A DNA stretch of 64,000 nt from an uncultured Alphaproteobacteria bacterium (lineage in GTDB: Bacteria; Pseudomonadota; Alphaproteobacteria; RF32; CAG-239). The notes under the pieces are model-generated. The model made no database searches. It was not told the DNA's origin and saw only the letters and a list, made by a program, of their open reading frames with translations. Shown one piece after another: positions 1 through 64,000 of the stretch. Positions within the stretch are counted from its first letter, which is position 1, and each line of letters opens with the position of its first letter. The translations under genes were made by a program, and so were the position numbers. The stretch is from assembly GCA_944390895.1 (NCBI GenBank), contig CALXRQ010000002.1, positions 12,016 through 76,015 of the forward strand. The letters are read 5' to 3'.

Positions 1-1575
1 ATCATCAGATTGACTCCCGACTTTGCGATCGTTGACGTCGGATTGAAATCTGAAGGCCGCATTCCTCTTCGTGAATTTGGCCAAAATGCAGAATTGAAAG
101 TCGGCGATCAGGTAGAAGTTTATGTTGACCGTTATGAAGACAAAGACGGCAACATTGTTCTGTCCCGTGAAAAAGCCCGCCGCGAAGAAGCTTGGCAAGA
201 CCTTGAAAAATGCCTCAACTCCGGTGAAAGAGTTAACGGCGTTATCTTTGGCCGCGTTAAAGGCGGTTTCACCGTTGACCTCAACGGCGCCATTGCTTTC
301 CTGCCGGGTTCTCAGATTGACATTCGCCCGATTCGCGACATTACGCCGTTAATGGGCATCTCTCAGCCGTTCCAGATTTTGAAAATGGATAAGGTTCGCG
401 GCAACATCGTTGTTTCCCGCCGCGTCGTTCTTGAAGAAACGCGTGCCGAAGCCCGTGCCGAGCTCATCAATGACCTCAAAGAAGGTTCAATTCTTGAAGG
501 CGTTGTCAAAAACATCACCGATTACGGTGCTTTCATCGATTTGGGTGGTGTTGACGGCTTGTTGCACGTTACCGACATTTCTTGGAAACGCATTAACCAC
601 CCGGCAGAAGTTTTGTCTGTCGGCCAGACCGTTAAAGTTCAGGTTATCAAGTTCAATGAAGACAACCAGAGAATTTCTTTGGGTATGAAACAGCTGGAAG
701 CTGATCCTTGGGCTGCGGTTGCCGACAAATATCATGTTGGCGAAGTTTATACCGGTAAGGTTACCAACATCACCGATTATGGTGCTTTCGTTGAGCTTGA
801 AGACGGTATTGAAGGTCTGGTTCACGTTTCTGAAATGAGCTGGACCCGCAAAAACGTACATCCGGGCAAAATCGTTTCCACTTCTCAGGAAGTTGAAGTT
901 AAGGTTTTGGAAGTTGATGCCGACAAACGCCGCATCAGCCTCGGCATTAAGCAGTGCACGCCTAATCCTTGGGCCGCTTATGTCGAAGAGCATCCGGTCG
1001 GTTCCGTCATTGAAGGCAAAATCAAAAACATTACCGAGTTTGGTCTGTTTGTTGGTTTGTCCGATGAAATCGACGGTATGATTCACTTAAGCGACATCTC
1101 TTGGGACAAGTCCGGCGAGGAAGCCGTTAAAGACTACACCAAGGGTCAGGACATTCAGGCCAAGATTATCGACGTTGACGTTGAAAAAGAACGCATCAGC
1201 CTCGGTATTAAACAGCTTACCGAAAATACGCTGGCAACGGCTTTGGAAAGCATGAAGAAAGGCGATGTTGTCAAAGCAACCGTCACTTCTACCGATGACA
1301 AAGGCGTAACCGTCGAAGTAAACGGCGTCAGCGCAGTCATTAAAAAAGCTGACCTTTCCCGCGAGAAAGCCGGTCAAAATCCGGAAAACTTCAAGGAAGG
1401 CGATGTCGTTGAAGCCAAAGTTACTTCCGTAGACAAGAAGAACAACAAACTGGGTCTTTCCATTAAGGCTTTGGAAGTTGAAGAAGAGAAGAAGGCTCTT
1501 GAGGAATATTCTTCTGCTTCAACCGGTTCTTCTTTGGGTGACGTCTTGGGCGAAGCCTTGAAGAAAAATGCTTAA
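1..1575 (+). CDS. rpsA: 30S ribosomal protein S1, 5'-truncated by window edge
   Basis: The frame is open from base 1, and the track start at 10 is an internal TTG. There are tandem S1/OB repeats with a recurring G-V-x-x-ITDYGAFV-L-x-G-I-EGL-HVSE pattern. The stop is followed by a hairpin terminator. Confidence 0.95.
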   Translation: MIRLTPDFAIVDVGLKSEGRIPLREFGQNAELKVGDQVEVYVDRYEDKDGNIVLSREKARREEAWQDLEKCLNSGERVNGVIFGRVKGGFTVDLNGAIAFLPGSQIDIRPIRDITPLMGISQPFQILKMDKVRGNIVVSRRVVLEETRAEARAELINDLKEGSILEGVVKNITDYGAFIDLGGVDGLLHVTDISWKRINHPAEVLSVGQTVKVQVIKFNEDNQRISLGMKQLEADPWAAVADKYHVGEVYTGKVTNITDYGAFVELEDGIEGLVHVSEMSWTRKNVHPGKIVSTSQEVEVKVLEVDADKRRISLGIKQCTPNPWAAYVEEHPVGSVIEGKIKNITEFGLFVGLSDEIDGMIHLSDISWDKSGEEAVKDYTKGQDIQAKIIDVDVEKERISLGIKQLTENTLATALESMKKGDVVKATVTSTDDKGVTVEVNGVSAVIKKADLSREKAGQNPENFKEGDVVEAKVTSVDKKNNKLGLSIKALEVEEEKKALEEYSSASTGSSLGDVLGEALKKNA

Positions 1576-1592
1576 TCTTCAGCGGATTAAAT

Positions 1593-1631
1593 AAAAAAAT
1601 CTCCCGGTTATGTTCCGGGAGATTTTTTTTG
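1593..1631. terminator. Rho-independent hairpin (ATCTCCCGG/CCGGGAGAT) flanked by A-run and T-run, bidirectional
   Basis: A perfect 9-bp stem is followed by T8. It lies between convergent rpsA and the 1646..2017 gene. Confidence 0.8.
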
Positions 1632-1645
1632 CTGAAAATAATAAA

Positions 1646-2017
1646 TCAGTGCCAGTTGCCGTTGGGCGTGATAAACCACTCGCGGCCGTTTCCTCTGACC
1701 CGCCAGCCTAATGTTTGGTACGAATAGGAATAATACGGATAATATTCGCAATATACCAGATTATGGGGGCGTCCCTGCTGATAAGTATAAAACGGTTCCA
1801 GATAAAAATACCAATAGTCGCCGTGGTAGTTCTGCGTCACTTTATACTGACACCCGCCCAGGGCTTCAATGGTATAGTCTCCTTCTTCCTGATACCAGAC
1901 GGAACCGCCAATCAGACTGTCTTTCAAATCGTCCCAAATCTCTTCGCAGCCGGTCATGCTCAAGGTTGCTGCGCTGAGCGCCAAAACAACCATGATTGAA
2001 TGGATAAAACGTTTCAT
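1646..2017 (-). CDS. hypothetical lipoprotein, Tyr/Trp-rich
   Basis: The N-terminal signal has a lipobox (LSMTGC). I recognise no family. Confidence 0.6.
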   Translation of the reverse strand: MKRFIHSIMVVLALSAATLSMTGCEEIWDDLKDSLIGGSVWYQEEGDYTIEALGGCQYKVTQNYHGDYWYFYLEPFYTYQQGRPHNLVYCEYYPYYSYSYQTLGWRVRGNGREWFITPNGNWH

Positions 2018-2140
2018 ATTGTTAGTTTTTGGTTTTTATAATAATATTTTCGATGAAAATCACATAGTCTTAAAATTGCTCTTTCATTATATCCTTTTTG
2101 GGCTTTTTTGTCAAAATTTTAATTGTTACGGTTTTGTTAT

Positions 2141-2172
2141 AAAAAAATCCTCCGTCCAAACGGCGGAGGATT
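2141..2172 (-). terminator. Rho-independent terminator for the 2194..2898 gene
   Basis: The stem is ATCCTCCG/CGGAGGAT, with a T-run on the minus strand. Confidence 0.7.
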
Positions 2173-2193
2173 CTGACTAAGGACAATAATTTT

Positions 2194-2898
2194 TTAACGA
2201 TGCGGTCGTGCATCTCTGTCTCGGTGCATAGACCTTTGGCCGTTTCTTGCCGGAGCATGATTCCGGTTTTGTGCCGGTCGCGCCTGGTTCCGATAAGAGC
2301 GGTTCGGCTCGCGGTGCGGGCTTTCGTATCGTCTTGCCGGCGGCCGTTGGGGCGTAACGTTCCGATGCTCGGGAGCGCGTACCTGCCTTTGCGGCGGAAG
2401 GGAGCGGCGGTGGTCATAAAATCTGTGTCGCGGCGGCGGAGCATAACAATGTCCGTGATAGCGGTGATGCGGCCTGCCGTGCCAGAAATGCCAGTTGTAG
2501 AAATTTATATGTCTGCATCTGGCCACGGGATAATGATAATGCGGATAGTAAACCGGCGTATAACTCATGCGCCGCCAATAGCCGTACGGATCCAGAAAAT
2601 AGCTGATGCCGTTGAGCAGGCGGTACCAGACCAGCCGCCCGTTGAGAAAATAAGGCAGCAGCCCCCGGTCGGGATAATAACGTTCAAAACAGATGCGGTA
2701 GCGTCGCGGTCCCTGAATAACCAGATAGATTCCGTCATTGGCTTCCAAAATGGACGTTCCGTCCCAGTGCCATTGCCGGCCGGTCAAAGTCAAATCGCTG
2801 TCTACGGTGTAGTCATATCCGTAATCATAGTCATACTGTGCTGCGGCGGGATTTACGCTGAGCATAAATAACCACGCCAGAAACAGAATTTTTTTCAT
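2194..2898 (-). CDS. secreted hypothetical protein with Tyr-rich N-domain and extremely basic Arg/His/Pro-rich tail
   Basis: It has a Sec-type signal (MKKILFLAWLFMLSVNPAAAQ) and a downstream minus-strand terminator. The mirror ORF 2200..2871(+) has no signal and is judged an antisense artefact. Confidence 0.55.
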   Translation of the reverse strand: MKKILFLAWLFMLSVNPAAAQYDYDYGYDYTVDSDLTLTGRQWHWDGTSILEANDGIYLVIQGPRRYRICFERYYPDRGLLPYFLNGRLVWYRLLNGISYFLDPYGYWRRMSYTPVYYPHYHYPVARCRHINFYNWHFWHGRPHHRYHGHCYAPPPRHRFYDHRRSLPPQRQVRAPEHRNVTPQRPPARRYESPHREPNRSYRNQARPAQNRNHAPARNGQRSMHRDRDARPHR

Positions 2899-2989
2899 AT
2901 GGCAATGAATTTAGAGTTTACAAATATAGAGAATAAAAAATACGTAACGTATTTTTATGCTAGACGAATTCTGTCTTTTTGTCAAACTC

Positions 2990-3976
2990 TTAAAACAGGG
3001 AGCGGATTTTGTCGGCAACCTCGGAAGCGGCGTTAAGTTTTTTGCCGCCCTTGAACTCTTTTCTCAAAGGGCTGTCGCAGGCGATGGCATAACCGCCGTC
3101 ATACAGCGACTGAACAAAGCGCAATTGTTTGGGCGTCAGCCAGTTTTTGCCGCAGTATACATAGACCGGATGCCCGGTGCCGCAGGATTCGCAGGTCATA
3201 GAAACGGAATCTCCGGTGACGATGATATTGTCGGCGCAGGCCAGATAGCCCATATAGGGGTTGTCCTTTTTTTCTCCCCACAGATAAGTATAGGCGGGAA
3301 TGTCCTTGAGGATACCCATAATCAGACGTCTGGCTTCTTCGCCGGTGCGCCATGAATCCGTAATCAGTATTGAACCGCCGCTTTCTTTTTTCAGCTTCAA
3401 AACCTCTTCAGCAAAGCCGCGCGCATTTTCAAGAGAAAACGGCTTTCCTTTGACCGCGCCGCCGACAATCACAGTTGTCCAGGGACGCGGCAGATCTAAT
3501 CCGGCAAAAACCGGTTCCCATTTTGCCCGGGCCTCATTCATTGCTTTTTCGGTTGTTCTCGTCGGCGAACCTACCGTATAGACAATATTGGCACATTTGG
3601 TTTTGCCACGGTCGTGCTCGGGAACGAACACGGCGTCAAATTCGGCAATGCCGGCGCCGGGTCCGGGATGCAGCAACTGTACGATTTTGGTTTTGCCTTT
3701 GGCGCGTTTTTTTATCCAACGGGCAACGGAAGCCGTCCGCCGCGTACCCGAAATCACCAAATCCGGAAACGGGGCCGTCAGGTTTTGCCGGCTCTCTTTG
3801 GAAACGCCCAGCAGCGAAGCGCCTTTGATAATATTCGGCAACTTGGCCCAAGGGGTATAGACAATCTTTTTTTCGATGACTTCAAATTCGTCTTCGGCAA
3901 ACTGTGCCAGCACGCCGCGGATTACGTTTACACTTCCCATTCTGTTGTCCAGAAGCGCCCAGATGATTTTTTTCAT
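2990..3976 (-). CDS. ELM1/DUF1022-family (mitochondrial-fission ELM1-like, glycosyltransferase-fold) protein
   Basis: The C-terminal motif NPYMGYLACADNIIVTGDSVSMTCES matches my recollection of the ELM1 family signature. The start was moved to the MKKIIWALLD ATG at 3976. Confidence 0.65.
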   Translation of the reverse strand: MKKIIWALLDNRMGSVNVIRGVLAQFAEDEFEVIEKKIVYTPWAKLPNIIKGASLLGVSKESRQNLTAPFPDLVISGTRRTASVARWIKKRAKGKTKIVQLLHPGPGAGIAEFDAVFVPEHDRGKTKCANIVYTVGSPTRTTEKAMNEARAKWEPVFAGLDLPRPWTTVIVGGAVKGKPFSLENARGFAEEVLKLKKESGGSILITDSWRTGEEARRLIMGILKDIPAYTYLWGEKKDNPYMGYLACADNIIVTGDSVSMTCESCGTGHPVYVYCGKNWLTPKQLRFVQSLYDGGYAIACDSPLRKEFKGGKKLNAASEVADKIRSLF

Positions 3977-4077
3977 GTTTGATAACTCTAAAAAATAAAT
4001 GGTCAACCGATTCTAATAACGTTAGTATAAACACAATAATTGCTAAAACAATGTTTTTTCTTGCAAGGAGAGGAAAG

Positions 4078-4380
4078 ATGCGGATTATTTTCTTAAGCAT
4101 TGCGGCGGCATTGCTGCTTCCCGTCTCGGCGGCGGCCCAGATGTCTGCCAGCAAAGATGCGCAGTATCTGGCAACCATAAAGGCTGTTTCGGCTTACAAA
4201 ATCAACGATGAAGAAACGCTTCGCGATATCGAACGCTTACGGGAAAACAAACGTTTTAACAATGATCTGCAGAAAATGTTGAACAAACTGCAAAATACCA
4301 GAACCAAAAACAGCGACAATAAAAAAGTATTGCAGATTTTGGAAAACGCCGGCAAGCAGATTTATGACATTTTGAAATAA
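4078..4380 (+). CDS. small secreted hypothetical protein
   Basis: An AGGAGAGGAAAG RBS lies directly before the ATG at 4078. The signal peptide is MRIIFLSIAAALLLPVSAAAQ. The track start at 3979 is an upstream extension. Confidence 0.6.
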   Translation: MRIIFLSIAAALLLPVSAAAQMSASKDAQYLATIKAVSAYKINDEETLRDIERLRENKRFNNDLQKMLNKLQNTRTKNSDNKKVLQILENAGKQIYDILK

Positions 4381-4452
4381 TCGGCGGTTAAGTTTTATTT
4401 AAGAAAAAACTGCTAAATTGTTGGTAATAAATCTTTTTTAAGGATACTGCCT

Positions 4453-4629
4453 ATGTATGAAAACTTTGACGCCGAACGTTCGCTGGAACATCTGAACCGC
4501 CTGCGCCGCCAGGTGGCCTCCCTGAAAGGGGAAGAAGTGGAAGGCCTGACCCCGCTGGAAAAGGAAAATGAGCCGCAGATTGTCTCGGTCAAAAAAGTTA
4601 TGAAATCAAAAGCCAAAGAGATAAGCTGA
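4453..4629 (+). CDS. 58-aa hypothetical protein (below ORF-track cutoff), translationally coupled to next gene
   Basis: I translated it by hand as MYENFDAERSLEHLNRLRRQVASLKGEEVEGLTPLEKENEPQIVSVKKVMKSKAKEIS. Its TGA overlaps the ATG of the 4629 ORF (ATGA-type overlap). Confidence 0.4.
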   Translation: MYENFDAERSLEHLNRLRRQVASLKGEEVEGLTPLEKENEPQIVSVKKVMKSKAKEIS

Positions 4630-4934
4630 TGAACAGACTGTATGTTTTTTTTCTGGCCGCCGCCATTTCTTCCTGTTCCTGGCTTCCGGGCAAAACGACA
4701 GCGGAAATGGAAGTTCCGGTTCCGGACTATCAGCGTTTTGCCGAAAATGTTTCGATTGTAAAGCAAACCTCAACCGGTGTGGTTTATGAATATAAAAACG
4801 TACGCATTGACGAACTGGCAATTTTGGCTTCTCTGTATTGTCACGACCAGTCCGGCAAAAAAGCGTATTTGGATAAAATAACCCTGTACCGCAATAATTC
4901 CAGACGCGCGATGTTTATCTGCAAAAATCTTTAA
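4629..4934 (+). CDS. hypothetical lipoprotein
   Basis: The signal has a lipobox (AAISSC). Confidence 0.6.
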   Translation: MNRLYVFFLAAAISSCSWLPGKTTAEMEVPVPDYQRFAENVSIVKQTSTGVVYEYKNVRIDELAILASLYCHDQSGKKAYLDKITLYRNNSRRAMFICKNL

Positions 4935-5025
4935 TAAAAGTTTTGCTCAGAGGCTCGGAAAGTTGCAAATAAAGTTTTGTCTTCCTATATAATATTAAAG
5001 AAACAATAGGTTGTTGAGCAAAAAA

Positions 5026-5979
5026 ATGAGCAAAAATTTATATCACGTTTTAGGAATATCCAAAGATGCGAGCGAAGCCGAAATAAAGTCGGCCTATCGT
5101 AAACTGGCGCGCAAATATCATCCCGATGTCAACAAAGACAGCAAAGAGGCTGCCGACAAGTTTAAGGAAATTTCCTGTGCTTATGACATTTTGGGCAATA
5201 AGGAAAAACGTCAAAAATATGATAATAACGAAATTGACGACGAAGGCAAACCGACCGGTTTCGGCGCCGGGTTTGGCGGTGCCGGCAGCGGCGGCGGAAG
5301 CTATTATAACTATTCTGCCGGCAGCAATCCGTTTGGCAGCGGTTTCGGCGGTAACGGCGGCGGTTTTGATTTTTCTTCCATTTTCGGCGAAGACATTTTC
5401 TCGCAGTTTTCGGGCGGCGGAAACTCTGCCGGAGCCAATCCGTTCGGCGGCGCGTCGCGTCGTCCCCGCAAGGGTGAAGATATAGCTTATACGATGCGGA
5501 TTGATTTTCTGAGCGCCGCCCAAGGCGCGGAGAAGGCCGTTAATATCAACGGCAAAACCATTAATGTCAAAATTCCGTCCGGAACGGCAGACGGGCAGAC
5601 GCTGCGCCTGAAAGGGCTGGGACAGCCGAGTTTTAACGGAGGTCCGGCCGGAGACGTGCTCATCACGCTGAATGTAGACAGGCACCCGTATTTTGAGGCT
5701 CAGGGGCTGGACGTGCATTTGGAACTGCCGATATCCATGAAAGAAGCCGTCCTTGGCGGCAAAGTGACCGTGCCGACAATTTCGGGAAAAGTGAACGTCA
5801 CTATTCCGCCTTATTCCTCCGGCGGAGAAAAACTGCGCCTGAAAGGCAAGGGAATCAAAAACAAAACCGGCGTCGGCGATGAAATCATCACGTTGAAAAT
5901 CGTTGCGCCGAAAAATAAAAGCCCGGAACTGGAAAAAACGCTGTCGGTGCTGCCTGACGAAACGATTAGGACTTTTTAA
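5026..5979 (+). CDS. cbpA: J-domain co-chaperone, CbpA type (J domain + G/F region + DnaJ C-terminal domains, no zinc finger)
   Basis: It has [32 protein letters not shown] with the HPD motif, followed by a Gly/Phe-rich linker. No CxxCxGxG repeats are present. ATG 5026 is preferred over the TTG at 5011. Confidence 0.8.
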
Positions 5980-6542
5980 TGCTGCTGGATGCCCTGAAAG
6001 ATTTTGAATGGTATAACGAACCGGAAAACGTTCGTTTCAATGATGCGGGCATGGTCATAGATACGCGTGCCAAGACGGATTTCTGGCAAAGTACGCACCA
6101 TAATTTCCATAAAGACGACGGACACTTCTTTTTCACCCGCATCGAGCGTGATTTTGAGCTGGTAGTAAAATGGAGTTTTGAAAAAGCCTGTCTGTTTGAC
6201 CAGTGCGGCCTGATGCTGCGGGTGGACGAGCGCAATTGGTTTAAGGTCAGTCTGATGTCGGAAGACGCATCGCGTCCCAAACTGGGCAGCAGCCTGACCA
6301 ATTTTGGCTATTCTGACTGGGCGGTCGTCAGCCTGGATTCGCCGCTGAATGAAATCTGGTACAAGCTGCGGCGCAACGGCGGCGATTATATCGCCTACTA
6401 TTCGCTGGACGGCATCGTGTATAATCAGTTGCGGCTGTTCCACCTGATTAACGATAACGGCGAACTGAAAGCCGGTGCCTATGCCTGCGCGCCGCGCCGC
6501 GACGATTTTGAGTGCGTGTTGGAAGTTCTGGACATTAATTAA
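5979..6542 (+). CDS. DUF1349-family (concanavalin-like) protein
   Basis: The WYNEP...W and FELVVKW pattern matches what I recall for DUF1349. The start overlaps the cbpA stop (TAATG). Confidence 0.6.
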   Translation: MLLDALKDFEWYNEPENVRFNDAGMVIDTRAKTDFWQSTHHNFHKDDGHFFFTRIERDFELVVKWSFEKACLFDQCGLMLRVDERNWFKVSLMSEDASRPKLGSSLTNFGYSDWAVVSLDSPLNEIWYKLRRNGGDYIAYYSLDGIVYNQLRLFHLINDNGELKAGAYACAPRRDDFECVLEVLDIN

Positions 6543-6618
6543 ACTGTCTTAAACACTGGACAATGCCGGAGCTGTGTCTTATATTAAAATATATTAATTT
6601 TTATAAAGGCATTCTCCG

Positions 6619-8019
6619 ATGACAACCTATAACACTACCAAAGTTATCAAAATCAAGCATTTCTGGCTTTATGTCATTGCCGTTGTCGCCTCGCTGGGCG
6701 GGCTGCTTTCCGGTTTCGATACCGGCGTTGTTTCCGGGGCTCTGCTTTTCATCAACGAAACCTGGACGATTTCACCGTTTGAGCAGGGGTGGATCGTCAG
6801 TGCCGCCATTGTCGGTGCTGTTATCGGCGCGGCCATGAACGGTTCTTTGTCGGATATTTACGGCCGCAAGAAAATCATTGTTGCCACCGGTGTCATCTTT
6901 GCCTTAGGCTCGCTGATGTGTGCCTATGCGACGACGCCGTACTGGCTGATTGCCGCCCGCGTCGTCATCGGTCTGGCCGTCGGAATGGTAAACTTTGTGG
7001 TTCCTCTGTATTTGTCTGAAATTGCGCCGCAGAAAATTCGCGGTATGCTGGTGTCCTTGTTTCAGCTGGCCATTACCGCCGGTATTTTGTTTTCTTATCT
7101 GATTAACCGTGTGTTTGCCAATGCCGAATATAACTGGCGCTGGATGCTGGGTGCAGGTCTGGTGCCGGCAGTCATTCTGCTGGTCGGCATAACTTTTCTC
7201 GGCGATACGCCGCGCTGGTTGATCAGCAAAAAACGCGATGACGAAGCCAGGGAAATTTTTCTGAAAATCAATCCCGAAGACGATGCCGAGGCTCATATAA
7301 AGGAAGTGCGGGCCACCATTCAGGGGAACAGTCCTTCCAAAAAACAGAAGGTTTTCCAAAAATGGATGCTGATGCCGGTTTTTGTCGGCGTGGGTATGAT
7401 GTTTATGCAGATTTGCACCGGTATCAACACCATCATTTTTTATACGACCACGATTTTTAAAATTGCCGGTTTTGCTGACAATATCAGCGCAATTTATGCC
7501 ACCATCGGCATTGGAGCCGTCAATTTCCTAATGACCTTTGTCGCTATTTTCTTTACCGACCGCTGGGGACGCAAACCGCTTTTGTATGTTGGTCTGTGGG
7601 GCGTCTTGATTGCTCTGCTGGCACTGGGCGGGGCTTTCCATTTTGCTGCGGAACTGGGTGATAATCTGAAATGGATTGCCGTTGCCAGCGTAGTTTTATA
7701 TATCACGGCTTTTGCCATGAGCCTGGGACCGATCGGCTGGATTATGGTTTCGGAGATTTTGCCTTTAAAAATCCGCGGTTTTGCCATGAGTTTGTGTACA
7801 GTTGCCAATTTCGGTTTCAATTTTATTGTCGTTTTGAGTTTTCTGCCGCTGATTCATTCCATCGGCGAAGCTTATACGTTTTGGATATTTGCCGGCATTG
7901 CCGTCCTGTCGCTGCTCTTTACCTATTTTCTGGTTCCCGAAACCAAGGGTATTTCACTTGAAAAAATTGAAAAAAACTGGCGCGAAGGCGTTCCTGCGCG
8001 GCAGTTCGGCAGAAACTGA
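6619..8019 (+). CDS. MFS sugar porter (sugar:H+ symporter family)
   Basis: It has 12-TM-like hydrophobicity. Motifs seen are GRKK after TM2, GDTPRWL (the PESPRWL variant), PETKG near the C-terminus and FGFDTGVVSGAL near the N-terminus. Confidence 0.9.
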   Translation: MTTYNTTKVIKIKHFWLYVIAVVASLGGLLSGFDTGVVSGALLFINETWTISPFEQGWIVSAAIVGAVIGAAMNGSLSDIYGRKKIIVATGVIFALGSLMCAYATTPYWLIAARVVIGLAVGMVNFVVPLYLSEIAPQKIRGMLVSLFQLAITAGILFSYLINRVFANAEYNWRWMLGAGLVPAVILLVGITFLGDTPRWLISKKRDDEAREIFLKINPEDDAEAHIKEVRATIQGNSPSKKQKVFQKWMLMPVFVGVGMMFMQICTGINTIIFYTTTIFKIAGFADNISAIYATIGIGAVNFLMTFVAIFFTDRWGRKPLLYVGLWGVLIALLALGGAFHFAAELGDNLKWIAVASVVLYITAFAMSLGPIGWIMVSEILPLKIRGFAMSLCTVANFGFNFIVVLSFLPLIHSIGEAYTFWIFAGIAVLSLLFTYFLVPETKGISLEKIEKNWREGVPARQFGRN

Positions 8020-8021
8020 CA

Positions 8022-8058
8022 AAAAACCCCGTGGAACCTTTAAGTTCCCGGGGTTTTG
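8022..8058. terminator. bidirectional hairpin terminator (AAAACCCCG...CGGGGTTTT)
   Basis: An inverted repeat with flanking A/T runs lies between convergent genes. Confidence 0.7.
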
Positions 8059-8087
8059 TTTAGTGGCGATTTGAAAAATCGCATGTT

Positions 8088-8264
8088 CTACTCAGTTGCC
8101 GTTTCTTCGGGAGCGTCTTTTTTTCCGGGCAGGTGTTTCTTGGCTTCTTCAACCACGTCGCCAACCAATTGCTTGAGAGCTTCTCTTTTGATGTAAGCCC
8201 AAATGCTGCCGCCGATTAAAAGCGCGCCGCCGATTCCTAAGCCGATAGCTGTGCTTCTTTTCAT
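8088..8264 (-). CDS. 58-aa single-TM hypothetical protein (below ORF-track cutoff)
   Basis: Hand translation gives MKRSTAIGLGIGGALLIGGSIWAYIKREALKQLVGDVVEEAKKHLPGKKDAPEETATE. It ends just before the bidirectional terminator. Confidence 0.45.
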   Translation of the reverse strand: MKRSTAIGLGIGGALLIGGSIWAYIKREALKQLVGDVVEEAKKHLPGKKDAPEETATE

Positions 8265-8421
8265 AATTCCAAAAATTTAAAAGATTAAAAAATTACTGTA
8301 AACTAACTCGGTTTTATACCATTTTGAAAAGGCAACCCTTAATAACTTTCCAGAATAATACAAAACGTAGACGCTAAAATATCACGTTTATTTCAGATGT
8401 AAACAGTTATTTTTATTATAA

Positions 8422-8964
8422 TTTAGACAAAAATCAGCAGTAGATATTGAATTAAATGAAAATGGTATCAATCAGGCACGTGTTTTAGCTGAAAAGTTAA
8501 AGGACATCAAGCTTGACGCCGTTTTTTCAAGCAGTTTGCAGCGCTCTTTGAAAACCGCCGAAATCGTCACTTCCGCACAGCCGGAAAATGTTCCGATTTT
8601 TGCTGAAGATGATTTGCGGGAAGGCAATTGCGGCGTCGCTGAAAAATTAAGCATTGCTGAAGCCAAGGAACGCTGGCCGGAAATTGCCCGTAGTTGGCAG
8701 ATTTTCAAAAAAGAAAATTTTGCCGTTCGTTTTCCCGAAGGCGAAAGCATTGGCGAGATGTCGGAGCGCGTATTTGCCGTTCTTGACCGCATTTCCGAAA
8801 ATGACGCCCTCAAAACCGTCGGCATATCCGTCCACGGTGGTGTCATGGGCATGATTTTTGCCACGCTCGGATTAGAGCATCCGATCATTCCCAATTGCTC
8901 CTATTTTATCCTTGAAGGCGGAGCAAAGCCGGGATATAGAATGATAGGCGGCCTCTGCGGTTGA
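8422..8964 (+). pseudogene. histidine phosphatase (phosphoglycerate-mutase-like) lacking its N-terminal RHG catalytic segment
   Basis: The in-frame sequence from 8422 reads ..DIELNENGINQARVLAEKLKDIKLDAVFSSSLQRSLKTAEIV. This is the family segment that normally follows RHGxT, but a TAA at 8419-8421 and AT-rich sequence replace the first ~25 codons. The C-terminal HGG motif is retained. Confidence 0.45.
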
Positions 8965-9081
8965 AAGCCGGGATAAAAAAACAGGGTTGTTTCCTTACGG
9001 GAAGCAGCTCTTTTTTTATTCCGATTGAATTGTAGAAGAAAAAAACATATATTTGTTTTAGAAAATATATGGGAGATGTCT

Positions 9082-9711
9082 ATGAAAGTTTTAATGATAA
9101 ACGGCAGCTGCAATGAAAAAGGCTGCACCAATAAGGCTTTGGAAACGGTGGCGGAAGTCCTGCGTCAAGAGGGCGTTGAAAGCGAAATCGTTCAGCTCGG
9201 AAAACTGCCGTACCGCGATTGTATCGGTTGCGGCACCTGTCGGAAAACCGGCAGCGGCAAATGTGTTTTTAATGATGATATTGTCAATACGATTATTGAC
9301 AAAGCCAAAACCGCTGACGGTTTTGTTTTCGGTTCGCCGGTTTATTATGCGCATCCGTCCGGCCGCCTGCTTTCGGTTTTGGATCGCGCGTTTTACGCCG
9401 GCGGTGAGGCTTTTGCCTTCAAACCCGGTGCTGCGGTAGTTTCGGCCCGCCGTGCCGGAACTACGGCTTCGATTGATGTTATCAATAAATATTTCACCAT
9501 TAACAAAATGCCGGTTGTTTCATCCACCTATTGGAATATGGTTCACGGTACCAAAGCCGAAGAGGTGTCTCAGGATCAGGAAGGCCTTCAGACCATGCGC
9601 AATATTGGCCGCAATATGGCTTGGCTGCTTAAATTAATTGAAAACGGCAAAAACGGCGGTCTTGAATCGCCGCAGCCGGAAAACGGCGCCCGCACCAACT
9701 TCATCCGTTGA
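9082..9711 (+). CDS. NADPH-dependent FMN reductase / iron-sulfur flavoprotein-like
   Basis: MKVLMINGS...GFVFGSPVYY indicates a flavodoxin-like fold, and there is a CIGCGTC cysteine cluster. A GGGAGA RBS precedes the ATG at 9082. Confidence 0.75.
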   Translation: MKVLMINGSCNEKGCTNKALETVAEVLRQEGVESEIVQLGKLPYRDCIGCGTCRKTGSGKCVFNDDIVNTIIDKAKTADGFVFGSPVYYAHPSGRLLSVLDRAFYAGGEAFAFKPGAAVVSARRAGTTASIDVINKYFTINKMPVVSSTYWNMVHGTKAEEVSQDQEGLQTMRNIGRNMAWLLKLIENGKNGGLESPQPENGARTNFIR

Positions 9712-9728
9712 ATGAAAACGGTAAAAAA

Positions 9729-9757
9729 ATACCCTCCGCTTTGGAGGGTATTTTTAT
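9729..9757 (+). terminator. Rho-independent terminator (TACCCTCC/GGAGGGTA + T-run)
   Basis: A perfect 8-bp stem is followed by T5. Confidence 0.75.
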
Positions 9758-9761
9758 AAAA

Positions 9762-9852
9762 TGGCGGATAGAGTGAGATTCGAACTCACGGTACGCTTTA
9801 GACGTACACACGATTTCCAATCGTGCGCCTTCGACCACTCGGCCATCTATCC
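9762..9852 (-). tRNA. tRNA-Ser (anticodon GGA), long variable arm, encoded CCA
   Basis: The reverse complement is GGATAGATGGCCGAGTGGTCGAAGGCGCACGATTGGAAATCGTG...GTTCGAATCTCACTCTATCCGCCA. The anticodon loop is TTGGAAA. Confidence 0.9.
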
Positions 9853-9930
9853 ATTCACATCGCCAACAATTAAGCATACTTAAAAATTAAAAGCAAGCAA
9901 ATTTGTGAGCGATGTTGAATTTTTTTATAA

Positions 9931-11550
9931 TTATAAACTGTTGCCGAGCTTTTCTGCCAGAATTTTACCGGCCAAGTTGCTGTTGGCTGCGCCGTATATG
10001 TCCACGCCGCCCTGCTGCTTGGTTCTCTTTTGGGTCATTTCTTCACCGCTGTTGAGCAGGCTGACCAGCCCTTTGACCGGAATATGCGCCATATCCGGAC
10101 GGTTGCTGACCTCATAACCGACTTCGTACAGATTCTTGCGCAGAATTTCCAGAGCCAGCATCGGTTCGGCTTCACTGCGACCGTCCAGGAAAGAACGTGT
10201 GGCAACCTCAATCATCGGAGCCACGGCACGGTTGGCCCAGGCTTCTTTTTCCGGATTGGTTACGTTTTTGTCGGTGCCGTTGGCGCGTTTGACAATCTCT
10301 CCGGTTGCGGCAAAGGTTTCGGCAACCACCGGTCCGAGATAACCGCTGATGGAACGGTACATTCCGGCAATGTCACGGGTTTCGGGGTGTTTCTTTTTGC
10401 GTTCGGTAATCGAAAGGCCCGGTTCGCCGGCAAAATCCAAAAACTTCAAATCGCCGTCTTTGGTAACCAGAACCTGTCCCAGATGAAAATCGCCGTGAAC
10501 GCGGACAATGTTGCTCTGTTTTTCGCCGCTGCTGAGCAGGCTGATGTTGCGTTTTACAAAACTCTGCGTCAGCTTGTCCCAGTTCTCAATCAGCTTTTGG
10601 GTCTGTTCTCTGGTTTCTCCGTCCAGATTTTGAATGTTCTGTTCAATGGTTCTCTTGGTCTGATAGAGCAGGACGTTCAGATTCTTTTCGTATCCGCGCA
10701 GATAATCGGCATCCACCGGCTGCGGTTCAAAATCGGGATTGCCGTTGGGACGGGAAAGGCATTCGGACATTTCCGTCGTTTTGTGTCCGAGGTTTTTCAT
10801 CATCTCTATGAAAGCCGGATGATCGTTAATGTCAATTTCGTCTTGTCCGTTGGCCTGAGCCTCGTTCAGCGCGCCGACCAGATAGTTGTTGGCAAATTCC
10901 CAGAGGTCGCCGCGGTTGGGAACAAATTCCTGCACGATTCCCAGCGTGGCGATTTTGCCGCCGGGTTCTTTCATGATAAACGCGCCGTAAGTTTTGGGCA
11001 TGGCCGAACAGTCGGCTTCCATGAGTTTTGCATTCATTTCAACCTCGGTGCTGACGCCGAAATCGCTTTCGATCATACGATCCTGTTTGAAAGCGATGGC
11101 ATTGTCGCCGACTTTGATAGTGGTGTTGCTTTGTTCGACGTTCAGAGGTTTGGATGCCGAATGCATATTGTCTTGAATGATTTTTTTGTCGCCGATGTTG
11201 TGATAACGGACGACGGCGCCGCTGTTGAACATAACTTCATTATGATTTTCCTTGAAAAAGTCCATCAGGGCCGACCAGTAGTCCGGCGCCTTCATGGCGT
11301 CATACATTTCCTCGCCGTTGATGATAACGCTTTCGACGTCGTCCAAGTGTCCCCGGGCCATCGGCATAAAGAATGTCCGTTCCGAACCGTCTTCAAGTTT
11401 GGCGGTGCCCAGAGTGAAAAATTTCTGTCCGTTGTCAAACGGAACCGAATCCAACTGAATATCAACTACCTGTCCGTCGGCAATGGCCTGTTTAAAACCG
11501 CACCACCGCTGAGAATGAATGTAGTTAATAAGTTCATTATTTCCTTTCAT
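9931..11550 (-). CDS. maltokinase-like (Mak/Pep2 family, aminoglycoside-phosphotransferase fold)
   Basis: It has HGDFHLGQVLV and DFAGEP catalytic-loop motifs, a length of about 540 aa, and lies next to malQ. Confidence 0.65.
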   Translation of the reverse strand: MKGNNELINYIHSQRWCGFKQAIADGQVVDIQLDSVPFDNGQKFFTLGTAKLEDGSERTFFMPMARGHLDDVESVIINGEEMYDAMKAPDYWSALMDFFKENHNEVMFNSGAVVRYHNIGDKKIIQDNMHSASKPLNVEQSNTTIKVGDNAIAFKQDRMIESDFGVSTEVEMNAKLMEADCSAMPKTYGAFIMKEPGGKIATLGIVQEFVPNRGDLWEFANNYLVGALNEAQANGQDEIDINDHPAFIEMMKNLGHKTTEMSECLSRPNGNPDFEPQPVDADYLRGYEKNLNVLLYQTKRTIEQNIQNLDGETREQTQKLIENWDKLTQSFVKRNISLLSSGEKQSNIVRVHGDFHLGQVLVTKDGDLKFLDFAGEPGLSITERKKKHPETRDIAGMYRSISGYLGPVVAETFAATGEIVKRANGTDKNVTNPEKEAWANRAVAPMIEVATRSFLDGRSEAEPMLALEILRKNLYEVGYEVSNRPDMAHIPVKGLVSLLNSGEEMTQKRTKQQGGVDIYGAANSNLAGKILAEKLGNSL

Positions 11551-11666
11551 AAAATCTCTCCTATTGATTATAATGAGTCTAAATTAAAATGAATCTACAA
11601 GATTTCAACATAATTTTGCGAAAAAAATAAAAATTGTTGATAAAATGACAAAATTAGGAGCTTTTT

Positions 11667-13877
11667 ATGTCTAAAATCGAGGAATTAGCCAAAATTGCCG
11701 GCGTATCATCAGAATATACCGATAAAGTTGGACAGATTCACTATACGACAGATGAGGTCAGGAAGTGTTTTTTGAAGGATATGGGATATCCGTGCGATTC
11801 GGATTCGGAAATTGACGCAACGATAAAAAAACTTGACGAAACTCCGTGGCGGGAAGGTCTGGATTGCGTAAACGCCTTTTTCACCGATGAACAGGACACT
11901 TCGGTCAGATTGCATATTCCCGAAGCCGATCGGAAAGACGCCGCCGTTTTTGAAATTGAAGATGAAAACGGGCGCATTATCAAAGGGCGGACAGAACTTT
12001 CTTCCCTGCCGGTTTTGGAACGCAGAAACATCGACGGTACTGAATATGTTATGCTGGCGCCGGTCTTTTTTGCCAAACTCACGCCCGGGTACTATCACCT
12101 GACCGTAACCGTCGGCGGACAGAAATATCAGAGCATGATCATTATGGCGCTGCCGAAGTGTTATCTGGTAGACGGCATTGCCGAAGAAAAGTTCCGCGTA
12201 TACGGGCTGGCGGTTCAGCTTTATGCGCTGCGTTCCAAAGGCAATATGGGCATTGGCGATTTTACCGATTTGAAAAACGTCATTAAACTGGTGGCGAAAA
12301 ACGGCGGCGATATCGTCGGTGTCAATCCGCTCGGAGCCATGTTTCCCGAAAGCCGCTCCGATGTTTCTCCGTATCGCACTTTAAGCCGCGTTTATCTGAA
12401 CTATGCCTACATCGACTTGACCGCTGTTCCCGAATATCAGGAGGCGCCGCAGGTTCGGGCTTTGGCGGAAACGCCCGATGTCAAAGCCGGAATTGAACAT
12501 CTCCGCCGTTTGGACAAGGTTGACTATTACGGTGTCTTTAAGCTCAAGCTGCAGTTGCTGAGGGCAATGTACGATTATTTCAAGAGCGAGCATTTGAATG
12601 CGGAAAAAGGCATTTCGCCGCGCGGCCGCGCTTTTCTTGATTTTGTAAAAGAAAAAGGCGAAAAGTTTGAGAATATATGCCTTTTTGAGGCGCTTCTGGA
12701 AAAACACGGCATTGACGGTACCCGCAACGACTGGCGCTATTGGCCGTATAATTATGATAAAATCCGCTCTTTCCATACCCGCGAATTTGCCAAAATGAAT
12801 CGGGAACTGATGGATTTTTACGCTTATTGCCACTGGCTGGCGGATATCCAGTTGGCTGAAGCCGCGGAACTGTGTCAAAAGCTGGGCATGAAGGTCGGTT
12901 TATATCTCGATTCGCCGATTGGCGCGGCCTCCAGTGGTGTCGAGGTTTGGGAAAACCGCAGCATTTTTGCCGAAAATATGGGGATCGGCGCGCCGGCCGA
13001 TCCAATGCGTCCGCGCGGTCAAAGCTGGGGGTTCGCACCATATCATCCTCAAAAACTCCGCATGGCCTATTATGAGCCTTTCATTCATTTGATTCGTGAA
13101 AATATGAAACATGCCAAGGCGCTGCGCATAGACCACGCCATGGGGCTGATGCGCCTGTTCTGGGTTTATTTCGTTCAGAACAATCCGGTAGTGCAGGGAG
13201 CCTATGTCTATTATAATATGAAAGAGATGGTCGCCATTCTTTCCATTGAAAGCCACCGCGCCAAATGTATGGTCATCGGTGAAGATCTGGGAACCGTACC
13301 GCCGGGATTCCGGGAGTATATGTTTGAACACGGCTTGCTTTCCAACAAGGTTTTCTTCCGTCAGAAAGACAAAGACGGTTCTTATCTTGCGCCTGATAAA
13401 TATCAGTATTTGTCTCTGGCGCAGGCCAGTACGCATGATCAGGCCACGGCCTACGGCTACTGGCTGGACGAAGACATCAACACTTTTAACGGCTGCAGCC
13501 TGTATGTAAACGAAGAACAGTTCAAAAACAATCTGGCCGCGCGGGCTTCCGAGCGCGCGTTGCTTATCCGGGCTTTCAGCGAGCAGAACACTTTCTGTGA
13601 TGAAAAATGTCTTGAAGACGCCAAGGCCAAACTGGACGGACACAGTGTTCCCGACCGGCTGGAATATGCCGTCAACCAGTATGTTGCCCGCACCAAAAGC
13701 GCCATCTTTTTGCAACGCATAGAAGATATATACGGTCAGGTGGTAATGGAAAACGTCCCCGGCACCACGCACGAATATCCGAACTGGCGCGTGAAATTGA
13801 ATATTGATGTCGAAGATATGGAAACCGACGGGCGGTTTCGCTCAATCTTTGACGTCATCCGCGCCGAACGGAGTTAG
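11667..13877 (+). CDS. malQ: 4-alpha-glucanotransferase (amylomaltase, GH77, long form)
   Basis: It has RIDHAMGLMRLFW, GEDLGTVP and HDQ motifs, and the N-terminal extension typical of long MalQ. Confidence 0.9.
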   Translation: MSKIEELAKIAGVSSEYTDKVGQIHYTTDEVRKCFLKDMGYPCDSDSEIDATIKKLDETPWREGLDCVNAFFTDEQDTSVRLHIPEADRKDAAVFEIEDENGRIIKGRTELSSLPVLERRNIDGTEYVMLAPVFFAKLTPGYYHLTVTVGGQKYQSMIIMALPKCYLVDGIAEEKFRVYGLAVQLYALRSKGNMGIGDFTDLKNVIKLVAKNGGDIVGVNPLGAMFPESRSDVSPYRTLSRVYLNYAYIDLTAVPEYQEAPQVRALAETPDVKAGIEHLRRLDKVDYYGVFKLKLQLLRAMYDYFKSEHLNAEKGISPRGRAFLDFVKEKGEKFENICLFEALLEKHGIDGTRNDWRYWPYNYDKIRSFHTREFAKMNRELMDFYAYCHWLADIQLAEAAELCQKLGMKVGLYLDSPIGAASSGVEVWENRSIFAENMGIGAPADPMRPRGQSWGFAPYHPQKLRMAYYEPFIHLIRENMKHAKALRIDHAMGLMRLFWVYFVQNNPVVQGAYVYYNMKEMVAILSIESHRAKCMVIGEDLGTVPPGFREYMFEHGLLSNKVFFRQKDKDGSYLAPDKYQYLSLAQASTHDQATAYGYWLDEDINTFNGCSLYVNEEQFKNNLAARASERALLIRAFSEQNTFCDEKCLEDAKAKLDGHSVPDRLEYAVNQYVARTKSAIFLQRIEDIYGQVVMENVPGTTHEYPNWRVKLNIDVEDMETDGRFRSIFDVIRAERS

Positions 13878-13886
13878 CTTTCAGTC

Positions 13887-13912
13887 CAAGCGCCGTTTCG
13901 GCGCTTTCTTTT
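13887..13912 (+). terminator. Rho-independent terminator after malQ
   Basis: The hairpin is AAGCGCCG tttc GGCGCTT, followed by a T-rich run. Confidence 0.65.
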
Positions 13913-13983
13913 TGGAATACATAAAATATTAAGGTTTATTATATATTCTCTGCCCATAAATTAAATTGATGAGAACGTTTACT

Positions 13984-15111
13984 ATGAAAAGACTTTTGAT
14001 AATTGCCTGTTTTTTGGTATCATTCCCATCTCCGCTCCGGGCCGGACATTTTGAGTTTGACGCATCCGGGCTGATGGGCGGCTACTATGGCATAGCCCAA
14101 ACCCGCAAACACGATAATGTTAAAAACAATCCCTACCGCTGGGTTTACCGTGCGGATGTTTCCGTAAAGCTCAATTATCGTCTCTCCGAAGAACATTATT
14201 TGGGGCTGCATACCAGCAATACGCTGGTTTTGCGGGATCCGGACACTTCTTATCCGCACGGCGACTGGCGCTTCTATCCGTATCTGGTGGATGAATCCCC
14301 TTGGGGAAAATTTACGGCCGGTTATACTTACAATGCCGCCTATCTTTTGCATAAAGGTGCGCGGGATATTACGTTTTTTAAAATTGACGATTCCAATATG
14401 ACCTATTTTCTGAGCAATCCGAACTGGAACAACGGCCGCAAATCCGTCAGCTATCAGACGCCGAAGTCCACTTCGATCATGAATGACGGCCGTGCTGCCA
14501 AGTTTAGCTATTTTACGCCCCGGTTGGGCAATACGGTGCTGGGTTTTTCTTATGCGCCGGACAATGCCAGCCGCCGGGGTACCGGCAGCCGCTATCTTGA
14601 CTACGAAACGCCGGAAGACGGCTATGTTGCCGCCATGCAAAACAAATGGCAGATACAGGATACCGAAATTTATACTTCGTTCGGCTATGGCATTTTCAAC
14701 CGAACCGATAAGGAAGCCTCTTTCGGTCTCACGCTGATACGCGGGCATTGGAATATGGGAATGGGCTATAAAAAAGCCTATATTGACGGGAATAAAAATC
14801 CGATTACCACAGTCTCCGATAATCCACAGACGCCGGCATATTTTGACAATTTCAGAGAATCCCGGGCCTGGAACTTCAGCATCGGCTGTCAATACGGCGC
14901 CTGGAAAAGCAATTTGGCCTACCTGCATACCAAAGCCGACAACACGCGTAATCGCGACGATCTCTGGGTATTTTCCAACCTTTATGCCTTGACGGAGCAT
15001 TTTGAGCTTTATCTGGTCGGCTCTTATCTGAATGCCAAAGGGCTTTCCCGTGCCGGCAACGACAATAATCGCGGGTACGCGGTGGTTACGGGCGTGGGTT
15101 TCCGCTTTTAA
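13984..15111 (+). CDS. outer-membrane porin (beta-barrel)
   Basis: It has a signal peptide (MKRLLIIACFLVSFPSPLRA), alternating beta-strand pattern, abundant Tyr/Gly/Asn and a C-terminal GVGFRF ending in Phe. Confidence 0.6.
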   Translation: MKRLLIIACFLVSFPSPLRAGHFEFDASGLMGGYYGIAQTRKHDNVKNNPYRWVYRADVSVKLNYRLSEEHYLGLHTSNTLVLRDPDTSYPHGDWRFYPYLVDESPWGKFTAGYTYNAAYLLHKGARDITFFKIDDSNMTYFLSNPNWNNGRKSVSYQTPKSTSIMNDGRAAKFSYFTPRLGNTVLGFSYAPDNASRRGTGSRYLDYETPEDGYVAAMQNKWQIQDTEIYTSFGYGIFNRTDKEASFGLTLIRGHWNMGMGYKKAYIDGNKNPITTVSDNPQTPAYFDNFRESRAWNFSIGCQYGAWKSNLAYLHTKADNTRNRDDLWVFSNLYALTEHFELYLVGSYLNAKGLSRAGNDNNRGYAVVTGVGFRF

Positions 15112-15159
15112 AAATTTTTGAAGATGATGCCTCCCGATATCTGGCGTAACGGTATTTTT

Positions 15160-16047
15160 TTAACTGATTTTGATTTTAAGTTCCGGCGGATAATCGGGCC
15201 AGGCGCCATGTTGCGTGCAGACGTATGCTGCAACGTCGGCAGCGTTTTGATGCGCTTCGCGCAAGCTTTTGCCTTTAAGAATGCCGCAGATAAACGTTCC
15301 GGAAAAGGCATCGCCGGCACCGACCGTGTCCGCGACCTTTACCTGCGGGGTTTCCAGATAAGATGTTTCGTTGGCGGTATAAATAATGCTGTATTTTTCG
15401 CCGGCCGTGAAAATCAAATACCGCAGGTTATATTTTTTCAGCAGTAAGCGGCATACTTCCTCATCGTTGCCGTCAAGTCCGAACAGACTGCGAACCGTCA
15501 GAATTTCTTCATCATTGATTTTGAATACGCTGGACTTTTGCAGCAGCTCTTCGACCAGTTCGCGGGAATAGTACCCGCGGCGCAGGTTAATGTCAAAAAA
15601 CTTCAAGGCGGCCGGATTGCTTTCGTCAATCAGTTTCAGAATGTTTTGCCGGGATTCTTTGTGTCTCAGCGCCAGCGTGCCGAAACATACGGCATCAGCC
15701 CGGCGCAGAACATTTTGTGCCCTGACGGTAAAGGGAATATGATCCCAGGCCACGTTTTCTACAATCGTATAAGAGGGAATGCCGTTTTCAAGCGTCACAT
15801 CGACATATCCGGTCGGATAGTCTGAACGCTCGACAATATGCAGGATGTTTTTCTTGTCCAGTTCGGCGATAATCTCGCGGCCGAAACCATCATTTCCCAC
15901 CGCGCTGATGGCATAGCCTTCGGCGCCGTTTTGCGCCGCGTGATATACAAAGTTGACAGGCGCGCCGCCGGCACGTTTCCCGCCGGGCAACATATCCCAT
16001 AACAGTTCGCCGATTCCGACGACAACAGGGGCGTTACGTTTTGTCAT
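15160..16047 (-). CDS. PfkB-family sugar kinase (fructokinase-like)
   Basis: It has GIGELLWD at the N-terminus and the DTVGAGDAF anion-hole motif near the C-terminus. The start was moved to ATG 16047, because the longer track ORF would run into the tRNA. Confidence 0.85.
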   Translation of the reverse strand: MTKRNAPVVVGIGELLWDMLPGGKRAGGAPVNFVYHAAQNGAEGYAISAVGNDGFGREIIAELDKKNILHIVERSDYPTGYVDVTLENGIPSYTIVENVAWDHIPFTVRAQNVLRRADAVCFGTLALRHKESRQNILKLIDESNPAALKFFDINLRRGYYSRELVEELLQKSSVFKINDEEILTVRSLFGLDGNDEEVCRLLLKKYNLRYLIFTAGEKYSIIYTANETSYLETPQVKVADTVGAGDAFSGTFICGILKGKSLREAHQNAADVAAYVCTQHGAWPDYPPELKIKIS

Positions 16048-16070
16048 GGCATTCTCGCTAAAAAAATCAA

Positions 16071-16147
<77 letters not shown>

Positions 16148-16328
16148 GCAACAGTTTTCTTATAATTTTATTTTGCCGAAAGTTCAAGCTCTATTTGCGC
16201 CGCCGGGCATTAATCATACCGCGGCAATGGCGAAAAATACCTTTTTTATTGCCAAATTTTAAACTTGTGCTAATTTTTGCAACGTTTAGAGACTATTTTC
16301 TGATTGTATAATTTTAACTTTTATTTTT

Positions 16329-17879
16329 ATGTACAACGAAGTTATTTATGAGATTTATCCGTTGACGTTTAATTATGCGCCGGGTAGCAAGAGTGATCCT
16401 TATCCCGGGTGTTACGGCAATTTGAAAGGCATTACGGCCATGGCGGACTATGTCGCCTCGCTGGGTGTGGATGCCGTATGGATTGCGCCGTTTTTCCGCT
16501 GGGATCGTAATGGTTTCGGTTATGATATCACCGACTATTACCGGATTGATCCGATGTTTGGCACTTTGGATGATTTCAGAGAGCTGTGCGCGGCTTATCA
16601 TGACCGCGGCGTTAAGGTGTTCATAGATCAGGTGTATAATCACTGTTCCGCCAATCATCCGTGGTTTCGGCAGAGCATTAAAAAAAGCGGGCCTTATGCC
16701 GACTATTTTGTCTGGCATGATGCCGTTGGTTTTGATGGTGAAGGAAAACCGGTCGCGCCGAACAACTGGCCGTCCAAATGGGATGTTGCCGGCGAAAGTG
16801 CCTGGACCTGGAATGAAGAACGCAGGCAGTTTTATCTGCACAGTTTTGATTATACCATGCCCAACCTGAACATTAACAACCCCGAAGTCCGTCGGGAACT
16901 GCTGAAAATTTCCGAATATTGGTTTGATTTGGGGGCTGACGGTTTTCGTCTTGATGCAACGACGCACTACGGTTACGATGAACTGTTTCGCAACAATCCT
17001 CTGGATGAAACCGGCGAACAGATACGCGTCTATGACATCAATAACCGTATCGGCGCCGAATTTCTTGACGCGCTGAAAGCTTTGGCGGGTTCTTATGCCC
17101 CGGCCAAGACGTTGCTGGCGGAATATGTTTTTGACAAAGGAAAACGCGGCAATGACAAAGGCGTGCAAACGGTGAGGGAAAGCGTCTGCGATTCGTTTTA
17201 TATCGGTTCGCTGCGCGGAACACTGGAAGATTTTCGGTGCCGCGTGACAAAAGCGCTGCAAGTTTCGCCGCAGGGCAAAAAGCTCAACTGGGCGTTTAGC
17301 AACCATGATATGGAGCGTGCGGTTACCCGCTTGTGGGGAAATGATTTTTCCGCGGCCAAAAGCGCCATGCTGATGGATTTGCTGCTGACTTTGCCTGGCA
17401 GTGTCTGTATTTTTCAGGGTGATGAATTGGGAATGCCCAATCCGCTGGATTTGCAAGCCTGCAAAAATCCCGCCCGTGATCCGCGCGATGTCTGGTCGAT
17501 TGCGAACAATCCTTGGGCCGGTGCGCGCACCGGCTTTTGTGTAAATGCGGCTTCCCATGGCAATATGGCTCTTCATCCGGATGAACGACAGATCTCGTTT
17601 TGCATTGAAGCACAGGAGAAAGATCCTTATTCAACGCTTAATCAAGTGCGGGAGGCAATTAAGAACCGTCGGAAAAGCATATTTTCCCGTCTCGGAGACA
17701 TCACTTTTCTCGATGTTCCCGGCTGCCCGGATGTCATATCGTTTATTCGTTCGGACGAAACCGGTGAGAATAACATTCTGTGTATGTATAATTTCGGCGA
17801 AACGTCTGCCGTTGTTTCGCATCGGAACCGGCAATATGTTCTGCCGCCGGAAACCAAAAAACACGAACCGCTTCTCTGA
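16329..17879 (+). CDS. GH13 alpha-glucosidase / oligo-1,6-glucosidase-like
   Basis: It has VIYEIYP, GVDAVWIAPFF, GYDITDYYRIDPMFGT, DQVYNHCS, GFRLDA and NHD conserved regions. Confidence 0.85.
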   Translation: MYNEVIYEIYPLTFNYAPGSKSDPYPGCYGNLKGITAMADYVASLGVDAVWIAPFFRWDRNGFGYDITDYYRIDPMFGTLDDFRELCAAYHDRGVKVFIDQVYNHCSANHPWFRQSIKKSGPYADYFVWHDAVGFDGEGKPVAPNNWPSKWDVAGESAWTWNEERRQFYLHSFDYTMPNLNINNPEVRRELLKISEYWFDLGADGFRLDATTHYGYDELFRNNPLDETGEQIRVYDINNRIGAEFLDALKALAGSYAPAKTLLAEYVFDKGKRGNDKGVQTVRESVCDSFYIGSLRGTLEDFRCRVTKALQVSPQGKKLNWAFSNHDMERAVTRLWGNDFSAAKSAMLMDLLLTLPGSVCIFQGDELGMPNPLDLQACKNPARDPRDVWSIANNPWAGARTGFCVNAASHGNMALHPDERQISFCIEAQEKDPYSTLNQVREAIKNRRKSIFSRLGDITFLDVPGCPDVISFIRSDETGENNILCMYNFGETSAVVSHRNRQYVLPPETKKHEPLL

Positions 17880-17895
17880 ACGGGCAAATCTCTGT

Positions 17896-17932
17896 AAAAA
17901 CAAAAGCCGCCGAAACATTTCGGCGGCTTTTG
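17896..17932. terminator. bidirectional hairpin terminator (AAAGCCGCCGAAA/TTTCGGCGGCTTT)
   Basis: A 13-bp perfect inverted repeat lies between convergent genes. Confidence 0.8.
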
Positions 17933-17937
17933 TCACG

Positions 17938-19059
17938 TTAGGATTGTTTTCCGGCCAGCTTGTCTAAAAAGCGGATCTGAATGTCGGCGATTTTTTCCAC
18001 ACTGTCAACCTCAACATATTCGCCCGGCGCGTGCATGCCTTCACCGCTGCCGGAATGCATAATGACGGTTGAACCGCGGACGGCAAATGCGCGGGAATCC
18101 GTTGCGCCGCCGATATGTTCAAACTCGATTTTCTGTCCGAGAATTTGTTCGGCAAAACGTTTGTAGTCCAAGATATGGGGATTACTTTCGTCCATAACCA
18201 CCGGCGTGCTTTCCGAGGAAATTTTGTAGCTGACACCGGGAACCATGCAACGGTCCAGATTTTTCTTAAGGTTTTCCACGCTGGAATTTTCCGTCAGGCG
18301 AAAGTCGAGAACCGCCTCGGCCTCACCGGCAATAATGTTGGAAACTTCGCCGCCTTTCATAATGGCAACGTGAACCGTGTCAATCCACTGATCCTGGGGC
18401 TGAACACCGCCTTTGGAATAATAAGGATATATTTTGCGGATGTTGGACAGGGTCTGCATCAAGAGCTCATTGGCATCCACGCCGTCCCACGGCGTTGAAC
18501 CGTGCGCAGCCTCGCCTTGGGCCGATATTTTGACAAAGACCGGGTTTTTGCATTTGGTAATGATTTTCAAAATATCGCCGCCGACATCGTTGTCCAAAAC
18601 GATTTTCGCCCGCAGGTCAGGATGCGCTTCCATAAAGGCATGCGTGCTTTTGGAACCTTTTTCTTCGTCGGTTGAAAGAATGACGCCGAACTTTATCGGC
18701 AGCTTGTTTTTCAGTACGTGTTCCAGCGAGTTAAGGGCAACGGCGGCAAAAGACTTCATGTCAAGAGAGCCACGGCCGAAAAGTTTTCCGTCCCGGATAT
18801 ACGGGGTGAACATTTCGTCAGCAGCCGGAACCACATCCAAATGTCCCAGACACAAGACGTCATATTCGCTGCTTTCGCCGTTGTGCAGGAACAATACCGG
18901 AGAGACGCCCTGGTATTCGAAAATGCCGCCCTTGGCGCCGGTATCCCTGAACAGATTCGTAATATATTCCAGACATTTGCGGATTTCTTCTGCGTTTCCG
19001 GTTTCGGTGCGAAATTTCATCAGCGTCTGAGCCAGCTCGATAACGTTCATTATTTTCAT
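17938..19059 (-). CDS. M20-family metallopeptidase (ArgE/DapE-like deacylase)
   Basis: It has GHLDVVP, GRGSLDMK and STDEE metal-ligand motifs. Confidence 0.85.
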   Translation of the reverse strand: MKIMNVIELAQTLMKFRTETGNAEEIRKCLEYITNLFRDTGAKGGIFEYQGVSPVLFLHNGESSEYDVLCLGHLDVVPAADEMFTPYIRDGKLFGRGSLDMKSFAAVALNSLEHVLKNKLPIKFGVILSTDEEKGSKSTHAFMEAHPDLRAKIVLDNDVGGDILKIITKCKNPVFVKISAQGEAAHGSTPWDGVDANELLMQTLSNIRKIYPYYSKGGVQPQDQWIDTVHVAIMKGGEVSNIIAGEAEAVLDFRLTENSSVENLKKNLDRCMVPGVSYKISSESTPVVMDESNPHILDYKRFAEQILGQKIEFEHIGGATDSRAFAVRGSTVIMHSGSGEGMHAPGEYVEVDSVEKIADIQIRFLDKLAGKQS

Positions 19060-19144
19060 TCCTCTCTCAATTTTTTACGTTTTGTTTAATATATGTAGTT
19101 ATAATTATCTCAAATAAAATAATAAATAATTAAAAGAGGATCAA

Positions 19145-19651
19145 ATGAAGGCGGTTTTTACGGCAATTTTCGGTCTGATGCTGGCGATGACGTCCGCTCA
19201 GGCGCAAACCCTCCCCGATGACGGCGAAAGCGGTTTGGCGCTACCGCGTTTTGCGTCTCTGCGCTCAAATTATATCAATGCCCGTTCCGGTCCCGGCGCC
19301 CGTTACCCGATAGAATGGGTTTATATGCAGAAAAACGCTCCGGTTGAAATCCGGGCCGAATTTGAACTGTGGCGCAAAATAAAAGACTGGCAGGGGTCGG
19401 AATCCTGGGTGCATAAGTCCATGCTTGCCGGCAAGCGTTTTGTTAAGGTCATTACGCCCGGAGAAAACAACATTTACAATAAAGCCGACTATAAGTCCCG
19501 GATCATTGCCAAAGTTGAAGACGAGGTTGTCGGCGAGGTAATAAAATGTCCGGCCGACAATGCTTTTTGCCGGGTTCAGTTTGCAAGTGTCGAAGGCTGG
19601 ATTCCCAAAAGCAACCTTTTCGGCGTTTATCCGAATGAAGTAATTGATTAA
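19145..19651 (+). CDS. secreted SH3-like domain protein (SH3_4/DUF1058-like)
   Basis: A signal peptide is followed by LPRFASLRSNYINARSGPGARYPIEWVY...W.KI.D..G.EGW and a second SH3-like half. I recall this pattern from alphaproteobacteria. Confidence 0.65.
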   Translation: MKAVFTAIFGLMLAMTSAQAQTLPDDGESGLALPRFASLRSNYINARSGPGARYPIEWVYMQKNAPVEIRAEFELWRKIKDWQGSESWVHKSMLAGKRFVKVITPGENNIYNKADYKSRIIAKVEDEVVGEVIKCPADNAFCRVQFASVEGWIPKSNLFGVYPNEVID

Positions 19652-19681
19652 AAAAAGCCCTGATAATTCAGGGCTTTTTTA
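19651..19681. terminator. bidirectional hairpin terminator (AAGCCCTGA/TCAGGGCTT)
   Basis: An inverted repeat with an A6 run and a T-run lies between convergent genes. Confidence 0.8.
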
Positions 19682-19687
19682 TCGGAG

Positions 19688-21076
19688 CTATTCTCCTGAT
19701 TTGATTTTTTCAATCAGTTCTTTTACTGAAGGAATGCCGTTACGATACAACGGATCCGTTGCAAAACGGTAAACCTGATGTCCGGCAAACAGAAGATTGT
19801 CTTTAATGCTGCCGTTGTGGCTGACCTCATAAAGCGTCTTGTGAATGCAGTAGGAACGCGGATCCGGAATTTTTCCGGTCGTGCCGTGTGCCTGTGACCA
19901 TGTTGAAAACTGGCACTGTGACAGGCAACCTACGCAGTTGGCGCGATCTTCTTTCATCTGTTTCCAGTCTTCCGGCGTCATAAAGACCACGGTGTTGTCC
20001 GGGGTTTCCTTTATTTCGGTCAGTCCCGCCTGTTTTTGACGGTTGGCTTTTTCAACGTCTTCGGCGCGAATGTAATAGGTCTTGTTTTCGCTGATTTTCA
20101 ACGGGAAGCAAAATTCGGGATTCTGTTCCGCCGAATAAGCGATTTCGCCGTTTTTACGCTCAATCAGTTTTTCAAGGAACGTGTTTTTTATTGCCGAAGA
20201 GAAAAAGCCGGTCGGACTGAATTTTTGTAAAATAACGTCGCCTTTTTTCACTTGCATCATCACCTTTTTCCAGGCTTCGCTGATGGGGCTTTCTTTGGTG
20301 ATCATCGGTCGGGTGCCGAACTGAAACGCGATTTTGCCGATGTCTGGGTTGTCGATGTAGTCTTCCCAGTCTTTCAGCGACCAGATGCCGCCGGCCATGA
20401 TAATCGGCAGATTGCTGAGCCCCAGATTGTTCATAACCTTGCGCAGCTCAACCAGACGCTCATACGGAGACTGCGGTTTGGTTGGATCTTCGGCGTTGGA
20501 AAGGCCGTTATGCCCGCCGGCCAGCCACGGATCTTCATAAACCACGCCGCCCAAAAACTCTTTGAAATTGGCATAGGCTCTTTTCCACAAAACCTGAAAA
20601 GCACGCGCCGAAGAGACGATTGGGTAATAATAAACGCCGAAGCGGGAAGCAATTTCACCCAGTTTATAAGGCAGACCGGCTCCGCAGGTAACGCCGTGAA
20701 TCAGGCCTTTGGCTTTTTCCAGAACACCGGTCAAAATCTGTTCGGAACCGCCGAGTTCCCACAGCATATTCATGTGAATGCGTCCGTTTCCGCCGGAAAC
20801 TTCGTGCGCAATCTGTGCCTGAGCAATACCGCCTTTGATGGATTGTTCAATCATTTCGTCATGGCGCTCTTTGCGGCTTTTCTTAAAATATTTTTCCAAA
20901 ATAACGTTTCCGAAACCGTCATAGTAGTCGGGACTGACGCCGGAAAAAGTACCGACGCAGTTTTCATGTGCCCAGGCGCCGCTGCTTCTGCCGTCAGAAC
21001 CGTTGATGCCTTTGCCGCCTTCTACCAGAGGCAGGACTTCCTTGCCGGAAATCATTATGGGATTTAGTGTCTTCAA
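19688..21076 (-). CDS. nitronate monooxygenase / NPD-family FMN oxidoreductase (long form)
   Basis: It has TIM-barrel FMN motifs (GVTCGAGLP, PIIMAGGIW) and a C-terminal CVGCLSQC cysteine cluster. Confidence 0.6.
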   Translation of the reverse strand: MKTLNPIMISGKEVLPLVEGGKGINGSDGRSSGAWAHENCVGTFSGVSPDYYDGFGNVILEKYFKKSRKERHDEMIEQSIKGGIAQAQIAHEVSGGNGRIHMNMLWELGGSEQILTGVLEKAKGLIHGVTCGAGLPYKLGEIASRFGVYYYPIVSSARAFQVLWKRAYANFKEFLGGVVYEDPWLAGGHNGLSNAEDPTKPQSPYERLVELRKVMNNLGLSNLPIIMAGGIWSLKDWEDYIDNPDIGKIAFQFGTRPMITKESPISEAWKKVMMQVKKGDVILQKFSPTGFFSSAIKNTFLEKLIERKNGEIAYSAEQNPEFCFPLKISENKTYYIRAEDVEKANRQKQAGLTEIKETPDNTVVFMTPEDWKQMKEDRANCVGCLSQCQFSTWSQAHGTTGKIPDPRSYCIHKTLYEVSHNGSIKDNLLFAGHQVYRFATDPLYRNGIPSVKELIEKIKSGE

Positions 21077-21181
21077 AGTTTTATCCTCTAATTTATATTT
21101 TTAACTGTGCTACAATACCATAATAATATTTTTTGTAGAGTCAAAAATCAACTATATGCGAAAAAAAATTATGGCATTTTT

Positions 21182-22663
21182 TTAATCGACGGCTAAATCC
21201 AACAGATTTTTTGGAATATCGTTAATGGAAACAAGTGCTATGATAATACAAATGAGAGCATAAACCTGCAGCATCTGGGTAATGGTCCGATTCTTTAAAA
21301 TCGGCAGCAGTTCGTAATATTTTTTAAACAGACTGTTGATGCCGAGCATAGTCAGCGTAACGACAATTGCCTGCAGACCGATTCCCATTTGCAGAATCTG
21401 ATCGGCCGCCGGCAGCAGCAGCTTATATAAAAAGGCGAAGAACAACATGTAAATAACCAGTGCCGCGCCGGAAATCAGCTGCATTTTGTTGTCAAACGCC
21501 AGTTTTTCTTTTTTGTTTTTCTCCAGGTTTTCCGCTTTCAGAGATTCTACTTCCAGTCCTCGGACCGTCTCCGGCGTCGTTTTTTGTTTGCGCAGATCGC
21601 TCATGTCATGATGAAATTTTTCTTCCACCATGCAGAGGCCGCAGCCTTTGGAGGTAAAATAAACGTGATTGGCGTCTTTTTTGCAGGTTTTCAGATGATG
21701 CATCAGCTTCCACAAGTGCTCCTGCCATTCATAGGCGCTGGGGCGTTCTCCGCCTTTGGTAAAAGCCCGTTCAAACAATTCCAGCGTGGCTTTGTCAAAA
21801 TATTCGTGAATCGAGTAAGGGTGCGGCGCCTGATATGTGTCCGGCCACAGGCCGTAGGCATAGTGATATTGCTCAATCCGGTTCTGAATGGTCAGCATTT
21901 CCGCATCGTTTTTGCGCGGAACGCCCGAAAACGGATGAATACCGTTATTCAGAAGTTTGAAGATGATTACGGCCAGAGCAAACTTGTCCTGTTCCTCGCC
22001 CATTTCGTCGCAGGATTGCTCCATTCCCTCGGGATAAATATATTCCTCGCTGACAAATTCGGCCGGATAACGGTTTTTTTCGCCTTTAATGGAAAAGCCG
22101 TCGCAGTCGACCATCGCCACCATCATATTGTTTTTGTAAACCGAAACGTTGGACGGTTTCATATCGACGATATAATGTCCGCATTTATGCAGTGCCGTTA
22201 CCATTGACGCCAGATTGTAGGCGGCAAATATCCTGTAGGCATAACTTTCCGGCAGCTTCAGTTTTTTGCGGATGGCTTTTTGCATCAGATGGTCGAGCGA
22301 AACCGCTTCACTCATCTTAATCAGCGGCATCAGATAGCCGACGCAGAAGCCGTTTTCGTCCTCCAGCATCGCTTCGGGCCAGGCAATCTGCACATAGTTT
22401 ACGCCGTCTTTGACTGCGGTCGGAAAATGCGGCCGGTTTAAGAGCATTGCCTCCAGCTTCTGTCGGTTGGTGGAGCTTTTGCCGCGATTATGAAAAATCT
22501 TGGCCACCATATTGGGATTGTTGGCGTTAAGATAAATTTTGCCGGCCGCACCGCCTTTGTTAATGAGTTCGCCGAGTTTGATCTTTTCGAAATGCCCGTC
22601 GCCGTAAATGGCGTTATATTCAACGGATTCGTTGCTGTTTTCCATGATTATAGCCTCGCCCAT
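21182..22663 (-). CDS. membrane-anchored Hanks-type Ser/Thr protein kinase
   Basis: It has a Gly-loop GGAAGKIY, the VAKIF lysine, the catalytic loop IVDMKPSN and the DFG-equivalent DCDGF. The C-terminal ~110 aa carry about 3 hydrophobic helices. An alternative start at 22645 (MENSNES) lies just after the PP2C stop. Confidence 0.85.
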   Translation of the reverse strand: MGEAIIMENSNESVEYNAIYGDGHFEKIKLGELINKGGAAGKIYLNANNPNMVAKIFHNRGKSSTNRQKLEAMLLNRPHFPTAVKDGVNYVQIAWPEAMLEDENGFCVGYLMPLIKMSEAVSLDHLMQKAIRKKLKLPESYAYRIFAAYNLASMVTALHKCGHYIVDMKPSNVSVYKNNMMVAMVDCDGFSIKGEKNRYPAEFVSEEYIYPEGMEQSCDEMGEEQDKFALAVIIFKLLNNGIHPFSGVPRKNDAEMLTIQNRIEQYHYAYGLWPDTYQAPHPYSIHEYFDKATLELFERAFTKGGERPSAYEWQEHLWKLMHHLKTCKKDANHVYFTSKGCGLCMVEEKFHHDMSDLRKQKTTPETVRGLEVESLKAENLEKNKKEKLAFDNKMQLISGAALVIYMLFFAFLYKLLLPAADQILQMGIGLQAIVVTLTMLGINSLFKKYYELLPILKNRTITQMLQVYALICIIIALVSINDIPKNLLDLAVD

Positions 22664-23391
22664 AAAAGAGTCTTGTCATCAGAATTCAGCCTTCTGGCTT
22701 CCGCGTTGTTCAGCGTATTGGCCAAGGCTCTTTCAGCCTTGGGCTTGCTGCCGGTTTCTTTCAAAAACTTGTTAATCGGCAGAATAAATCCTTTTTCAAT
22801 GCTTTGGTAATCCTGCGCAAAGGAAAAATTGGTCAGCCCGTCGCTCATCAGAAAAACGGTATCGGCGTTTTCAAAAGCCGTAAAGCGCAGATTTCTTTCC
22901 CAGTCAGGCTGGGTATAAAAATAGGTTTCGCATGAAAAATTGCCGTTTTCGGGAGGAGATGCGGTAAATCTTTCATATTCCCCGTCCCGGAAAGCCAGTG
23001 CCGCGCCGTCGCCGATATGGAAAAACAGGCCCTGATTCTTATTGCAGATGACGCCGACCACGGTTGCCGAAAAGTCCATAATTCCCTTTTCGTCTTTGGT
23101 TTTGTTGAAGCGGTGTCTTTCCAGTTTTTCCCGTGCAATGCCTATGGCTTTCCGAACATATTTTTTAGCGTCGGCAAACGGAGCGTTTTTCAGCAGGTCA
23201 ATCAGCGTTTCGCAAACGATTTTTGCGCCGTTTCTGCCGAATTTTGCCGAACCTGCACCGTCGGAAACCACCGCGACAAAATTTTTTCCGCCGCGGGAAT
23301 AGCGGAAGCAGTCCTGACAAGGCAGGCCCTTGTTTATGTGCAGAGGCCCGCGGATGCTTGAGGCAATTACTTTGACTTTATTTGTCTTCAT
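22648..23391 (-). CDS. PP2C-family Ser/Thr phosphatase
   Basis: It has VVSDGAGSAKFG and FLMSDGL metal-binding Asp motifs. It overlaps both neighbouring genes. Confidence 0.8.
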   Translation of the reverse strand: MKTNKVKVIASSIRGPLHINKGLPCQDCFRYSRGGKNFVAVVSDGAGSAKFGRNGAKIVCETLIDLLKNAPFADAKKYVRKAIGIAREKLERHRFNKTKDEKGIMDFSATVVGVICNKNQGLFFHIGDGAALAFRDGEYERFTASPPENGNFSCETYFYTQPDWERNLRFTAFENADTVFLMSDGLTNFSFAQDYQSIEKGFILPINKFLKETGSKPKAERALANTLNNAEARRLNSDDKTLLWARL

Positions 23392-24070
23392 CCCAGTCGC
23401 CAGTGTCTTCTAATAAATCCGGAACATTCGGCGCCGCTTTGGATATGCAGGAAACACTGCGGCTGAGCCAGAGGAAAAATTCGGTAAATTTCAGTCCGGT
23501 CAGACGTTTGGGCGACATGATTGAAAATTTGGCCAGTTTTTCAAGGTTGGCGCCCTGCGTACCGACGGCATGGACGACCACCTTTTTGTTCTGCTGGGCA
23601 TAGCGGCATTTTTCGGCAATGATTTCCCAATCGTAATCGGTCGGTTCTCCGTCGCTGATAAGAAAAATCCACGGCCGTTTTGACGTAATGCCGCAGCTGT
23701 CATACAGGCATTTTTGTTCTTCAATCTTTTGCAATGCCAGCTCCATGGCTTTGCCGAGCGGAGTCAGGCCGCCGGCTTCCATGGTCGGAGCCGTAAAGTT
23801 CATGGCGTCAATCCAGTCGGAAGAAACCAGAGCTTCGTCTTTGCCGAAAGCTTTGATAATCAGGAGCTGCACTCTCGAACTGGCGTCGATGTCTTCTTTG
23901 AGTTCCTTTTCCAGAGCCTTCAGGCCGGCATTGAGCTGTTTAATCGGTTCGCCGCGCATCGAGCCTGAACAGTCCAAAACCAGCACGCAGGGAGTCCGTT
24001 CGTTGGCGTTATCGGCAAATTCCACATAGGGAATCATTTCATCAATAAAATTGTCGTCGGCAGAAACCAT
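23378..24070 (-). CDS. von Willebrand factor A domain protein (TerY-like)
   Basis: The MIDAS motif is VLDCSGSM, with later T and D ligands (GGLTP, ISDGEPTD). The start was moved to ATG 24070, which is preceded by GAGGAG. The track start at 24172 is an extension. Confidence 0.85.
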   Translation of the reverse strand: MVSADDNFIDEMIPYVEFADNANERTPCVLVLDCSGSMRGEPIKQLNAGLKALEKELKEDIDASSRVQLLIIKAFGKDEALVSSDWIDAMNFTAPTMEAGGLTPLGKAMELALQKIEEQKCLYDSCGITSKRPWIFLISDGEPTDYDWEIIAEKCRYAQQNKKVVVHAVGTQGANLEKLAKFSIMSPKRLTGLKFTEFFLWLSRSVSCISKAAPNVPDLLEDTGDWDEDK

Positions 24071-24089
24071 GTTATGCTCCTCAAATGTC

Positions 24090-24224
24090 TTATCGGCGTG
24101 GGTAGGTATGCGGATAGCCGCTGCCTTCGATCGGAACCGCGCCGGAAACTTTTCCGCAGGCCGTAACGGCAAAAATTGTCGAAATTACAACGGCTGCCAG
24201 CATATATCGCATTATTTTTTTCAT
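24090..24224 (-). CDS. 44-aa lipoprotein (below ORF-track cutoff), first gene of the vWA-PP2C-kinase operon
   Basis: Hand translation gives MKKIMRYMLAAVVISTIFAVTACGKVSGAVPIEGSGYPHTYPRR, with lipobox AVTAC. It ends about 20 nt before the vWA start. Confidence 0.45.
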   Translation of the reverse strand: MKKIMRYMLAAVVISTIFAVTACGKVSGAVPIEGSGYPHTYPRR

Positions 24225-24316
24225 CGTAAGGCCTTTTTTCATTGTTTATTTAGGTATAATACCTATATACTCTTAATCAGAGTTTAATCAAAACCAAAAA
24301 AAGAAGTTATTAATAG

Positions 24317-24847
24317 ATGATAGTCAAAAAATATGCAAAATGGATTCTATTGGTTTTTTTGTTCTGTTTCGATGCGTCTGCGAAAGATGCCGTAAATATC
24401 TTTGACTACCCGCGTCCGATGCCCGACCGCGCCATTTATAATGAGGCCGGACACAAGGTAAAAATAGCTGATTTTAAGGGTGATTTTGTTTTGCTCAATT
24501 TATGGTCCCGTCATTGTACGCCCTGTGTCAAGGAGCTTGAAAGCCTCAACGGATTTGCGCAAAAGACCAAAGGCAACGGCATTCGCCTGCTTCTCCTTTC
24601 TCCGGAAGAAGAATGGACCGATGCCGGCGAACAGCGTCGTTTTCTTGAAAAGTTCAAGGCTCCCGATGTTGAGTTTTATACCGACAAAGACGGAAAGCTG
24701 GCGGAAGATCTCGGTGTTTTCACCTCTCCGCATACGGTTCTCATCAACAAAAGCGGTGAGGAAATCGGCCGGATTCGCGGCAGTGCAGACTGGGATGACG
24801 ATGACGTTATTGAATATATTTACAAATTGAAAGCCCAACACGGATAA
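24317..24847 (+). CDS. periplasmic thioredoxin-fold thiol:disulfide oxidoreductase (TlpA/ResA-like)
   Basis: It has a signal peptide, the WSRHCTPC CxxC motif and the redoxin pattern. Confidence 0.85.
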   Translation: MIVKKYAKWILLVFLFCFDASAKDAVNIFDYPRPMPDRAIYNEAGHKVKIADFKGDFVLLNLWSRHCTPCVKELESLNGFAQKTKGNGIRLLLLSPEEEWTDAGEQRRFLEKFKAPDVEFYTDKDGKLAEDLGVFTSPHTVLINKSGEEIGRIRGSADWDDDDVIEYIYKLKAQHG

Positions 24848-24855
24848 AACTGCCT

Positions 24856-25287
24856 ATGACTGATAAGATTTATATTAAATGGGATGAATTTCATCAACAT
24901 ACCAAAAACCTGTGCCAAAAGATCAAAGCTTCCGGCGAATATGACAAGATTGTCGCCATCAGCCGCGGCGGTCTGCTGCCGGCCGGCATAATTGCCTATG
25001 AGCTGAATATCCGCAATACGCAGTCAATCAATATTGCCAGCTATGACAATAACTATGACCGCCGCGCCGACGAAGATATTGAGATTTCCGGTCATCCCGG
25101 CACCGTAAACGAAAAGACGCTGATTGTCGACGATTTGTCGGACAGCGGCCGTACGTTCCGCATTTTGCGGGCCATTTATCCGCAGGCCAAATATGTAACG
25201 GTTTATGCCAAATCAGCCGGAGCGCCGGTTGTTGATATCTATGAAAAAGAAATGCCGGACGAATGGATCGTTTTCCCCTGGGATTAA
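24856..25287 (+). CDS. gpt: xanthine-guanine phosphoribosyltransferase
   Basis: It has IVAISRGGLLPAGI and the LIVDDLSDSGRT PRPP-binding motif, and a length of about 143 aa. Confidence 0.8.
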   Translation: MTDKIYIKWDEFHQHTKNLCQKIKASGEYDKIVAISRGGLLPAGIIAYELNIRNTQSINIASYDNNYDRRADEDIEISGHPGTVNEKTLIVDDLSDSGRTFRILRAIYPQAKYVTVYAKSAGAPVVDIYEKEMPDEWIVFPWD

Positions 25288-25316
25288 AAAAAGCCGCTTT
25301 TAAGCGGCTTTTTTTA
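25285..25316. terminator. bidirectional hairpin terminator (AAGCCGCTT/AAGCGGCTT)
   Basis: An inverted repeat flanked by A- and T-runs lies between convergent gpt and the ATPase gene. Confidence 0.8.
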
Positions 25317-26279
25317 AGACAAGTCGGGAAACAGGTTCATTCCTTTGCGCATTCTGGTCATCTGCGTTTCAATGGATGTTCCGAGATTGAGATTGCCGCC
25401 TTTGATAATGCCGCGGACTTGGTCGCCCTTGGTCGTATCCGGATTGGCAAACAGATAATTGACCGCCGGCCTCTTGTCATGAACGCCGATCAGCGTCTGG
25501 TGCATTACGCCGAGAATGCCGCGTGAAAACAGGTCATAAGCCAACTCTTCGCTCATGGTGGTGGAAGAGGCGTATTTAACCACCGAGTTGATGGCGTCGG
25601 CAATGTTGTTGGCGTGAATGGTTGATAAAACCAGGTGGCCTGAAGTTGCGGCGCGCAAAACCTCGCTGGCTGTATCCGGCGTGCGGATTTCGCCGACGAA
25701 AATGAAGCGTGGTTTTGAACGCAGGGCAGACTTCAGCGAAGCGCCCCAGTCGCCGTTAACCGGCTGGGTTTGTTTACAAAGTCCCAAGCCGCCTTTCATT
25801 GATTTGTAAATGCCGTCCAAAGGCATTTCGGTCGGGTCTTCAATAGTATAGGCAAAACCGCCTTCCATGGTCAGATATTCTTTGAGCAGCCCGGAGATGG
25901 AAGTCGTTTTTCCGGCGCCGGTCGGTCCTGACCATAAAATCAGACCGCTGGCCGAACTGAGCGAAAGCAAATGCCGGCACAACTCGCGCGGAAAGTTGAG
26001 AGCAGCCAGCGGCGGCACTTTCTCGGGCATTTTTCGGGCGCAGTATTGAACGCCGTAAATAGCCACGGTGCGTTCGACACGGTAAAATATGTTTTCATAC
26101 AACACTGAATAGCTGGGATTTTCTCCGTCCCAGGATTCCTCAATCAAATTATAAAAAATGTCAAAATCTTCGGGTTTGATAATGGCCAGACCGTTCTGGG
26201 TCACGCCGTCGGGAATAAAGCAGGTCTTATCCGGCGTAATGTAGATGTCAGAAAACCGGATACTGTTTAGTTTAACCAT
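25314..26279 (-). CDS. PilT/DotB/VirB11-superfamily secretion ATPase
   Basis: It has Walker A SGPTGAGKTT, the Asp box/Walker B FIFVGEIRTPDT and the His box SGHLVLSTIHANN. The N-terminal FSDIYITPD resembles the PilT N-domain. ATG 26279 is preferred over the TTG at 26321. Confidence 0.85.
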   Translation of the reverse strand: MVKLNSIRFSDIYITPDKTCFIPDGVTQNGLAIIKPEDFDIFYNLIEESWDGENPSYSVLYENIFYRVERTVAIYGVQYCARKMPEKVPPLAALNFPRELCRHLLSLSSASGLILWSGPTGAGKTTSISGLLKEYLTMEGGFAYTIEDPTEMPLDGIYKSMKGGLGLCKQTQPVNGDWGASLKSALRSKPRFIFVGEIRTPDTASEVLRAATSGHLVLSTIHANNIADAINSVVKYASSTTMSEELAYDLFSRGILGVMHQTLIGVHDKRPAVNYLFANPDTTKGDQVRGIIKGGNLNLGTSIETQMTRMRKGMNLFPDLS

Positions 26280-26371
26280 ATAATCACACTTTCTGTAAAT
26301 AAACTGTACAATCTTTTTCAATTGTCATATAGTTCAGTAAATAAATTGTTAAATAAAGGCCGGCAGAGAGT

Positions 26372-27811
26372 ATGAAAGATAATAAAAAGTTCATTTTTAT
26401 ATTGCTTTTGGCACTTTTGATGGGTGTGGAAGGCGTTGTAGCCAATAAATTGTATTTTCCAGATTTGGACATAATGTCCGCCGGATTTTTTATTTTAATC
26501 TTCGGAATGTGTTTCTGGGGCATATTGTTTTTTCTTCCCCGGATTTTGGTCTGGCTGGCTCTGGCTTTTCAGATTGTTCTGACCTCAGGACTGCTGCTGT
26601 ATCACAACTATTTTGTTCCGCCGCTGTCTTTGTCGATTATCTGGTTTCAGCATCGCGAAGGAGCGGAATTTTTAAGCAAGGTTCCGGGAGCGGTTTTAAA
26701 TTATAAAAGTTTGATCGTTTTGCTTGTCGGTCTTGGCAATTTTTGGCTTTATAACCGCTGCTGTCCGATATTGAGAGAATATCGCCGTTTTTTCTGGATT
26801 TTTCTTATTCCGCTGGCTTTGCTGATATATGCGAGCTTTGCCTCGGTATCCATATTGTTTTTTTCTCAGAGTTATTTTAACGATGCCTGCCGCAATTTTG
26901 GCTATCGCTCCTGCTGGCTTTATGAGGCGGTAATAAGCAAACGCAGCGGCGAAATTTTAGATGAGATTGTTGAATTGTCTGAAAGTGAACCGCAAATAGA
27001 ATACAGCTTCCCCGAAAGCCGGCATATTTATGTCATTCAAACCGAGAGCCTGACATATAACGTCATCAATAAAAAAGTTGATGGACGGGAATTGACGCCG
27101 TTTTTAAACGGTCTTGCCGCCAGAGGAACGCTTGCCGAGGTCAATCAAAAGGTTCACGGCGCCTCTGCCAATACGGATTTTTTTGTGAACAGCGGCGGTT
27201 TTACCGAAAAAGAGTTTACCATCATCTATCATATGTTCAAGCCGCAGGAAGTTTGGCCGCGTATGGAATCTCTGTCGCAAAAAGCAAAAGCGAAAGAATA
27301 TCATACGGCGTTCTACCATAATTTTAAATCTGATTTTTTCAACCGCGGTCCTCATATCAAAGCTCAGCAATATGAAGATGTATATTTCTACGAGGATATG
27401 AAAGGCAAGTATCCCGACGATTTTTGGGGAATATCGGACAGGGATCTGTTTGACTTCGTATTGAAACAAAATCGAAAACATTCGGATGATAAGCTTTTTA
27501 ATTTTATCATTACGCTCAGTTCTCATAGCGAATATAAAGTCAAAAATAATCCGCACCCGCTGTTTGCAAAAACGCCGGAGCGGAAATATGACTATTACAA
27601 TGCCGTAAACTTTGTCGATCAGTCATTGCGTTGGCTGGTTGAAAACAGTCCGGACGATTCGCTGTTTGTCATTTACGGAGATCACGGCGTTGAAGAATTC
27701 GGCTACCGGAATATTCCGCTGCTGGTTTATTCCAAGTCGCAAAAAGTGAACTCTTTGCCGCAAAAAATGGAAATGGCGGATATGATAAAAACCATACATA
27801 GTCTGTTTTAG
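26372..27811 (+). CDS. polytopic membrane sulfatase/alkaline-phosphatase-superfamily transferase (LTA-synthase/PptA-like)
   Basis: About 5 N-terminal TM helices are followed by VIQTESLT, GASANTDFF, LSSHSEY and IYGDHG motifs of the sulfatase fold. Confidence 0.7.
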   Translation: MKDNKKFIFILLLALLMGVEGVVANKLYFPDLDIMSAGFFILIFGMCFWGILFFLPRILVWLALAFQIVLTSGLLLYHNYFVPPLSLSIIWFQHREGAEFLSKVPGAVLNYKSLIVLLVGLGNFWLYNRCCPILREYRRFFWIFLIPLALLIYASFASVSILFFSQSYFNDACRNFGYRSCWLYEAVISKRSGEILDEIVELSESEPQIEYSFPESRHIYVIQTESLTYNVINKKVDGRELTPFLNGLAARGTLAEVNQKVHGASANTDFFVNSGGFTEKEFTIIYHMFKPQEVWPRMESLSQKAKAKEYHTAFYHNFKSDFFNRGPHIKAQQYEDVYFYEDMKGKYPDDFWGISDRDLFDFVLKQNRKHSDDKLFNFIITLSSHSEYKVKNNPHPLFAKTPERKYDYYNAVNFVDQSLRWLVENSPDDSLFVIYGDHGVEEFGYRNIPLLVYSKSQKVNSLPQKMEMADMIKTIHSLF

Positions 27812-27829
27812 ACGTCTTTGTTGTCATCC

Positions 27830-28010
27830 AGAACGAAGTGAAGCAACAAATCTTTCTTGTATTCCGGCCTTGTCTTTTTACTTTGTCATGCCGGACCTGA
27901 TCCGGCATCCAGGTCTGATATGGATTCTTTATTCCACCTGGACTCCAGATCAAGTCCGGAGTGACAGAAGTAGAGAATTTGCCCAGAGTGACAGTAATAA
28001 AAAACAAGTA
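27830..28010. repeat. intergenic mosaic of short palindromic units (REP/MITE-like)
   Basis: The units are TGTCATCCAGAACGAAGTGAAGCAACA, the perfect palindrome ATGCCGGAcctgaTCCGGCAT, ACTCCagatcaagtccGGAGTGACA and CAGAGTGACAG. Only one copy is in the window, so repetitiveness is unverified. Confidence 0.35.
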
Positions 28011-28021
28011 CCGGAACGACA

Positions 28022-28053
28022 TAAAAAAAGCACCGATTACGGTGCTTTTTTTA
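28022..28053. terminator. bidirectional hairpin terminator (AGCACCG/CGGTGCT)
   Basis: A stem flanked by A7 and T7 lies downstream of the minus-strand pilin gene. Confidence 0.8.
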
Positions 28054-28055
28054 TC

Positions 28056-28643
28056 TTACAGATAATACCAGGTTATAAGGTTATTATTGTCCGAACTGCA
28101 TTTTTCTCGTGCCGTTGCCAGCGAAATGGGAAGTTCTGAAGGTTGTTTGAGTTGTTCTTTGGACAATGCGTTAGGATTTTCAATCTTGTTAATCGGATCA
28201 GTTGTCGAAGAAACATAAATGCCGATTAATCCGTCGGTTCCCCAGTCGGAAGTAGCCAGACTGACGCAAGAATCCCGTCCCAGACCGGCATAAAGAATAG
28301 CAAACGCACCGTCGGAGTTCCTTTCCAGATTTTCGGTTGCCTCAACATAAACCTTTCCGCCAAAGGCGTTCAGCAGATTTTTTGAATCAACCATCATTTC
28401 AGAGGAGGCCAGTTTATATTCAATTACATGCGCGGTATTAAGATCCGGAAATCCCGGGGAAGTGACGTAAGCCGTGCGGATATTCATCACCATCATCTGC
28501 AGTTGGTCTTGTGCCTTTGTCAGCTTAAATTTAGCCATCGCTTTTGAATAACCGGCAATACCGCCGACGGAAAGCACGCCGACAATGGCCAAAACGCCGA
28601 GAATTTCAACCATTGATCTTCCGGATTGTTCGTTTCTGTTCAT
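28056..28643 (-). CDS. type IV pilin (class III signal peptide), paralogue 1
   Basis: MNRNEQSG|RSMVEILGVLAIVGVLSVGGIAGY has Gly at -1, Glu at +5 and a hydrophobic alpha1-N helix. There is a C-terminal Cys pair. An AGAGGGG RBS is present. Confidence 0.8.
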   Translation of the reverse strand: MNRNEQSGRSMVEILGVLAIVGVLSVGGIAGYSKAMAKFKLTKAQDQLQMMVMNIRTAYVTSPGFPDLNTAHVIEYKLASSEMMVDSKNLLNAFGGKVYVEATENLERNSDGAFAILYAGLGRDSCVSLATSDWGTDGLIGIYVSSTTDPINKIENPNALSKEQLKQPSELPISLATAREKCSSDNNNLITWYYL

Positions 28644-28704
28644 TTTTGACCCCTCTTAATTAAATAATATCATCCTAATTATAACATAGATTTATTTCGG
28701 GTAA

Positions 28705-28738
28705 AATAAAAAGGTGTGTCAAAACACACCTTTTTATA
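28705..28738 (-). terminator. hairpin terminator between the two pilin genes (AGGTGTGT/ACACACCT)
   Basis: A perfect 8-bp stem has T-runs on the minus strand. Confidence 0.7.
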
Positions 28739-28760
28739 GAAAATTCTGCCTCTTATGACT

Positions 28761-29375
28761 TTAGTTATAAACCCAGGTAATCGAGTTGGTGTTATCCGAA
28801 CCGCAGGCATTGGACTTACGAACGTCAGAAATAGACAACGGCAGAGCCTTAGGCCCGTTCAAACTGCCGCCACCTGCAAATGAAACTGCAGCGGACGGCG
28901 TACCTGTAATTTTACTGATTTTGGTAGAGGCAACGCCGATACCAATTAAGCCGTCAGTACCCCAATCAGAGGTAGCCAAGCTGACGCAGACATCTTTACC
29001 GAGACCGGAGAATACAATCTGGAATGCACCGTTAGGAGTACCATCCGCTCCGTTAATTGCTTCAACAATCGTATCGCCGCCAAATGCGTTAATCAACGAA
29101 GTACTTCCGGCAACGACCATTTCCTGAGATACCAGCTTGTAATCAATAGCATTTTTTGTTGTTAAACCCGGATAACCAGGGGAGGTCGCAAATGCGGTTC
29201 TGATGTTCATAATCATCATGGACAACTGGTCTTGCGCCTTGGTCAGTTTGAATTTAGCCATCGCTTTTGAATAACCCGAGATACCGCCGACCGACAATAC
29301 GCCGATAATCGCGAGCACGCCGAGCATTTCCACCATGGAACGTCCGCTCTGCTCATTTTTGAATAAACTTTTCAT
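28761..29375 (-). CDS. type IV pilin (class III signal peptide), paralogue 2
   Basis: MKSLFKNEQSG|RSMVEMLGVLAIIGVLSVGGISGY. It shares the CVSLATSDWGTDGLIGI block with paralogue 1. An AGGAGA RBS precedes the ATG at 29375. Confidence 0.8.
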   Translation of the reverse strand: MKSLFKNEQSGRSMVEMLGVLAIIGVLSVGGISGYSKAMAKFKLTKAQDQLSMMIMNIRTAFATSPGYPGLTTKNAIDYKLVSQEMVVAGSTSLINAFGGDTIVEAINGADGTPNGAFQIVFSGLGKDVCVSLATSDWGTDGLIGIGVASTKISKITGTPSAAVSFAGGGSLNGPKALPLSISDVRKSNACGSDNTNSITWVYN

Positions 29376-29510
29376 CTCTTTTCTCCTAAAACACACTTCA
29401 AAGTTTTTTCTTCTCACATCTTAACTATAACTTATTAATAAAAGATAAATAAGCCTATCTTTAGTCATAATTACGCTTTGAAACATATAACTTTATTCTG
29501 TAAAGCGAAA

Positions 29511-30098
29511 TTAAAGTAATATGTTCCAAATGAGAGAGTTCTGTTGTTTGCAGAATTCTTCCGCCGCTTTTCTTGTTATCGGAAGCGGATGTTCTCCGCC
29601 CCAGACAAACATTGTTTCCGTTGCATTGGCAATGGTTTCCGAGGTTAGGCTTAATGCCGTTTTCTCGTCGGGAGCCAATGCCGCAAGTTCAACGCATTCT
29701 TCATAAGTCAGGTCCCTGAAGGCAATGACAAAGTTTCTGCCGCCGGGCATAACCGTCATACCGTCGGCGTCTGCGCCGACAATGGTTTCTTTTCCCAGAG
29801 CATTAACCAGTTTGCCGTTTTGAACCATTTCCTGGGGAGCAATTGCATTTTTCAAAACAGATTGCGTATTTAGTCCCCAAGCATCGGGACGATTACGGTA
29901 AAATTTTCGTACATTATCTGTCAACAGGCTGATTTGTCTTGCTGCCGCAACCACTTTTGCGTCCGGCTCCGAACTTTTGAATCCAAACCAGACTGCCGCG
30001 GCAATTATGACAACGGCTCCGGCCGCGGCAATGCCGATTCTTTCCGGTGAATGAAAAATTTTTATTGCTTTATTAAAAATTATTTTTGCCTTTTCCAT
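29511..30098 (-). CDS. pilin-fold paralogue with an uncleavable-looking N-terminal membrane anchor
   Basis: The globular part aligns by eye with both pilins (Q.s.l..N.R..Y...P...LNT ... EMV ... NA.G ... F.I.F..L....CV.LA ... LPI....A.E.C). The N-terminus has no G-x4-E site. Confidence 0.6.
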   Translation of the reverse strand: MEKAKIIFNKAIKIFHSPERIGIAAAGAVVIIAAAVWFGFKSSEPDAKVVAAARQISLLTDNVRKFYRNRPDAWGLNTQSVLKNAIAPQEMVQNGKLVNALGKETIVGADADGMTVMPGGRNFVIAFRDLTYEECVELAALAPDEKTALSLTSETIANATETMFVWGGEHPLPITRKAAEEFCKQQNSLIWNILL

Positions 30099-31231
30099 CA
30101 GCCTTGTCCCATACTGCTGGTAATTTGGTCTTGCATTTCAAAGGTGCCCATAACGGCCCAGGCGATAACGCCGCCGACGCTCAAAATTGCCGCCATGTTC
30201 AGCAAGGACGCCTTTTGCTCAATCAGATAAACGGATTCTTCAAGCCATTGGTTGGCCAGCGATTCCAAAGCTTCTTCAAAGTTATCCAATTCGGAATAAA
30301 TTTTCAGGTCGGAGATAACTTCCTTATCGGGAAAATTAAGTCCGGTTTTTTTCAGGGCAATACCAAGGTTGTCACCGTTGTTGATGAAGACCAGCGTCTT
30401 GTCGATTCTTTCTTTCAGATACCGGGTTGCGTCACGCCGTAGGGCCCGCATTGCCGTTGATACCGGCGTACCGCCTTTAACCAGTGCGGACAAAGCCAGC
30501 AGCCAGCTGATGCCGACGAAAACTTTATAAAGCGAATAAGGCGGCATATTGTCAACAATGGCGCGGATCGGTCCGGTCCAAATACCGATTGTCAGGTAGA
30601 TAATCAGCATTGTTACCGGCAATGCTGAAAATGCAACCAGCCAATATTCCTGAATCCAGGCCGAAACGTCGACCAGATCCTTGGCCAAACCTCTCCAGCG
30701 GACGCCGGGAGCCGCATCCAGCATCGGCGGCACCATATATACGCCGATACCATAAATAATCAAAACCGCCATCAAAAACAAAAAGGTCGGGTAAGCGATT
30801 GCGCCGATAATCGGCCGGATCATTTTGGTTGAACCTTCGGTAACGCGGATAAGATTAAGCAGCGCGCCTTCCAGGTCGGAAACGTCGCCCACCGAGAGCA
30901 TCAGTCGTTCGCGGTCCGGCGCCCAGCCTTTCAGAGCGTCGGAAAACGTCAAACCGTTGTTGAGTGCCCGACCCCAGCAGGCAATGGCAATGGCCATCGG
31001 TTCACCCGGACTTTTGCCGCCGTCGCTGGCACTGTCGTGGAGCATGTCCAGAGCGCTCATCAGCGAGAAACGGTTTCTCATTAACGATGCGATTTTCCGA
31101 TACAATTTCAACCGTGCTTCATTGGAAAAATTACAAATAAGCTTGGCATAATATTCCTCAACCGTGTTGAGTTTGCGCATGGCTTTTTGCATTGAATTGG
31201 AAGCGCTTCTTTTTTCCTGCTCGCCTGCCAT
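30098..31231 (-). CDS. GspF/PilC-family inner-membrane platform protein (R64 PilR position)
   Basis: It has a duplicated T2SSF-type organisation with 3 TM segments. Its size and its position after the ATPase also fit. Confidence 0.8.
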   Translation of the reverse strand: MAGEQEKRSASNSMQKAMRKLNTVEEYYAKLICNFSNEARLKLYRKIASLMRNRFSLMSALDMLHDSASDGGKSPGEPMAIAIACWGRALNNGLTFSDALKGWAPDRERLMLSVGDVSDLEGALLNLIRVTEGSTKMIRPIIGAIAYPTFLFLMAVLIIYGIGVYMVPPMLDAAPGVRWRGLAKDLVDVSAWIQEYWLVAFSALPVTMLIIYLTIGIWTGPIRAIVDNMPPYSLYKVFVGISWLLALSALVKGGTPVSTAMRALRRDATRYLKERIDKTLVFINNGDNLGIALKKTGLNFPDKEVISDLKIYSELDNFEEALESLANQWLEESVYLIEQKASLLNMAAILSVGGVIAWAVMGTFEMQDQITSSMGQG

Positions 31232-31247
31232 AACCTTCTCCTAATTT

Positions 31248-32936
31248 CTAATAAACCGGGCGTTGGTCCATCAATCCGCACCAACGTTCCACTTCGTCAA
31301 GATCAATATAACCTTTCAGCATTCTTTCAATAGCCGCGTCTTTCATTGTTCTGCCGCCCAGATCACTGGTCCAGTAGTCAATGGCTTTGCGGGTTTCGCC
31401 TTTAATAATCAGTTCCAAAAACATAGCGTCCGGCAAAATAATCTCCGGCACGCTCATACGTCCTTTAATTCCGGATCCGCCGCAGAACTTGCATCCCGGA
31501 CCGCGAACATAGGTGTTTTCAATGCCAAAATCGCCCAACGCCACTTTCAGTCGCTGAACGGCAGGTTCGTCAAGCATCTCCTTGACCGATTTGCGACAGT
31601 GCGGGCAGAGCTTTCGGAACAGACGTTGTCCGATTAATCCCTTAACCAGTTCGGGGTCGCCGAGCTTAAACGTCTCCACGCCCATATCGCGCAGACGGGG
31701 AATAATTGCCGGCGCCGAGTTGGCGTGCAGCGTGGTCCACATACCGTGCCCGGACAAAGCGCCCTTAAAAGTCAGCTGCGCTGCCGAGAGTGACCGGATT
31801 TCGCCGACCATCATGACGTCGGGGTCGGAACGCAACGCTGCCGACAACGCTTTGGTGAATTGTTCGTCTTTTTCTTCTTCGGTATTAGCGTTTGTCACCG
31901 GCATCTGTCTGGCGCCGGGAATAGGATATTCCGGCGGATCTTCCACCGTAATCAGATTGATTTCGTAGTTCTTTTCCTGCAACAGTTTAATCATGTTTCT
32001 TTGCAGGGTGGTTGACTTTCCGGAACCGGTCGGACCGGAAACGATGCTGACGCCGGTCGGAACAGCCCTCAGTCGGTAAAACAGTTTTTCCTCATATTCT
32101 CCCAGTCCCAACGATGCCAAATCACCGCTGCCGTTAGGGTTGTCATCGGCATACAGCAGACGCATAACCAGATATTGCGAACCGAATGCAATCGGATTAA
32201 ATTGCAGGCGGATGGCCAAAACGTTGTGCGGCAGCATCAGCTTGCCTTTAGACCCGCGCAGAGGGGTCGACCCCAGCTTTTGTGCGCCCTGAAACTCGTT
32301 CTGCGCATAGTTGGAGTCCGAAATGTCCGCCGACGCAAAAGCCGCGCGAACAAAAGATTCGCCCCAGTCTTTGTTGTATTCCATTTCAATGGACATCATA
32401 CCGTTAACGCGAAACATAATCTGCGTGCTGTCAGCCACCACGACGTGAATATCGGACACCTTTTTTTCCGCGGCCCGGGCAATAACGTTTACGAAGTCTT
32501 TCTGCATTTGCAATGCGTCAAGATCTTCGTCGGCATCGGCGTCGGCAACGTTTCTTTCGGCATAGTTGTAAATGGCGTTAAGCTCGTTTTGAGACAAATA
32601 GACCGGCTTTAAAATATTAATCCGTTTCCTGCGCGCCAAGACCTCAAAACTTAAAACGCGGCCGTCAAATTTATGGGATTCGGCCACCAAAAAACTGCCG
32701 TCGGAAAACAAAGCCAGCAGTCGCCGGGTATCGTCGTTAATGCTGAGAGCGCCGCCAGGAACGGTAAGCAATTTTCGTCCGTTGGCAAAATAGAGTTCCA
32801 GCTTGCCTAAAGACTGGGTAATCGGAGCCGCGACGGGACCGGTTGAACCCGCTGCGCTGGGGGCTCCGTCGGCCGGTTTTTCCTGGTTGTCCTTGACTTC
32901 TTTCTCTTCCGGTTCATTTTCCATTTCGTCTGCCAT
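31248..32936 (-). CDS. GspE/PilB-family assembly ATPase (R64 PilQ position)
   Basis: It has Walker A SGPTGSGKST, the Asp box ITVEDPPEYP, Walker B/His box VMMVGEIRS...SGHGMWTTLHANS and the tetracysteine motif CPHC...CKFCGGSG. Confidence 0.9.
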   Translation of the reverse strand: MADEMENEPEEKEVKDNQEKPADGAPSAAGSTGPVAAPITQSLGKLELYFANGRKLLTVPGGALSINDDTRRLLALFSDGSFLVAESHKFDGRVLSFEVLARRKRINILKPVYLSQNELNAIYNYAERNVADADADEDLDALQMQKDFVNVIARAAEKKVSDIHVVVADSTQIMFRVNGMMSIEMEYNKDWGESFVRAAFASADISDSNYAQNEFQGAQKLGSTPLRGSKGKLMLPHNVLAIRLQFNPIAFGSQYLVMRLLYADDNPNGSGDLASLGLGEYEEKLFYRLRAVPTGVSIVSGPTGSGKSTTLQRNMIKLLQEKNYEINLITVEDPPEYPIPGARQMPVTNANTEEEKDEQFTKALSAALRSDPDVMMVGEIRSLSAAQLTFKGALSGHGMWTTLHANSAPAIIPRLRDMGVETFKLGDPELVKGLIGQRLFRKLCPHCRKSVKEMLDEPAVQRLKVALGDFGIENTYVRGPGCKFCGGSGIKGRMSVPEIILPDAMFLELIIKGETRKAIDYWTSDLGGRTMKDAAIERMLKGYIDLDEVERWCGLMDQRPVY

Positions 32937-32938
32937 GA

Positions 32939-34333
32939 CTATCTGACGGTCATTTCTCTAGCAATTCCGGGAATTCCTTGGTTTGAAACAATACCGCTCG
33001 GAGCAGGGGGTTGTTCGGGATCGGAAACTTTTACTTTCAGTTCCTCATTGGTCACCGGTTCCTGGTCAAGAATGCCGCCGGCCGAGAAGTAAAGATAATC
33101 TTTGGCTCCTTCTTTGTCTGCGCGGACATAAGTTGAAGATATTTCATCAATAACGTGTCCGCTTTGCAGAGCGGTGCCGACCTTGACAAAGAACGGTACG
33201 CCGCTTTCGTTAATCAGTTTTGCGCTCAAATTATTTCCTTTGCCACGAATTTCCATAACGGCATACAAATCGCTGAGCTTTACGGCCTCTTCTTCGGCAA
33301 CGGCAGTCTGCTCGGCGCTGTTTTCCGCAAACGGATTGGTTTTTTCACTGGCTTCCAAACGGGCGTTAAGAATAGATATCTGAGTTTGCAGATCGGATAT
33401 CGTCTTGGCATAATTATCCCGTACCCGGATTGCCTCGTTTGTTGCTTCGTCGGCCATTTTGGTCAGTTGAACAAACTTTCCCTTAAAATCATTAATAAGC
33501 TTCTGCCGTTCGCTTTTCAAGTCGGCGATCTCTTTATAATTTTCGGCATTGCGTTCTATCCATTTCTGGCTTTCTTCCAGCATTTTGTTTTTATATGCTT
33601 TCAGGAGTTTTTCCTGACGCTCTTTTTCATAAACGATTTCAAGATTCTTCAGTTTTTGCTGTTCCAAAAGAATTTTCCGCTCTTCTTCTTTTTCAAGGGC
33701 GATTTGTTTGAGCTTTTCGGCATTTTTGCGGGCTTCTTCTTCTTCTTTTGCTTTGTCCCGCATCGCTTTCAACGCTTCAATGTCGTTTTTGACTTTTTCT
33801 TTGCGCAGTTCCAGATTCAAAACCGCCGTTTCTTTTTCCAAATCCGACATCTTGGCAAAAACATCGTCGTCAATGTCCTCGATAATCTGACTGCCCAGCT
33901 GGCTGAAGACCGGAACCTGCTGTTTGGGTTCGGGAAGGACCGCGGGTTGAGACGCTTGCTCTGCTGCCGGAGCCGGGATGACCGGAATAGCCGGAGCTTG
34001 CGGCTTTTCCGCATTTTTGGGCTGTGCCGGCAAGTCTAAAACCGGCAGAGCGGGCGCCGGCGTTTCGGCGGGAACGGGTTTGGCCCCGTCTGCGGCGGCC
34101 TTTTCTTCGGGGATGACGTTGTCAGGCGCCTTGGGTGCTGCCGGCGGCGTTAAAATGTCGTCGCTTTCGTCGCCGAACAGGGAAATCTCGTCGGGAATTT
34201 CATCGGCAGCGGGTTTGGTGTCGGCTTTTTTTGCATCATCGGATAAAGGAACGACTGCCTGCGCCATGACATTTCCTGAACAGGTCATGCCGAGTATTAA
34301 CGCCAGTGCCGTTGTCGCAAATATTTTTTTCAT
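32939..34333 (-). CDS. secreted Pro/Ala-rich + long coiled-coil protein with PilP-like C-terminal beta-domain
   Basis: A signal peptide from MKKIFATT is followed by P/A-rich and K/E coiled-coil regions. The C-terminal LYAVMEIRGKGNNLSAKLINESGVPFFVKVGTALQSGHVIDEISSTYV resembles the PilP domain pattern. Its position matches pilP. Confidence 0.5.
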   Translation of the reverse strand: MKKIFATTALALILGMTCSGNVMAQAVVPLSDDAKKADTKPAADEIPDEISLFGDESDDILTPPAAPKAPDNVIPEEKAAADGAKPVPAETPAPALPVLDLPAQPKNAEKPQAPAIPVIPAPAAEQASQPAVLPEPKQQVPVFSQLGSQIIEDIDDDVFAKMSDLEKETAVLNLELRKEKVKNDIEALKAMRDKAKEEEEARKNAEKLKQIALEKEEERKILLEQQKLKNLEIVYEKERQEKLLKAYKNKMLEESQKWIERNAENYKEIADLKSERQKLINDFKGKFVQLTKMADEATNEAIRVRDNYAKTISDLQTQISILNARLEASEKTNPFAENSAEQTAVAEEEAVKLSDLYAVMEIRGKGNNLSAKLINESGVPFFVKVGTALQSGHVIDEISSTYVRADKEGAKDYLYFSAGGILDQEPVTNEELKVKVSDPEQPPAPSGIVSNQGIPGIAREMTVR

Positions 34334-34334
34334 A

Positions 34335-35615
34335 TTATAATGCATAAATAGCCCCCTCATAGGTCCAGATATTTGTACTGGGTGAATAATTTATAACTTT
34401 AATCTCAAGTCCTGAAAATTTTGTTAACAAACCGCTCCAAACTTCCGGGTTGTACGTTGACGAAAATCTGAAACCGATAAAACGGTATATATTCTTTTCC
34501 GGCGACGTATAAGAACCGTCACTCAGCGAAACGTTTTGATTGATGCCTTGGAAAAAGTCATTCAGTATTTCTCTTAATTCGGTCGGACTCTTCAGCGGCG
34601 GCGATGAAATCTGGACAATCTTGCCAAGCGATACGCCGGCGGCAATGCTGTCACCCGTATCGGAAAACGTCCGGTAGGAAAACTGGATTCCCGACACGTC
34701 CAAAGCCTTTTTTACCCATGACAACCGCCCGATTTGTCGGCTCCAACTGGTTGAAACGCCAGCCGGAGTACAGTTCAGATTGCCGATCTGCCAGCCGGGC
34801 GGCATAATTTTGATCAATTGTTCTATTTTTGCCATACATTCGCTCATAATCCGGGACGGATCGTTCAGCCGCTCCCATGGTTTGACCTCCGGGGCTTTTT
34901 CTACGACGGGCTTGATTATCTTAGGCTGCACCGGAACAATCACCGGACGCTTTTTGGGCGTAAAGAACAACGCGTTAATGATGTTAGACAGAAGCCAGAA
35001 AACAACTACGGCCGAAATGCCGATAACCATCAGCAGTTTGGCCCCGCGCAGACCTTTAATCTTTTGCAGTTTGGAGTGCAGTCCGCGCTGCATCAGCTTT
35101 TCCAGCTCAATGTCCTCGGTTTCTTCAATACCCCAGGCCGCCGGCGCAATCTTTCGACCCCAATCGGGTACGGCCAGCATTGAGATAAATTGGTTTTTGG
35201 CGTCTTCTTCGTTCAAAAACAACATATCGCCGTCAGAAAGGATAATATCGTTTCTGACGCAGGTATACCACCACCCTTTGTCAGTTTGAAAAACTGCCAC
35301 AAAAGACGAACGGTCGGACAAAGCGGTAGCCAATGCGACCGCGGCGACGTTTTCGCCGCTTTTATAGCCTTCGTGAGAAACGCAGATACCAAACTGCGGC
35401 GCTTTGCCCGGCTTGATACAAAACAGGTCGGCGCCTTCCAGAATGCCCTCGGATGCTTCTCCGACTTCCGTAAACGGATCGTCCTGATTTTGCAGAGGCT
35501 GCCAAAACAGGCTGGTGGCATAGCTTGTGCCGTCAACCGTTATTTTGGTTCCCCAGGTGCGTTTTCCTTCCGCGTCAGAATTTATATCCGTCAAATTAGC
35601 ATCTTCAAGCGCCAT
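34335..35615 (-). CDS. bitopic membrane protein in the PilO (R64) / PilO2 (PAPI-1) position
   Basis: It is 426 aa with a single central TM (LLMVIGISAVVVFWLLSNIINALFF). The assignment is by gene order and size only. Confidence 0.45.
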   Translation of the reverse strand: MALEDANLTDINSDAEGKRTWGTKITVDGTSYATSLFWQPLQNQDDPFTEVGEASEGILEGADLFCIKPGKAPQFGICVSHEGYKSGENVAAVALATALSDRSSFVAVFQTDKGWWYTCVRNDIILSDGDMLFLNEEDAKNQFISMLAVPDWGRKIAPAAWGIEETEDIELEKLMQRGLHSKLQKIKGLRGAKLLMVIGISAVVVFWLLSNIINALFFTPKKRPVIVPVQPKIIKPVVEKAPEVKPWERLNDPSRIMSECMAKIEQLIKIMPPGWQIGNLNCTPAGVSTSWSRQIGRLSWVKKALDVSGIQFSYRTFSDTGDSIAAGVSLGKIVQISSPPLKSPTELREILNDFFQGINQNVSLSDGSYTSPEKNIYRFIGFRFSSTYNPEVWSGLLTKFSGLEIKVINYSPSTNIWTYEGAIYAL

Positions 35616-35635
35616 TGCTTTTTCCTAAATCAAAT

Positions 35636-37258
35636 TTAGTATGTTTTCATTCTGGATTCCGGTGTCAGCGGAGATTCCAAAACCACCGGCGTCAAAATGA
35701 TAACCAGCATGCTTCTGGTTTTTTCCGCGCTGGCCGTTCCGCCGAGCAGAGAGTTTTCTGCCGAACCGACACCGGTTTTGTCGGCTTTGCTTTCAACGCG
35801 TTCATAACCGCTCAAAATCAGGGATTCACCGGATTTCAGCGCCACTTCCTGCGTAAAGCCGCGGGTTTCGATAATCGGGTTCTGAATGTATTGTCCGGAA
35901 TCCGCTTCGCCGCCTTCGCTGGTCGTCAGATAAACTTTTTCCAGTGAAATCAGGTCTGATAAGGTTAGGTTGAACATCATCATCAAACGTCCGTGTTCCA
36001 AAATCCTCGGCAGAACGTCAAGCGTGAAACCTGTTTCGATTTCTTCCGTCGTGGTTGAAATGTCATAGTCGCTGCTGCCGTCGCTGCTGCCGGAGTTTGT
36101 CTTTGTAATTTCGGAAATATAGTTCTGTTTTTTGGTAACCTGAATCGGCGCCGGTTTGTTGTTCAGCGTCGTAACCGTACCGCTGGTAACCAAAGACGTG
36201 TCGTTTTTGGTGGACAGCGCCTGAATAAAGCTGTCAACCTTCCAGTTTCCGGGAGCTATGCTCATCAGGAGGTTGTTGGTTGTCTCGCCGGTCGAACCGG
36301 ATGCGCCGGCAACGCCCAGACTGGTTACGCCGTCGTTAAATGCCGCGGCAATATCCAAACCGTACTTGTCTGAATCGGAAACCGTAACCTGCAGGACTTT
36401 TACGCTGATGGCAACCTGACGGGACAGTCTTGCATTTTGTTCGTTGATGAATTTTGCAATTCGTTTAACCTCAATCGGCGTTGCCAAAACCGAAATCGTT
36501 CCGTTGGCCGGATCCATTGTCAGCTTTGAATCGCCGCTGATCATGGATGTAATGGCTTTTTCAATGTTGTCCCATAAAGCAACGTCAATCTGGCTGGTAA
36601 GTGTAGTCGACGCGTTTCCGCTCTCGCCCGAGGAGCTTCCGCCCATGGAAACGCTGAGCGAGGGTTTTGTCGGCAGGCTGTAGAGGACGAAAGTCCTGTT
36701 TTCATATTTGTAGAAATAGATTTGTCCTTTTTCATATTTCCACCAGATGCCGAACCGGGTGGCAATTTCGTCAAGCAGTCCGCTTAAGGGACCTTTATAG
36801 GAAACCAGCATTTTGTCAGGCTCGGTCCAGTCCGCATTAATCGTTTCCGGATCAGGCTTGTTTTCCTTGGCCATGTCACGAATGTCTTTTTCAAGATGAG
36901 AAGCATAACGAACGCCCACGGACGTGATTTTGGTAATCATGTCGCCGATTTCAAACAATGTAATCGGTCTGTTGCTGATAAGCGTTACGCCGTCTTTGCC
37001 TTCCAGATAGCTGGGAAGCGGTTCTCCTTCGTATTCGACCTGAGACTTGTCTCCGAGCCAGATATCGTTCTTAACCCGTACGATATCGTCAGCAATCGGC
37101 TTTCCCGGAGCTTTTGATTCTTCTTTCAGTTTTGTCGCCGTTTCGATTTCGCGTTCAATTTCGGCGTCAAGATGTGTGGACATGGAGCATGAGGCGATGG
37201 CAGCCGCGGCAAAAAAGCCCAAAACCGCTTTGGTATAATTATTCATATGCATTTTCAT
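35636..37258 (-). CDS. secretin, lipoprotein type (R64 PilN-like)
   Basis: It has the lipobox AIASC. The C-terminal secretin domain pattern is ETRGFTQEVALKSGESLILSGY...SMLVIILTPVVL. Confidence 0.85.
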   Translation of the reverse strand: MKMHMNNYTKAVLGFFAAAAIASCSMSTHLDAEIEREIETATKLKEESKAPGKPIADDIVRVKNDIWLGDKSQVEYEGEPLPSYLEGKDGVTLISNRPITLFEIGDMITKITSVGVRYASHLEKDIRDMAKENKPDPETINADWTEPDKMLVSYKGPLSGLLDEIATRFGIWWKYEKGQIYFYKYENRTFVLYSLPTKPSLSVSMGGSSSGESGNASTTLTSQIDVALWDNIEKAITSMISGDSKLTMDPANGTISVLATPIEVKRIAKFINEQNARLSRQVAISVKVLQVTVSDSDKYGLDIAAAFNDGVTSLGVAGASGSTGETTNNLLMSIAPGNWKVDSFIQALSTKNDTSLVTSGTVTTLNNKPAPIQVTKKQNYISEITKTNSGSSDGSSDYDISTTTEEIETGFTLDVLPRILEHGRLMMMFNLTLSDLISLEKVYLTTSEGGEADSGQYIQNPIIETRGFTQEVALKSGESLILSGYERVESKADKTGVGSAENSLLGGTASAEKTRSMLVIILTPVVLESPLTPESRMKTY

Positions 37259-37901
37259 CCTCCAGTGTCTCTACAACCAAAACGCGGTTGCCTTTGTAAA
37301 AAGTTGCAATCGGAGCCGGCCGCGCCCGGGCAAAGGCCCGGATAAGCGCCGAGCTGACATCGGCAAAACGTCCCCGGAACATAGCGCCGGCAGTGAGCGT
37401 ATAATTGCGGTTGGAATTCCAGATCAGCCTCCAGCCCGCTTTGTCACTCCATTCGGTCAGTAAGGTTTTCAGGGTTTTGCCTTCTTCTGCGAGCCAGTCT
37501 TCTACCGGATCTTCAACCAGATTTTCATCGCCGTTCTGCGGCGTATTCTCTTCGCTGACGCTTATTTCCTCCTCATAATCGGCAACTTCCTCTTCAATTG
37601 TCGGCGGAATGGAAGAAGACACGTTGCTTCCCGCGCCGCCCTGAACAACCAGTTGGTCTCTGGGGGTTCTTTCGCCGTATTCTTTATAGTCGGCGGCCAC
37701 TTCGGTATAGTTGACAAAATCATTGTTTGCCGTCGGAATGTTGGAAGCTCCTGCTGCGTCGGCCGGCGTTGGGTTGGCCGCTTCCACGTTCGGAGCGTAA
37801 TAGTAAACTTCCTCTGTTCTGCCCCAGTCCTGGAAGCAGCTGCATCCTGCCAGAGCCAAAATGCCGGCAGTCTGTGCTAACAATCGTTGTTTTCTGTTCA
37901 T
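37239..37901 (-). CDS. TcpQ/PilL-family pilotin-like lipoprotein
   Basis: It has the lipobox LALAGC. The C-terminal LKTLLTEWSDKAGWRLIWNSNRNYTL...FYKGNRVLVV matches my recollection of the TcpQ domain. It overlaps the secretin start. Confidence 0.7.
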   Translation of the reverse strand: MNRKQRLLAQTAGILALAGCSCFQDWGRTEEVYYYAPNVEAANPTPADAAGASNIPTANNDFVNYTEVAADYKEYGERTPRDQLVVQGGAGSNVSSSIPPTIEEEVADYEEEISVSEENTPQNGDENLVEDPVEDWLAEEGKTLKTLLTEWSDKAGWRLIWNSNRNYTLTAGAMFRGRFADVSSALIRAFARARPAPIATFYKGNRVLVVETLEDENAYE

Positions 37902-37987
37902 TTTTGAGGTTCCTAAGCAAAATCTTGTCATATTTTTACCTATCATACATACTGAAAATTAAATAATCAAGCGCGAGCAACAACTTA

Positions 37988-39724
37988 TTACCATTGCTTG
38001 TAAGGGTTGTTTCTCCTGCCGTTTATATTTCTGTTTTCATCCTTTGCCGCATTGTTGATTCTTATTGTCCTGATTATGAAAGAGTTGGGCTCTCTGGAGG
38101 TAAAGACGGTGTTTACCTTGGCATAGTCCACGCCTTCGCCGCCGAGAATGTTCTGCAGCAGGTTCAGCCGCCGTTGTTGCAGATACGGAGCGCTGGTTCC
38201 GTCAATCCTGATTTCCAGACCCGTCGATGGTTCTTCGACGGTCTTGTTGGCGAACGCTCTGATCCATTTCAGCGTCTGTCCCGAAATTTCGGCTCTGTTA
38301 GGCTGAAACGAAAGGCGTATTTCCGTCGGAAGAATTTGTTTGCTGGGCGTCCTCATGTTTTTTCTGCGGAATGCTGTAAACAAACTATCCTTGCGGTCGT
38401 CGTCCGATTCAACCTGATCCCCGATCAGCGGTATGTTTCCTCTGCTCCCCGAGAAAATGGAGGAAATACTGCTTAAAAGGGATTTCTTTTCTCCTCCGGC
38501 CGTTTGAGCGCCTTCTGCATTTTTTTCGTCAAGCCGCCGTTGCCGTTCTTCTTCCTGCCGGGCTTCCTTGGCGGCGAGTTCTTCTTCCGCAGATTTGTCC
38601 TTGGGCGACGATACCAGTTGAGGGGTGAGGTTTTCGTCGTTCAGAATATCCTCGGGGATCGGAATGAGAAGGTTTTTTACGGTGGCGGAGGCGAGATCGA
38701 CGCTGTTTTCCTTCCCTGCGGGAGGCGTGTCTCCCGTCAGAACTTTTTTGATTTCGTTATTGTCGTTTTTGTAGCTCTCGCTTTCCAGCACCATGCTGTT
38801 TTTAGGGTGCTTGGCGCCTCTGGCGACGGCCCAGGTGTTATCTTTTGCCCGTTTTTCGGCCATACTGGTCCAGTCGTCTTGCGGATTTTTGCTTTTTTCT
38901 TCTGCCTCCGGACTCTTACCGCTTTCAATCATGCTTTTGATCGGGATGTTGGCCGCATTCAGTGCAATTTGGTTAGACGGCGCTTTTTCGGCGATTTCTA
39001 TTTCTTTTTTGCCGGTGCGGATAATGCCGCGGTTTTTCTCCAGCGGAATAAGCGGTTCGGCTTTTTTCGGCTGCTGCGGGACGATTTCCTTACCGCTGTC
39101 CTGCTGTCTGTATTCCAGCGCGGCCAGGGCCAGAGGTTTGGAGGGCTCATGAACGGCCGGCTCCTTCTTTTCTGCGGACAAAGGCGCGGCTGTTGTTTCG
39201 GCTGGGGCGGAAATCGCGGGTGTCGCGGCATCCGTGCGGAGTTCCGCTTCGTCGACCGGCGGCGGCGATTTGATAATCTCGTCAAAGTTGACGGCGATTT
39301 TTTCGTGTCGTTCTTCGTCCGGCTTCAGGTTTTCGGACGGTTCCGAAATGTTTGAGGCTTCAAGGTTTTCCGGCAGTTGGAGGGGAATGGTGTTGGTTGC
39401 CGCAAGAACCTGTCCGGCGCCTTTTCCGCCGGTGGTTTCGCCGGCTGTCAGCGGAATTCGGTCTGCCTCGGGAACGCTGTCTGACCGAACCGGTTCCGGA
39501 ATGTCGGGAATGACGGACAAAACGATTTTTTTTGCCGGTGCCGGCACTGCGCCGGTCTCTGCCGATGTTCCGTTTCGCAGAAAAAGCGTGATGTTTTTGT
39601 TGGAAATTTTTATTTCGGGGTTTTTCGGTGTGAGGGTGCGCAGATAAGCGCTGTTTGCCCCAAAAATGGCAAACAGAGAAAAGACAAAGCTGTAAACAAA
39701 AGTTTTTAAACCTGCTTTTTCCAT
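37988..39724 (-). CDS. membrane-anchored, largely disordered Pro/Glu/Lys-rich protein; first gene of pilus operon
   Basis: A GAGGGG RBS precedes the ATG at 39724. The N-terminal TM is FVYSFVFSLFAIFGANSAYL. The C-terminal ~100 aa loosely resemble an OmpA_C-like fold (IRLSFQPNRAEISG...LEIRIDG...RRLNLLQNIL). Confidence 0.5.
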   Translation of the reverse strand: MEKAGLKTFVYSFVFSLFAIFGANSAYLRTLTPKNPEIKISNKNITLFLRNGTSAETGAVPAPAKKIVLSVIPDIPEPVRSDSVPEADRIPLTAGETTGGKGAGQVLAATNTIPLQLPENLEASNISEPSENLKPDEERHEKIAVNFDEIIKSPPPVDEAELRTDAATPAISAPAETTAAPLSAEKKEPAVHEPSKPLALAALEYRQQDSGKEIVPQQPKKAEPLIPLEKNRGIIRTGKKEIEIAEKAPSNQIALNAANIPIKSMIESGKSPEAEEKSKNPQDDWTSMAEKRAKDNTWAVARGAKHPKNSMVLESESYKNDNNEIKKVLTGDTPPAGKENSVDLASATVKNLLIPIPEDILNDENLTPQLVSSPKDKSAEEELAAKEARQEEERQRRLDEKNAEGAQTAGGEKKSLLSSISSIFSGSRGNIPLIGDQVESDDDRKDSLFTAFRRKNMRTPSKQILPTEIRLSFQPNRAEISGQTLKWIRAFANKTVEEPSTGLEIRIDGTSAPYLQQRRLNLLQNILGGEGVDYAKVNTVFTSREPNSFIIRTIRINNAAKDENRNINGRRNNPYKQW

Positions 39725-39739
39725 AAATAAACCCCTCAC

Positions 39740-40038
39740 AAACCTTGATAAATCAAAATGCGACTCTTGGCAAGCGCTTATAAAAATATGCCTGCAGGTT
39801 GTGGATTCTTTTAAATTAATATGTTGCGGTCGGGCGTAGCGGACGCAATCGGAAAAAAATAAAAAATTGTGGATTTACAAAAGCTAAACTGTGAATTTTT
39901 TGTTACAGGAAAAAAATGACAGTGTAAACAATATGTTAACTCTTTTGCGTTATAAGCAATAATGCTGGAAAAACATAAAAAAATTAGTTATTCTGAAAGA
40001 GTATAGAAAATTTGCTAAATTATTAAAGGAGAAAGATA
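39740..40038. promoter_or_regulatory. divergent control region between pilus operon and T4SS-like operon
   Basis: It is a 299-bp AT-rich spacer. TTGTGGATT is repeated at 39799 and 39867, with a TGTGAATT variant near 39891. There is an imperfect hairpin TTGCGGTC...GGACGCAA. Confidence 0.4.
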
Positions 40039-40410
40039 ATGCAATTCTTGAAGAAAAATATCTGGACCATTTGCTGCCTGACGCTTGTCGTGTTGCTTGG
40101 TTCGGTCGACAGCGCCTTTGCTCAGGCAAAAGCTCAAGACTTGATGGGTACGGCGCAGAGTAAAGCCGTTGCCGTATTTAAGTCGGTAAAAGCCATTATT
40201 TTCGTTGTCGGCGGTTTCGGTTTGGTGGCCTTGGCATTTATGGCCATTTTTGGTAAGCTGGACTGGAAAAAGTTTGCAATGCTGGCCGTCGGTTTGGCTA
40301 TTCTGGCCGCTGCCGGTGCTATCGTTGACTACTCTACCGGTGCCGGTACTGGTGGCGAGCTTGCCGATACCTTCGGTAAAGATTTAAGCTATGACGGTAC
40401 CAGAAGCTAA
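40039..40410 (+). CDS. VirB2/TrbC-family pilin, paralogue 1
   Basis: A signal peptide is followed by two hydrophobic helices separated by GKLDWKK (AIIFVVGGFGLVALAFMAIFGKLDWKKFAMLAVGLAILAAAGAIV). It lies upstream of virB3/virB4. Confidence 0.75.
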   Translation: MQFLKKNIWTICCLTLVVLLGSVDSAFAQAKAQDLMGTAQSKAVAVFKSVKAIIFVVGGFGLVALAFMAIFGKLDWKKFAMLAVGLAILAAAGAIVDYSTGAGTGGELADTFGKDLSYDGTRS

Positions 40411-40456
40411 TAATACCGTAATAATTTAGTGATAAAGTGCGAAAAGGAGGAGCATT

Positions 40457-40885
40457 ATGGAAAATTTAATCTTAAATATGACCGGTGCCCTCCTTTTTGC
40501 CTTTTTTGCGTCAAAGCTTTCGGCGGCGGAATATCGGATGCTGTGCGTAAGGGTAAAGAAATTTGTTTTGCTGGCGGTTTGTGCCGCGGCCTTTTCTTCA
40601 GTCTTATTTGCAGCGCCGGCCTATGCCGAGGATAAGGGCTTGTTTACGGATCTTATTCAAAAAGGTTCTCAAATATTTGTCGGCGTCCGCAATATCGTTT
40701 ATGTTGTTGCCGGTTTTGGCATCATCGGTGTTGCCGTCGGCGGATTTTTCGGCAATCTGAACTGGAAATGGCTGGGAGCGATTATTATCGGTCTGATGGT
40801 CATTGCCTTGACGACGGAAATTCTCCGCTTTGTTGCGGATGACAGTAGTTTCAGCATTGAGGCCAATGCCCAAAGCCAGCAATAG
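40457..40885 (+). CDS. VirB2/TrbC-family pilin, paralogue 2 (long leader)
   Basis: A strong AAGGAGGAG RBS is present. The core is VVAGFGIIGVAVGGFFGNLNWKWLGAIIIGLMVIALTTEI. Confidence 0.7.
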   Translation: MENLILNMTGALLFAFFASKLSAAEYRMLCVRVKKFVLLAVCAAAFSSVLFAAPAYAEDKGLFTDLIQKGSQIFVGVRNIVYVVAGFGIIGVAVGGFFGNLNWKWLGAIIIGLMVIALTTEILRFVADDSSFSIEANAQSQQ

Positions 40886-40894
40886 GAGGGCGCC

Positions 40895-41629
40895 ATGATA
40901 AAGTCTGTCAATTTATTTAAAATATTTTTTCTGACCGTGCTTTTTTGCAGTTTCGGCGCCGGAAACGCCGCTGCGGATGATGTCCTTGAGACCGTATATG
41001 AGCGTGCCGTAGACCTGATGGTTAACCTGAAGCCGGTGATCTTTATTCTGGCCGGTTTCGGTCTTGTAGGTTTTGCTTGGATGGCTATTTTTAACCAAAT
41101 CAGCTGGAAATGGTTTTCCAATATTGCCATCGGTCTGTTTCTGGTTGCCAATATGGGGCTGTTTGTTGATACGTTTACCGATTTGGGAAAAGGTACGGAA
41201 TCACACCTGAAGGCCAAATATAACGAACAATATAAAATTATATACGAAGATACGTTAAATCGTAACGGCAGCTATAAAGCGACTGAGGGTAGCAAAGAAG
41301 ATCCGTCCTCTCAGGAGGCCAAGGACAATACCGGAGCTGGAGGTCAGACCAGCAGCGATGAGTTGCAAAACTATAAACAGGGTGAAGGCGATGGTTCCGG
41401 AAGCGGACAGGGACCTCTGGCACCGGTGGATAATCCTGATAATGAAAAACAAGATTGCGCTGACGGAACCATTTGGAGTTCTGAGAAAAAAACCTGTATA
41501 TCCGTATTTGAGAACAATCCGGTTTCCGATTGGGCCAATGCAAATGCTCCGGGAACGAGCGATCCGATCAAGGAATGTGAGGCTAAGGGCGGACAGTGGA
41601 TTTATCCGACTAATTCTTGCAGTATTTAA
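40895..41629 (+). CDS. VirB2-like pilin fused to ~130-aa acidic/Gly-Ser-rich tail with two Cys loops
   Basis: The core is FILAGFGLVGFAWMAIFNQISWKWFSNIAIGLFLVANMGLF. The tail contains CADGTIWSSEKKTC and CEAKGGQWIYPTNSC. Confidence 0.7.
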   Translation: MIKSVNLFKIFFLTVLFCSFGAGNAAADDVLETVYERAVDLMVNLKPVIFILAGFGLVGFAWMAIFNQISWKWFSNIAIGLFLVANMGLFVDTFTDLGKGTESHLKAKYNEQYKIIYEDTLNRNGSYKATEGSKEDPSSQEAKDNTGAGGQTSSDELQNYKQGEGDGSGSGQGPLAPVDNPDNEKQDCADGTIWSSEKKTCISVFENNPVSDWANANAPGTSDPIKECEAKGGQWIYPTNSCSI

Positions 41630-41671
41630 TCGGATGATAAATTAAATTTTAACGCATTATTCATAAAAAAC

Positions 41672-41709
41672 GAGGTATACTTAATTTATAAAGTATGCCT
41701 CATTTTTTT
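41672..41709 (+). terminator. hairpin + T7 between pilin genes and virB3 (likely attenuating terminator)
   Basis: The stem is GAGGTATACTT/AAGTATGCCTC with one mismatch, followed by TTTTTTT. Confidence 0.6.
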
Positions 41710-41793
41710 GCTGTGTGGTAAAAGTCAGGTTTTTGTTGCATAAAAAATACAGGCGTCTATCATAAAAACAAACCGTTCAGAGGTTATGGCATT

Positions 41794-42084
41794 ATGAAAG
41801 AAATGGTCTTAAAAGCAGTGGCAAATCCTCCCAAGATTTTGTGGGGGCCCTTTTTGCCGGTTTTGCTCAACATCGGCTTGCAGTTTCCGCTGATGTTTAT
41901 GGCCATTGGCGTATTCAACATGAACCCGCTGTTTTTCTTGGTCAGTATTGTCATTGTCCATGTTTTTATCGTGTCGCTCGGCGTCAAGGAGCCTCATCTT
42001 TCGACGATGATTCAGGCTTTTGGTCAGACCCGCAAGCCGACTACCAATTTGTATAAGGTAAAGGGAGATAAATTTGCCCCGTGA
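41794..42084 (+). CDS. virB3: VirB3/TrbD-family protein
   Basis: It is 96 aa with two TM helices and an ..VKEPHLSTMI segment. It overlaps the virB4 start. Confidence 0.75.
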   Translation: MKEMVLKAVANPPKILWGPFLPVLLNIGLQFPLMFMAIGVFNMNPLFFLVSIVIVHVFIVSLGVKEPHLSTMIQAFGQTRKPTTNLYKVKGDKFAP

Positions 42085-44506
42085 TTTTGACTTTTTCAGC
42101 ATCTTTGTGCAAGGGCTGACAAATATAGAAGTTTTGGTTGCCGTCATCGGCTTCATCTCCGCGGCGGCCTTTGCCGGATTCTGGGCTACGAAATTCGGTC
42201 ATTTGATTCTGCCGCAGCCGAATGAATCCCGGGTTTCGGACTTTTTGCCTTTCAATAAGATTATGTCGGACGGTATTACCATTAAGTGCTACAACGGTTC
42301 CATGGTAAGAGTTTTCAAGGTTGAAGGTATTGACCTGTCTTTTGTAACCGAAGAAAAAGTCTTTTCAATGTATGAGGCCCGCAAGTCATGGATTGACGGC
42401 ATGTCGGATCTTCAGGTCGTCTGCCGGGTCATTACCCTGCGCGAGCGTATTCCTCTGGAAGAAGATGCCGGCGATTTCGGCAACCAGATTTTGGAACAGG
42501 TTTCGCAAACCTGGGCGCAGAATTTGGATCGCGTTTACAGCAACACACACTATATCGTGCTTTCGGTTCCTGATCGTCCCGAGGCGCTGAAAGATCTGAA
42601 CTATGCTTCGCAGGCGCTGCTGGCCACCTTGAACGACTACGGCGTCAAAACGCTTTACGAAACGGAAGACAGCCCGGCGGCGGACAGTCCGCTTTCGGTT
42701 TACGCCAAAATTTGCAGCCCTATATCCAAGCCTGCACCGAAAGTCCGCGGCGCCGAGGGCGCTATGCTTAACCAGATGCTGACGGCGGATCATATTCATT
42801 TTACGGGCGAAGAAGGACTTATCAAATTTTTCTCCGGAAACAGGGAAGTCTATGAAATCACCATGGGCATCCGCACTTCCGGCGATTATATGGACGAGGG
42901 TATGATTTCGTCTTTGCTGGCTATCGACTGCGAACTTAATCTGGTTCATAACATTAAACCCATTTTCAAACCGCATGCGCGCGCGCTTTTAATGCAGCAG
43001 CAGCGTATGGCGGCCATGACCAGTTTTTCCGGTGAGGTTGTCAATCAATATGCCGAAGCGCTGGCTTCCATTGAAGACAGCGACGCCGATTATCAGGCTT
43101 TGACCGAATATGCGCTTTCAATCGTTCTGCGCGGCGAAAGTCTGGAAGAAATTGAGTTCGGAGAAAGCGAAGTCCAGCGTATCTGCCGTCTGTTCAGCGT
43201 TACGCCGGTACGTGAAGGCTGGGTTGCCCAGGCCACATTTTTCAACCAGTTTCCGACTTATGAAACCTATCCCAGAACCTATCGTTATCTGTCCCGCGTT
43301 GTGGCAACGGCAATTTGTTTTGACAAACCTTCCGAAGGCTTTGGCAAAAGCGACTGGGGAAAGGGCGCCATCAGCGTTTTCCGTACTACCTCGGGATCGG
43401 CTTATCGTTTCCAGTTTCACGTTTCTCCCGAAGATGCCGCTGTTGCGCACTGCTGCATTATCGGACCTACCGGTCAGGGTAAAACGACTTTGCTGACCTT
43501 CCTTGCCGGACAGGCGATGCGCCACCGCGATTTGAAGGTGTTCTTCTTCGACCGTCACCGCGGTGCCGAAATCTTTACCCGTTCCATCGGCGGTGCCTAT
43601 ATCGGCTTTGACGGTGACGAAAAAAATGTCTCCATCAACCCCTTTGACTGTGCCAATACGCCTGACAACAGGGCTTTCCTGCGTCGCTGGATGAAGGCGA
43701 TTACCATGGTTGACGACGCTCAGTCGGAAAAGGAAATCGCGCGTGCCGTTACCACCGCGTTTGATTATCTGCGCCCCGAAGAGCGGATTATGAAAAACCT
43801 TTATAAAAGCTGTTTTTCTCCGACCGGAAATATGCGCCGCGAACTTTTCAAATGGGTTAATCCCGATCAGTACGGCAATATTTTCAATGCCGATACCGAC
43901 AGCCTTGACTTAAAGTCCAAACGCTTTATGGCTTTTGACTTCACGCATATTTTTGAAGACGAAACTCTGGCGCCGGCCGTCATCAGCTATATCATGCACC
44001 GCATTATGTCTGAAACCGGCGACAGCGGCGTTCCGTCTCTGATTATGATTGATGAAACCGCGCCGATGTTAAAACACCCGATGTTCCGTGATTATTTCAT
44101 CATCGGTTTGCAGGAAGGCCGTAAAAAACGTCAGGCTTATCTTTGCGCATTTCAACAGCCGAGCATCATTGACAAACTCGGCGTCGGCGAGGTTATCCGC
44201 GGACAATGCCAGACCGTTTTGTTTTTCCGCAACCCGCAGGGTATGCCGGAAGACTATGCTAACTGGAATCTGACCAAGAGCGAAACCGACTTCATTTTCG
44301 GTCGCAGTTATCGTGATTTTCCGTATGCCATTCTGTTGTCGCGTCCGGCTACCGGTGAATCGGTCATTTTGGATGTGGATTTAAGCGGTCTGGGCGTTTA
44401 CCTGAAGCTGTATAACTCCGGTCGTAAGAACGTATTGCTGGTAGAAGAGCTCATCAAGGAATATGGTGAAGACAAGTTTGTTACAAAATATTTAAATATT
44501 GCGTGA
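42074..44506 (+). CDS. virB4: VirB4/TrbE-family T4SS ATPase
   Basis: It is 810 aa. It has Walker A IIGPTGQGKTT and Walker B SLIMIDETAP, and the N-terminal domain follows the VirB4 pattern (DGITIKCYNGSMVRVFKVEGIDLSF). The start is a TTG with an AAGGGAGA RBS. Confidence 0.9.
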   Translation: MPRDFDFFSIFVQGLTNIEVLVAVIGFISAAAFAGFWATKFGHLILPQPNESRVSDFLPFNKIMSDGITIKCYNGSMVRVFKVEGIDLSFVTEEKVFSMYEARKSWIDGMSDLQVVCRVITLRERIPLEEDAGDFGNQILEQVSQTWAQNLDRVYSNTHYIVLSVPDRPEALKDLNYASQALLATLNDYGVKTLYETEDSPAADSPLSVYAKICSPISKPAPKVRGAEGAMLNQMLTADHIHFTGEEGLIKFFSGNREVYEITMGIRTSGDYMDEGMISSLLAIDCELNLVHNIKPIFKPHARALLMQQQRMAAMTSFSGEVVNQYAEALASIEDSDADYQALTEYALSIVLRGESLEEIEFGESEVQRICRLFSVTPVREGWVAQATFFNQFPTYETYPRTYRYLSRVVATAICFDKPSEGFGKSDWGKGAISVFRTTSGSAYRFQFHVSPEDAAVAHCCIIGPTGQGKTTLLTFLAGQAMRHRDLKVFFFDRHRGAEIFTRSIGGAYIGFDGDEKNVSINPFDCANTPDNRAFLRRWMKAITMVDDAQSEKEIARAVTTAFDYLRPEERIMKNLYKSCFSPTGNMRRELFKWVNPDQYGNIFNADTDSLDLKSKRFMAFDFTHIFEDETLAPAVISYIMHRIMSETGDSGVPSLIMIDETAPMLKHPMFRDYFIIGLQEGRKKRQAYLCAFQQPSIIDKLGVGEVIRGQCQTVLFFRNPQGMPEDYANWNLTKSETDFIFGRSYRDFPYAILLSRPATGESVILDVDLSGLGVYLKLYNSGRKNVLLVEELIKEYGEDKFVTKYLNIA

Positions 44507-44588
44507 TATGAGTGATTCACGTTTAATATAGTTGAATTTTTTGATATACTGAGAACAAGTATATATACGATTTTTGTGGAGGTGTAAT

Positions 44589-45629
44589 ATGTTGACGAAT
44601 AAAAAGATTTGGGCTGCGGCGGCCATTGCCTGCTTTTTAGTCGCGGCTCCGGCCAGAGCTCAGTTTATAGCATTTGCTCCGCAAGAAATCGCACAGGCTA
44701 TCAAACGTGCCGTTACCGATGTCAGCAATTCCAAAGTCATCGGCTTTGCCAAAAAGGCCGGCGAAGGGCTTCAGAGCGCCATGGGCAAGTTCAACGAAGC
44801 GATGAACGGTTTTATCAAGAACAATCTCGGCTGCCGTGTCAAACAGGTCAAGGCCGGAAAATGCAAGGTTGAGCAGAAGGCCAAAAAGGCCAAGTGCAGC
44901 AAATGGGCGCAGACGGCTTCCGCAGTCAAAAACAAAGTCAGCGAAGGTCAAAAACTTTACAAAGAAGCCAACCAGTTTATTTCCGACGCCAAAGCGCTGA
45001 TTGACGAAGGAACCTCCAAGCTTGAAGAAGGAAAGAAACTTGTCGAAGACAGCAAAAAGCTTCTTGAAGACGGCATGAGCAAGATAAAAGAAGGTCAGGA
45101 GTTGATAGAAGAAGCTGCCGCCAAGCCGAAGGAAGTTGCGTCTCTGATCAGCGAAGCCAACAGCCTGCGCAAAGAAGCCCAGGATTCTCTGGGGTCCCTG
45201 ACTTCGGGCATCGGCAAAGATACAATTGATAAAGCCAAGGCCGAGGCCGAAGACAAACAGAAAAAAGCCGAAGAACTTGAGAATAAGGCCAAACAGCTGC
45301 AAAAAGATATTGAAAATATCCAAAAAGAAGGTGAACAGCTGAAAAAAGACGGCGAAAAAATGTATGAAGAAGGCGAAAAGAAATATAAGCAGGGCGAACA
45401 GCTGACCAAAGATGCCCAGGCGTTGGTAGAAAAAGGCAAGGCGAAGAAATCCGAAGGCGAGGCGCTGTTGGCCGATGCCAAGAATTATGCCAGCAACATC
45501 GGCAAAGATACGCGCAGCGATGAAGATAAGACCTGCGACTATAATCCCGACGATGATGTCGACTGCGATGAGAAATATGGCGTTTACGAATGTAAACAGC
45601 AACTGAGCGGAGGTGCAAATGTATCGTAA
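44589..45629 (+). CDS. secreted Lys/Glu-rich coiled-coil protein with Cys-containing C-terminus
   Basis: A GGAGGTG RBS is present. The signal peptide ends ARA|QFIAFAP. There are internal E-G-x-K-L/K-E-G-E-Q-L heptad-like repeats, and the C-terminus is TCDYNPDDDVDCDEKYGVYEC. Confidence 0.6.
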   Translation: MLTNKKIWAAAAIACFLVAAPARAQFIAFAPQEIAQAIKRAVTDVSNSKVIGFAKKAGEGLQSAMGKFNEAMNGFIKNNLGCRVKQVKAGKCKVEQKAKKAKCSKWAQTASAVKNKVSEGQKLYKEANQFISDAKALIDEGTSKLEEGKKLVEDSKKLLEDGMSKIKEGQELIEEAAAKPKEVASLISEANSLRKEAQDSLGSLTSGIGKDTIDKAKAEAEDKQKKAEELENKAKQLQKDIENIQKEGEQLKKDGEKMYEEGEKKYKQGEQLTKDAQALVEKGKAKKSEGEALLADAKNYASNIGKDTRSDEDKTCDYNPDDDVDCDEKYGVYECKQQLSGGANVS

Positions 45630-46722
45630 ATTATCGTGTGTTTTATGTGCGGCTTTAACCTTGACGGCAGTTTCTGCGGTGCAGGCCGCGCCTGAAGCGG
45701 CAGATGACATTTCCGCCCGTCTGGAAAAGTTGTTGCGGGAACAGGAAAACCTTCGGCAGGAAAGCAAGGCGTTGCTGACGGATATCAGCGCTTTGGAAAA
45801 AGAACTTCCCGATACGCAGACGGCTCAGGAAGCCTTTGAAAAAAATCAGGCGGAAAAGATTGCCGCTGCCAAGGCCAGAAAAAAAGCCATGGATGAAAAA
45901 GTTGCGGACGCCAAACCCGAAGTTCGCGAACAGCCGGCCGTTCTGCCGAAATCTGCCGATGATGTGGATTTGTTCGGCGAAAATAAAAAAACCGCCGCCC
46001 CAGCTGAAAAGACGGTTCAGTCTCAACCTGTTCAAAAGTCGGACGAACCGGCGCTTTATCCGTTCCAGCGGCAGCCGGTTTACTCCGTTCCCGCCAATAC
46101 CAAAACGCCGCAGAAACGGGGGCGTCGCCCGTTTATTCGCAGCGAAATAATGCCGTCCGGAGAAGAAGTGTTTTATGCCCGTGTCCATACGCAGGACAAA
46201 TTGAGTTTTGCCAAAGAGGAAACCACGGCCTATGTCGGAACCACGGAACAGAACATTTACGTCTTTTCGGACAATATTGCCAACTATTGTCAGCTTTCGG
46301 CGGAAGATGCGGCAAAAAACAAAAATGCCAAAAAATGTCTGGATAAGATTATTGAACTGCAGTCCAGTTCCAAGCAGTCTGATAAGCGGATGGCTAAAGA
46401 ACTGGTTAACAGCAGTTTTATGGATGATAACCTCAACAGCTATGCCTTGGCCGTAGAACATAAGGTTACGGCTTCGGGTTTTGAGGAAAAGGTTTTGATA
46501 CCGTCTCAGGAGCAGTTCAGCAAATCGACAACCGAACGCGGCGATTTGCAGAACCTGACCCTGATGGCCATGGAACAGACCAAAACCGTAAACCGTCTGG
46601 TTGACGTTTATTCAACTTTGCTGAGTTTGGAATCTTTTAAGAATTTCAGCAACTTTGAGGTCAACAGCAAGGAGATTACGGATATTGAAGAGCAATACAA
46701 GGCTCAAAACAGTGACGACTGA
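45619..46722 (+). CDS. secreted hypothetical protein
   Basis: A GGAGGTG RBS precedes the ATG at 45619. The signal peptide is MYRKLSCVLCAALTLTAVSAVQA. The N-terminal half is charged. Confidence 0.6.
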   Translation: MYRKLSCVLCAALTLTAVSAVQAAPEAADDISARLEKLLREQENLRQESKALLTDISALEKELPDTQTAQEAFEKNQAEKIAAAKARKKAMDEKVADAKPEVREQPAVLPKSADDVDLFGENKKTAAPAEKTVQSQPVQKSDEPALYPFQRQPVYSVPANTKTPQKRGRRPFIRSEIMPSGEEVFYARVHTQDKLSFAKEETTAYVGTTEQNIYVFSDNIANYCQLSAEDAAKNKNAKKCLDKIIELQSSSKQSDKRMAKELVNSSFMDDNLNSYALAVEHKVTASGFEEKVLIPSQEQFSKSTTERGDLQNLTLMAMEQTKTVNRLVDVYSTLLSLESFKNFSNFEVNSKEITDIEEQYKAQNSDD

Positions 46723-46736
46723 GGGAGAATGGTATA

Positions 46737-47444
46737 ATGTCGGGCCGTTTTAAAATATTTGCGATGCTTCTGTGCGGCGGACTTATGATAAGTTCCGCAG
46801 CCGAGGCCTTTTTCCCTTTCCCATCTCCGCTGACCGGTAAAGATCCGGCCAATCTGGCGCTGGACAAAGTCGAAAACCTGACGGCAAAACTGGAAGACGC
46901 AGAACAGAAGCTTGCTACGGCCCAGAAAGAGATTGAAGAAGCAAAGGCCGGCGCTTTCGGGCCTTTGGCGCAGATTAAAGGCTATGCGGAAGCCCTGAAA
47001 GGTCTGGACATAAAGAAAGCCGTTCCCAAACTTGAAATGCCGGACTTTTTGGGTAAAAATACCAATAATAAGGATAAAATGGCGGCAGAGGTTGAAAAAA
47101 ATCTGGTTATCAAATATGACGAAACCGGTAACCAAAATGCGGCGATTGATGAACAAAACCTGAAAAGAACCGAAATCCTTCAGAACAACATCTCCACCCT
47201 GTATGCGCATGCTTTGGCAACCAGAACCAATTTGGCCAAAGAACGCGAACTTCCGCCGATGGAGGTTAATTCCGAAAGCGCAAGAGAAATTTTGGCCGCA
47301 ACCAGAGCTCTGACCGAAAGCATGGCGCGCCGCTACAATGATATTTTGTTTATGGAAGCGCAGATTTTGGAGTTTAACAGTGCCGGAGAAGTTACGGACA
47401 TTAGTCTGAACAAAGATATATCCGCTGCCGGAGAGGGAGGCTGA
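46737..47444 (+). CDS. secreted helical protein, VirB5/TrbJ-like by size and position (tentative)
   Basis: It is 235 aa. The signal peptide ends AEA|FFPFPSP, followed by a coiled coil. No motif-level proof was found. Confidence 0.4.
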   Translation: MSGRFKIFAMLLCGGLMISSAAEAFFPFPSPLTGKDPANLALDKVENLTAKLEDAEQKLATAQKEIEEAKAGAFGPLAQIKGYAEALKGLDIKKAVPKLEMPDFLGKNTNNKDKMAAEVEKNLVIKYDETGNQNAAIDEQNLKRTEILQNNISTLYAHALATRTNLAKERELPPMEVNSESAREILAATRALTESMARRYNDILFMEAQILEFNSAGEVTDISLNKDISAAGEGG

Positions 47445-47445
47445 T

Positions 47446-48627
47446 ATGAAAAAGTCCGCATTATTGACAATTATATCTCTGTTGCTGGTTTTGCAGGCGC
47501 CGTCCCGGGCCGAAGCGTTGTTGATAGCTAAATTTGACGTTATGGCCGGCGAAGTTTCGACCGCCGTTACCAAAATCACCAAGCAGGTGCAAAACGTTGC
47601 CGACAAGGTTATGAACTCGGCCATTGTTACCAAAATCGGCAAAGGTTTTGATGAGGCCAAAAAGTGGAAAGAAACGGCCGAGCAGAAAGCCAAACCCTTT
47701 GTTGATACCTATAAGGATACTCAGGCGGCCTACGACAAGGTAAAAACCGAACTGATTGACTCCAAACTGGCACAGATTAAAAAACTCAACGATGACATTT
47801 CCAATATCAAGGAGCGCAAAAACAGCCTTCAGGAAGAGATTGCCAATGTTTCGAATGAAATTCAGTCTTCGGTCGATTCGGAAATTTCGGTTATTGATGG
47901 AAAAATCAATACCATTGACCTCAACACGGAAGTTATCAAAAAGGCCATAGAACTGGATCCGAGAAAAGAAAAGAAAGCGGAATTTGAAGCGCAGCTGGCA
48001 CAGATGGAAAGCGAGCGCGAAAGTTATGTCAAACAAAAAGAACAGATAAAAGCCAATGCCGAAGCGCAGAAAAAGGCGGCGACCGAAAGTCTGCAATCTC
48101 AGGTAGACAGCCTGAACCGGGAAATACAGACGCTTTTGTCCGACTTGGGCAGCCTGACGGAAAGCACCGACAGCACGCAGGATCCCGAAAAGGCGCTGCT
48201 CTATATGCGCGATACTTATTTCATCAAAGACAACGAAAAGGAAACGCCGGCCAAAACCGAGGCCGTGCGCGTCAACCGCCTGTTGGAACGCCGCAAAAGC
48301 ATTGTTCAGGTTTATCAGGACGCCATTGAGTTGCGTCATGACATCAGAAACGTTGACGAAGACCTTGAAGATCAGGCTTATGCCACAACCATTTATGATA
48401 CGACCGGCGGTGCCGTCGGCGGCGACGCCGAAGTCCGCATCCGGCGTATGGAGGCTCTGCGCCGCTATGCGCGCCTTTTGGTTGCAGATCTGAAAATGAA
48501 AACGGCCAATGAAGTTTCTCTGCTGACTTTTACCAAACTCAAAAAGCCTCAGAAAACAATTACGGAGTTTAATCTTGACGATTATATTTTCGAAATGCCG
48601 GAAAAATCATCGGAAGGGAGTAAATGA
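47446..48627 (+). CDS. secreted coiled-coil protein
   Basis: The signal peptide ends AEA|LLIAKFDV. It has a long heptad-rich K/E/Q sequence. It is tightly packed with its neighbours. Confidence 0.6.
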   Translation: MKKSALLTIISLLLVLQAPSRAEALLIAKFDVMAGEVSTAVTKITKQVQNVADKVMNSAIVTKIGKGFDEAKKWKETAEQKAKPFVDTYKDTQAAYDKVKTELIDSKLAQIKKLNDDISNIKERKNSLQEEIANVSNEIQSSVDSEISVIDGKINTIDLNTEVIKKAIELDPRKEKKAEFEAQLAQMESERESYVKQKEQIKANAEAQKKAATESLQSQVDSLNREIQTLLSDLGSLTESTDSTQDPEKALLYMRDTYFIKDNEKETPAKTEAVRVNRLLERRKSIVQVYQDAIELRHDIRNVDEDLEDQAYATTIYDTTGGAVGGDAEVRIRRMEALRRYARLLVADLKMKTANEVSLLTFTKLKKPQKTITEFNLDDYIFEMPEKSSEGSK

Positions 48628-49316
48628 TAATGTCTGGGTTTAATCTGAAATTGTTGTTTATCTGTCTGGTGGTCAGCTTGGTTTTCTTCAGCAGCCGTGC
48701 GGAAGCCATCGGCTTTTTCGATCCCGGTTCAATGGCGACCCAGGTTGTTAACGGCGTGAACGCGACGCTGAATAAAGTGTCAACCATTGCCAATAAGGTT
48801 GTCAAGGGAACGCTTAACAAGCTGAAAGCGCTGGTGGACAAGTTTACGAGCCGCTTTAACAAAAAAGAAGAAACCAAGATTCCCGGCACCAAGGAAATCA
48901 AGGAAAGTAAAATCGCCGACATCTATGATGAAAACTCCATAAGGCCGGCGTTCCAAAAACTGTTTTTTGAATATCCGTCGGATCAGGAGCGCATTCAGCT
49001 TTTGTATGACGACAAACGGCGTGAATTCTATGATGATACGATTATTGAGGCGTTTACCGCCGTGCGCGAATTGGAAAAAAATCTTGTCGCGATAGACAAG
49101 AGGATCGCCACCGCCGGAACGACCTATACCAAAGCCGATGACTATAATGGCGGATTGTACAATAACTATATGATTGAAGTTGAAACTGACGAGCTGCTGA
49201 TAATCATTCAGGAACTGGTCGCAATCAAGGCCCAGATGGCGGCGGCAAGTGCCATGAGAGACAAGGTAAAGCCCCTTTATCACGGCAAGGCCAGCGTCGG
49301 TATCCAGCTTGACTAG
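48624..49316 (+). CDS. secreted helical protein, VirB5/TrbJ-like by size and position (tentative)
   Basis: It is 230 aa. The signal peptide ends AEA|IGFFDPGSMATQVVNGV. It has an ATGA overlap with the upstream gene. Confidence 0.4.
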   Translation: MIMSGFNLKLLFICLVVSLVFFSSRAEAIGFFDPGSMATQVVNGVNATLNKVSTIANKVVKGTLNKLKALVDKFTSRFNKKEETKIPGTKEIKESKIADIYDENSIRPAFQKLFFEYPSDQERIQLLYDDKRREFYDDTIIEAFTAVRELEKNLVAIDKRIATAGTTYTKADDYNGGLYNNYMIEVETDELLIIIQELVAIKAQMAAASAMRDKVKPLYHGKASVGIQLD

Positions 49317-49340
49317 GACATGACTATGAGGAGAACGGCA

Positions 49341-52300
49341 ATGAATATTAAAAATAAAATCAAAAATGCGGTTGCCTGCGGTATCTTGTCTGCGGCGGCG
49401 GCTTTTGCCGGCCATGCACTGGCGGCGGATGATTATTCTCCGTTTTCTGCCGGAACGGCTTCACAGTCAAAGTCCTCGTCTTCGAACTATACCGATCCTT
49501 CGCGCTACCAGACCAAAAGCATTTTGACGTTTGACGAGGCGCAAACCTCGGACGCGACCGGTCCTTTTGCCGGTTCGGAAACGCAAATGGAAGAACTGGA
49601 CAAACTGGAGCCGATTATTGAGGGTCTGCAGGCGGCAATTGATGCCCACAACACTCTGAACGGCCTGAAAAATTATCGGGATACGCAGCGCCGCTATAAT
49701 GAAATGGTTCAGCTGCACGAAAAGTCAATTGAGGTTTTAAAACAGTCGGAACAGTGCGTCATCAATTATATCGGACGTTACTTTAACAATCCGGTCAGCG
49801 TGTGGTCCGGTATTGATCTGCGCGATACGCCACAAAGTCATGATCTGCGCAAAGGCTTGTCGGCCTGGGCTTTGGAGAGTTATGAAACGGCCAAGGCTTC
49901 CCAGTTGTCTCCGATTGACGTCGGCGATGTCTCAACGCTTGACATGGACGCTTTGTCGGAGCAGTCCGATGCCTATGATAAGAAAAATGAAGAATTGGGC
50001 GAAGAAATGATAAGCGTTGACGGAACCGAAAACGCCACAGCCGATATGACGGATGCGGAAACGCTGGCTTACGCCAATCAGAATGAGGGTGATACGGCGT
50101 TGGATATTGAAAGCAAAAAGAACAACGTGAAGGAACTGTCAAATCAGCACGACGGCATCTTCTTCAAAGAGCCGGACAAGCAGGAAGCCTACGAAGAAGA
50201 TTCCCGCAAATCAGATCTGCTGCCGACGGATATCGGAACCGAGGCTTCAATGTCTTTGGCCGCAAATCCGGAAAAATGGGGTTCGGTCAAAAAAGAATTT
50301 CCGATTTGGAACGACCAGAAAACCTTTTATAATCAGTATCTTGACGGAAAATATCTGAATATTGCCCAATATATTAAAAACTTGGAAATATCTGCCGATG
50401 CACAGGATAAAATATATAAGGCGCTGCTTCAGGATCAGGCTTCCTTTATGGCCAAGGCCGAAAAGGAAATCACGCAGGCGGCCATAGCGGCGGTAACCAA
50501 GACCAATCAGCAGTATGAAAGCGAATACCGCGAACTTGAACAGAAGTATAATGCGGATGTCAGCGCGGTAGTCGGAAAAGCCAAGTCTGACGTAAGTGCT
50601 TTGGAGCAGGAGCGTGACGGCAAGGCTTCGCAGATAGATTCCGAAATTGCGTCCTTGCAGGCCCAGCGTACGTCATATGCACAGCGCCGTGAGGAACTGA
50701 TAGTTTCCAATGACGAGCTGTCCAAACTCATCAGCGAAACCAGACAGGAGCTTTCCGCTGCCGAAAGTCTGACTGCCGGTGCCGAAATGACGGACGAACA
50801 GAAAAAGGAACATGAAGAACTGGTTGCGCAGCTGAAAGGCGAAATTGCTGCAGCTCAGGCCAAGATTCAGGCGCAAAATCAGGAAAAAGCATCGGTTGAA
50901 GCCGCTTATGACCAAAAAACCGGGGAAATCGATGCCAAAACCAAAGCCAAAAACGATTTGCTGACCGAATATTCTGCTAAGATTGCCAATGTGAACAAAG
51001 CGGCGGAAACGCAAAAAACGACCCTGAAAACGGAATTTGAGAAACAAGACGAAGCTAACCGCCAAAAACGCGATGATAAGATTAAAAAGATTAATCTGGC
51101 CGCCGAAGCTGCCAAAAAAACACTGGATACCAACAGCGGCATAACGGTTAAAGACATTGTCAACACCACCAACCTGATTATTGCCATTGCCAAGGATGAC
51201 GCGGTTGCGAATATTGAAAAGGCGCGGCAGGCTTTCTACGGTCTCGGAGATGATTTATACCGCGGCCGCAAGCAGGATCAGGTTATAGAGTATCATCAGG
51301 CGCTGATTGACAACCTGCGCGGCAAAGACGTAACCCTCGGCGGTCTTGAGCTGAAAGGTGTGGGCGGAAAAGTCCGCGGCATTACCACCGAACTTGAAAC
51401 AATTGTCAGCGGCAGAGATCTGGAAAACAGCCTGAATGAAATGTATGTTGATCTCCGCAGCCAGTATATTAAAAACACCAATGTTGTACTGAATGTCAGT
51501 CTCTTTGACGATGTTTTGAAAGATATGGATACGTCTGCCGACAGCGAGTTTTTCGTCGGCGCCGTTGCCAAGGAACGCGATTTCAGGGCGCCCGGAATTA
51601 TGCCGGACTTCAACCTGCCGCCGCTGCGTGAATATGTTCATTTTGATTATATTGATTTGAAAAATGCCGTGGGAGACGCGCAGAAAATGATTGTCGGCAA
51701 AGACATCACCGAGGAGTTGTTCCCGGGTTTCCCCAACAAAGGAACCAGCATTTTCTTCAAACAGACGGAAAGCATTCCGCTTTCGGTTGTCAACAAGGAC
51801 ACATTCCTGAACTATGGCGGACGCATTCCCGAAATCTGGAAACTTATGCTTCAGGACAAGGCCTTTGTGGAAACGGATTTCTTCCTGTCCTCGTCTCTGG
51901 CGCCGGAAGATCGGAAGATTGAAAAAGATGCCTTGAAACTTGGCGGTGAGACGCTGGCTTTGTTCCGCGGCGGTATCTACCCCTGCATCGTCAAGAACAT
52001 TTCCAACTGCAAAGCGCCCGATATGATTGAAAACGGCGAGGGCATTGTTGATGTTGCCTACAATTCCAAGGGCGAATATCATGTTAACGAATATATGATG
52101 GGACTGTCCTTCGTCAAAGGCGAGCGCAGACAGGAACTGCTGGGACAGAACCTGCCGGTCTGCCAGAACATCAGCGCTGCCTGCAGCCGTTTCAAGCCGT
52201 CTTCTCCGTATTTTATCACATCAAAGGGCGAGGGACAGATAAAGCTGACCGAGCTTTCAGATAAAGAATACAGCGAGTTGGGCACGATTTTGGCGCTGAA

Positions 52301-52973
52301 CAGCGGCAAAATCGGCAACGAACGGGTCTATAACCTCTTAACCCTGACCCCGGAAATGGAATCTCTGCTGGTTTACGGTCTGCGTATGGAAGAAGCCAGC
52401 AAAAATGAAAATATGCCGGATTTGAACGCGGTTGAAAAAATAAACGACGACATTTACAAGGATGCTCAATACCGCAACAATCAGATCGGCGATTTTCTGG
52501 TTCAGGCCGAAACCGAACAAACTTATAAAAACTCGGTTGAAGAGTTGAAAACCAGCATTGACCAGATGCGCGAAGACCTTCTTGAAGTTTTGCGCAATAT
52601 GGGCTTTGCGCCGAGTGAAGATTTTGACATTTCCAAAGACAGCGACTATGATTTGGCCGTAAGCAAACTCAAGAACGTCAAGCAGAATTATCTGAATACG
52701 GTCGGAGCCAAAATCAGCAGCATCAATGACGCCGGTTCGGAATTGCTGCGCGACAGCAAACGTAACTACTCGGCTGTTTATAACGCTCTGTTGCAAGATA
52801 AGGATGCCGTCACGACAATGGGTATGGCCGTTTCGGACAGCACGTCGCTTGACGAAACCATCAAGACCGGCAAAGCCAATCTGGCGGTTGACAGCACCTA
52901 TCAGGAAACGGCCGATAAGAGTTTTGAGGAACAGCTGAACAGCTTTAACCCGGCCTATTGTGTGGCATATTAA
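49341..52973 (+). CDS. ~1210-aa secreted protein with central long coiled coil; unknown function
   Basis: A GAGGAGA RBS precedes the ATG at 49341. The signal peptide is ...AFAGHALA. No TM segments are present. I recognise no family. Confidence 0.7.
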   Translation: MNIKNKIKNAVACGILSAAAAFAGHALAADDYSPFSAGTASQSKSSSSNYTDPSRYQTKSILTFDEAQTSDATGPFAGSETQMEELDKLEPIIEGLQAAIDAHNTLNGLKNYRDTQRRYNEMVQLHEKSIEVLKQSEQCVINYIGRYFNNPVSVWSGIDLRDTPQSHDLRKGLSAWALESYETAKASQLSPIDVGDVSTLDMDALSEQSDAYDKKNEELGEEMISVDGTENATADMTDAETLAYANQNEGDTALDIESKKNNVKELSNQHDGIFFKEPDKQEAYEEDSRKSDLLPTDIGTEASMSLAANPEKWGSVKKEFPIWNDQKTFYNQYLDGKYLNIAQYIKNLEISADAQDKIYKALLQDQASFMAKAEKEITQAAIAAVTKTNQQYESEYRELEQKYNADVSAVVGKAKSDVSALEQERDGKASQIDSEIASLQAQRTSYAQRREELIVSNDELSKLISETRQELSAAESLTAGAEMTDEQKKEHEELVAQLKGEIAAAQAKIQAQNQEKASVEAAYDQKTGEIDAKTKAKNDLLTEYSAKIANVNKAAETQKTTLKTEFEKQDEANRQKRDDKIKKINLAAEAAKKTLDTNSGITVKDIVNTTNLIIAIAKDDAVANIEKARQAFYGLGDDLYRGRKQDQVIEYHQALIDNLRGKDVTLGGLELKGVGGKVRGITTELETIVSGRDLENSLNEMYVDLRSQYIKNTNVVLNVSLFDDVLKDMDTSADSEFFVGAVAKERDFRAPGIMPDFNLPPLREYVHFDYIDLKNAVGDAQKMIVGKDITEELFPGFPNKGTSIFFKQTESIPLSVVNKDTFLNYGGRIPEIWKLMLQDKAFVETDFFLSSSLAPEDRKIEKDALKLGGETLALFRGGIYPCIVKNISNCKAPDMIENGEGIVDVAYNSKGEYHVNEYMMGLSFVKGERRQELLGQNLPVCQNISAACSRFKPSSPYFITSKGEGQIKLTELSDKEYSELGTILALNSGKIGNERVYNLLTLTPEMESLLVYGLRMEEASKNENMPDLNAVEKINDDIYKDAQYRNNQIGDFLVQAETEQTYKNSVEELKTSIDQMREDLLEVLRNMGFAPSEDFDISKDSDYDLAVSKLKNVKQNYLNTVGAKISSINDAGSELLRDSKRNYSAVYNALLQDKDAVTTMGMAVSDSTSLDETIKTGKANLAVDSTYQETADKSFEEQLNSFNPAYCVAY

Positions 52974-52993
52974 AAAAGGATATGGCGTAAAGG

Positions 52994-53746
52994 ATGAATA
53001 ACGCAAACTCGATAACTGACGGCACCAGGGTTCTGTCCATTGAGGGCACGGCCGCTTCCCGGCAGAACTTTATCAGTGTTGAAGAAAAGGAAGTTGAAAC
53101 CTTAAAGCTCAAATATTATATGTGGCTTTCCAGACTGTTCATCCTTTTTGCTATTCTTTCGCTGTTGGTGTTTATGAGTTCGTCTTTGGCTCTTTTCAAG
53201 CTGGCGCCGATGATTAACATTGAGCCTTTTTTGGTGATTAATCAGGATGAAACTGAAGGCATTGTGCGCTATGAGCCGATAACTTCGGATATGGCCTCCA
53301 AGGACCTTCTGTTGGAAACCTTTATCAAGCAGTATGTCATCTTGCGCAATACTATCGTTAATGATGTGACTGAAATGTATAGCCGCTGGCTTCCGGGCGG
53401 AACCATTAACTATCTGTCTTCCTGGCCGGTGTTTTACCAGTTTAACGCGGCCACAATCCCGACGCTGGAAAGCCTTACTCAGTTGGATATGGTAAAAGAG
53501 GTGGAAATTATTTCCATCGGCCGTTTGGGAGGCAAACGCAGTGCTGTATGGAAAGTGGACTTCAAAACTTATGAGCTTTTGCCGCCTACGGCGCAGAGCG
53601 GCGGCGCCATGATTATGCGGGAACGCAACTGGACGGCTTCAGTAACGGCGTTTTTCTTCAAAGAGCGGCGTTTTCTTGGGCGGCGCCTGATTAATCCGAT
53701 GGGCTTTACCGTCACTCGTTATTCCCAGAGTGAAGTGGAAATCTAA
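52994..53746 (+). CDS. VirB8-family protein, paralogue 1
   Basis: It is bitopic (TM LFILFAILSLLVFMSSSLALF), followed by an NTF2-like region. The family-typical end is INPMGFTVTRYSQ. Confidence 0.7.
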   Translation: MNNANSITDGTRVLSIEGTAASRQNFISVEEKEVETLKLKYYMWLSRLFILFAILSLLVFMSSSLALFKLAPMINIEPFLVINQDETEGIVRYEPITSDMASKDLLLETFIKQYVILRNTIVNDVTEMYSRWLPGGTINYLSSWPVFYQFNAATIPTLESLTQLDMVKEVEIISIGRLGGKRSAVWKVDFKTYELLPPTAQSGGAMIMRERNWTASVTAFFFKERRFLGRRLINPMGFTVTRYSQSEVEI

Positions 53747-53867
53747 AAACTTAGCTGTTGATAAGTTGGGGATTTTCTCCGCTTGCTATTAGACTTTTAA
53801 ACTAAAAGAGTATAGTTATTAAAATAACATAAAGAGTATTTAAAAGTCAGAGAAAGGGTAAAGCGCG

Positions 53868-54056
53868 ATGAAATATGCCAAAAAGCTGTTATTGCTTCTC
53901 GTTTTGTTTTTGTTGTCAGGCTGTTTCGGGTCTTATTATGAGCCGGAGCCTGTTGGTATCGGTAAAGGCGTCAATGAGTTGAAACTTTCTCCCTGCGCCT
54001 GTCTGCAACTGGATTTGCCTAAAGAACTTCCCGATTGGTTTGTTGCGACAATATAG
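53868..54056 (+). CDS. small lipoprotein, VirB7-like by size and position
   Basis: It is 62 aa with lipobox LLSGC, and lies between the two virB8 paralogues and upstream of virB9. Confidence 0.5.
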   Translation: MKYAKKLLLLLVLFLLSGCFGSYYEPEPVGIGKGVNELKLSPCACLQLDLPKELPDWFVATI

Positions 54057-54077
54057 CTTTGGATGTAAGGCTCGGAA

Positions 54078-54812
54078 ATGGTAGATAAGCTTGAAGGAAA
54101 CAATGTTGAACAGCGTATGATCGGCGGTCGTCCGGGCCCCCGTCCTGCCGCTGCGCCGCGTCCGCGCAAAAGCGATGCTTTTGTCGCCAATGTGGCCGAA
54201 AAACGCTATTTGTGGACCGCTCGTGCATTTGCAATCATCACGGCCATCAGCATTTGCTGCAACATTGTGCTCATTCTGGCCATTATGCAGGTTATGCCTC
54301 TGTATCGTGTCGAACCGTTTCTTTTGACTTTTCAGAACAAGCAGGAACAGGTCTATAATATTCGCTCGATTGCCAATCTGGAAGATGACAAGTCCATTAC
54401 CGAAGTTTTTGTCCGCCAATATGTTCTGCTTCGCAGTTCTTTTAATCGTGATATTCCCGAAATGGAAGCGCGCTGGCTTCCCGGCGGCCCTATTCAGGAA
54501 ATGTCTTCGCCGGCCGTTTACGCGGACTTTCTTGAAAAAACCGCCAAACGGGCCATTAACGTCATTAAGAGCAAAAGCCTGACCCGCAGCGTCAAAATTA
54601 TTTCCGTCAATGAACTCAGCCGCGGCTTGTGGCAGGTTGAGTATGAAACCCGCGATATGTATCCGGACTCTCCGAAGCCTGAAGTCAATTATTGGACGGC
54701 GTCGCTGCGCATCGCTTATGTCAACAAAACCGTAAAATATGACGAACGCCTGAAAAATCCGGTCGGCTTTACGGTAACCAGATATTCATTAACCTTTAAT
54801 AAAGTAGAATAA
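54078..54812 (+). CDS. VirB8-family protein, paralogue 2
   Basis: It has the TM AFAIITAISICCNIVLILAIM, then EVFVRQYVLLRSSF and KNPVGFTVTRYSL. It is clearly paralogous to 52994..53746. Confidence 0.75.
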   Translation: MVDKLEGNNVEQRMIGGRPGPRPAAAPRPRKSDAFVANVAEKRYLWTARAFAIITAISICCNIVLILAIMQVMPLYRVEPFLLTFQNKQEQVYNIRSIANLEDDKSITEVFVRQYVLLRSSFNRDIPEMEARWLPGGPIQEMSSPAVYADFLEKTAKRAINVIKSKSLTRSVKIISVNELSRGLWQVEYETRDMYPDSPKPEVNYWTASLRIAYVNKTVKYDERLKNPVGFTVTRYSLTFNKVE

Positions 54813-54838
54813 AAAACAGATAGAAATGGTGGTTAACA

Positions 54839-56512
54839 ATGGTTCAAAACATTATTAAATTATTGTCCCTGAGTATGTTCTTAGCTTCTCTGCAGGTCGG
54901 AGAAGCTTTTGCGCAGGAAAACAGTTTGGACCAGAGTGCCGACCAGGATCAGGGGCAGTATCGTTCCATGGACATGAGCTATGCCGGTTTCGGTTCCATC
55001 GGCATGATGCAGAGCGCCTGGCTCGATCCTCTGCAAAATCTGGGCGAAGGTCAAAGTAAACCGGCTTACTCCAAATATTACTGGTCGCCGGATTTGGTTT
55101 TGCCGATCCGTTTGCGCGAAGGTATGATTACACTGATTAATTTTCCGTCCTGGGAAATGGTGGAAGATGTTTTTATCGGTGACAACTCAACATTTGACGG
55201 GCAGATTTCCGGGCCGAACACGGTTTTGCTGTATCCTCGTAAGGGAGCAAACGTCGGTGTCGATACCAATATCATCATTTTCGGCCGGTCCGGCAACCGC
55301 TATGTGTTTTATGTCCGCAGCGAAGGTGTCAACACCGAGCGCTTAACCAATGCCATTATTGATATTGACGTTATCGGCGCAGACAGCGGAAGCGATAACG
55401 GTTTCAGCGGCGGTGGCCGTGTCGGCGGAGGAGGACGCGGTTCGTCCATGGGTTTTAGCGGAAGCAGCTCGAAATCGGTTGCTTCTACCTACACCAAAAG
55501 ATTTCAAAAAGAAGATTGGCTGAAATCTCTGCCGGTTGATCCGGAAAAGTTTCGCTTTGACGTTGAGGTCTATGTCCCTAATCCCGATGATGTGGTAATT
55601 GCGCCCGAACGCGTATGGCGCGACGATATTTTTACCTACATTGACTTGGGAGCCAAAGCGCTGAACATGAACCAGCGTCCGATTGTAACCCTTATTAACG
55701 AAAAGGTCGAAACGCCGGTCGGTTTCCGCAGCAAAGGACCGAACAACCGGTTGATTGTGGTTGAGGCTGTCGGCGATTTGGTGCTGCGCAACGGCAAGCG
55801 CATTGTCTGCCTTAAACTGCGTCGTTCCGATTCTGCCGGCTTGGAGAATGCTATTTATGCCAATGATGAAATTCCGGGCTGGGACGTTCCGCCGCCGCTG
55901 AAGAGCGGAGATCTTGAAGCTGCTTTTAACCCGTCGCAGAACGCAGGAGCGCAAAGCGGCGGAGATTATCTGCCTCTGAGCGGTGAAAACGGAAAAATGC
56001 CCGCGCAGTATGACGTTAATGTCGGCGGCTCAGAGCTGATTGTTCCCCAATACGGCCGGGGACAGTCGTTTTCCAACCAGCCGAACATCGGTTATCAACA
56101 GCCGGGAACCGCCGGTGCGCAAATGGCCGCCGGTAACTACGACTACTCTAAAATGCAGCGTTTGCCGAACCAGTCGGAAGCCAACGCCGCCAACGGCAAC
56201 AGCAAATATCTTCAGCAGTTTGCCTATGGCACCGGTTTTACCGATACCGGCAACGCCAATATTTCCATTGAGCTCGGAACCGATGCCGATGTCAGCAATC
56301 TGGAAGGCCTCTGGGATGAACTAAACCGCAAATACACCCGCGACTTGGCCGGTTATGAGCCGTTTTATTCCGTTGACACGCCGGCCGACGGTCAGGGCAA
56401 GGAGTTGTTCCACCTGCGCGTCGGACCGATAAAAACTCTTGAAGAAGGCGATGCCATTTGTTCAAAATTAGGCCGCAATGGCGTATTTTGTAGTGTAGTC
56501 AGGACCCAATGA
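54839..56512 (+). CDS. VirB9/TrbG/CagX-family protein with Gly-rich linker and C-terminal SPOR domain
   Basis: The N-domain is VLPIRLREGMITLINFPSWEMVEDVFIGDNSTF..TNIIIFGRSGNRYVFYV. The C-domain is APERVWRDDIFTYIDLG...LVLRNGKRIVCLKL. The terminal FHLRVGPIKTLEEGDAICSKLGRNGVFCSVV is SPOR-like. Confidence 0.75.
   Translation: MVQNIIKLLSLSMFLASLQVGEAFAQENSLDQSADQDQGQYRSMDMSYAGFGSIGMMQSAWLDPLQNLGEGQSKPAYSKYYWSPDLVLPIRLREGMITLINFPSWEMVEDVFIGDNSTFDGQISGPNTVLLYPRKGANVGVDTNIIIFGRSGNRYVFYVRSEGVNTERLTNAIIDIDVIGADSGSDNGFSGGGRVGGGGRGSSMGFSGSSSKSVASTYTKRFQKEDWLKSLPVDPEKFRFDVEVYVPNPDDVVIAPERVWRDDIFTYIDLGAKALNMNQRPIVTLINEKVETPVGFRSKGPNNRLIVVEAVGDLVLRNGKRIVCLKLRRSDSAGLENAIYANDEIPGWDVPPPLKSGDLEAAFNPSQNAGAQSGGDYLPLSGENGKMPAQYDVNVGGSELIVPQYGRGQSFSNQPNIGYQQPGTAGAQMAAGNYDYSKMQRLPNQSEANAANGNSKYLQQFAYGTGFTDTGNANISIELGTDADVSNLEGLWDELNRKYTRDLAGYEPFYSVDTPADGQGKELFHLRVGPIKTLEEGDAICSKLGRNGVFCSVVRTQ

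Positions 56513-64000: not shown

Follow-up and report, generated by a model that had tools for sequence, protein, structure and literature searches.

A candidate VirB5-type module of six secreted proteins between virB4 and virB8 in a type IV secretion system of uncultured gut Alphaproteobacteria

VirB5, the pilus-tip protein of type IV secretion systems (T4SS), is the least understood of their conserved parts; roles in initiating pilus growth and in contacting the target cell have been ascribed to it. Its described representatives, among them A. tumefaciens VirB5, pKM101 TraC and R388 TrwJ, belong to the VirB5/TrbJ family (PF07996), which are Sec-exported, soluble, all-alpha proteins of approximately 220-250 aa. 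In the Cag system of Helicobacter pylori, the VirB5-like adhesin is CagL, with CagI and CagH encoded beside it, and CagY is a giant repeat-bearing VirB10. The Bartonella Trw system carries multiple variable copies of trwL (VirB2) and trwJ (VirB5) and is involved in host-specific erythrocyte adhesion (PMC12857230, PMC3406051). In the R388 structure, the N-terminal region of VirB5 juts from the VirB5 pentamer like the tip of a pore-former (PMC9259494).

In the window, the whole 64,000-nucleotide stretch of DNA analysed here, six ORFs (A-F) lie between virB4 and virB8. All of them were confirmed at the coordinates given in Table 1, and a Shine-Dalgarno-like GGAGG or GAGG is found 6-9 nt 5' of the start at the first coordinate of each; the alternative starts at 44574, 45613 and 49320 have no such sequence. 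A and B overlap by 11 nt and D and E by 4 nt, the other spacings in the block being gaps of 1-24 nt. A Kyte-Doolittle scan detected in each protein a single hydrophobic segment, N-terminal and followed by an AxA-type site, and no second TM-like segment in any of the six; the cleavage sites referred to below are heuristic, obtained from the hydropathy scan and the (-3,-1) rule. The mature proteins consist of 21-35% E+K+Q. The initial annotation had described six tightly packed secreted coiled-coil ORFs, four of them K/E/Q-rich after the mature N-terminus, and the coordinates, the supported starts, the single N-terminal segments and the composition bear this out.

Table 1. The block A-F and the neighbouring T4SS genes in the window.
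Feature	Coordinates	Strand	Remarks
VirB2/TrbC pilin paralogue 1	40039-40410	+	PF04956
VirB2/TrbC pilin paralogue 2	40457-40885	+	PF04956
VirB2/TrbC pilin paralogue 3	40895-41629	+	PF04956
VirB3-like gene	41794-42084	+	upstream context of the block
VirB4 ATPase	42074-44506	+	PF03135; directly 5' of the block
A	44589-45629	+	346 aa from ATG 44589; 351 aa from TTG 44574
B	45619-46722	+	367 aa from ATG 45619; own signal peptide
C	46737-47444	+	235 aa; VirB5-sized paralogue (putative); mature N-terminus FFPFPSPL
D	47446-48627	+	393 aa; longer helical paralogue (putative); mature N-terminus LLIAKFDV (W-L-L in orthologues)
E	48624-49316	+	230 aa; VirB5-sized paralogue (putative); mature N-terminus (IG)FFDPGS
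F	49341-52973	+	1210 aa from ATG 49341; own signal peptide
VirB8a	52994-53746	+	Pfam match
VirB7 lipoprotein	53868-54056	+	previously unannotated; lipobox LLSGC
VirB8b	54078-54812	+	Pfam match
VirB9 with C-terminal SPOR domain	54839-56512	+	Pfam match
Beta-flower repeat protein	56509-60390	+	Bflower_2 matches
Second giant beta-flower protein	from TTG 60393, open to window end (64000)	+	Bflower_2 matches

The block stands directly after virB4 and before virB7/virB8, the slot of VirB5 in the plasmid systems of Microvirga and Erythrobacter, and the same gene block is kept in at least 19 gut Alphaproteobacteria MAG species. The nearest annotated relatives of its VirB4 are alphaproteobacterial plasmid VirB4s (34-39% identity), and the VirB7 lipoprotein has an 'SPCAC' motif common to the Microvirga and Erythrobacter VirB7 proteins. 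The third VirB2/TrbC paralogue has a C-terminal extension and reaches 710-776 aa in relatives. The second giant beta-flower protein is the VirB10 homologue; its orthologue in locus L027 bears a TrbI/VirB10 domain at the C-terminus, and VirB11 comes next. The region from virB2 to virB11 contains no gene for VirB6, the component on which VirB5 is seated in R388. The L027 operon stops at virB11; no + strand ORF follows and no coupling-protein gene adjoins it, and in the window no VirD4 or relaxase match was obtained among the ORFs scanned. A neighbouring type IVb pilus accompanies the T4SS locus.

Distant relatives have only four genes in place of the six, namely an A-B fusion, C, D and an E-F fusion. 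A and B are fused in L019 and in L021-L023, while E and F are fused in L019-L025 and in most representatives, where they form a single protein of 1250-1850 aa. Since these relatives have only four genes, A plus B and E plus F are interpreted as split halves, and by this comparison the six ORFs derive from four ancestral genes, two of them split in two. Each 3' half (B and F) has its own signal peptide.

General searches assigned none of the six proteins. Pairwise BLASTP among A-F gave a best E of 0.006, which is not significant, and against Pfam and NCBIfam only sub-threshold matches to coiled-coil families were obtained, many of them of the SMC, Rad50 and kinetochore kind, which indicates a strong coiled-coil bias. 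PF07996 did not match any of A-F at E<=1, nor is it among the 25 most-matched families listed for 25 E-family members (E<=10); as a control, the Erythrobacter reference protein passes this model with 30.3 bits (cutoff 24.7). A PDB sequence search found no VirB5, TraC, TrwJ or CagL.

A VirB5 HMM built from mature, true PF07996 VirB5 proteins of the nearest plasmid T4SS lineage was then searched against 891 six-frame ORFs. The top ~64 matches all belong to the E, B, C or D families and the first unrelated ORF appears at E~1.9, whereas families A and F, which are equally helical and act as negative controls, fail to match. The reversed database yields at most 5.8 bits, and in 300 shuffles the real score of B, C or E was never attained. 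The alignments are collinear, reciprocal HMM searches return the VirB5 references and the sister families first, and the matches strengthen with alignment depth; removal of the signal peptides lowered the first-round hhalign probabilities to 18-51%. The HMM scores are modest (14-28 bits), come from a small targeted database and could be inflated by all-alpha composition.

The clearest match is that of E, residues 53-209 of which align with HMM positions 56-212 (17.8 bits for the window copy; best 28.2 bits, E 7.6e-8; deep-E against VirB5, hhalign 78%). Its family comprises 148 cluster representatives, mostly of 1250-1850 aa with the E domain N-terminal. For C, residues 74-220 align with HMM positions 64-214 (14.0 bits; best 18.2), 40 of 41 family members match, and hhalign gives 89% for deep-C against both VirB5 (P 2.3e-6) and deep-E. 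B consists of a signal peptide, a coiled coil, a Pro-rich linker and a VirB5-core-like C-terminus of ~90 aa, which aligns to the C-terminal part of the core (HMM positions 122-215; 15.0 bits, best in family 22.2; hhalign 51%). D, present in every related locus, is weakly VirB5-core-like at residues ~213-305; the 6.9 bits of the window copy are borderline, being reached by 1 of 300 shuffles, and the L024 homologue scores 17.5 bits. These comparisons relate E, C, the B C-terminus and, with less strength, D to genuine VirB5 proteins.

The two remaining proteins are placed through their partners. In A, a conserved N-domain precedes an E/K-rich repetitive helical region, to which the window copy adds a Cys-rich tail; A has no match to the VirB5-core HMM, and its assignment to VirB5 comes only from the N-terminal motif described below and from the fusion to B. 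A is predicted to be the Sec-exported N-terminal half, and B the C-terminal half, of a split, long VirB5-like paralogue. F contains globular regions, a central coiled coil and a conserved C-terminal 'P.CA.Y' (seen in the A3 consensus), and finds no sequence match in Pfam, NCBIfam or PDB and none to the VirB5 HMM; it is, by its position in the fusions, the detached C-terminal extension of an E-type paralogue and not itself a paralogue. These results argue, with moderate statistical strength, that the block is an expansion of VirB5-type minor pilins. This idea had been put forward in the initial annotation; HMM, reciprocal and hhalign results favour it for E, the B C-terminus, C and D, and it does not hold for F, the putative extension of E. 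The same annotation saw no counterpart for the longer ORFs, a view that has to be revised: a VirB5 core is detected in the C-terminal third of B and in the second half of D, and A-B would be the halves of a long VirB5 paralogue such as the second one found in the nearest plasmid systems.

It had also been suggested that four of the proteins begin alike after the signal peptide. Phe makes up 2.9% of mature residues, yet at least two Phe occur among the first eight residues of each of A, C and E, and the chance of this in at least 3 of 6 proteins is 1.9e-4. The patch, above chance by this count, is also conserved in orthologues: 'FGIP[SA]ID' in A, 'FFP[IF]P[VS]PL' in C, 'W[LIV][LIV].K[LF]SN' in D and '[FL]FDPGS' in E. 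Families A, C, D and deep-E have F or W as the first mature residue, which is not the case for B, F or the reference VirB5s. Conservation of the first 12 mature residues exceeds the protein average in A, C and D, does so marginally in E, and falls below it in B and F; the N-terminus of C is among its most conserved stretches.

Position 1 of the PF07996 profile is the 'IPVID' of mature VirB5. A comparable start, [IVLTM]P.[IVLF][DE], comes immediately after the signal peptide in every A orthologue from species other than that of the window ('GIP[SA]ID'), in E-F fusions ('[TV]P[TV][IV]D') and in one D homologue, that of L020 ('MPKID'); A and E-type proteins of relatives carry this VirB5-like mature N-terminal motif. 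In the window and in L007, A has a 4-residue deletion at 'FGIP[SA]ID', and the window's own N-termini (QFIAFAP, FFPFPSPL, LLIAKFD and IGFFDPGS) are degenerate versions of 'IPVxD'. This evidence supports the view that the common patch sits where VirB5 has its conserved 'IPVxD' start.

The AF2 model of E (pLDDT 77) is all-alpha, with helices at 34-78, 103-115, 122-169 and 174-214, that is, three helices of 41-48 residues and one short helix in a long-helix bundle of VirB5 size. With this pLDDT-77 model, Foldseek against the PDB returned nothing below E=0.08; CagL (3zcj; E 0.24, TM 0.33-0.44) is the only T4SS protein among the matches, and TraC and TrwJ are not in the best 50. The comparison proposed in the initial annotation, with the elongated, appendage-bearing three-helix bundle of TraC (1R8I), gave no significant match and did not confirm membership for E.

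Compared with its closest relative, L007, the window has dN/dS values of 0.03-0.08 for A-F (0.08 for A), which indicates that all six are real genes under purifying selection. The core genes give 0.003-0.013, and by this measure A-F evolve roughly 10-20 times faster than VirB4, VirB8b and VirB9. VirB4 is 99.8% identical to that of L007 and 85-90% to those of other species, while A-F show 89-96% identity to L007 and, where matched, 24-57% to other species; in the most distant locus, A and B have no tblastn match. Such fast evolution would fit tip or adhesin modules exposed at the surface, like those of Bartonella Trw.

The block resembles VirB5/TrbJ proteins in the size, export and soluble, all-alpha character of C and E, in the gene position directly after virB4, in a conserved mature N-terminus that probably lies at the same position and in weak collinear core similarity. 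It differs in being too divergent for the Pfam model, in having four paralogues rather than one, with F/W at mature +1, long coiled-coil insertions (A-B, D), an extension of more than 1000 aa (E-F) and two split genes, and in the lack of a VirB6 partner gene in its operon. The plasmid T4SS of Erythrobacter and Microvirga, the nearest lineage by VirB4 and likewise without a canonical VirB6 in the operon, encode a second, long VirB5 paralogue of 428-453 aa, annotated as hypothetical, in which, as in A-B, the VirB5 N-terminal segment and C-terminal core are parted by an insertion. This paralogue is unsplit and one of two, compared with four here, the systems are plasmid-borne with relaxase and VirD4, and no direct HMM match links it to the A-F family models.

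As in Bartonella Trw, a single chromosomal T4SS in a host-associated alphaproteobacterium has several VirB2 (3) and VirB5-like (4-6) genes, its variable parts change much faster than its core and, in L027, no coupling-protein gene is seen beside the operon. However, the Trw copies arose by recent tandem duplication of a trwJ-I-H unit and are still clearly alike, whereas the paralogues described here would be ancient, their kinship being seen only with profiles; they vary in size and architecture and show no co-amplification with VirB6 or VirB7. With H. pylori Cag the block shares neighbouring secreted helical proteins that would stand in for VirB5, and the locus shares a VirB10 enlarged by repeats, which here are beta-flower units; no sequence similarity was detected, and the CagL structural match is not significant.

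Taken together, we estimate a probability of about 70% that the block is a VirB5 (pilus-tip or stalk) module of four deeply divergent paralogues (A-B, C, D and E-F) in a chromosomal VirB/Trb-like T4SS, the two largest of which, A-B and E-F, were each split in the window's clade, giving six ORFs. The localisation and assembly of A-F are purely what we infer. Each protein would be exported by Sec, and cleavage would expose the conserved aromatic/hydrophobic N-terminus at the place of the VirB5 'IPVxD' start. A would re-join B and E would re-join F, and the proteins may assemble as homo- or hetero-oligomers atop a periplasmic stalk, from where a filament built of the three VirB2 paralogues would carry them outward. 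Spacers and variable target-binding (adhesin) parts would be provided by the long coiled coils of A/B and D and by the F module of ~1200 aa.

A related reading, which we consider unlikely, is that the VirB5-derived proteins never reach the surface and build an enlarged periplasmic stalk or cylinder in the style of Cag or Dot/Icm, partly replacing the missing VirB6. The operon indeed encodes no VirB6, the machine is otherwise enlarged (duplicated VirB8, VirB9 with a SPOR domain, giant VirB10, extra beta-flower protein), and reviews expect the stalks and cylinders of expanded systems to be VirB5/VirB6 homologues (PMC12857230). Yet A-F evolve much faster than every core envelope component, which is unusual for buried structural parts, and none of them has a membrane segment to stand in for VirB6; a stalk role is, moreover, compatible with a tip role.

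The two other explanations take the VirB5 likeness for something other than membership of a tip or stalk. That A-F are unrelated, lineage-specific coiled-coil periplasmic proteins, which look like VirB5 because they are all-alpha and rich in Q/E/K/A, agrees with the absence of a PF07996 or significant structural match, with the drop in first-round hhalign values and with the many sub-threshold SMC, Rad50 and kinetochore matches; it becomes very improbable given that shuffled and reversed controls stay below the real B, C and E scores, that families A and F, although just as helical, give no match, that the matches are reciprocal as well as collinear and gain from deeper alignments, and that the position-specific N-terminal motif is independent evidence. 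Even less probable, to the point of being remote, is a two-step release by the T4SS of Sec-exported cargo or adhesins, as for pertussis toxin, with the VirB5 likeness as docking mimicry. Ptl offers a precedent in which the toxin is a VirB5 analogue (PMC12857230), all six proteins have Sec signal peptides and no coupling-protein gene adjoins the L027 operon; but the gene position is fixed and strictly co-conserved with the core genes in every related genome, the collinear similarity spans the whole VirB5 core, and no toxin or enzyme domains were found.

Extending the VirB5-module reading, we offer a more specific proposal, which at present we consider doubtful: that this VirB6-less, coupling-protein-less T4SS is a contact or adhesion organelle kept by a whole clade of these uncultured gut Alphaproteobacteria, with a tip formed by a hetero-oligomer of four ancient VirB5 paralogues, including a giant VirB5-adhesin fusion class (E-F, 1250-1850 aa). 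The A+B and E+F halves, each exported separately by Sec, would come together again in the periplasm, and the aromatic N-terminus could be an assembly or membrane-insertion element.

As a VirB5 module, the block would offer a natural series of VirB5 forms within one lineage, from short (C, E) through coiled-coil-extended (A-B, D) to giant adhesin-fused (E-F), in fused and split states, and comparing them could tell the assembly parts of VirB5 from its target-binding parts. At present, ~150 sequence clusters of the E/E-F family are without any annotation. The block flags an uncharacterised, strongly conserved surface machine in widespread uncultured gut Alphaproteobacteria; taking into consideration the T4SS with its three pilins and giant VirB10 and the neighbouring type IVb pilus, this machine is probably central to attachment to host or microbial cells.

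The six open reading frames (ORFs) A to F, between virB4 and virB8, were found exactly where the initial annotation had placed them, and each start codon proposed there has a good Shine-Dalgarno sequence; for F, comparison of these sequences favours the start at 49341 over the mechanical one at 49320. Each protein has a single N-terminal hydrophobic segment with an AxA-type site and nothing else TM-like, as had been claimed, and the genes are indeed tightly packed, neighbours overlapping by 4-11 nt or being separated by 1-24 nt. A lipoprotein status of A and F was rejected, since 'AIAC' and 'AVAC' misfit a lipobox and orthologues do not conserve the Cys. Between the window and its closest relative, the locus L007, dN/dS is 0.03-0.08 for all six genes (0.003-0.013 for VirB4, VirB8b and VirB9), and we therefore regard them as real, constrained genes. 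On the strand opposite the coiled-coil genes there are long ORFs (268-376 aa) whose translations are Phe/Leu-rich and of low complexity; most probably these are not genes but artefacts of a sense strand rich in GAA/AAG.

Features of the type IV secretion system (T4SS) region, its neighbourhood and two compared loci
Feature	Position	Strand	Remark
Ser/Thr kinase, eukaryote-type	21182-22663	-	membrane-anchored
T2SSE-family ATPase, 335 aa	25314-26321	-	PilT or VirB11-like
Type IVb pilus cluster	~28000-39739	-	
Three VirB2/TrbC pilin paralogues	40039-41629	+	relatives in compared loci L003/L004 at 1012-3144
VirB4	42074-44506	+	
A	44589-45629	+	
B	45619-46722	+	
C	46737-47444	+	
D	47446-48627	+	
E (E230)	48624-49316	+	230 aa
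F	49341-52973	+	
VirB7 candidate, 62 aa	53868-54056	+	previously unlisted ORF between the two virB8 copies; lipobox LLSGC
VirB9	54839-56512	+	CagX domain, Gly/Ser/Gln-rich linker, C-terminal SPOR peptidoglycan-binding domain
First giant beta-flower protein	56509-60390	+	PF21785/PF21784 repeats; 3' of virB9
Second giant beta-flower protein	60393-64000	+	PF21785/PF21784 repeats
Antisense ORFs	44637-45767, 45655-46461, 46704-47693, 47461-48339, 51255-52082	-	
Extended C and E ORFs of locus L018	7370-8719, 9932-11476		449 and 514 aa
Second giant orthologue, 570-kb contig L027	11722-20208		

Curated models gave little information on these proteins. Pfam and NCBIfam scans of the six returned sub-threshold coiled-coil noise only, with neither PF07996 (the Pfam VirB5 family) nor TrbJ above noise; PF07996 was not listed in a Pfam scan of 25 E-family members, where a sub-threshold DUF4141 in 6 of the 25 was the sole recurring oddity unrelated to T4SSs, and seven giant E-F homologues were likewise without Pfam domains. 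Neither the E profile nor F had a relevant match among PDB sequences. Because the curated models fail, we built our own VirB5 HMM. A tblastn search of the Erythrobacter VirB5 against plasmids retrieved one relative only, and no broad reference was obtainable; the HMM was made from the mature parts of 44 relatives of this protein, 20 of them flagged PF07996 in precomputed annotation, and searched against 891 six-frame ORFs (at least 80 aa) from the window and loci L003-L025.

The top ~64 matches all belonged to the E, B, C or D families, the first unrelated ORF appearing at E~1.9, while the equally helical A and F families gave no match among the 891 ORFs. Best scores were 28.2 bits for E (E-value 7.6e-8), 22.2 for B, 18.0 for C and 17.5 for D, the window copies reaching 17.8, 15.0, 14.0 and 6.9 bits, respectively. 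The alignments are collinear, HMM positions 56-215 corresponding to E 53-209, C 74-220, the C-terminal B 265-347 and D 213-305, and they share motifs such as 'R..alklFfy..s' and 'R...lRes...gYa.A..l..dL'. A reversed database yielded at most 5.8 bits, and none of 300 shuffles each reached the real score for B, C and E, D being borderline; in reciprocal searches with E, B, C and D HMMs, the reference VirB5s and the sister families ranked before unrelated ORFs. With mature sequences only, hhalign gave 78% probability for the deeper E-family alignment against VirB5 (P 1.7e-5), 89% for the deeper C-family alignment against VirB5 (P 2.3e-6), 89% for the two deeper alignments against each other (P 2.7e-6) and 51% for B against VirB5 (P 1.6e-4). 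Probabilities of 84-92% were discarded, as signal peptides left in had inflated them, and a 100% C-E match was rejected as an artefact of over-extended L018 ORFs. These two ORFs contain a nearly identical 187-aa C-terminal segment, which may be an inserted repeat, a mobile element or an assembly artefact.

The proposed expansion of VirB5-type minor pilins is supported for E, C and the C-terminus of B by HMM and hhalign with clean controls, is borderline for D and finds no core match in A and F nor any backing from Pfam or PDB. The block appears to be distantly related to VirB5 and would work like VirB5; as it fails Pfam membership, it is best described as a set of new, highly divergent VirB5-like subfamilies.

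A first AlphaFold2 (AF2) model of E from 25 sequences (pLDDT 55) was useless for Foldseek; an alignment of 71 sequences including the giants raised the pLDDT to 77, residues 90-220 scoring 82-94. With helices at 34-78, 103-115, 122-169 and 174-214, E is predicted to be elongated, all-alpha and similar to VirB5 in size. In a Foldseek search of the PDB this model had no match below E=0.08; CagL (3zcj) occurred five times in the top 50 at non-significant values (best E 0.24, probability 0.8), alongside helical proteins of the alpha-pore-former/translocator kind (AhlC and SipB; ClyA with the first model), and neither TraC nor TrwJ was among the matches listed for either model. TrwJ itself superposes best on CagL and hemolysin E (Macé et al., PMC9259494), so the pattern is compatible with VirB5 and is not evidence for it.

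The block is conserved in loci L003-L018, where the six genes likewise lie between virB4 and two copies of virB8. In the distant loci L019-L025 the slot between virB4 and virB8 is filled by four genes only. The first encodes a 622-929-aa protein, whose N-terminal half matches the A model and whose C-terminal half matches the B model in L019, L021, L022 and L023; in L020, L024 and L025 it matches the B model only. The others encode C, D and a 1387-1544-aa protein that starts with the E domain and continues with F. When the E profile was used for an exhaustive HMMER search, 148 cluster representatives were retrieved, the majority being 1250-1850 aa long with the E domain at residues ~1-250, which makes the fused E-F the common form. 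Nothing in the fused proteins aligns with the signal-peptide columns of the B and F models, and each detached 3' half therefore has its own signal peptide. On grounds of parsimony, the genes would have been split in the window's clade. Together, A and B make up a complete VirB5 plan of N-terminal motif, long coiled-coil insertion and C-terminal core. This layout recurs in two 'hypothetical' proteins of 428 aa and 453 aa, encoded after VirB5 in Microvirga and Erythrobacter, which match the VirB5 HMM in two separated segments at E 1e-10 to 1e-12.

The aromatic patch said to be shared by the mature N-termini of A, C, D and E goes beyond chance, Phe being enriched just after the predicted cleavage site in the window (P about 2e-4). 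Orthologues read 'FGIP[SA]ID' in A, 'FFP[IF]P[VS]PL.G.D' in C, 'W[LIV][LIV].K[LF]SN' in D and '[FL]FDPGS' in E, with 'AxA|F[LF]..P.P[VT]P[TV][IV]D' in deep E-family members; the N-termini of B and F are polar and poorly conserved. The PF07996 model starts at 'IPVID', immediately 3' of the signal peptide in the Erythrobacter VirB5, and the pattern [IVLTM]P.[IVLF][DE] occupies this place in 42 of the 44 reference VirB5s, in every A orthologue outside the window's species, in E-F fusions of distant relatives ('TPTID', 'TPTVD') and in one D homologue ('MPKID'), the few other matches being chance or antisense ORFs. Since the orthologue motifs sit where 'IPVID' begins, the patch appears to be a local, partly degenerate form of the start of mature VirB5, in which position +1 carries an aromatic residue specific to this lineage. 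The A proteins of the window and L007 have lost 'GIPxID' through a 4-residue deletion and read QFIAFAP; they have also gained internal Cys residues and, at the C-terminus, an acidic Cys-rich tail of 40 aa that no other orthologue has. The helical part of A consists of repeats of ~11 residues resembling 'EG..L..DA..L'.

The block belongs to a single VirB/Trb-type T4SS operon running from 40.0 kb to the end of the window: three VirB2/TrbC pilins, a VirB3-like protein, VirB4, the six ORFs, VirB8, VirB7, a second VirB8, VirB9 and two giant beta-flower repeat proteins. The small lipoprotein is probably VirB7, as its motif 'GIGKG..L..SPCAC' is common to small lipoproteins preceding virB8 in Microvirga and Erythrobacter; the L007 copy shows 100% identity to it. 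In L027 the orthologue of the second giant has a C-terminal TrbI/VirB10 domain (residues 1263-1453), virB11 follows and the operon ends there; this domain identifies the second giant as VirB10, to which the repeats add more than 1000 aa in a manner that recalls CagY. An exact-sequence look-up of the 1293-aa beta-flower protein gave no record. The third VirB2 paralogue has a C-terminal extension with Cys, is 244 aa long in the window versus 710-776 aa in relatives, and evolves fastest among the three pilins (88.6% identity to L007). Directly upstream of the operon, and divergently oriented, the type IVb pilus cluster encodes a PilN-family secretin, a TcpQ-domain protein, a PilO-like protein, a PilB/GspE-type ATPase, a GspF-type platform protein, as well as several small proteins that each have a single hydrophobic segment at the N-terminus. 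The further T2SSE-family ATPase lies away from both pilus clusters, and the kinase gene a few kb upstream.

The nearest annotated relatives of VirB4 lie on plasmids of Microvirga, Sphingosinicella and Erythrobacter and share only 34-39% identity with it, and megablast of the block against plasmids found no similar DNA. Homologues of E230 are all unnamed metagenomic proteins, and the exact sequence returned no record. Scanning one genome per species, we found 19 MAGs with the E gene, which come from human and animal guts and bear the labels uncultured (Alpha)proteobacteria or Rhodospirillales without exception. L007 (MGYG-HGUT-04400) is one of them and has the operon on a 296-kb contig; the T4SS is therefore taken to be chromosomal and clade-wide. 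Operon proteins are 89-100% identical between L007 and the window, the six 89-97%. Synonymous divergence from L007 is very uneven, dS being 0.05-0.06 for VirB8a and VirB7 (52994-54056), 0.3-0.5 for VirB3, VirB4, VirB8b and VirB9, and 0.6-1.0 for the six, which suggests a recombination mosaic. We found nothing useful in the literature on T4SSs of RF32-type gut Alphaproteobacteria or on DUF4141.

In known systems, the stalk consists of a VirB5 pentamer sitting on a VirB6 pentamer; polymerisation of VirB2 is believed to take place beneath it and to bring VirB5 to the pilus tip. In the pentamer the N-terminal part of VirB5 projects like a pore-forming protein and possibly engages the target membrane (PMC9259494, PMC12857230). 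By analogy, the four paralogues would be exported by Sec, cleaved to expose the conserved aromatic N-terminus, assembled at the stalk apex with A paired to B and E to F, and carried outward on filaments of the three VirB2 paralogues; reach and binding specificity would come from the coiled coils and the F module. The six and the third VirB2 paralogue (VirB2c) evolve roughly tenfold (10-20-fold) faster than the core, and surface exposure fits this rate. Cross-species identity of the six falls to 24-57% wherever there is a match, versus 85-90% for VirB4. That the block enlarges a periplasmic stalk instead of building a surface tip seems to us unlikely; this explanation stays alive because no VirB6 is encoded from virB2 to virB11, so that VirB6 may lie elsewhere or the stalk be built differently. 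No VirB6/TrbL-like polytopic protein, VirD4 or relaxase was found in this interval (window 40039-64000; L027 1-21722; compared loci L001 and L002), nor did VirB6 turn up in the scanned window ORFs, in L027 as far as virB11 or in small ORFs from the Microvirga and Erythrobacter loci, whose plasmid systems, the nearest ones, likewise do without a canonical VirB6 between virB5 and virB7.

The many VirB2 and VirB5 variants recall Bartonella Trw, whose multiple variable copies of both are proposed to make variable pili for host-specific adhesion (PMC9259494, PMC12857230); unlike in Trw, the paralogues here are ancient, architecturally distinct and partly split. Several helical VirB5 substitutes with a giant repeat VirB10 also resemble Cag, homology to which is not detectable. 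What is unusual in this family is the giant fusion of VirB5 with an extension, and gene fission that would have occurred twice, each time with a new signal peptide.
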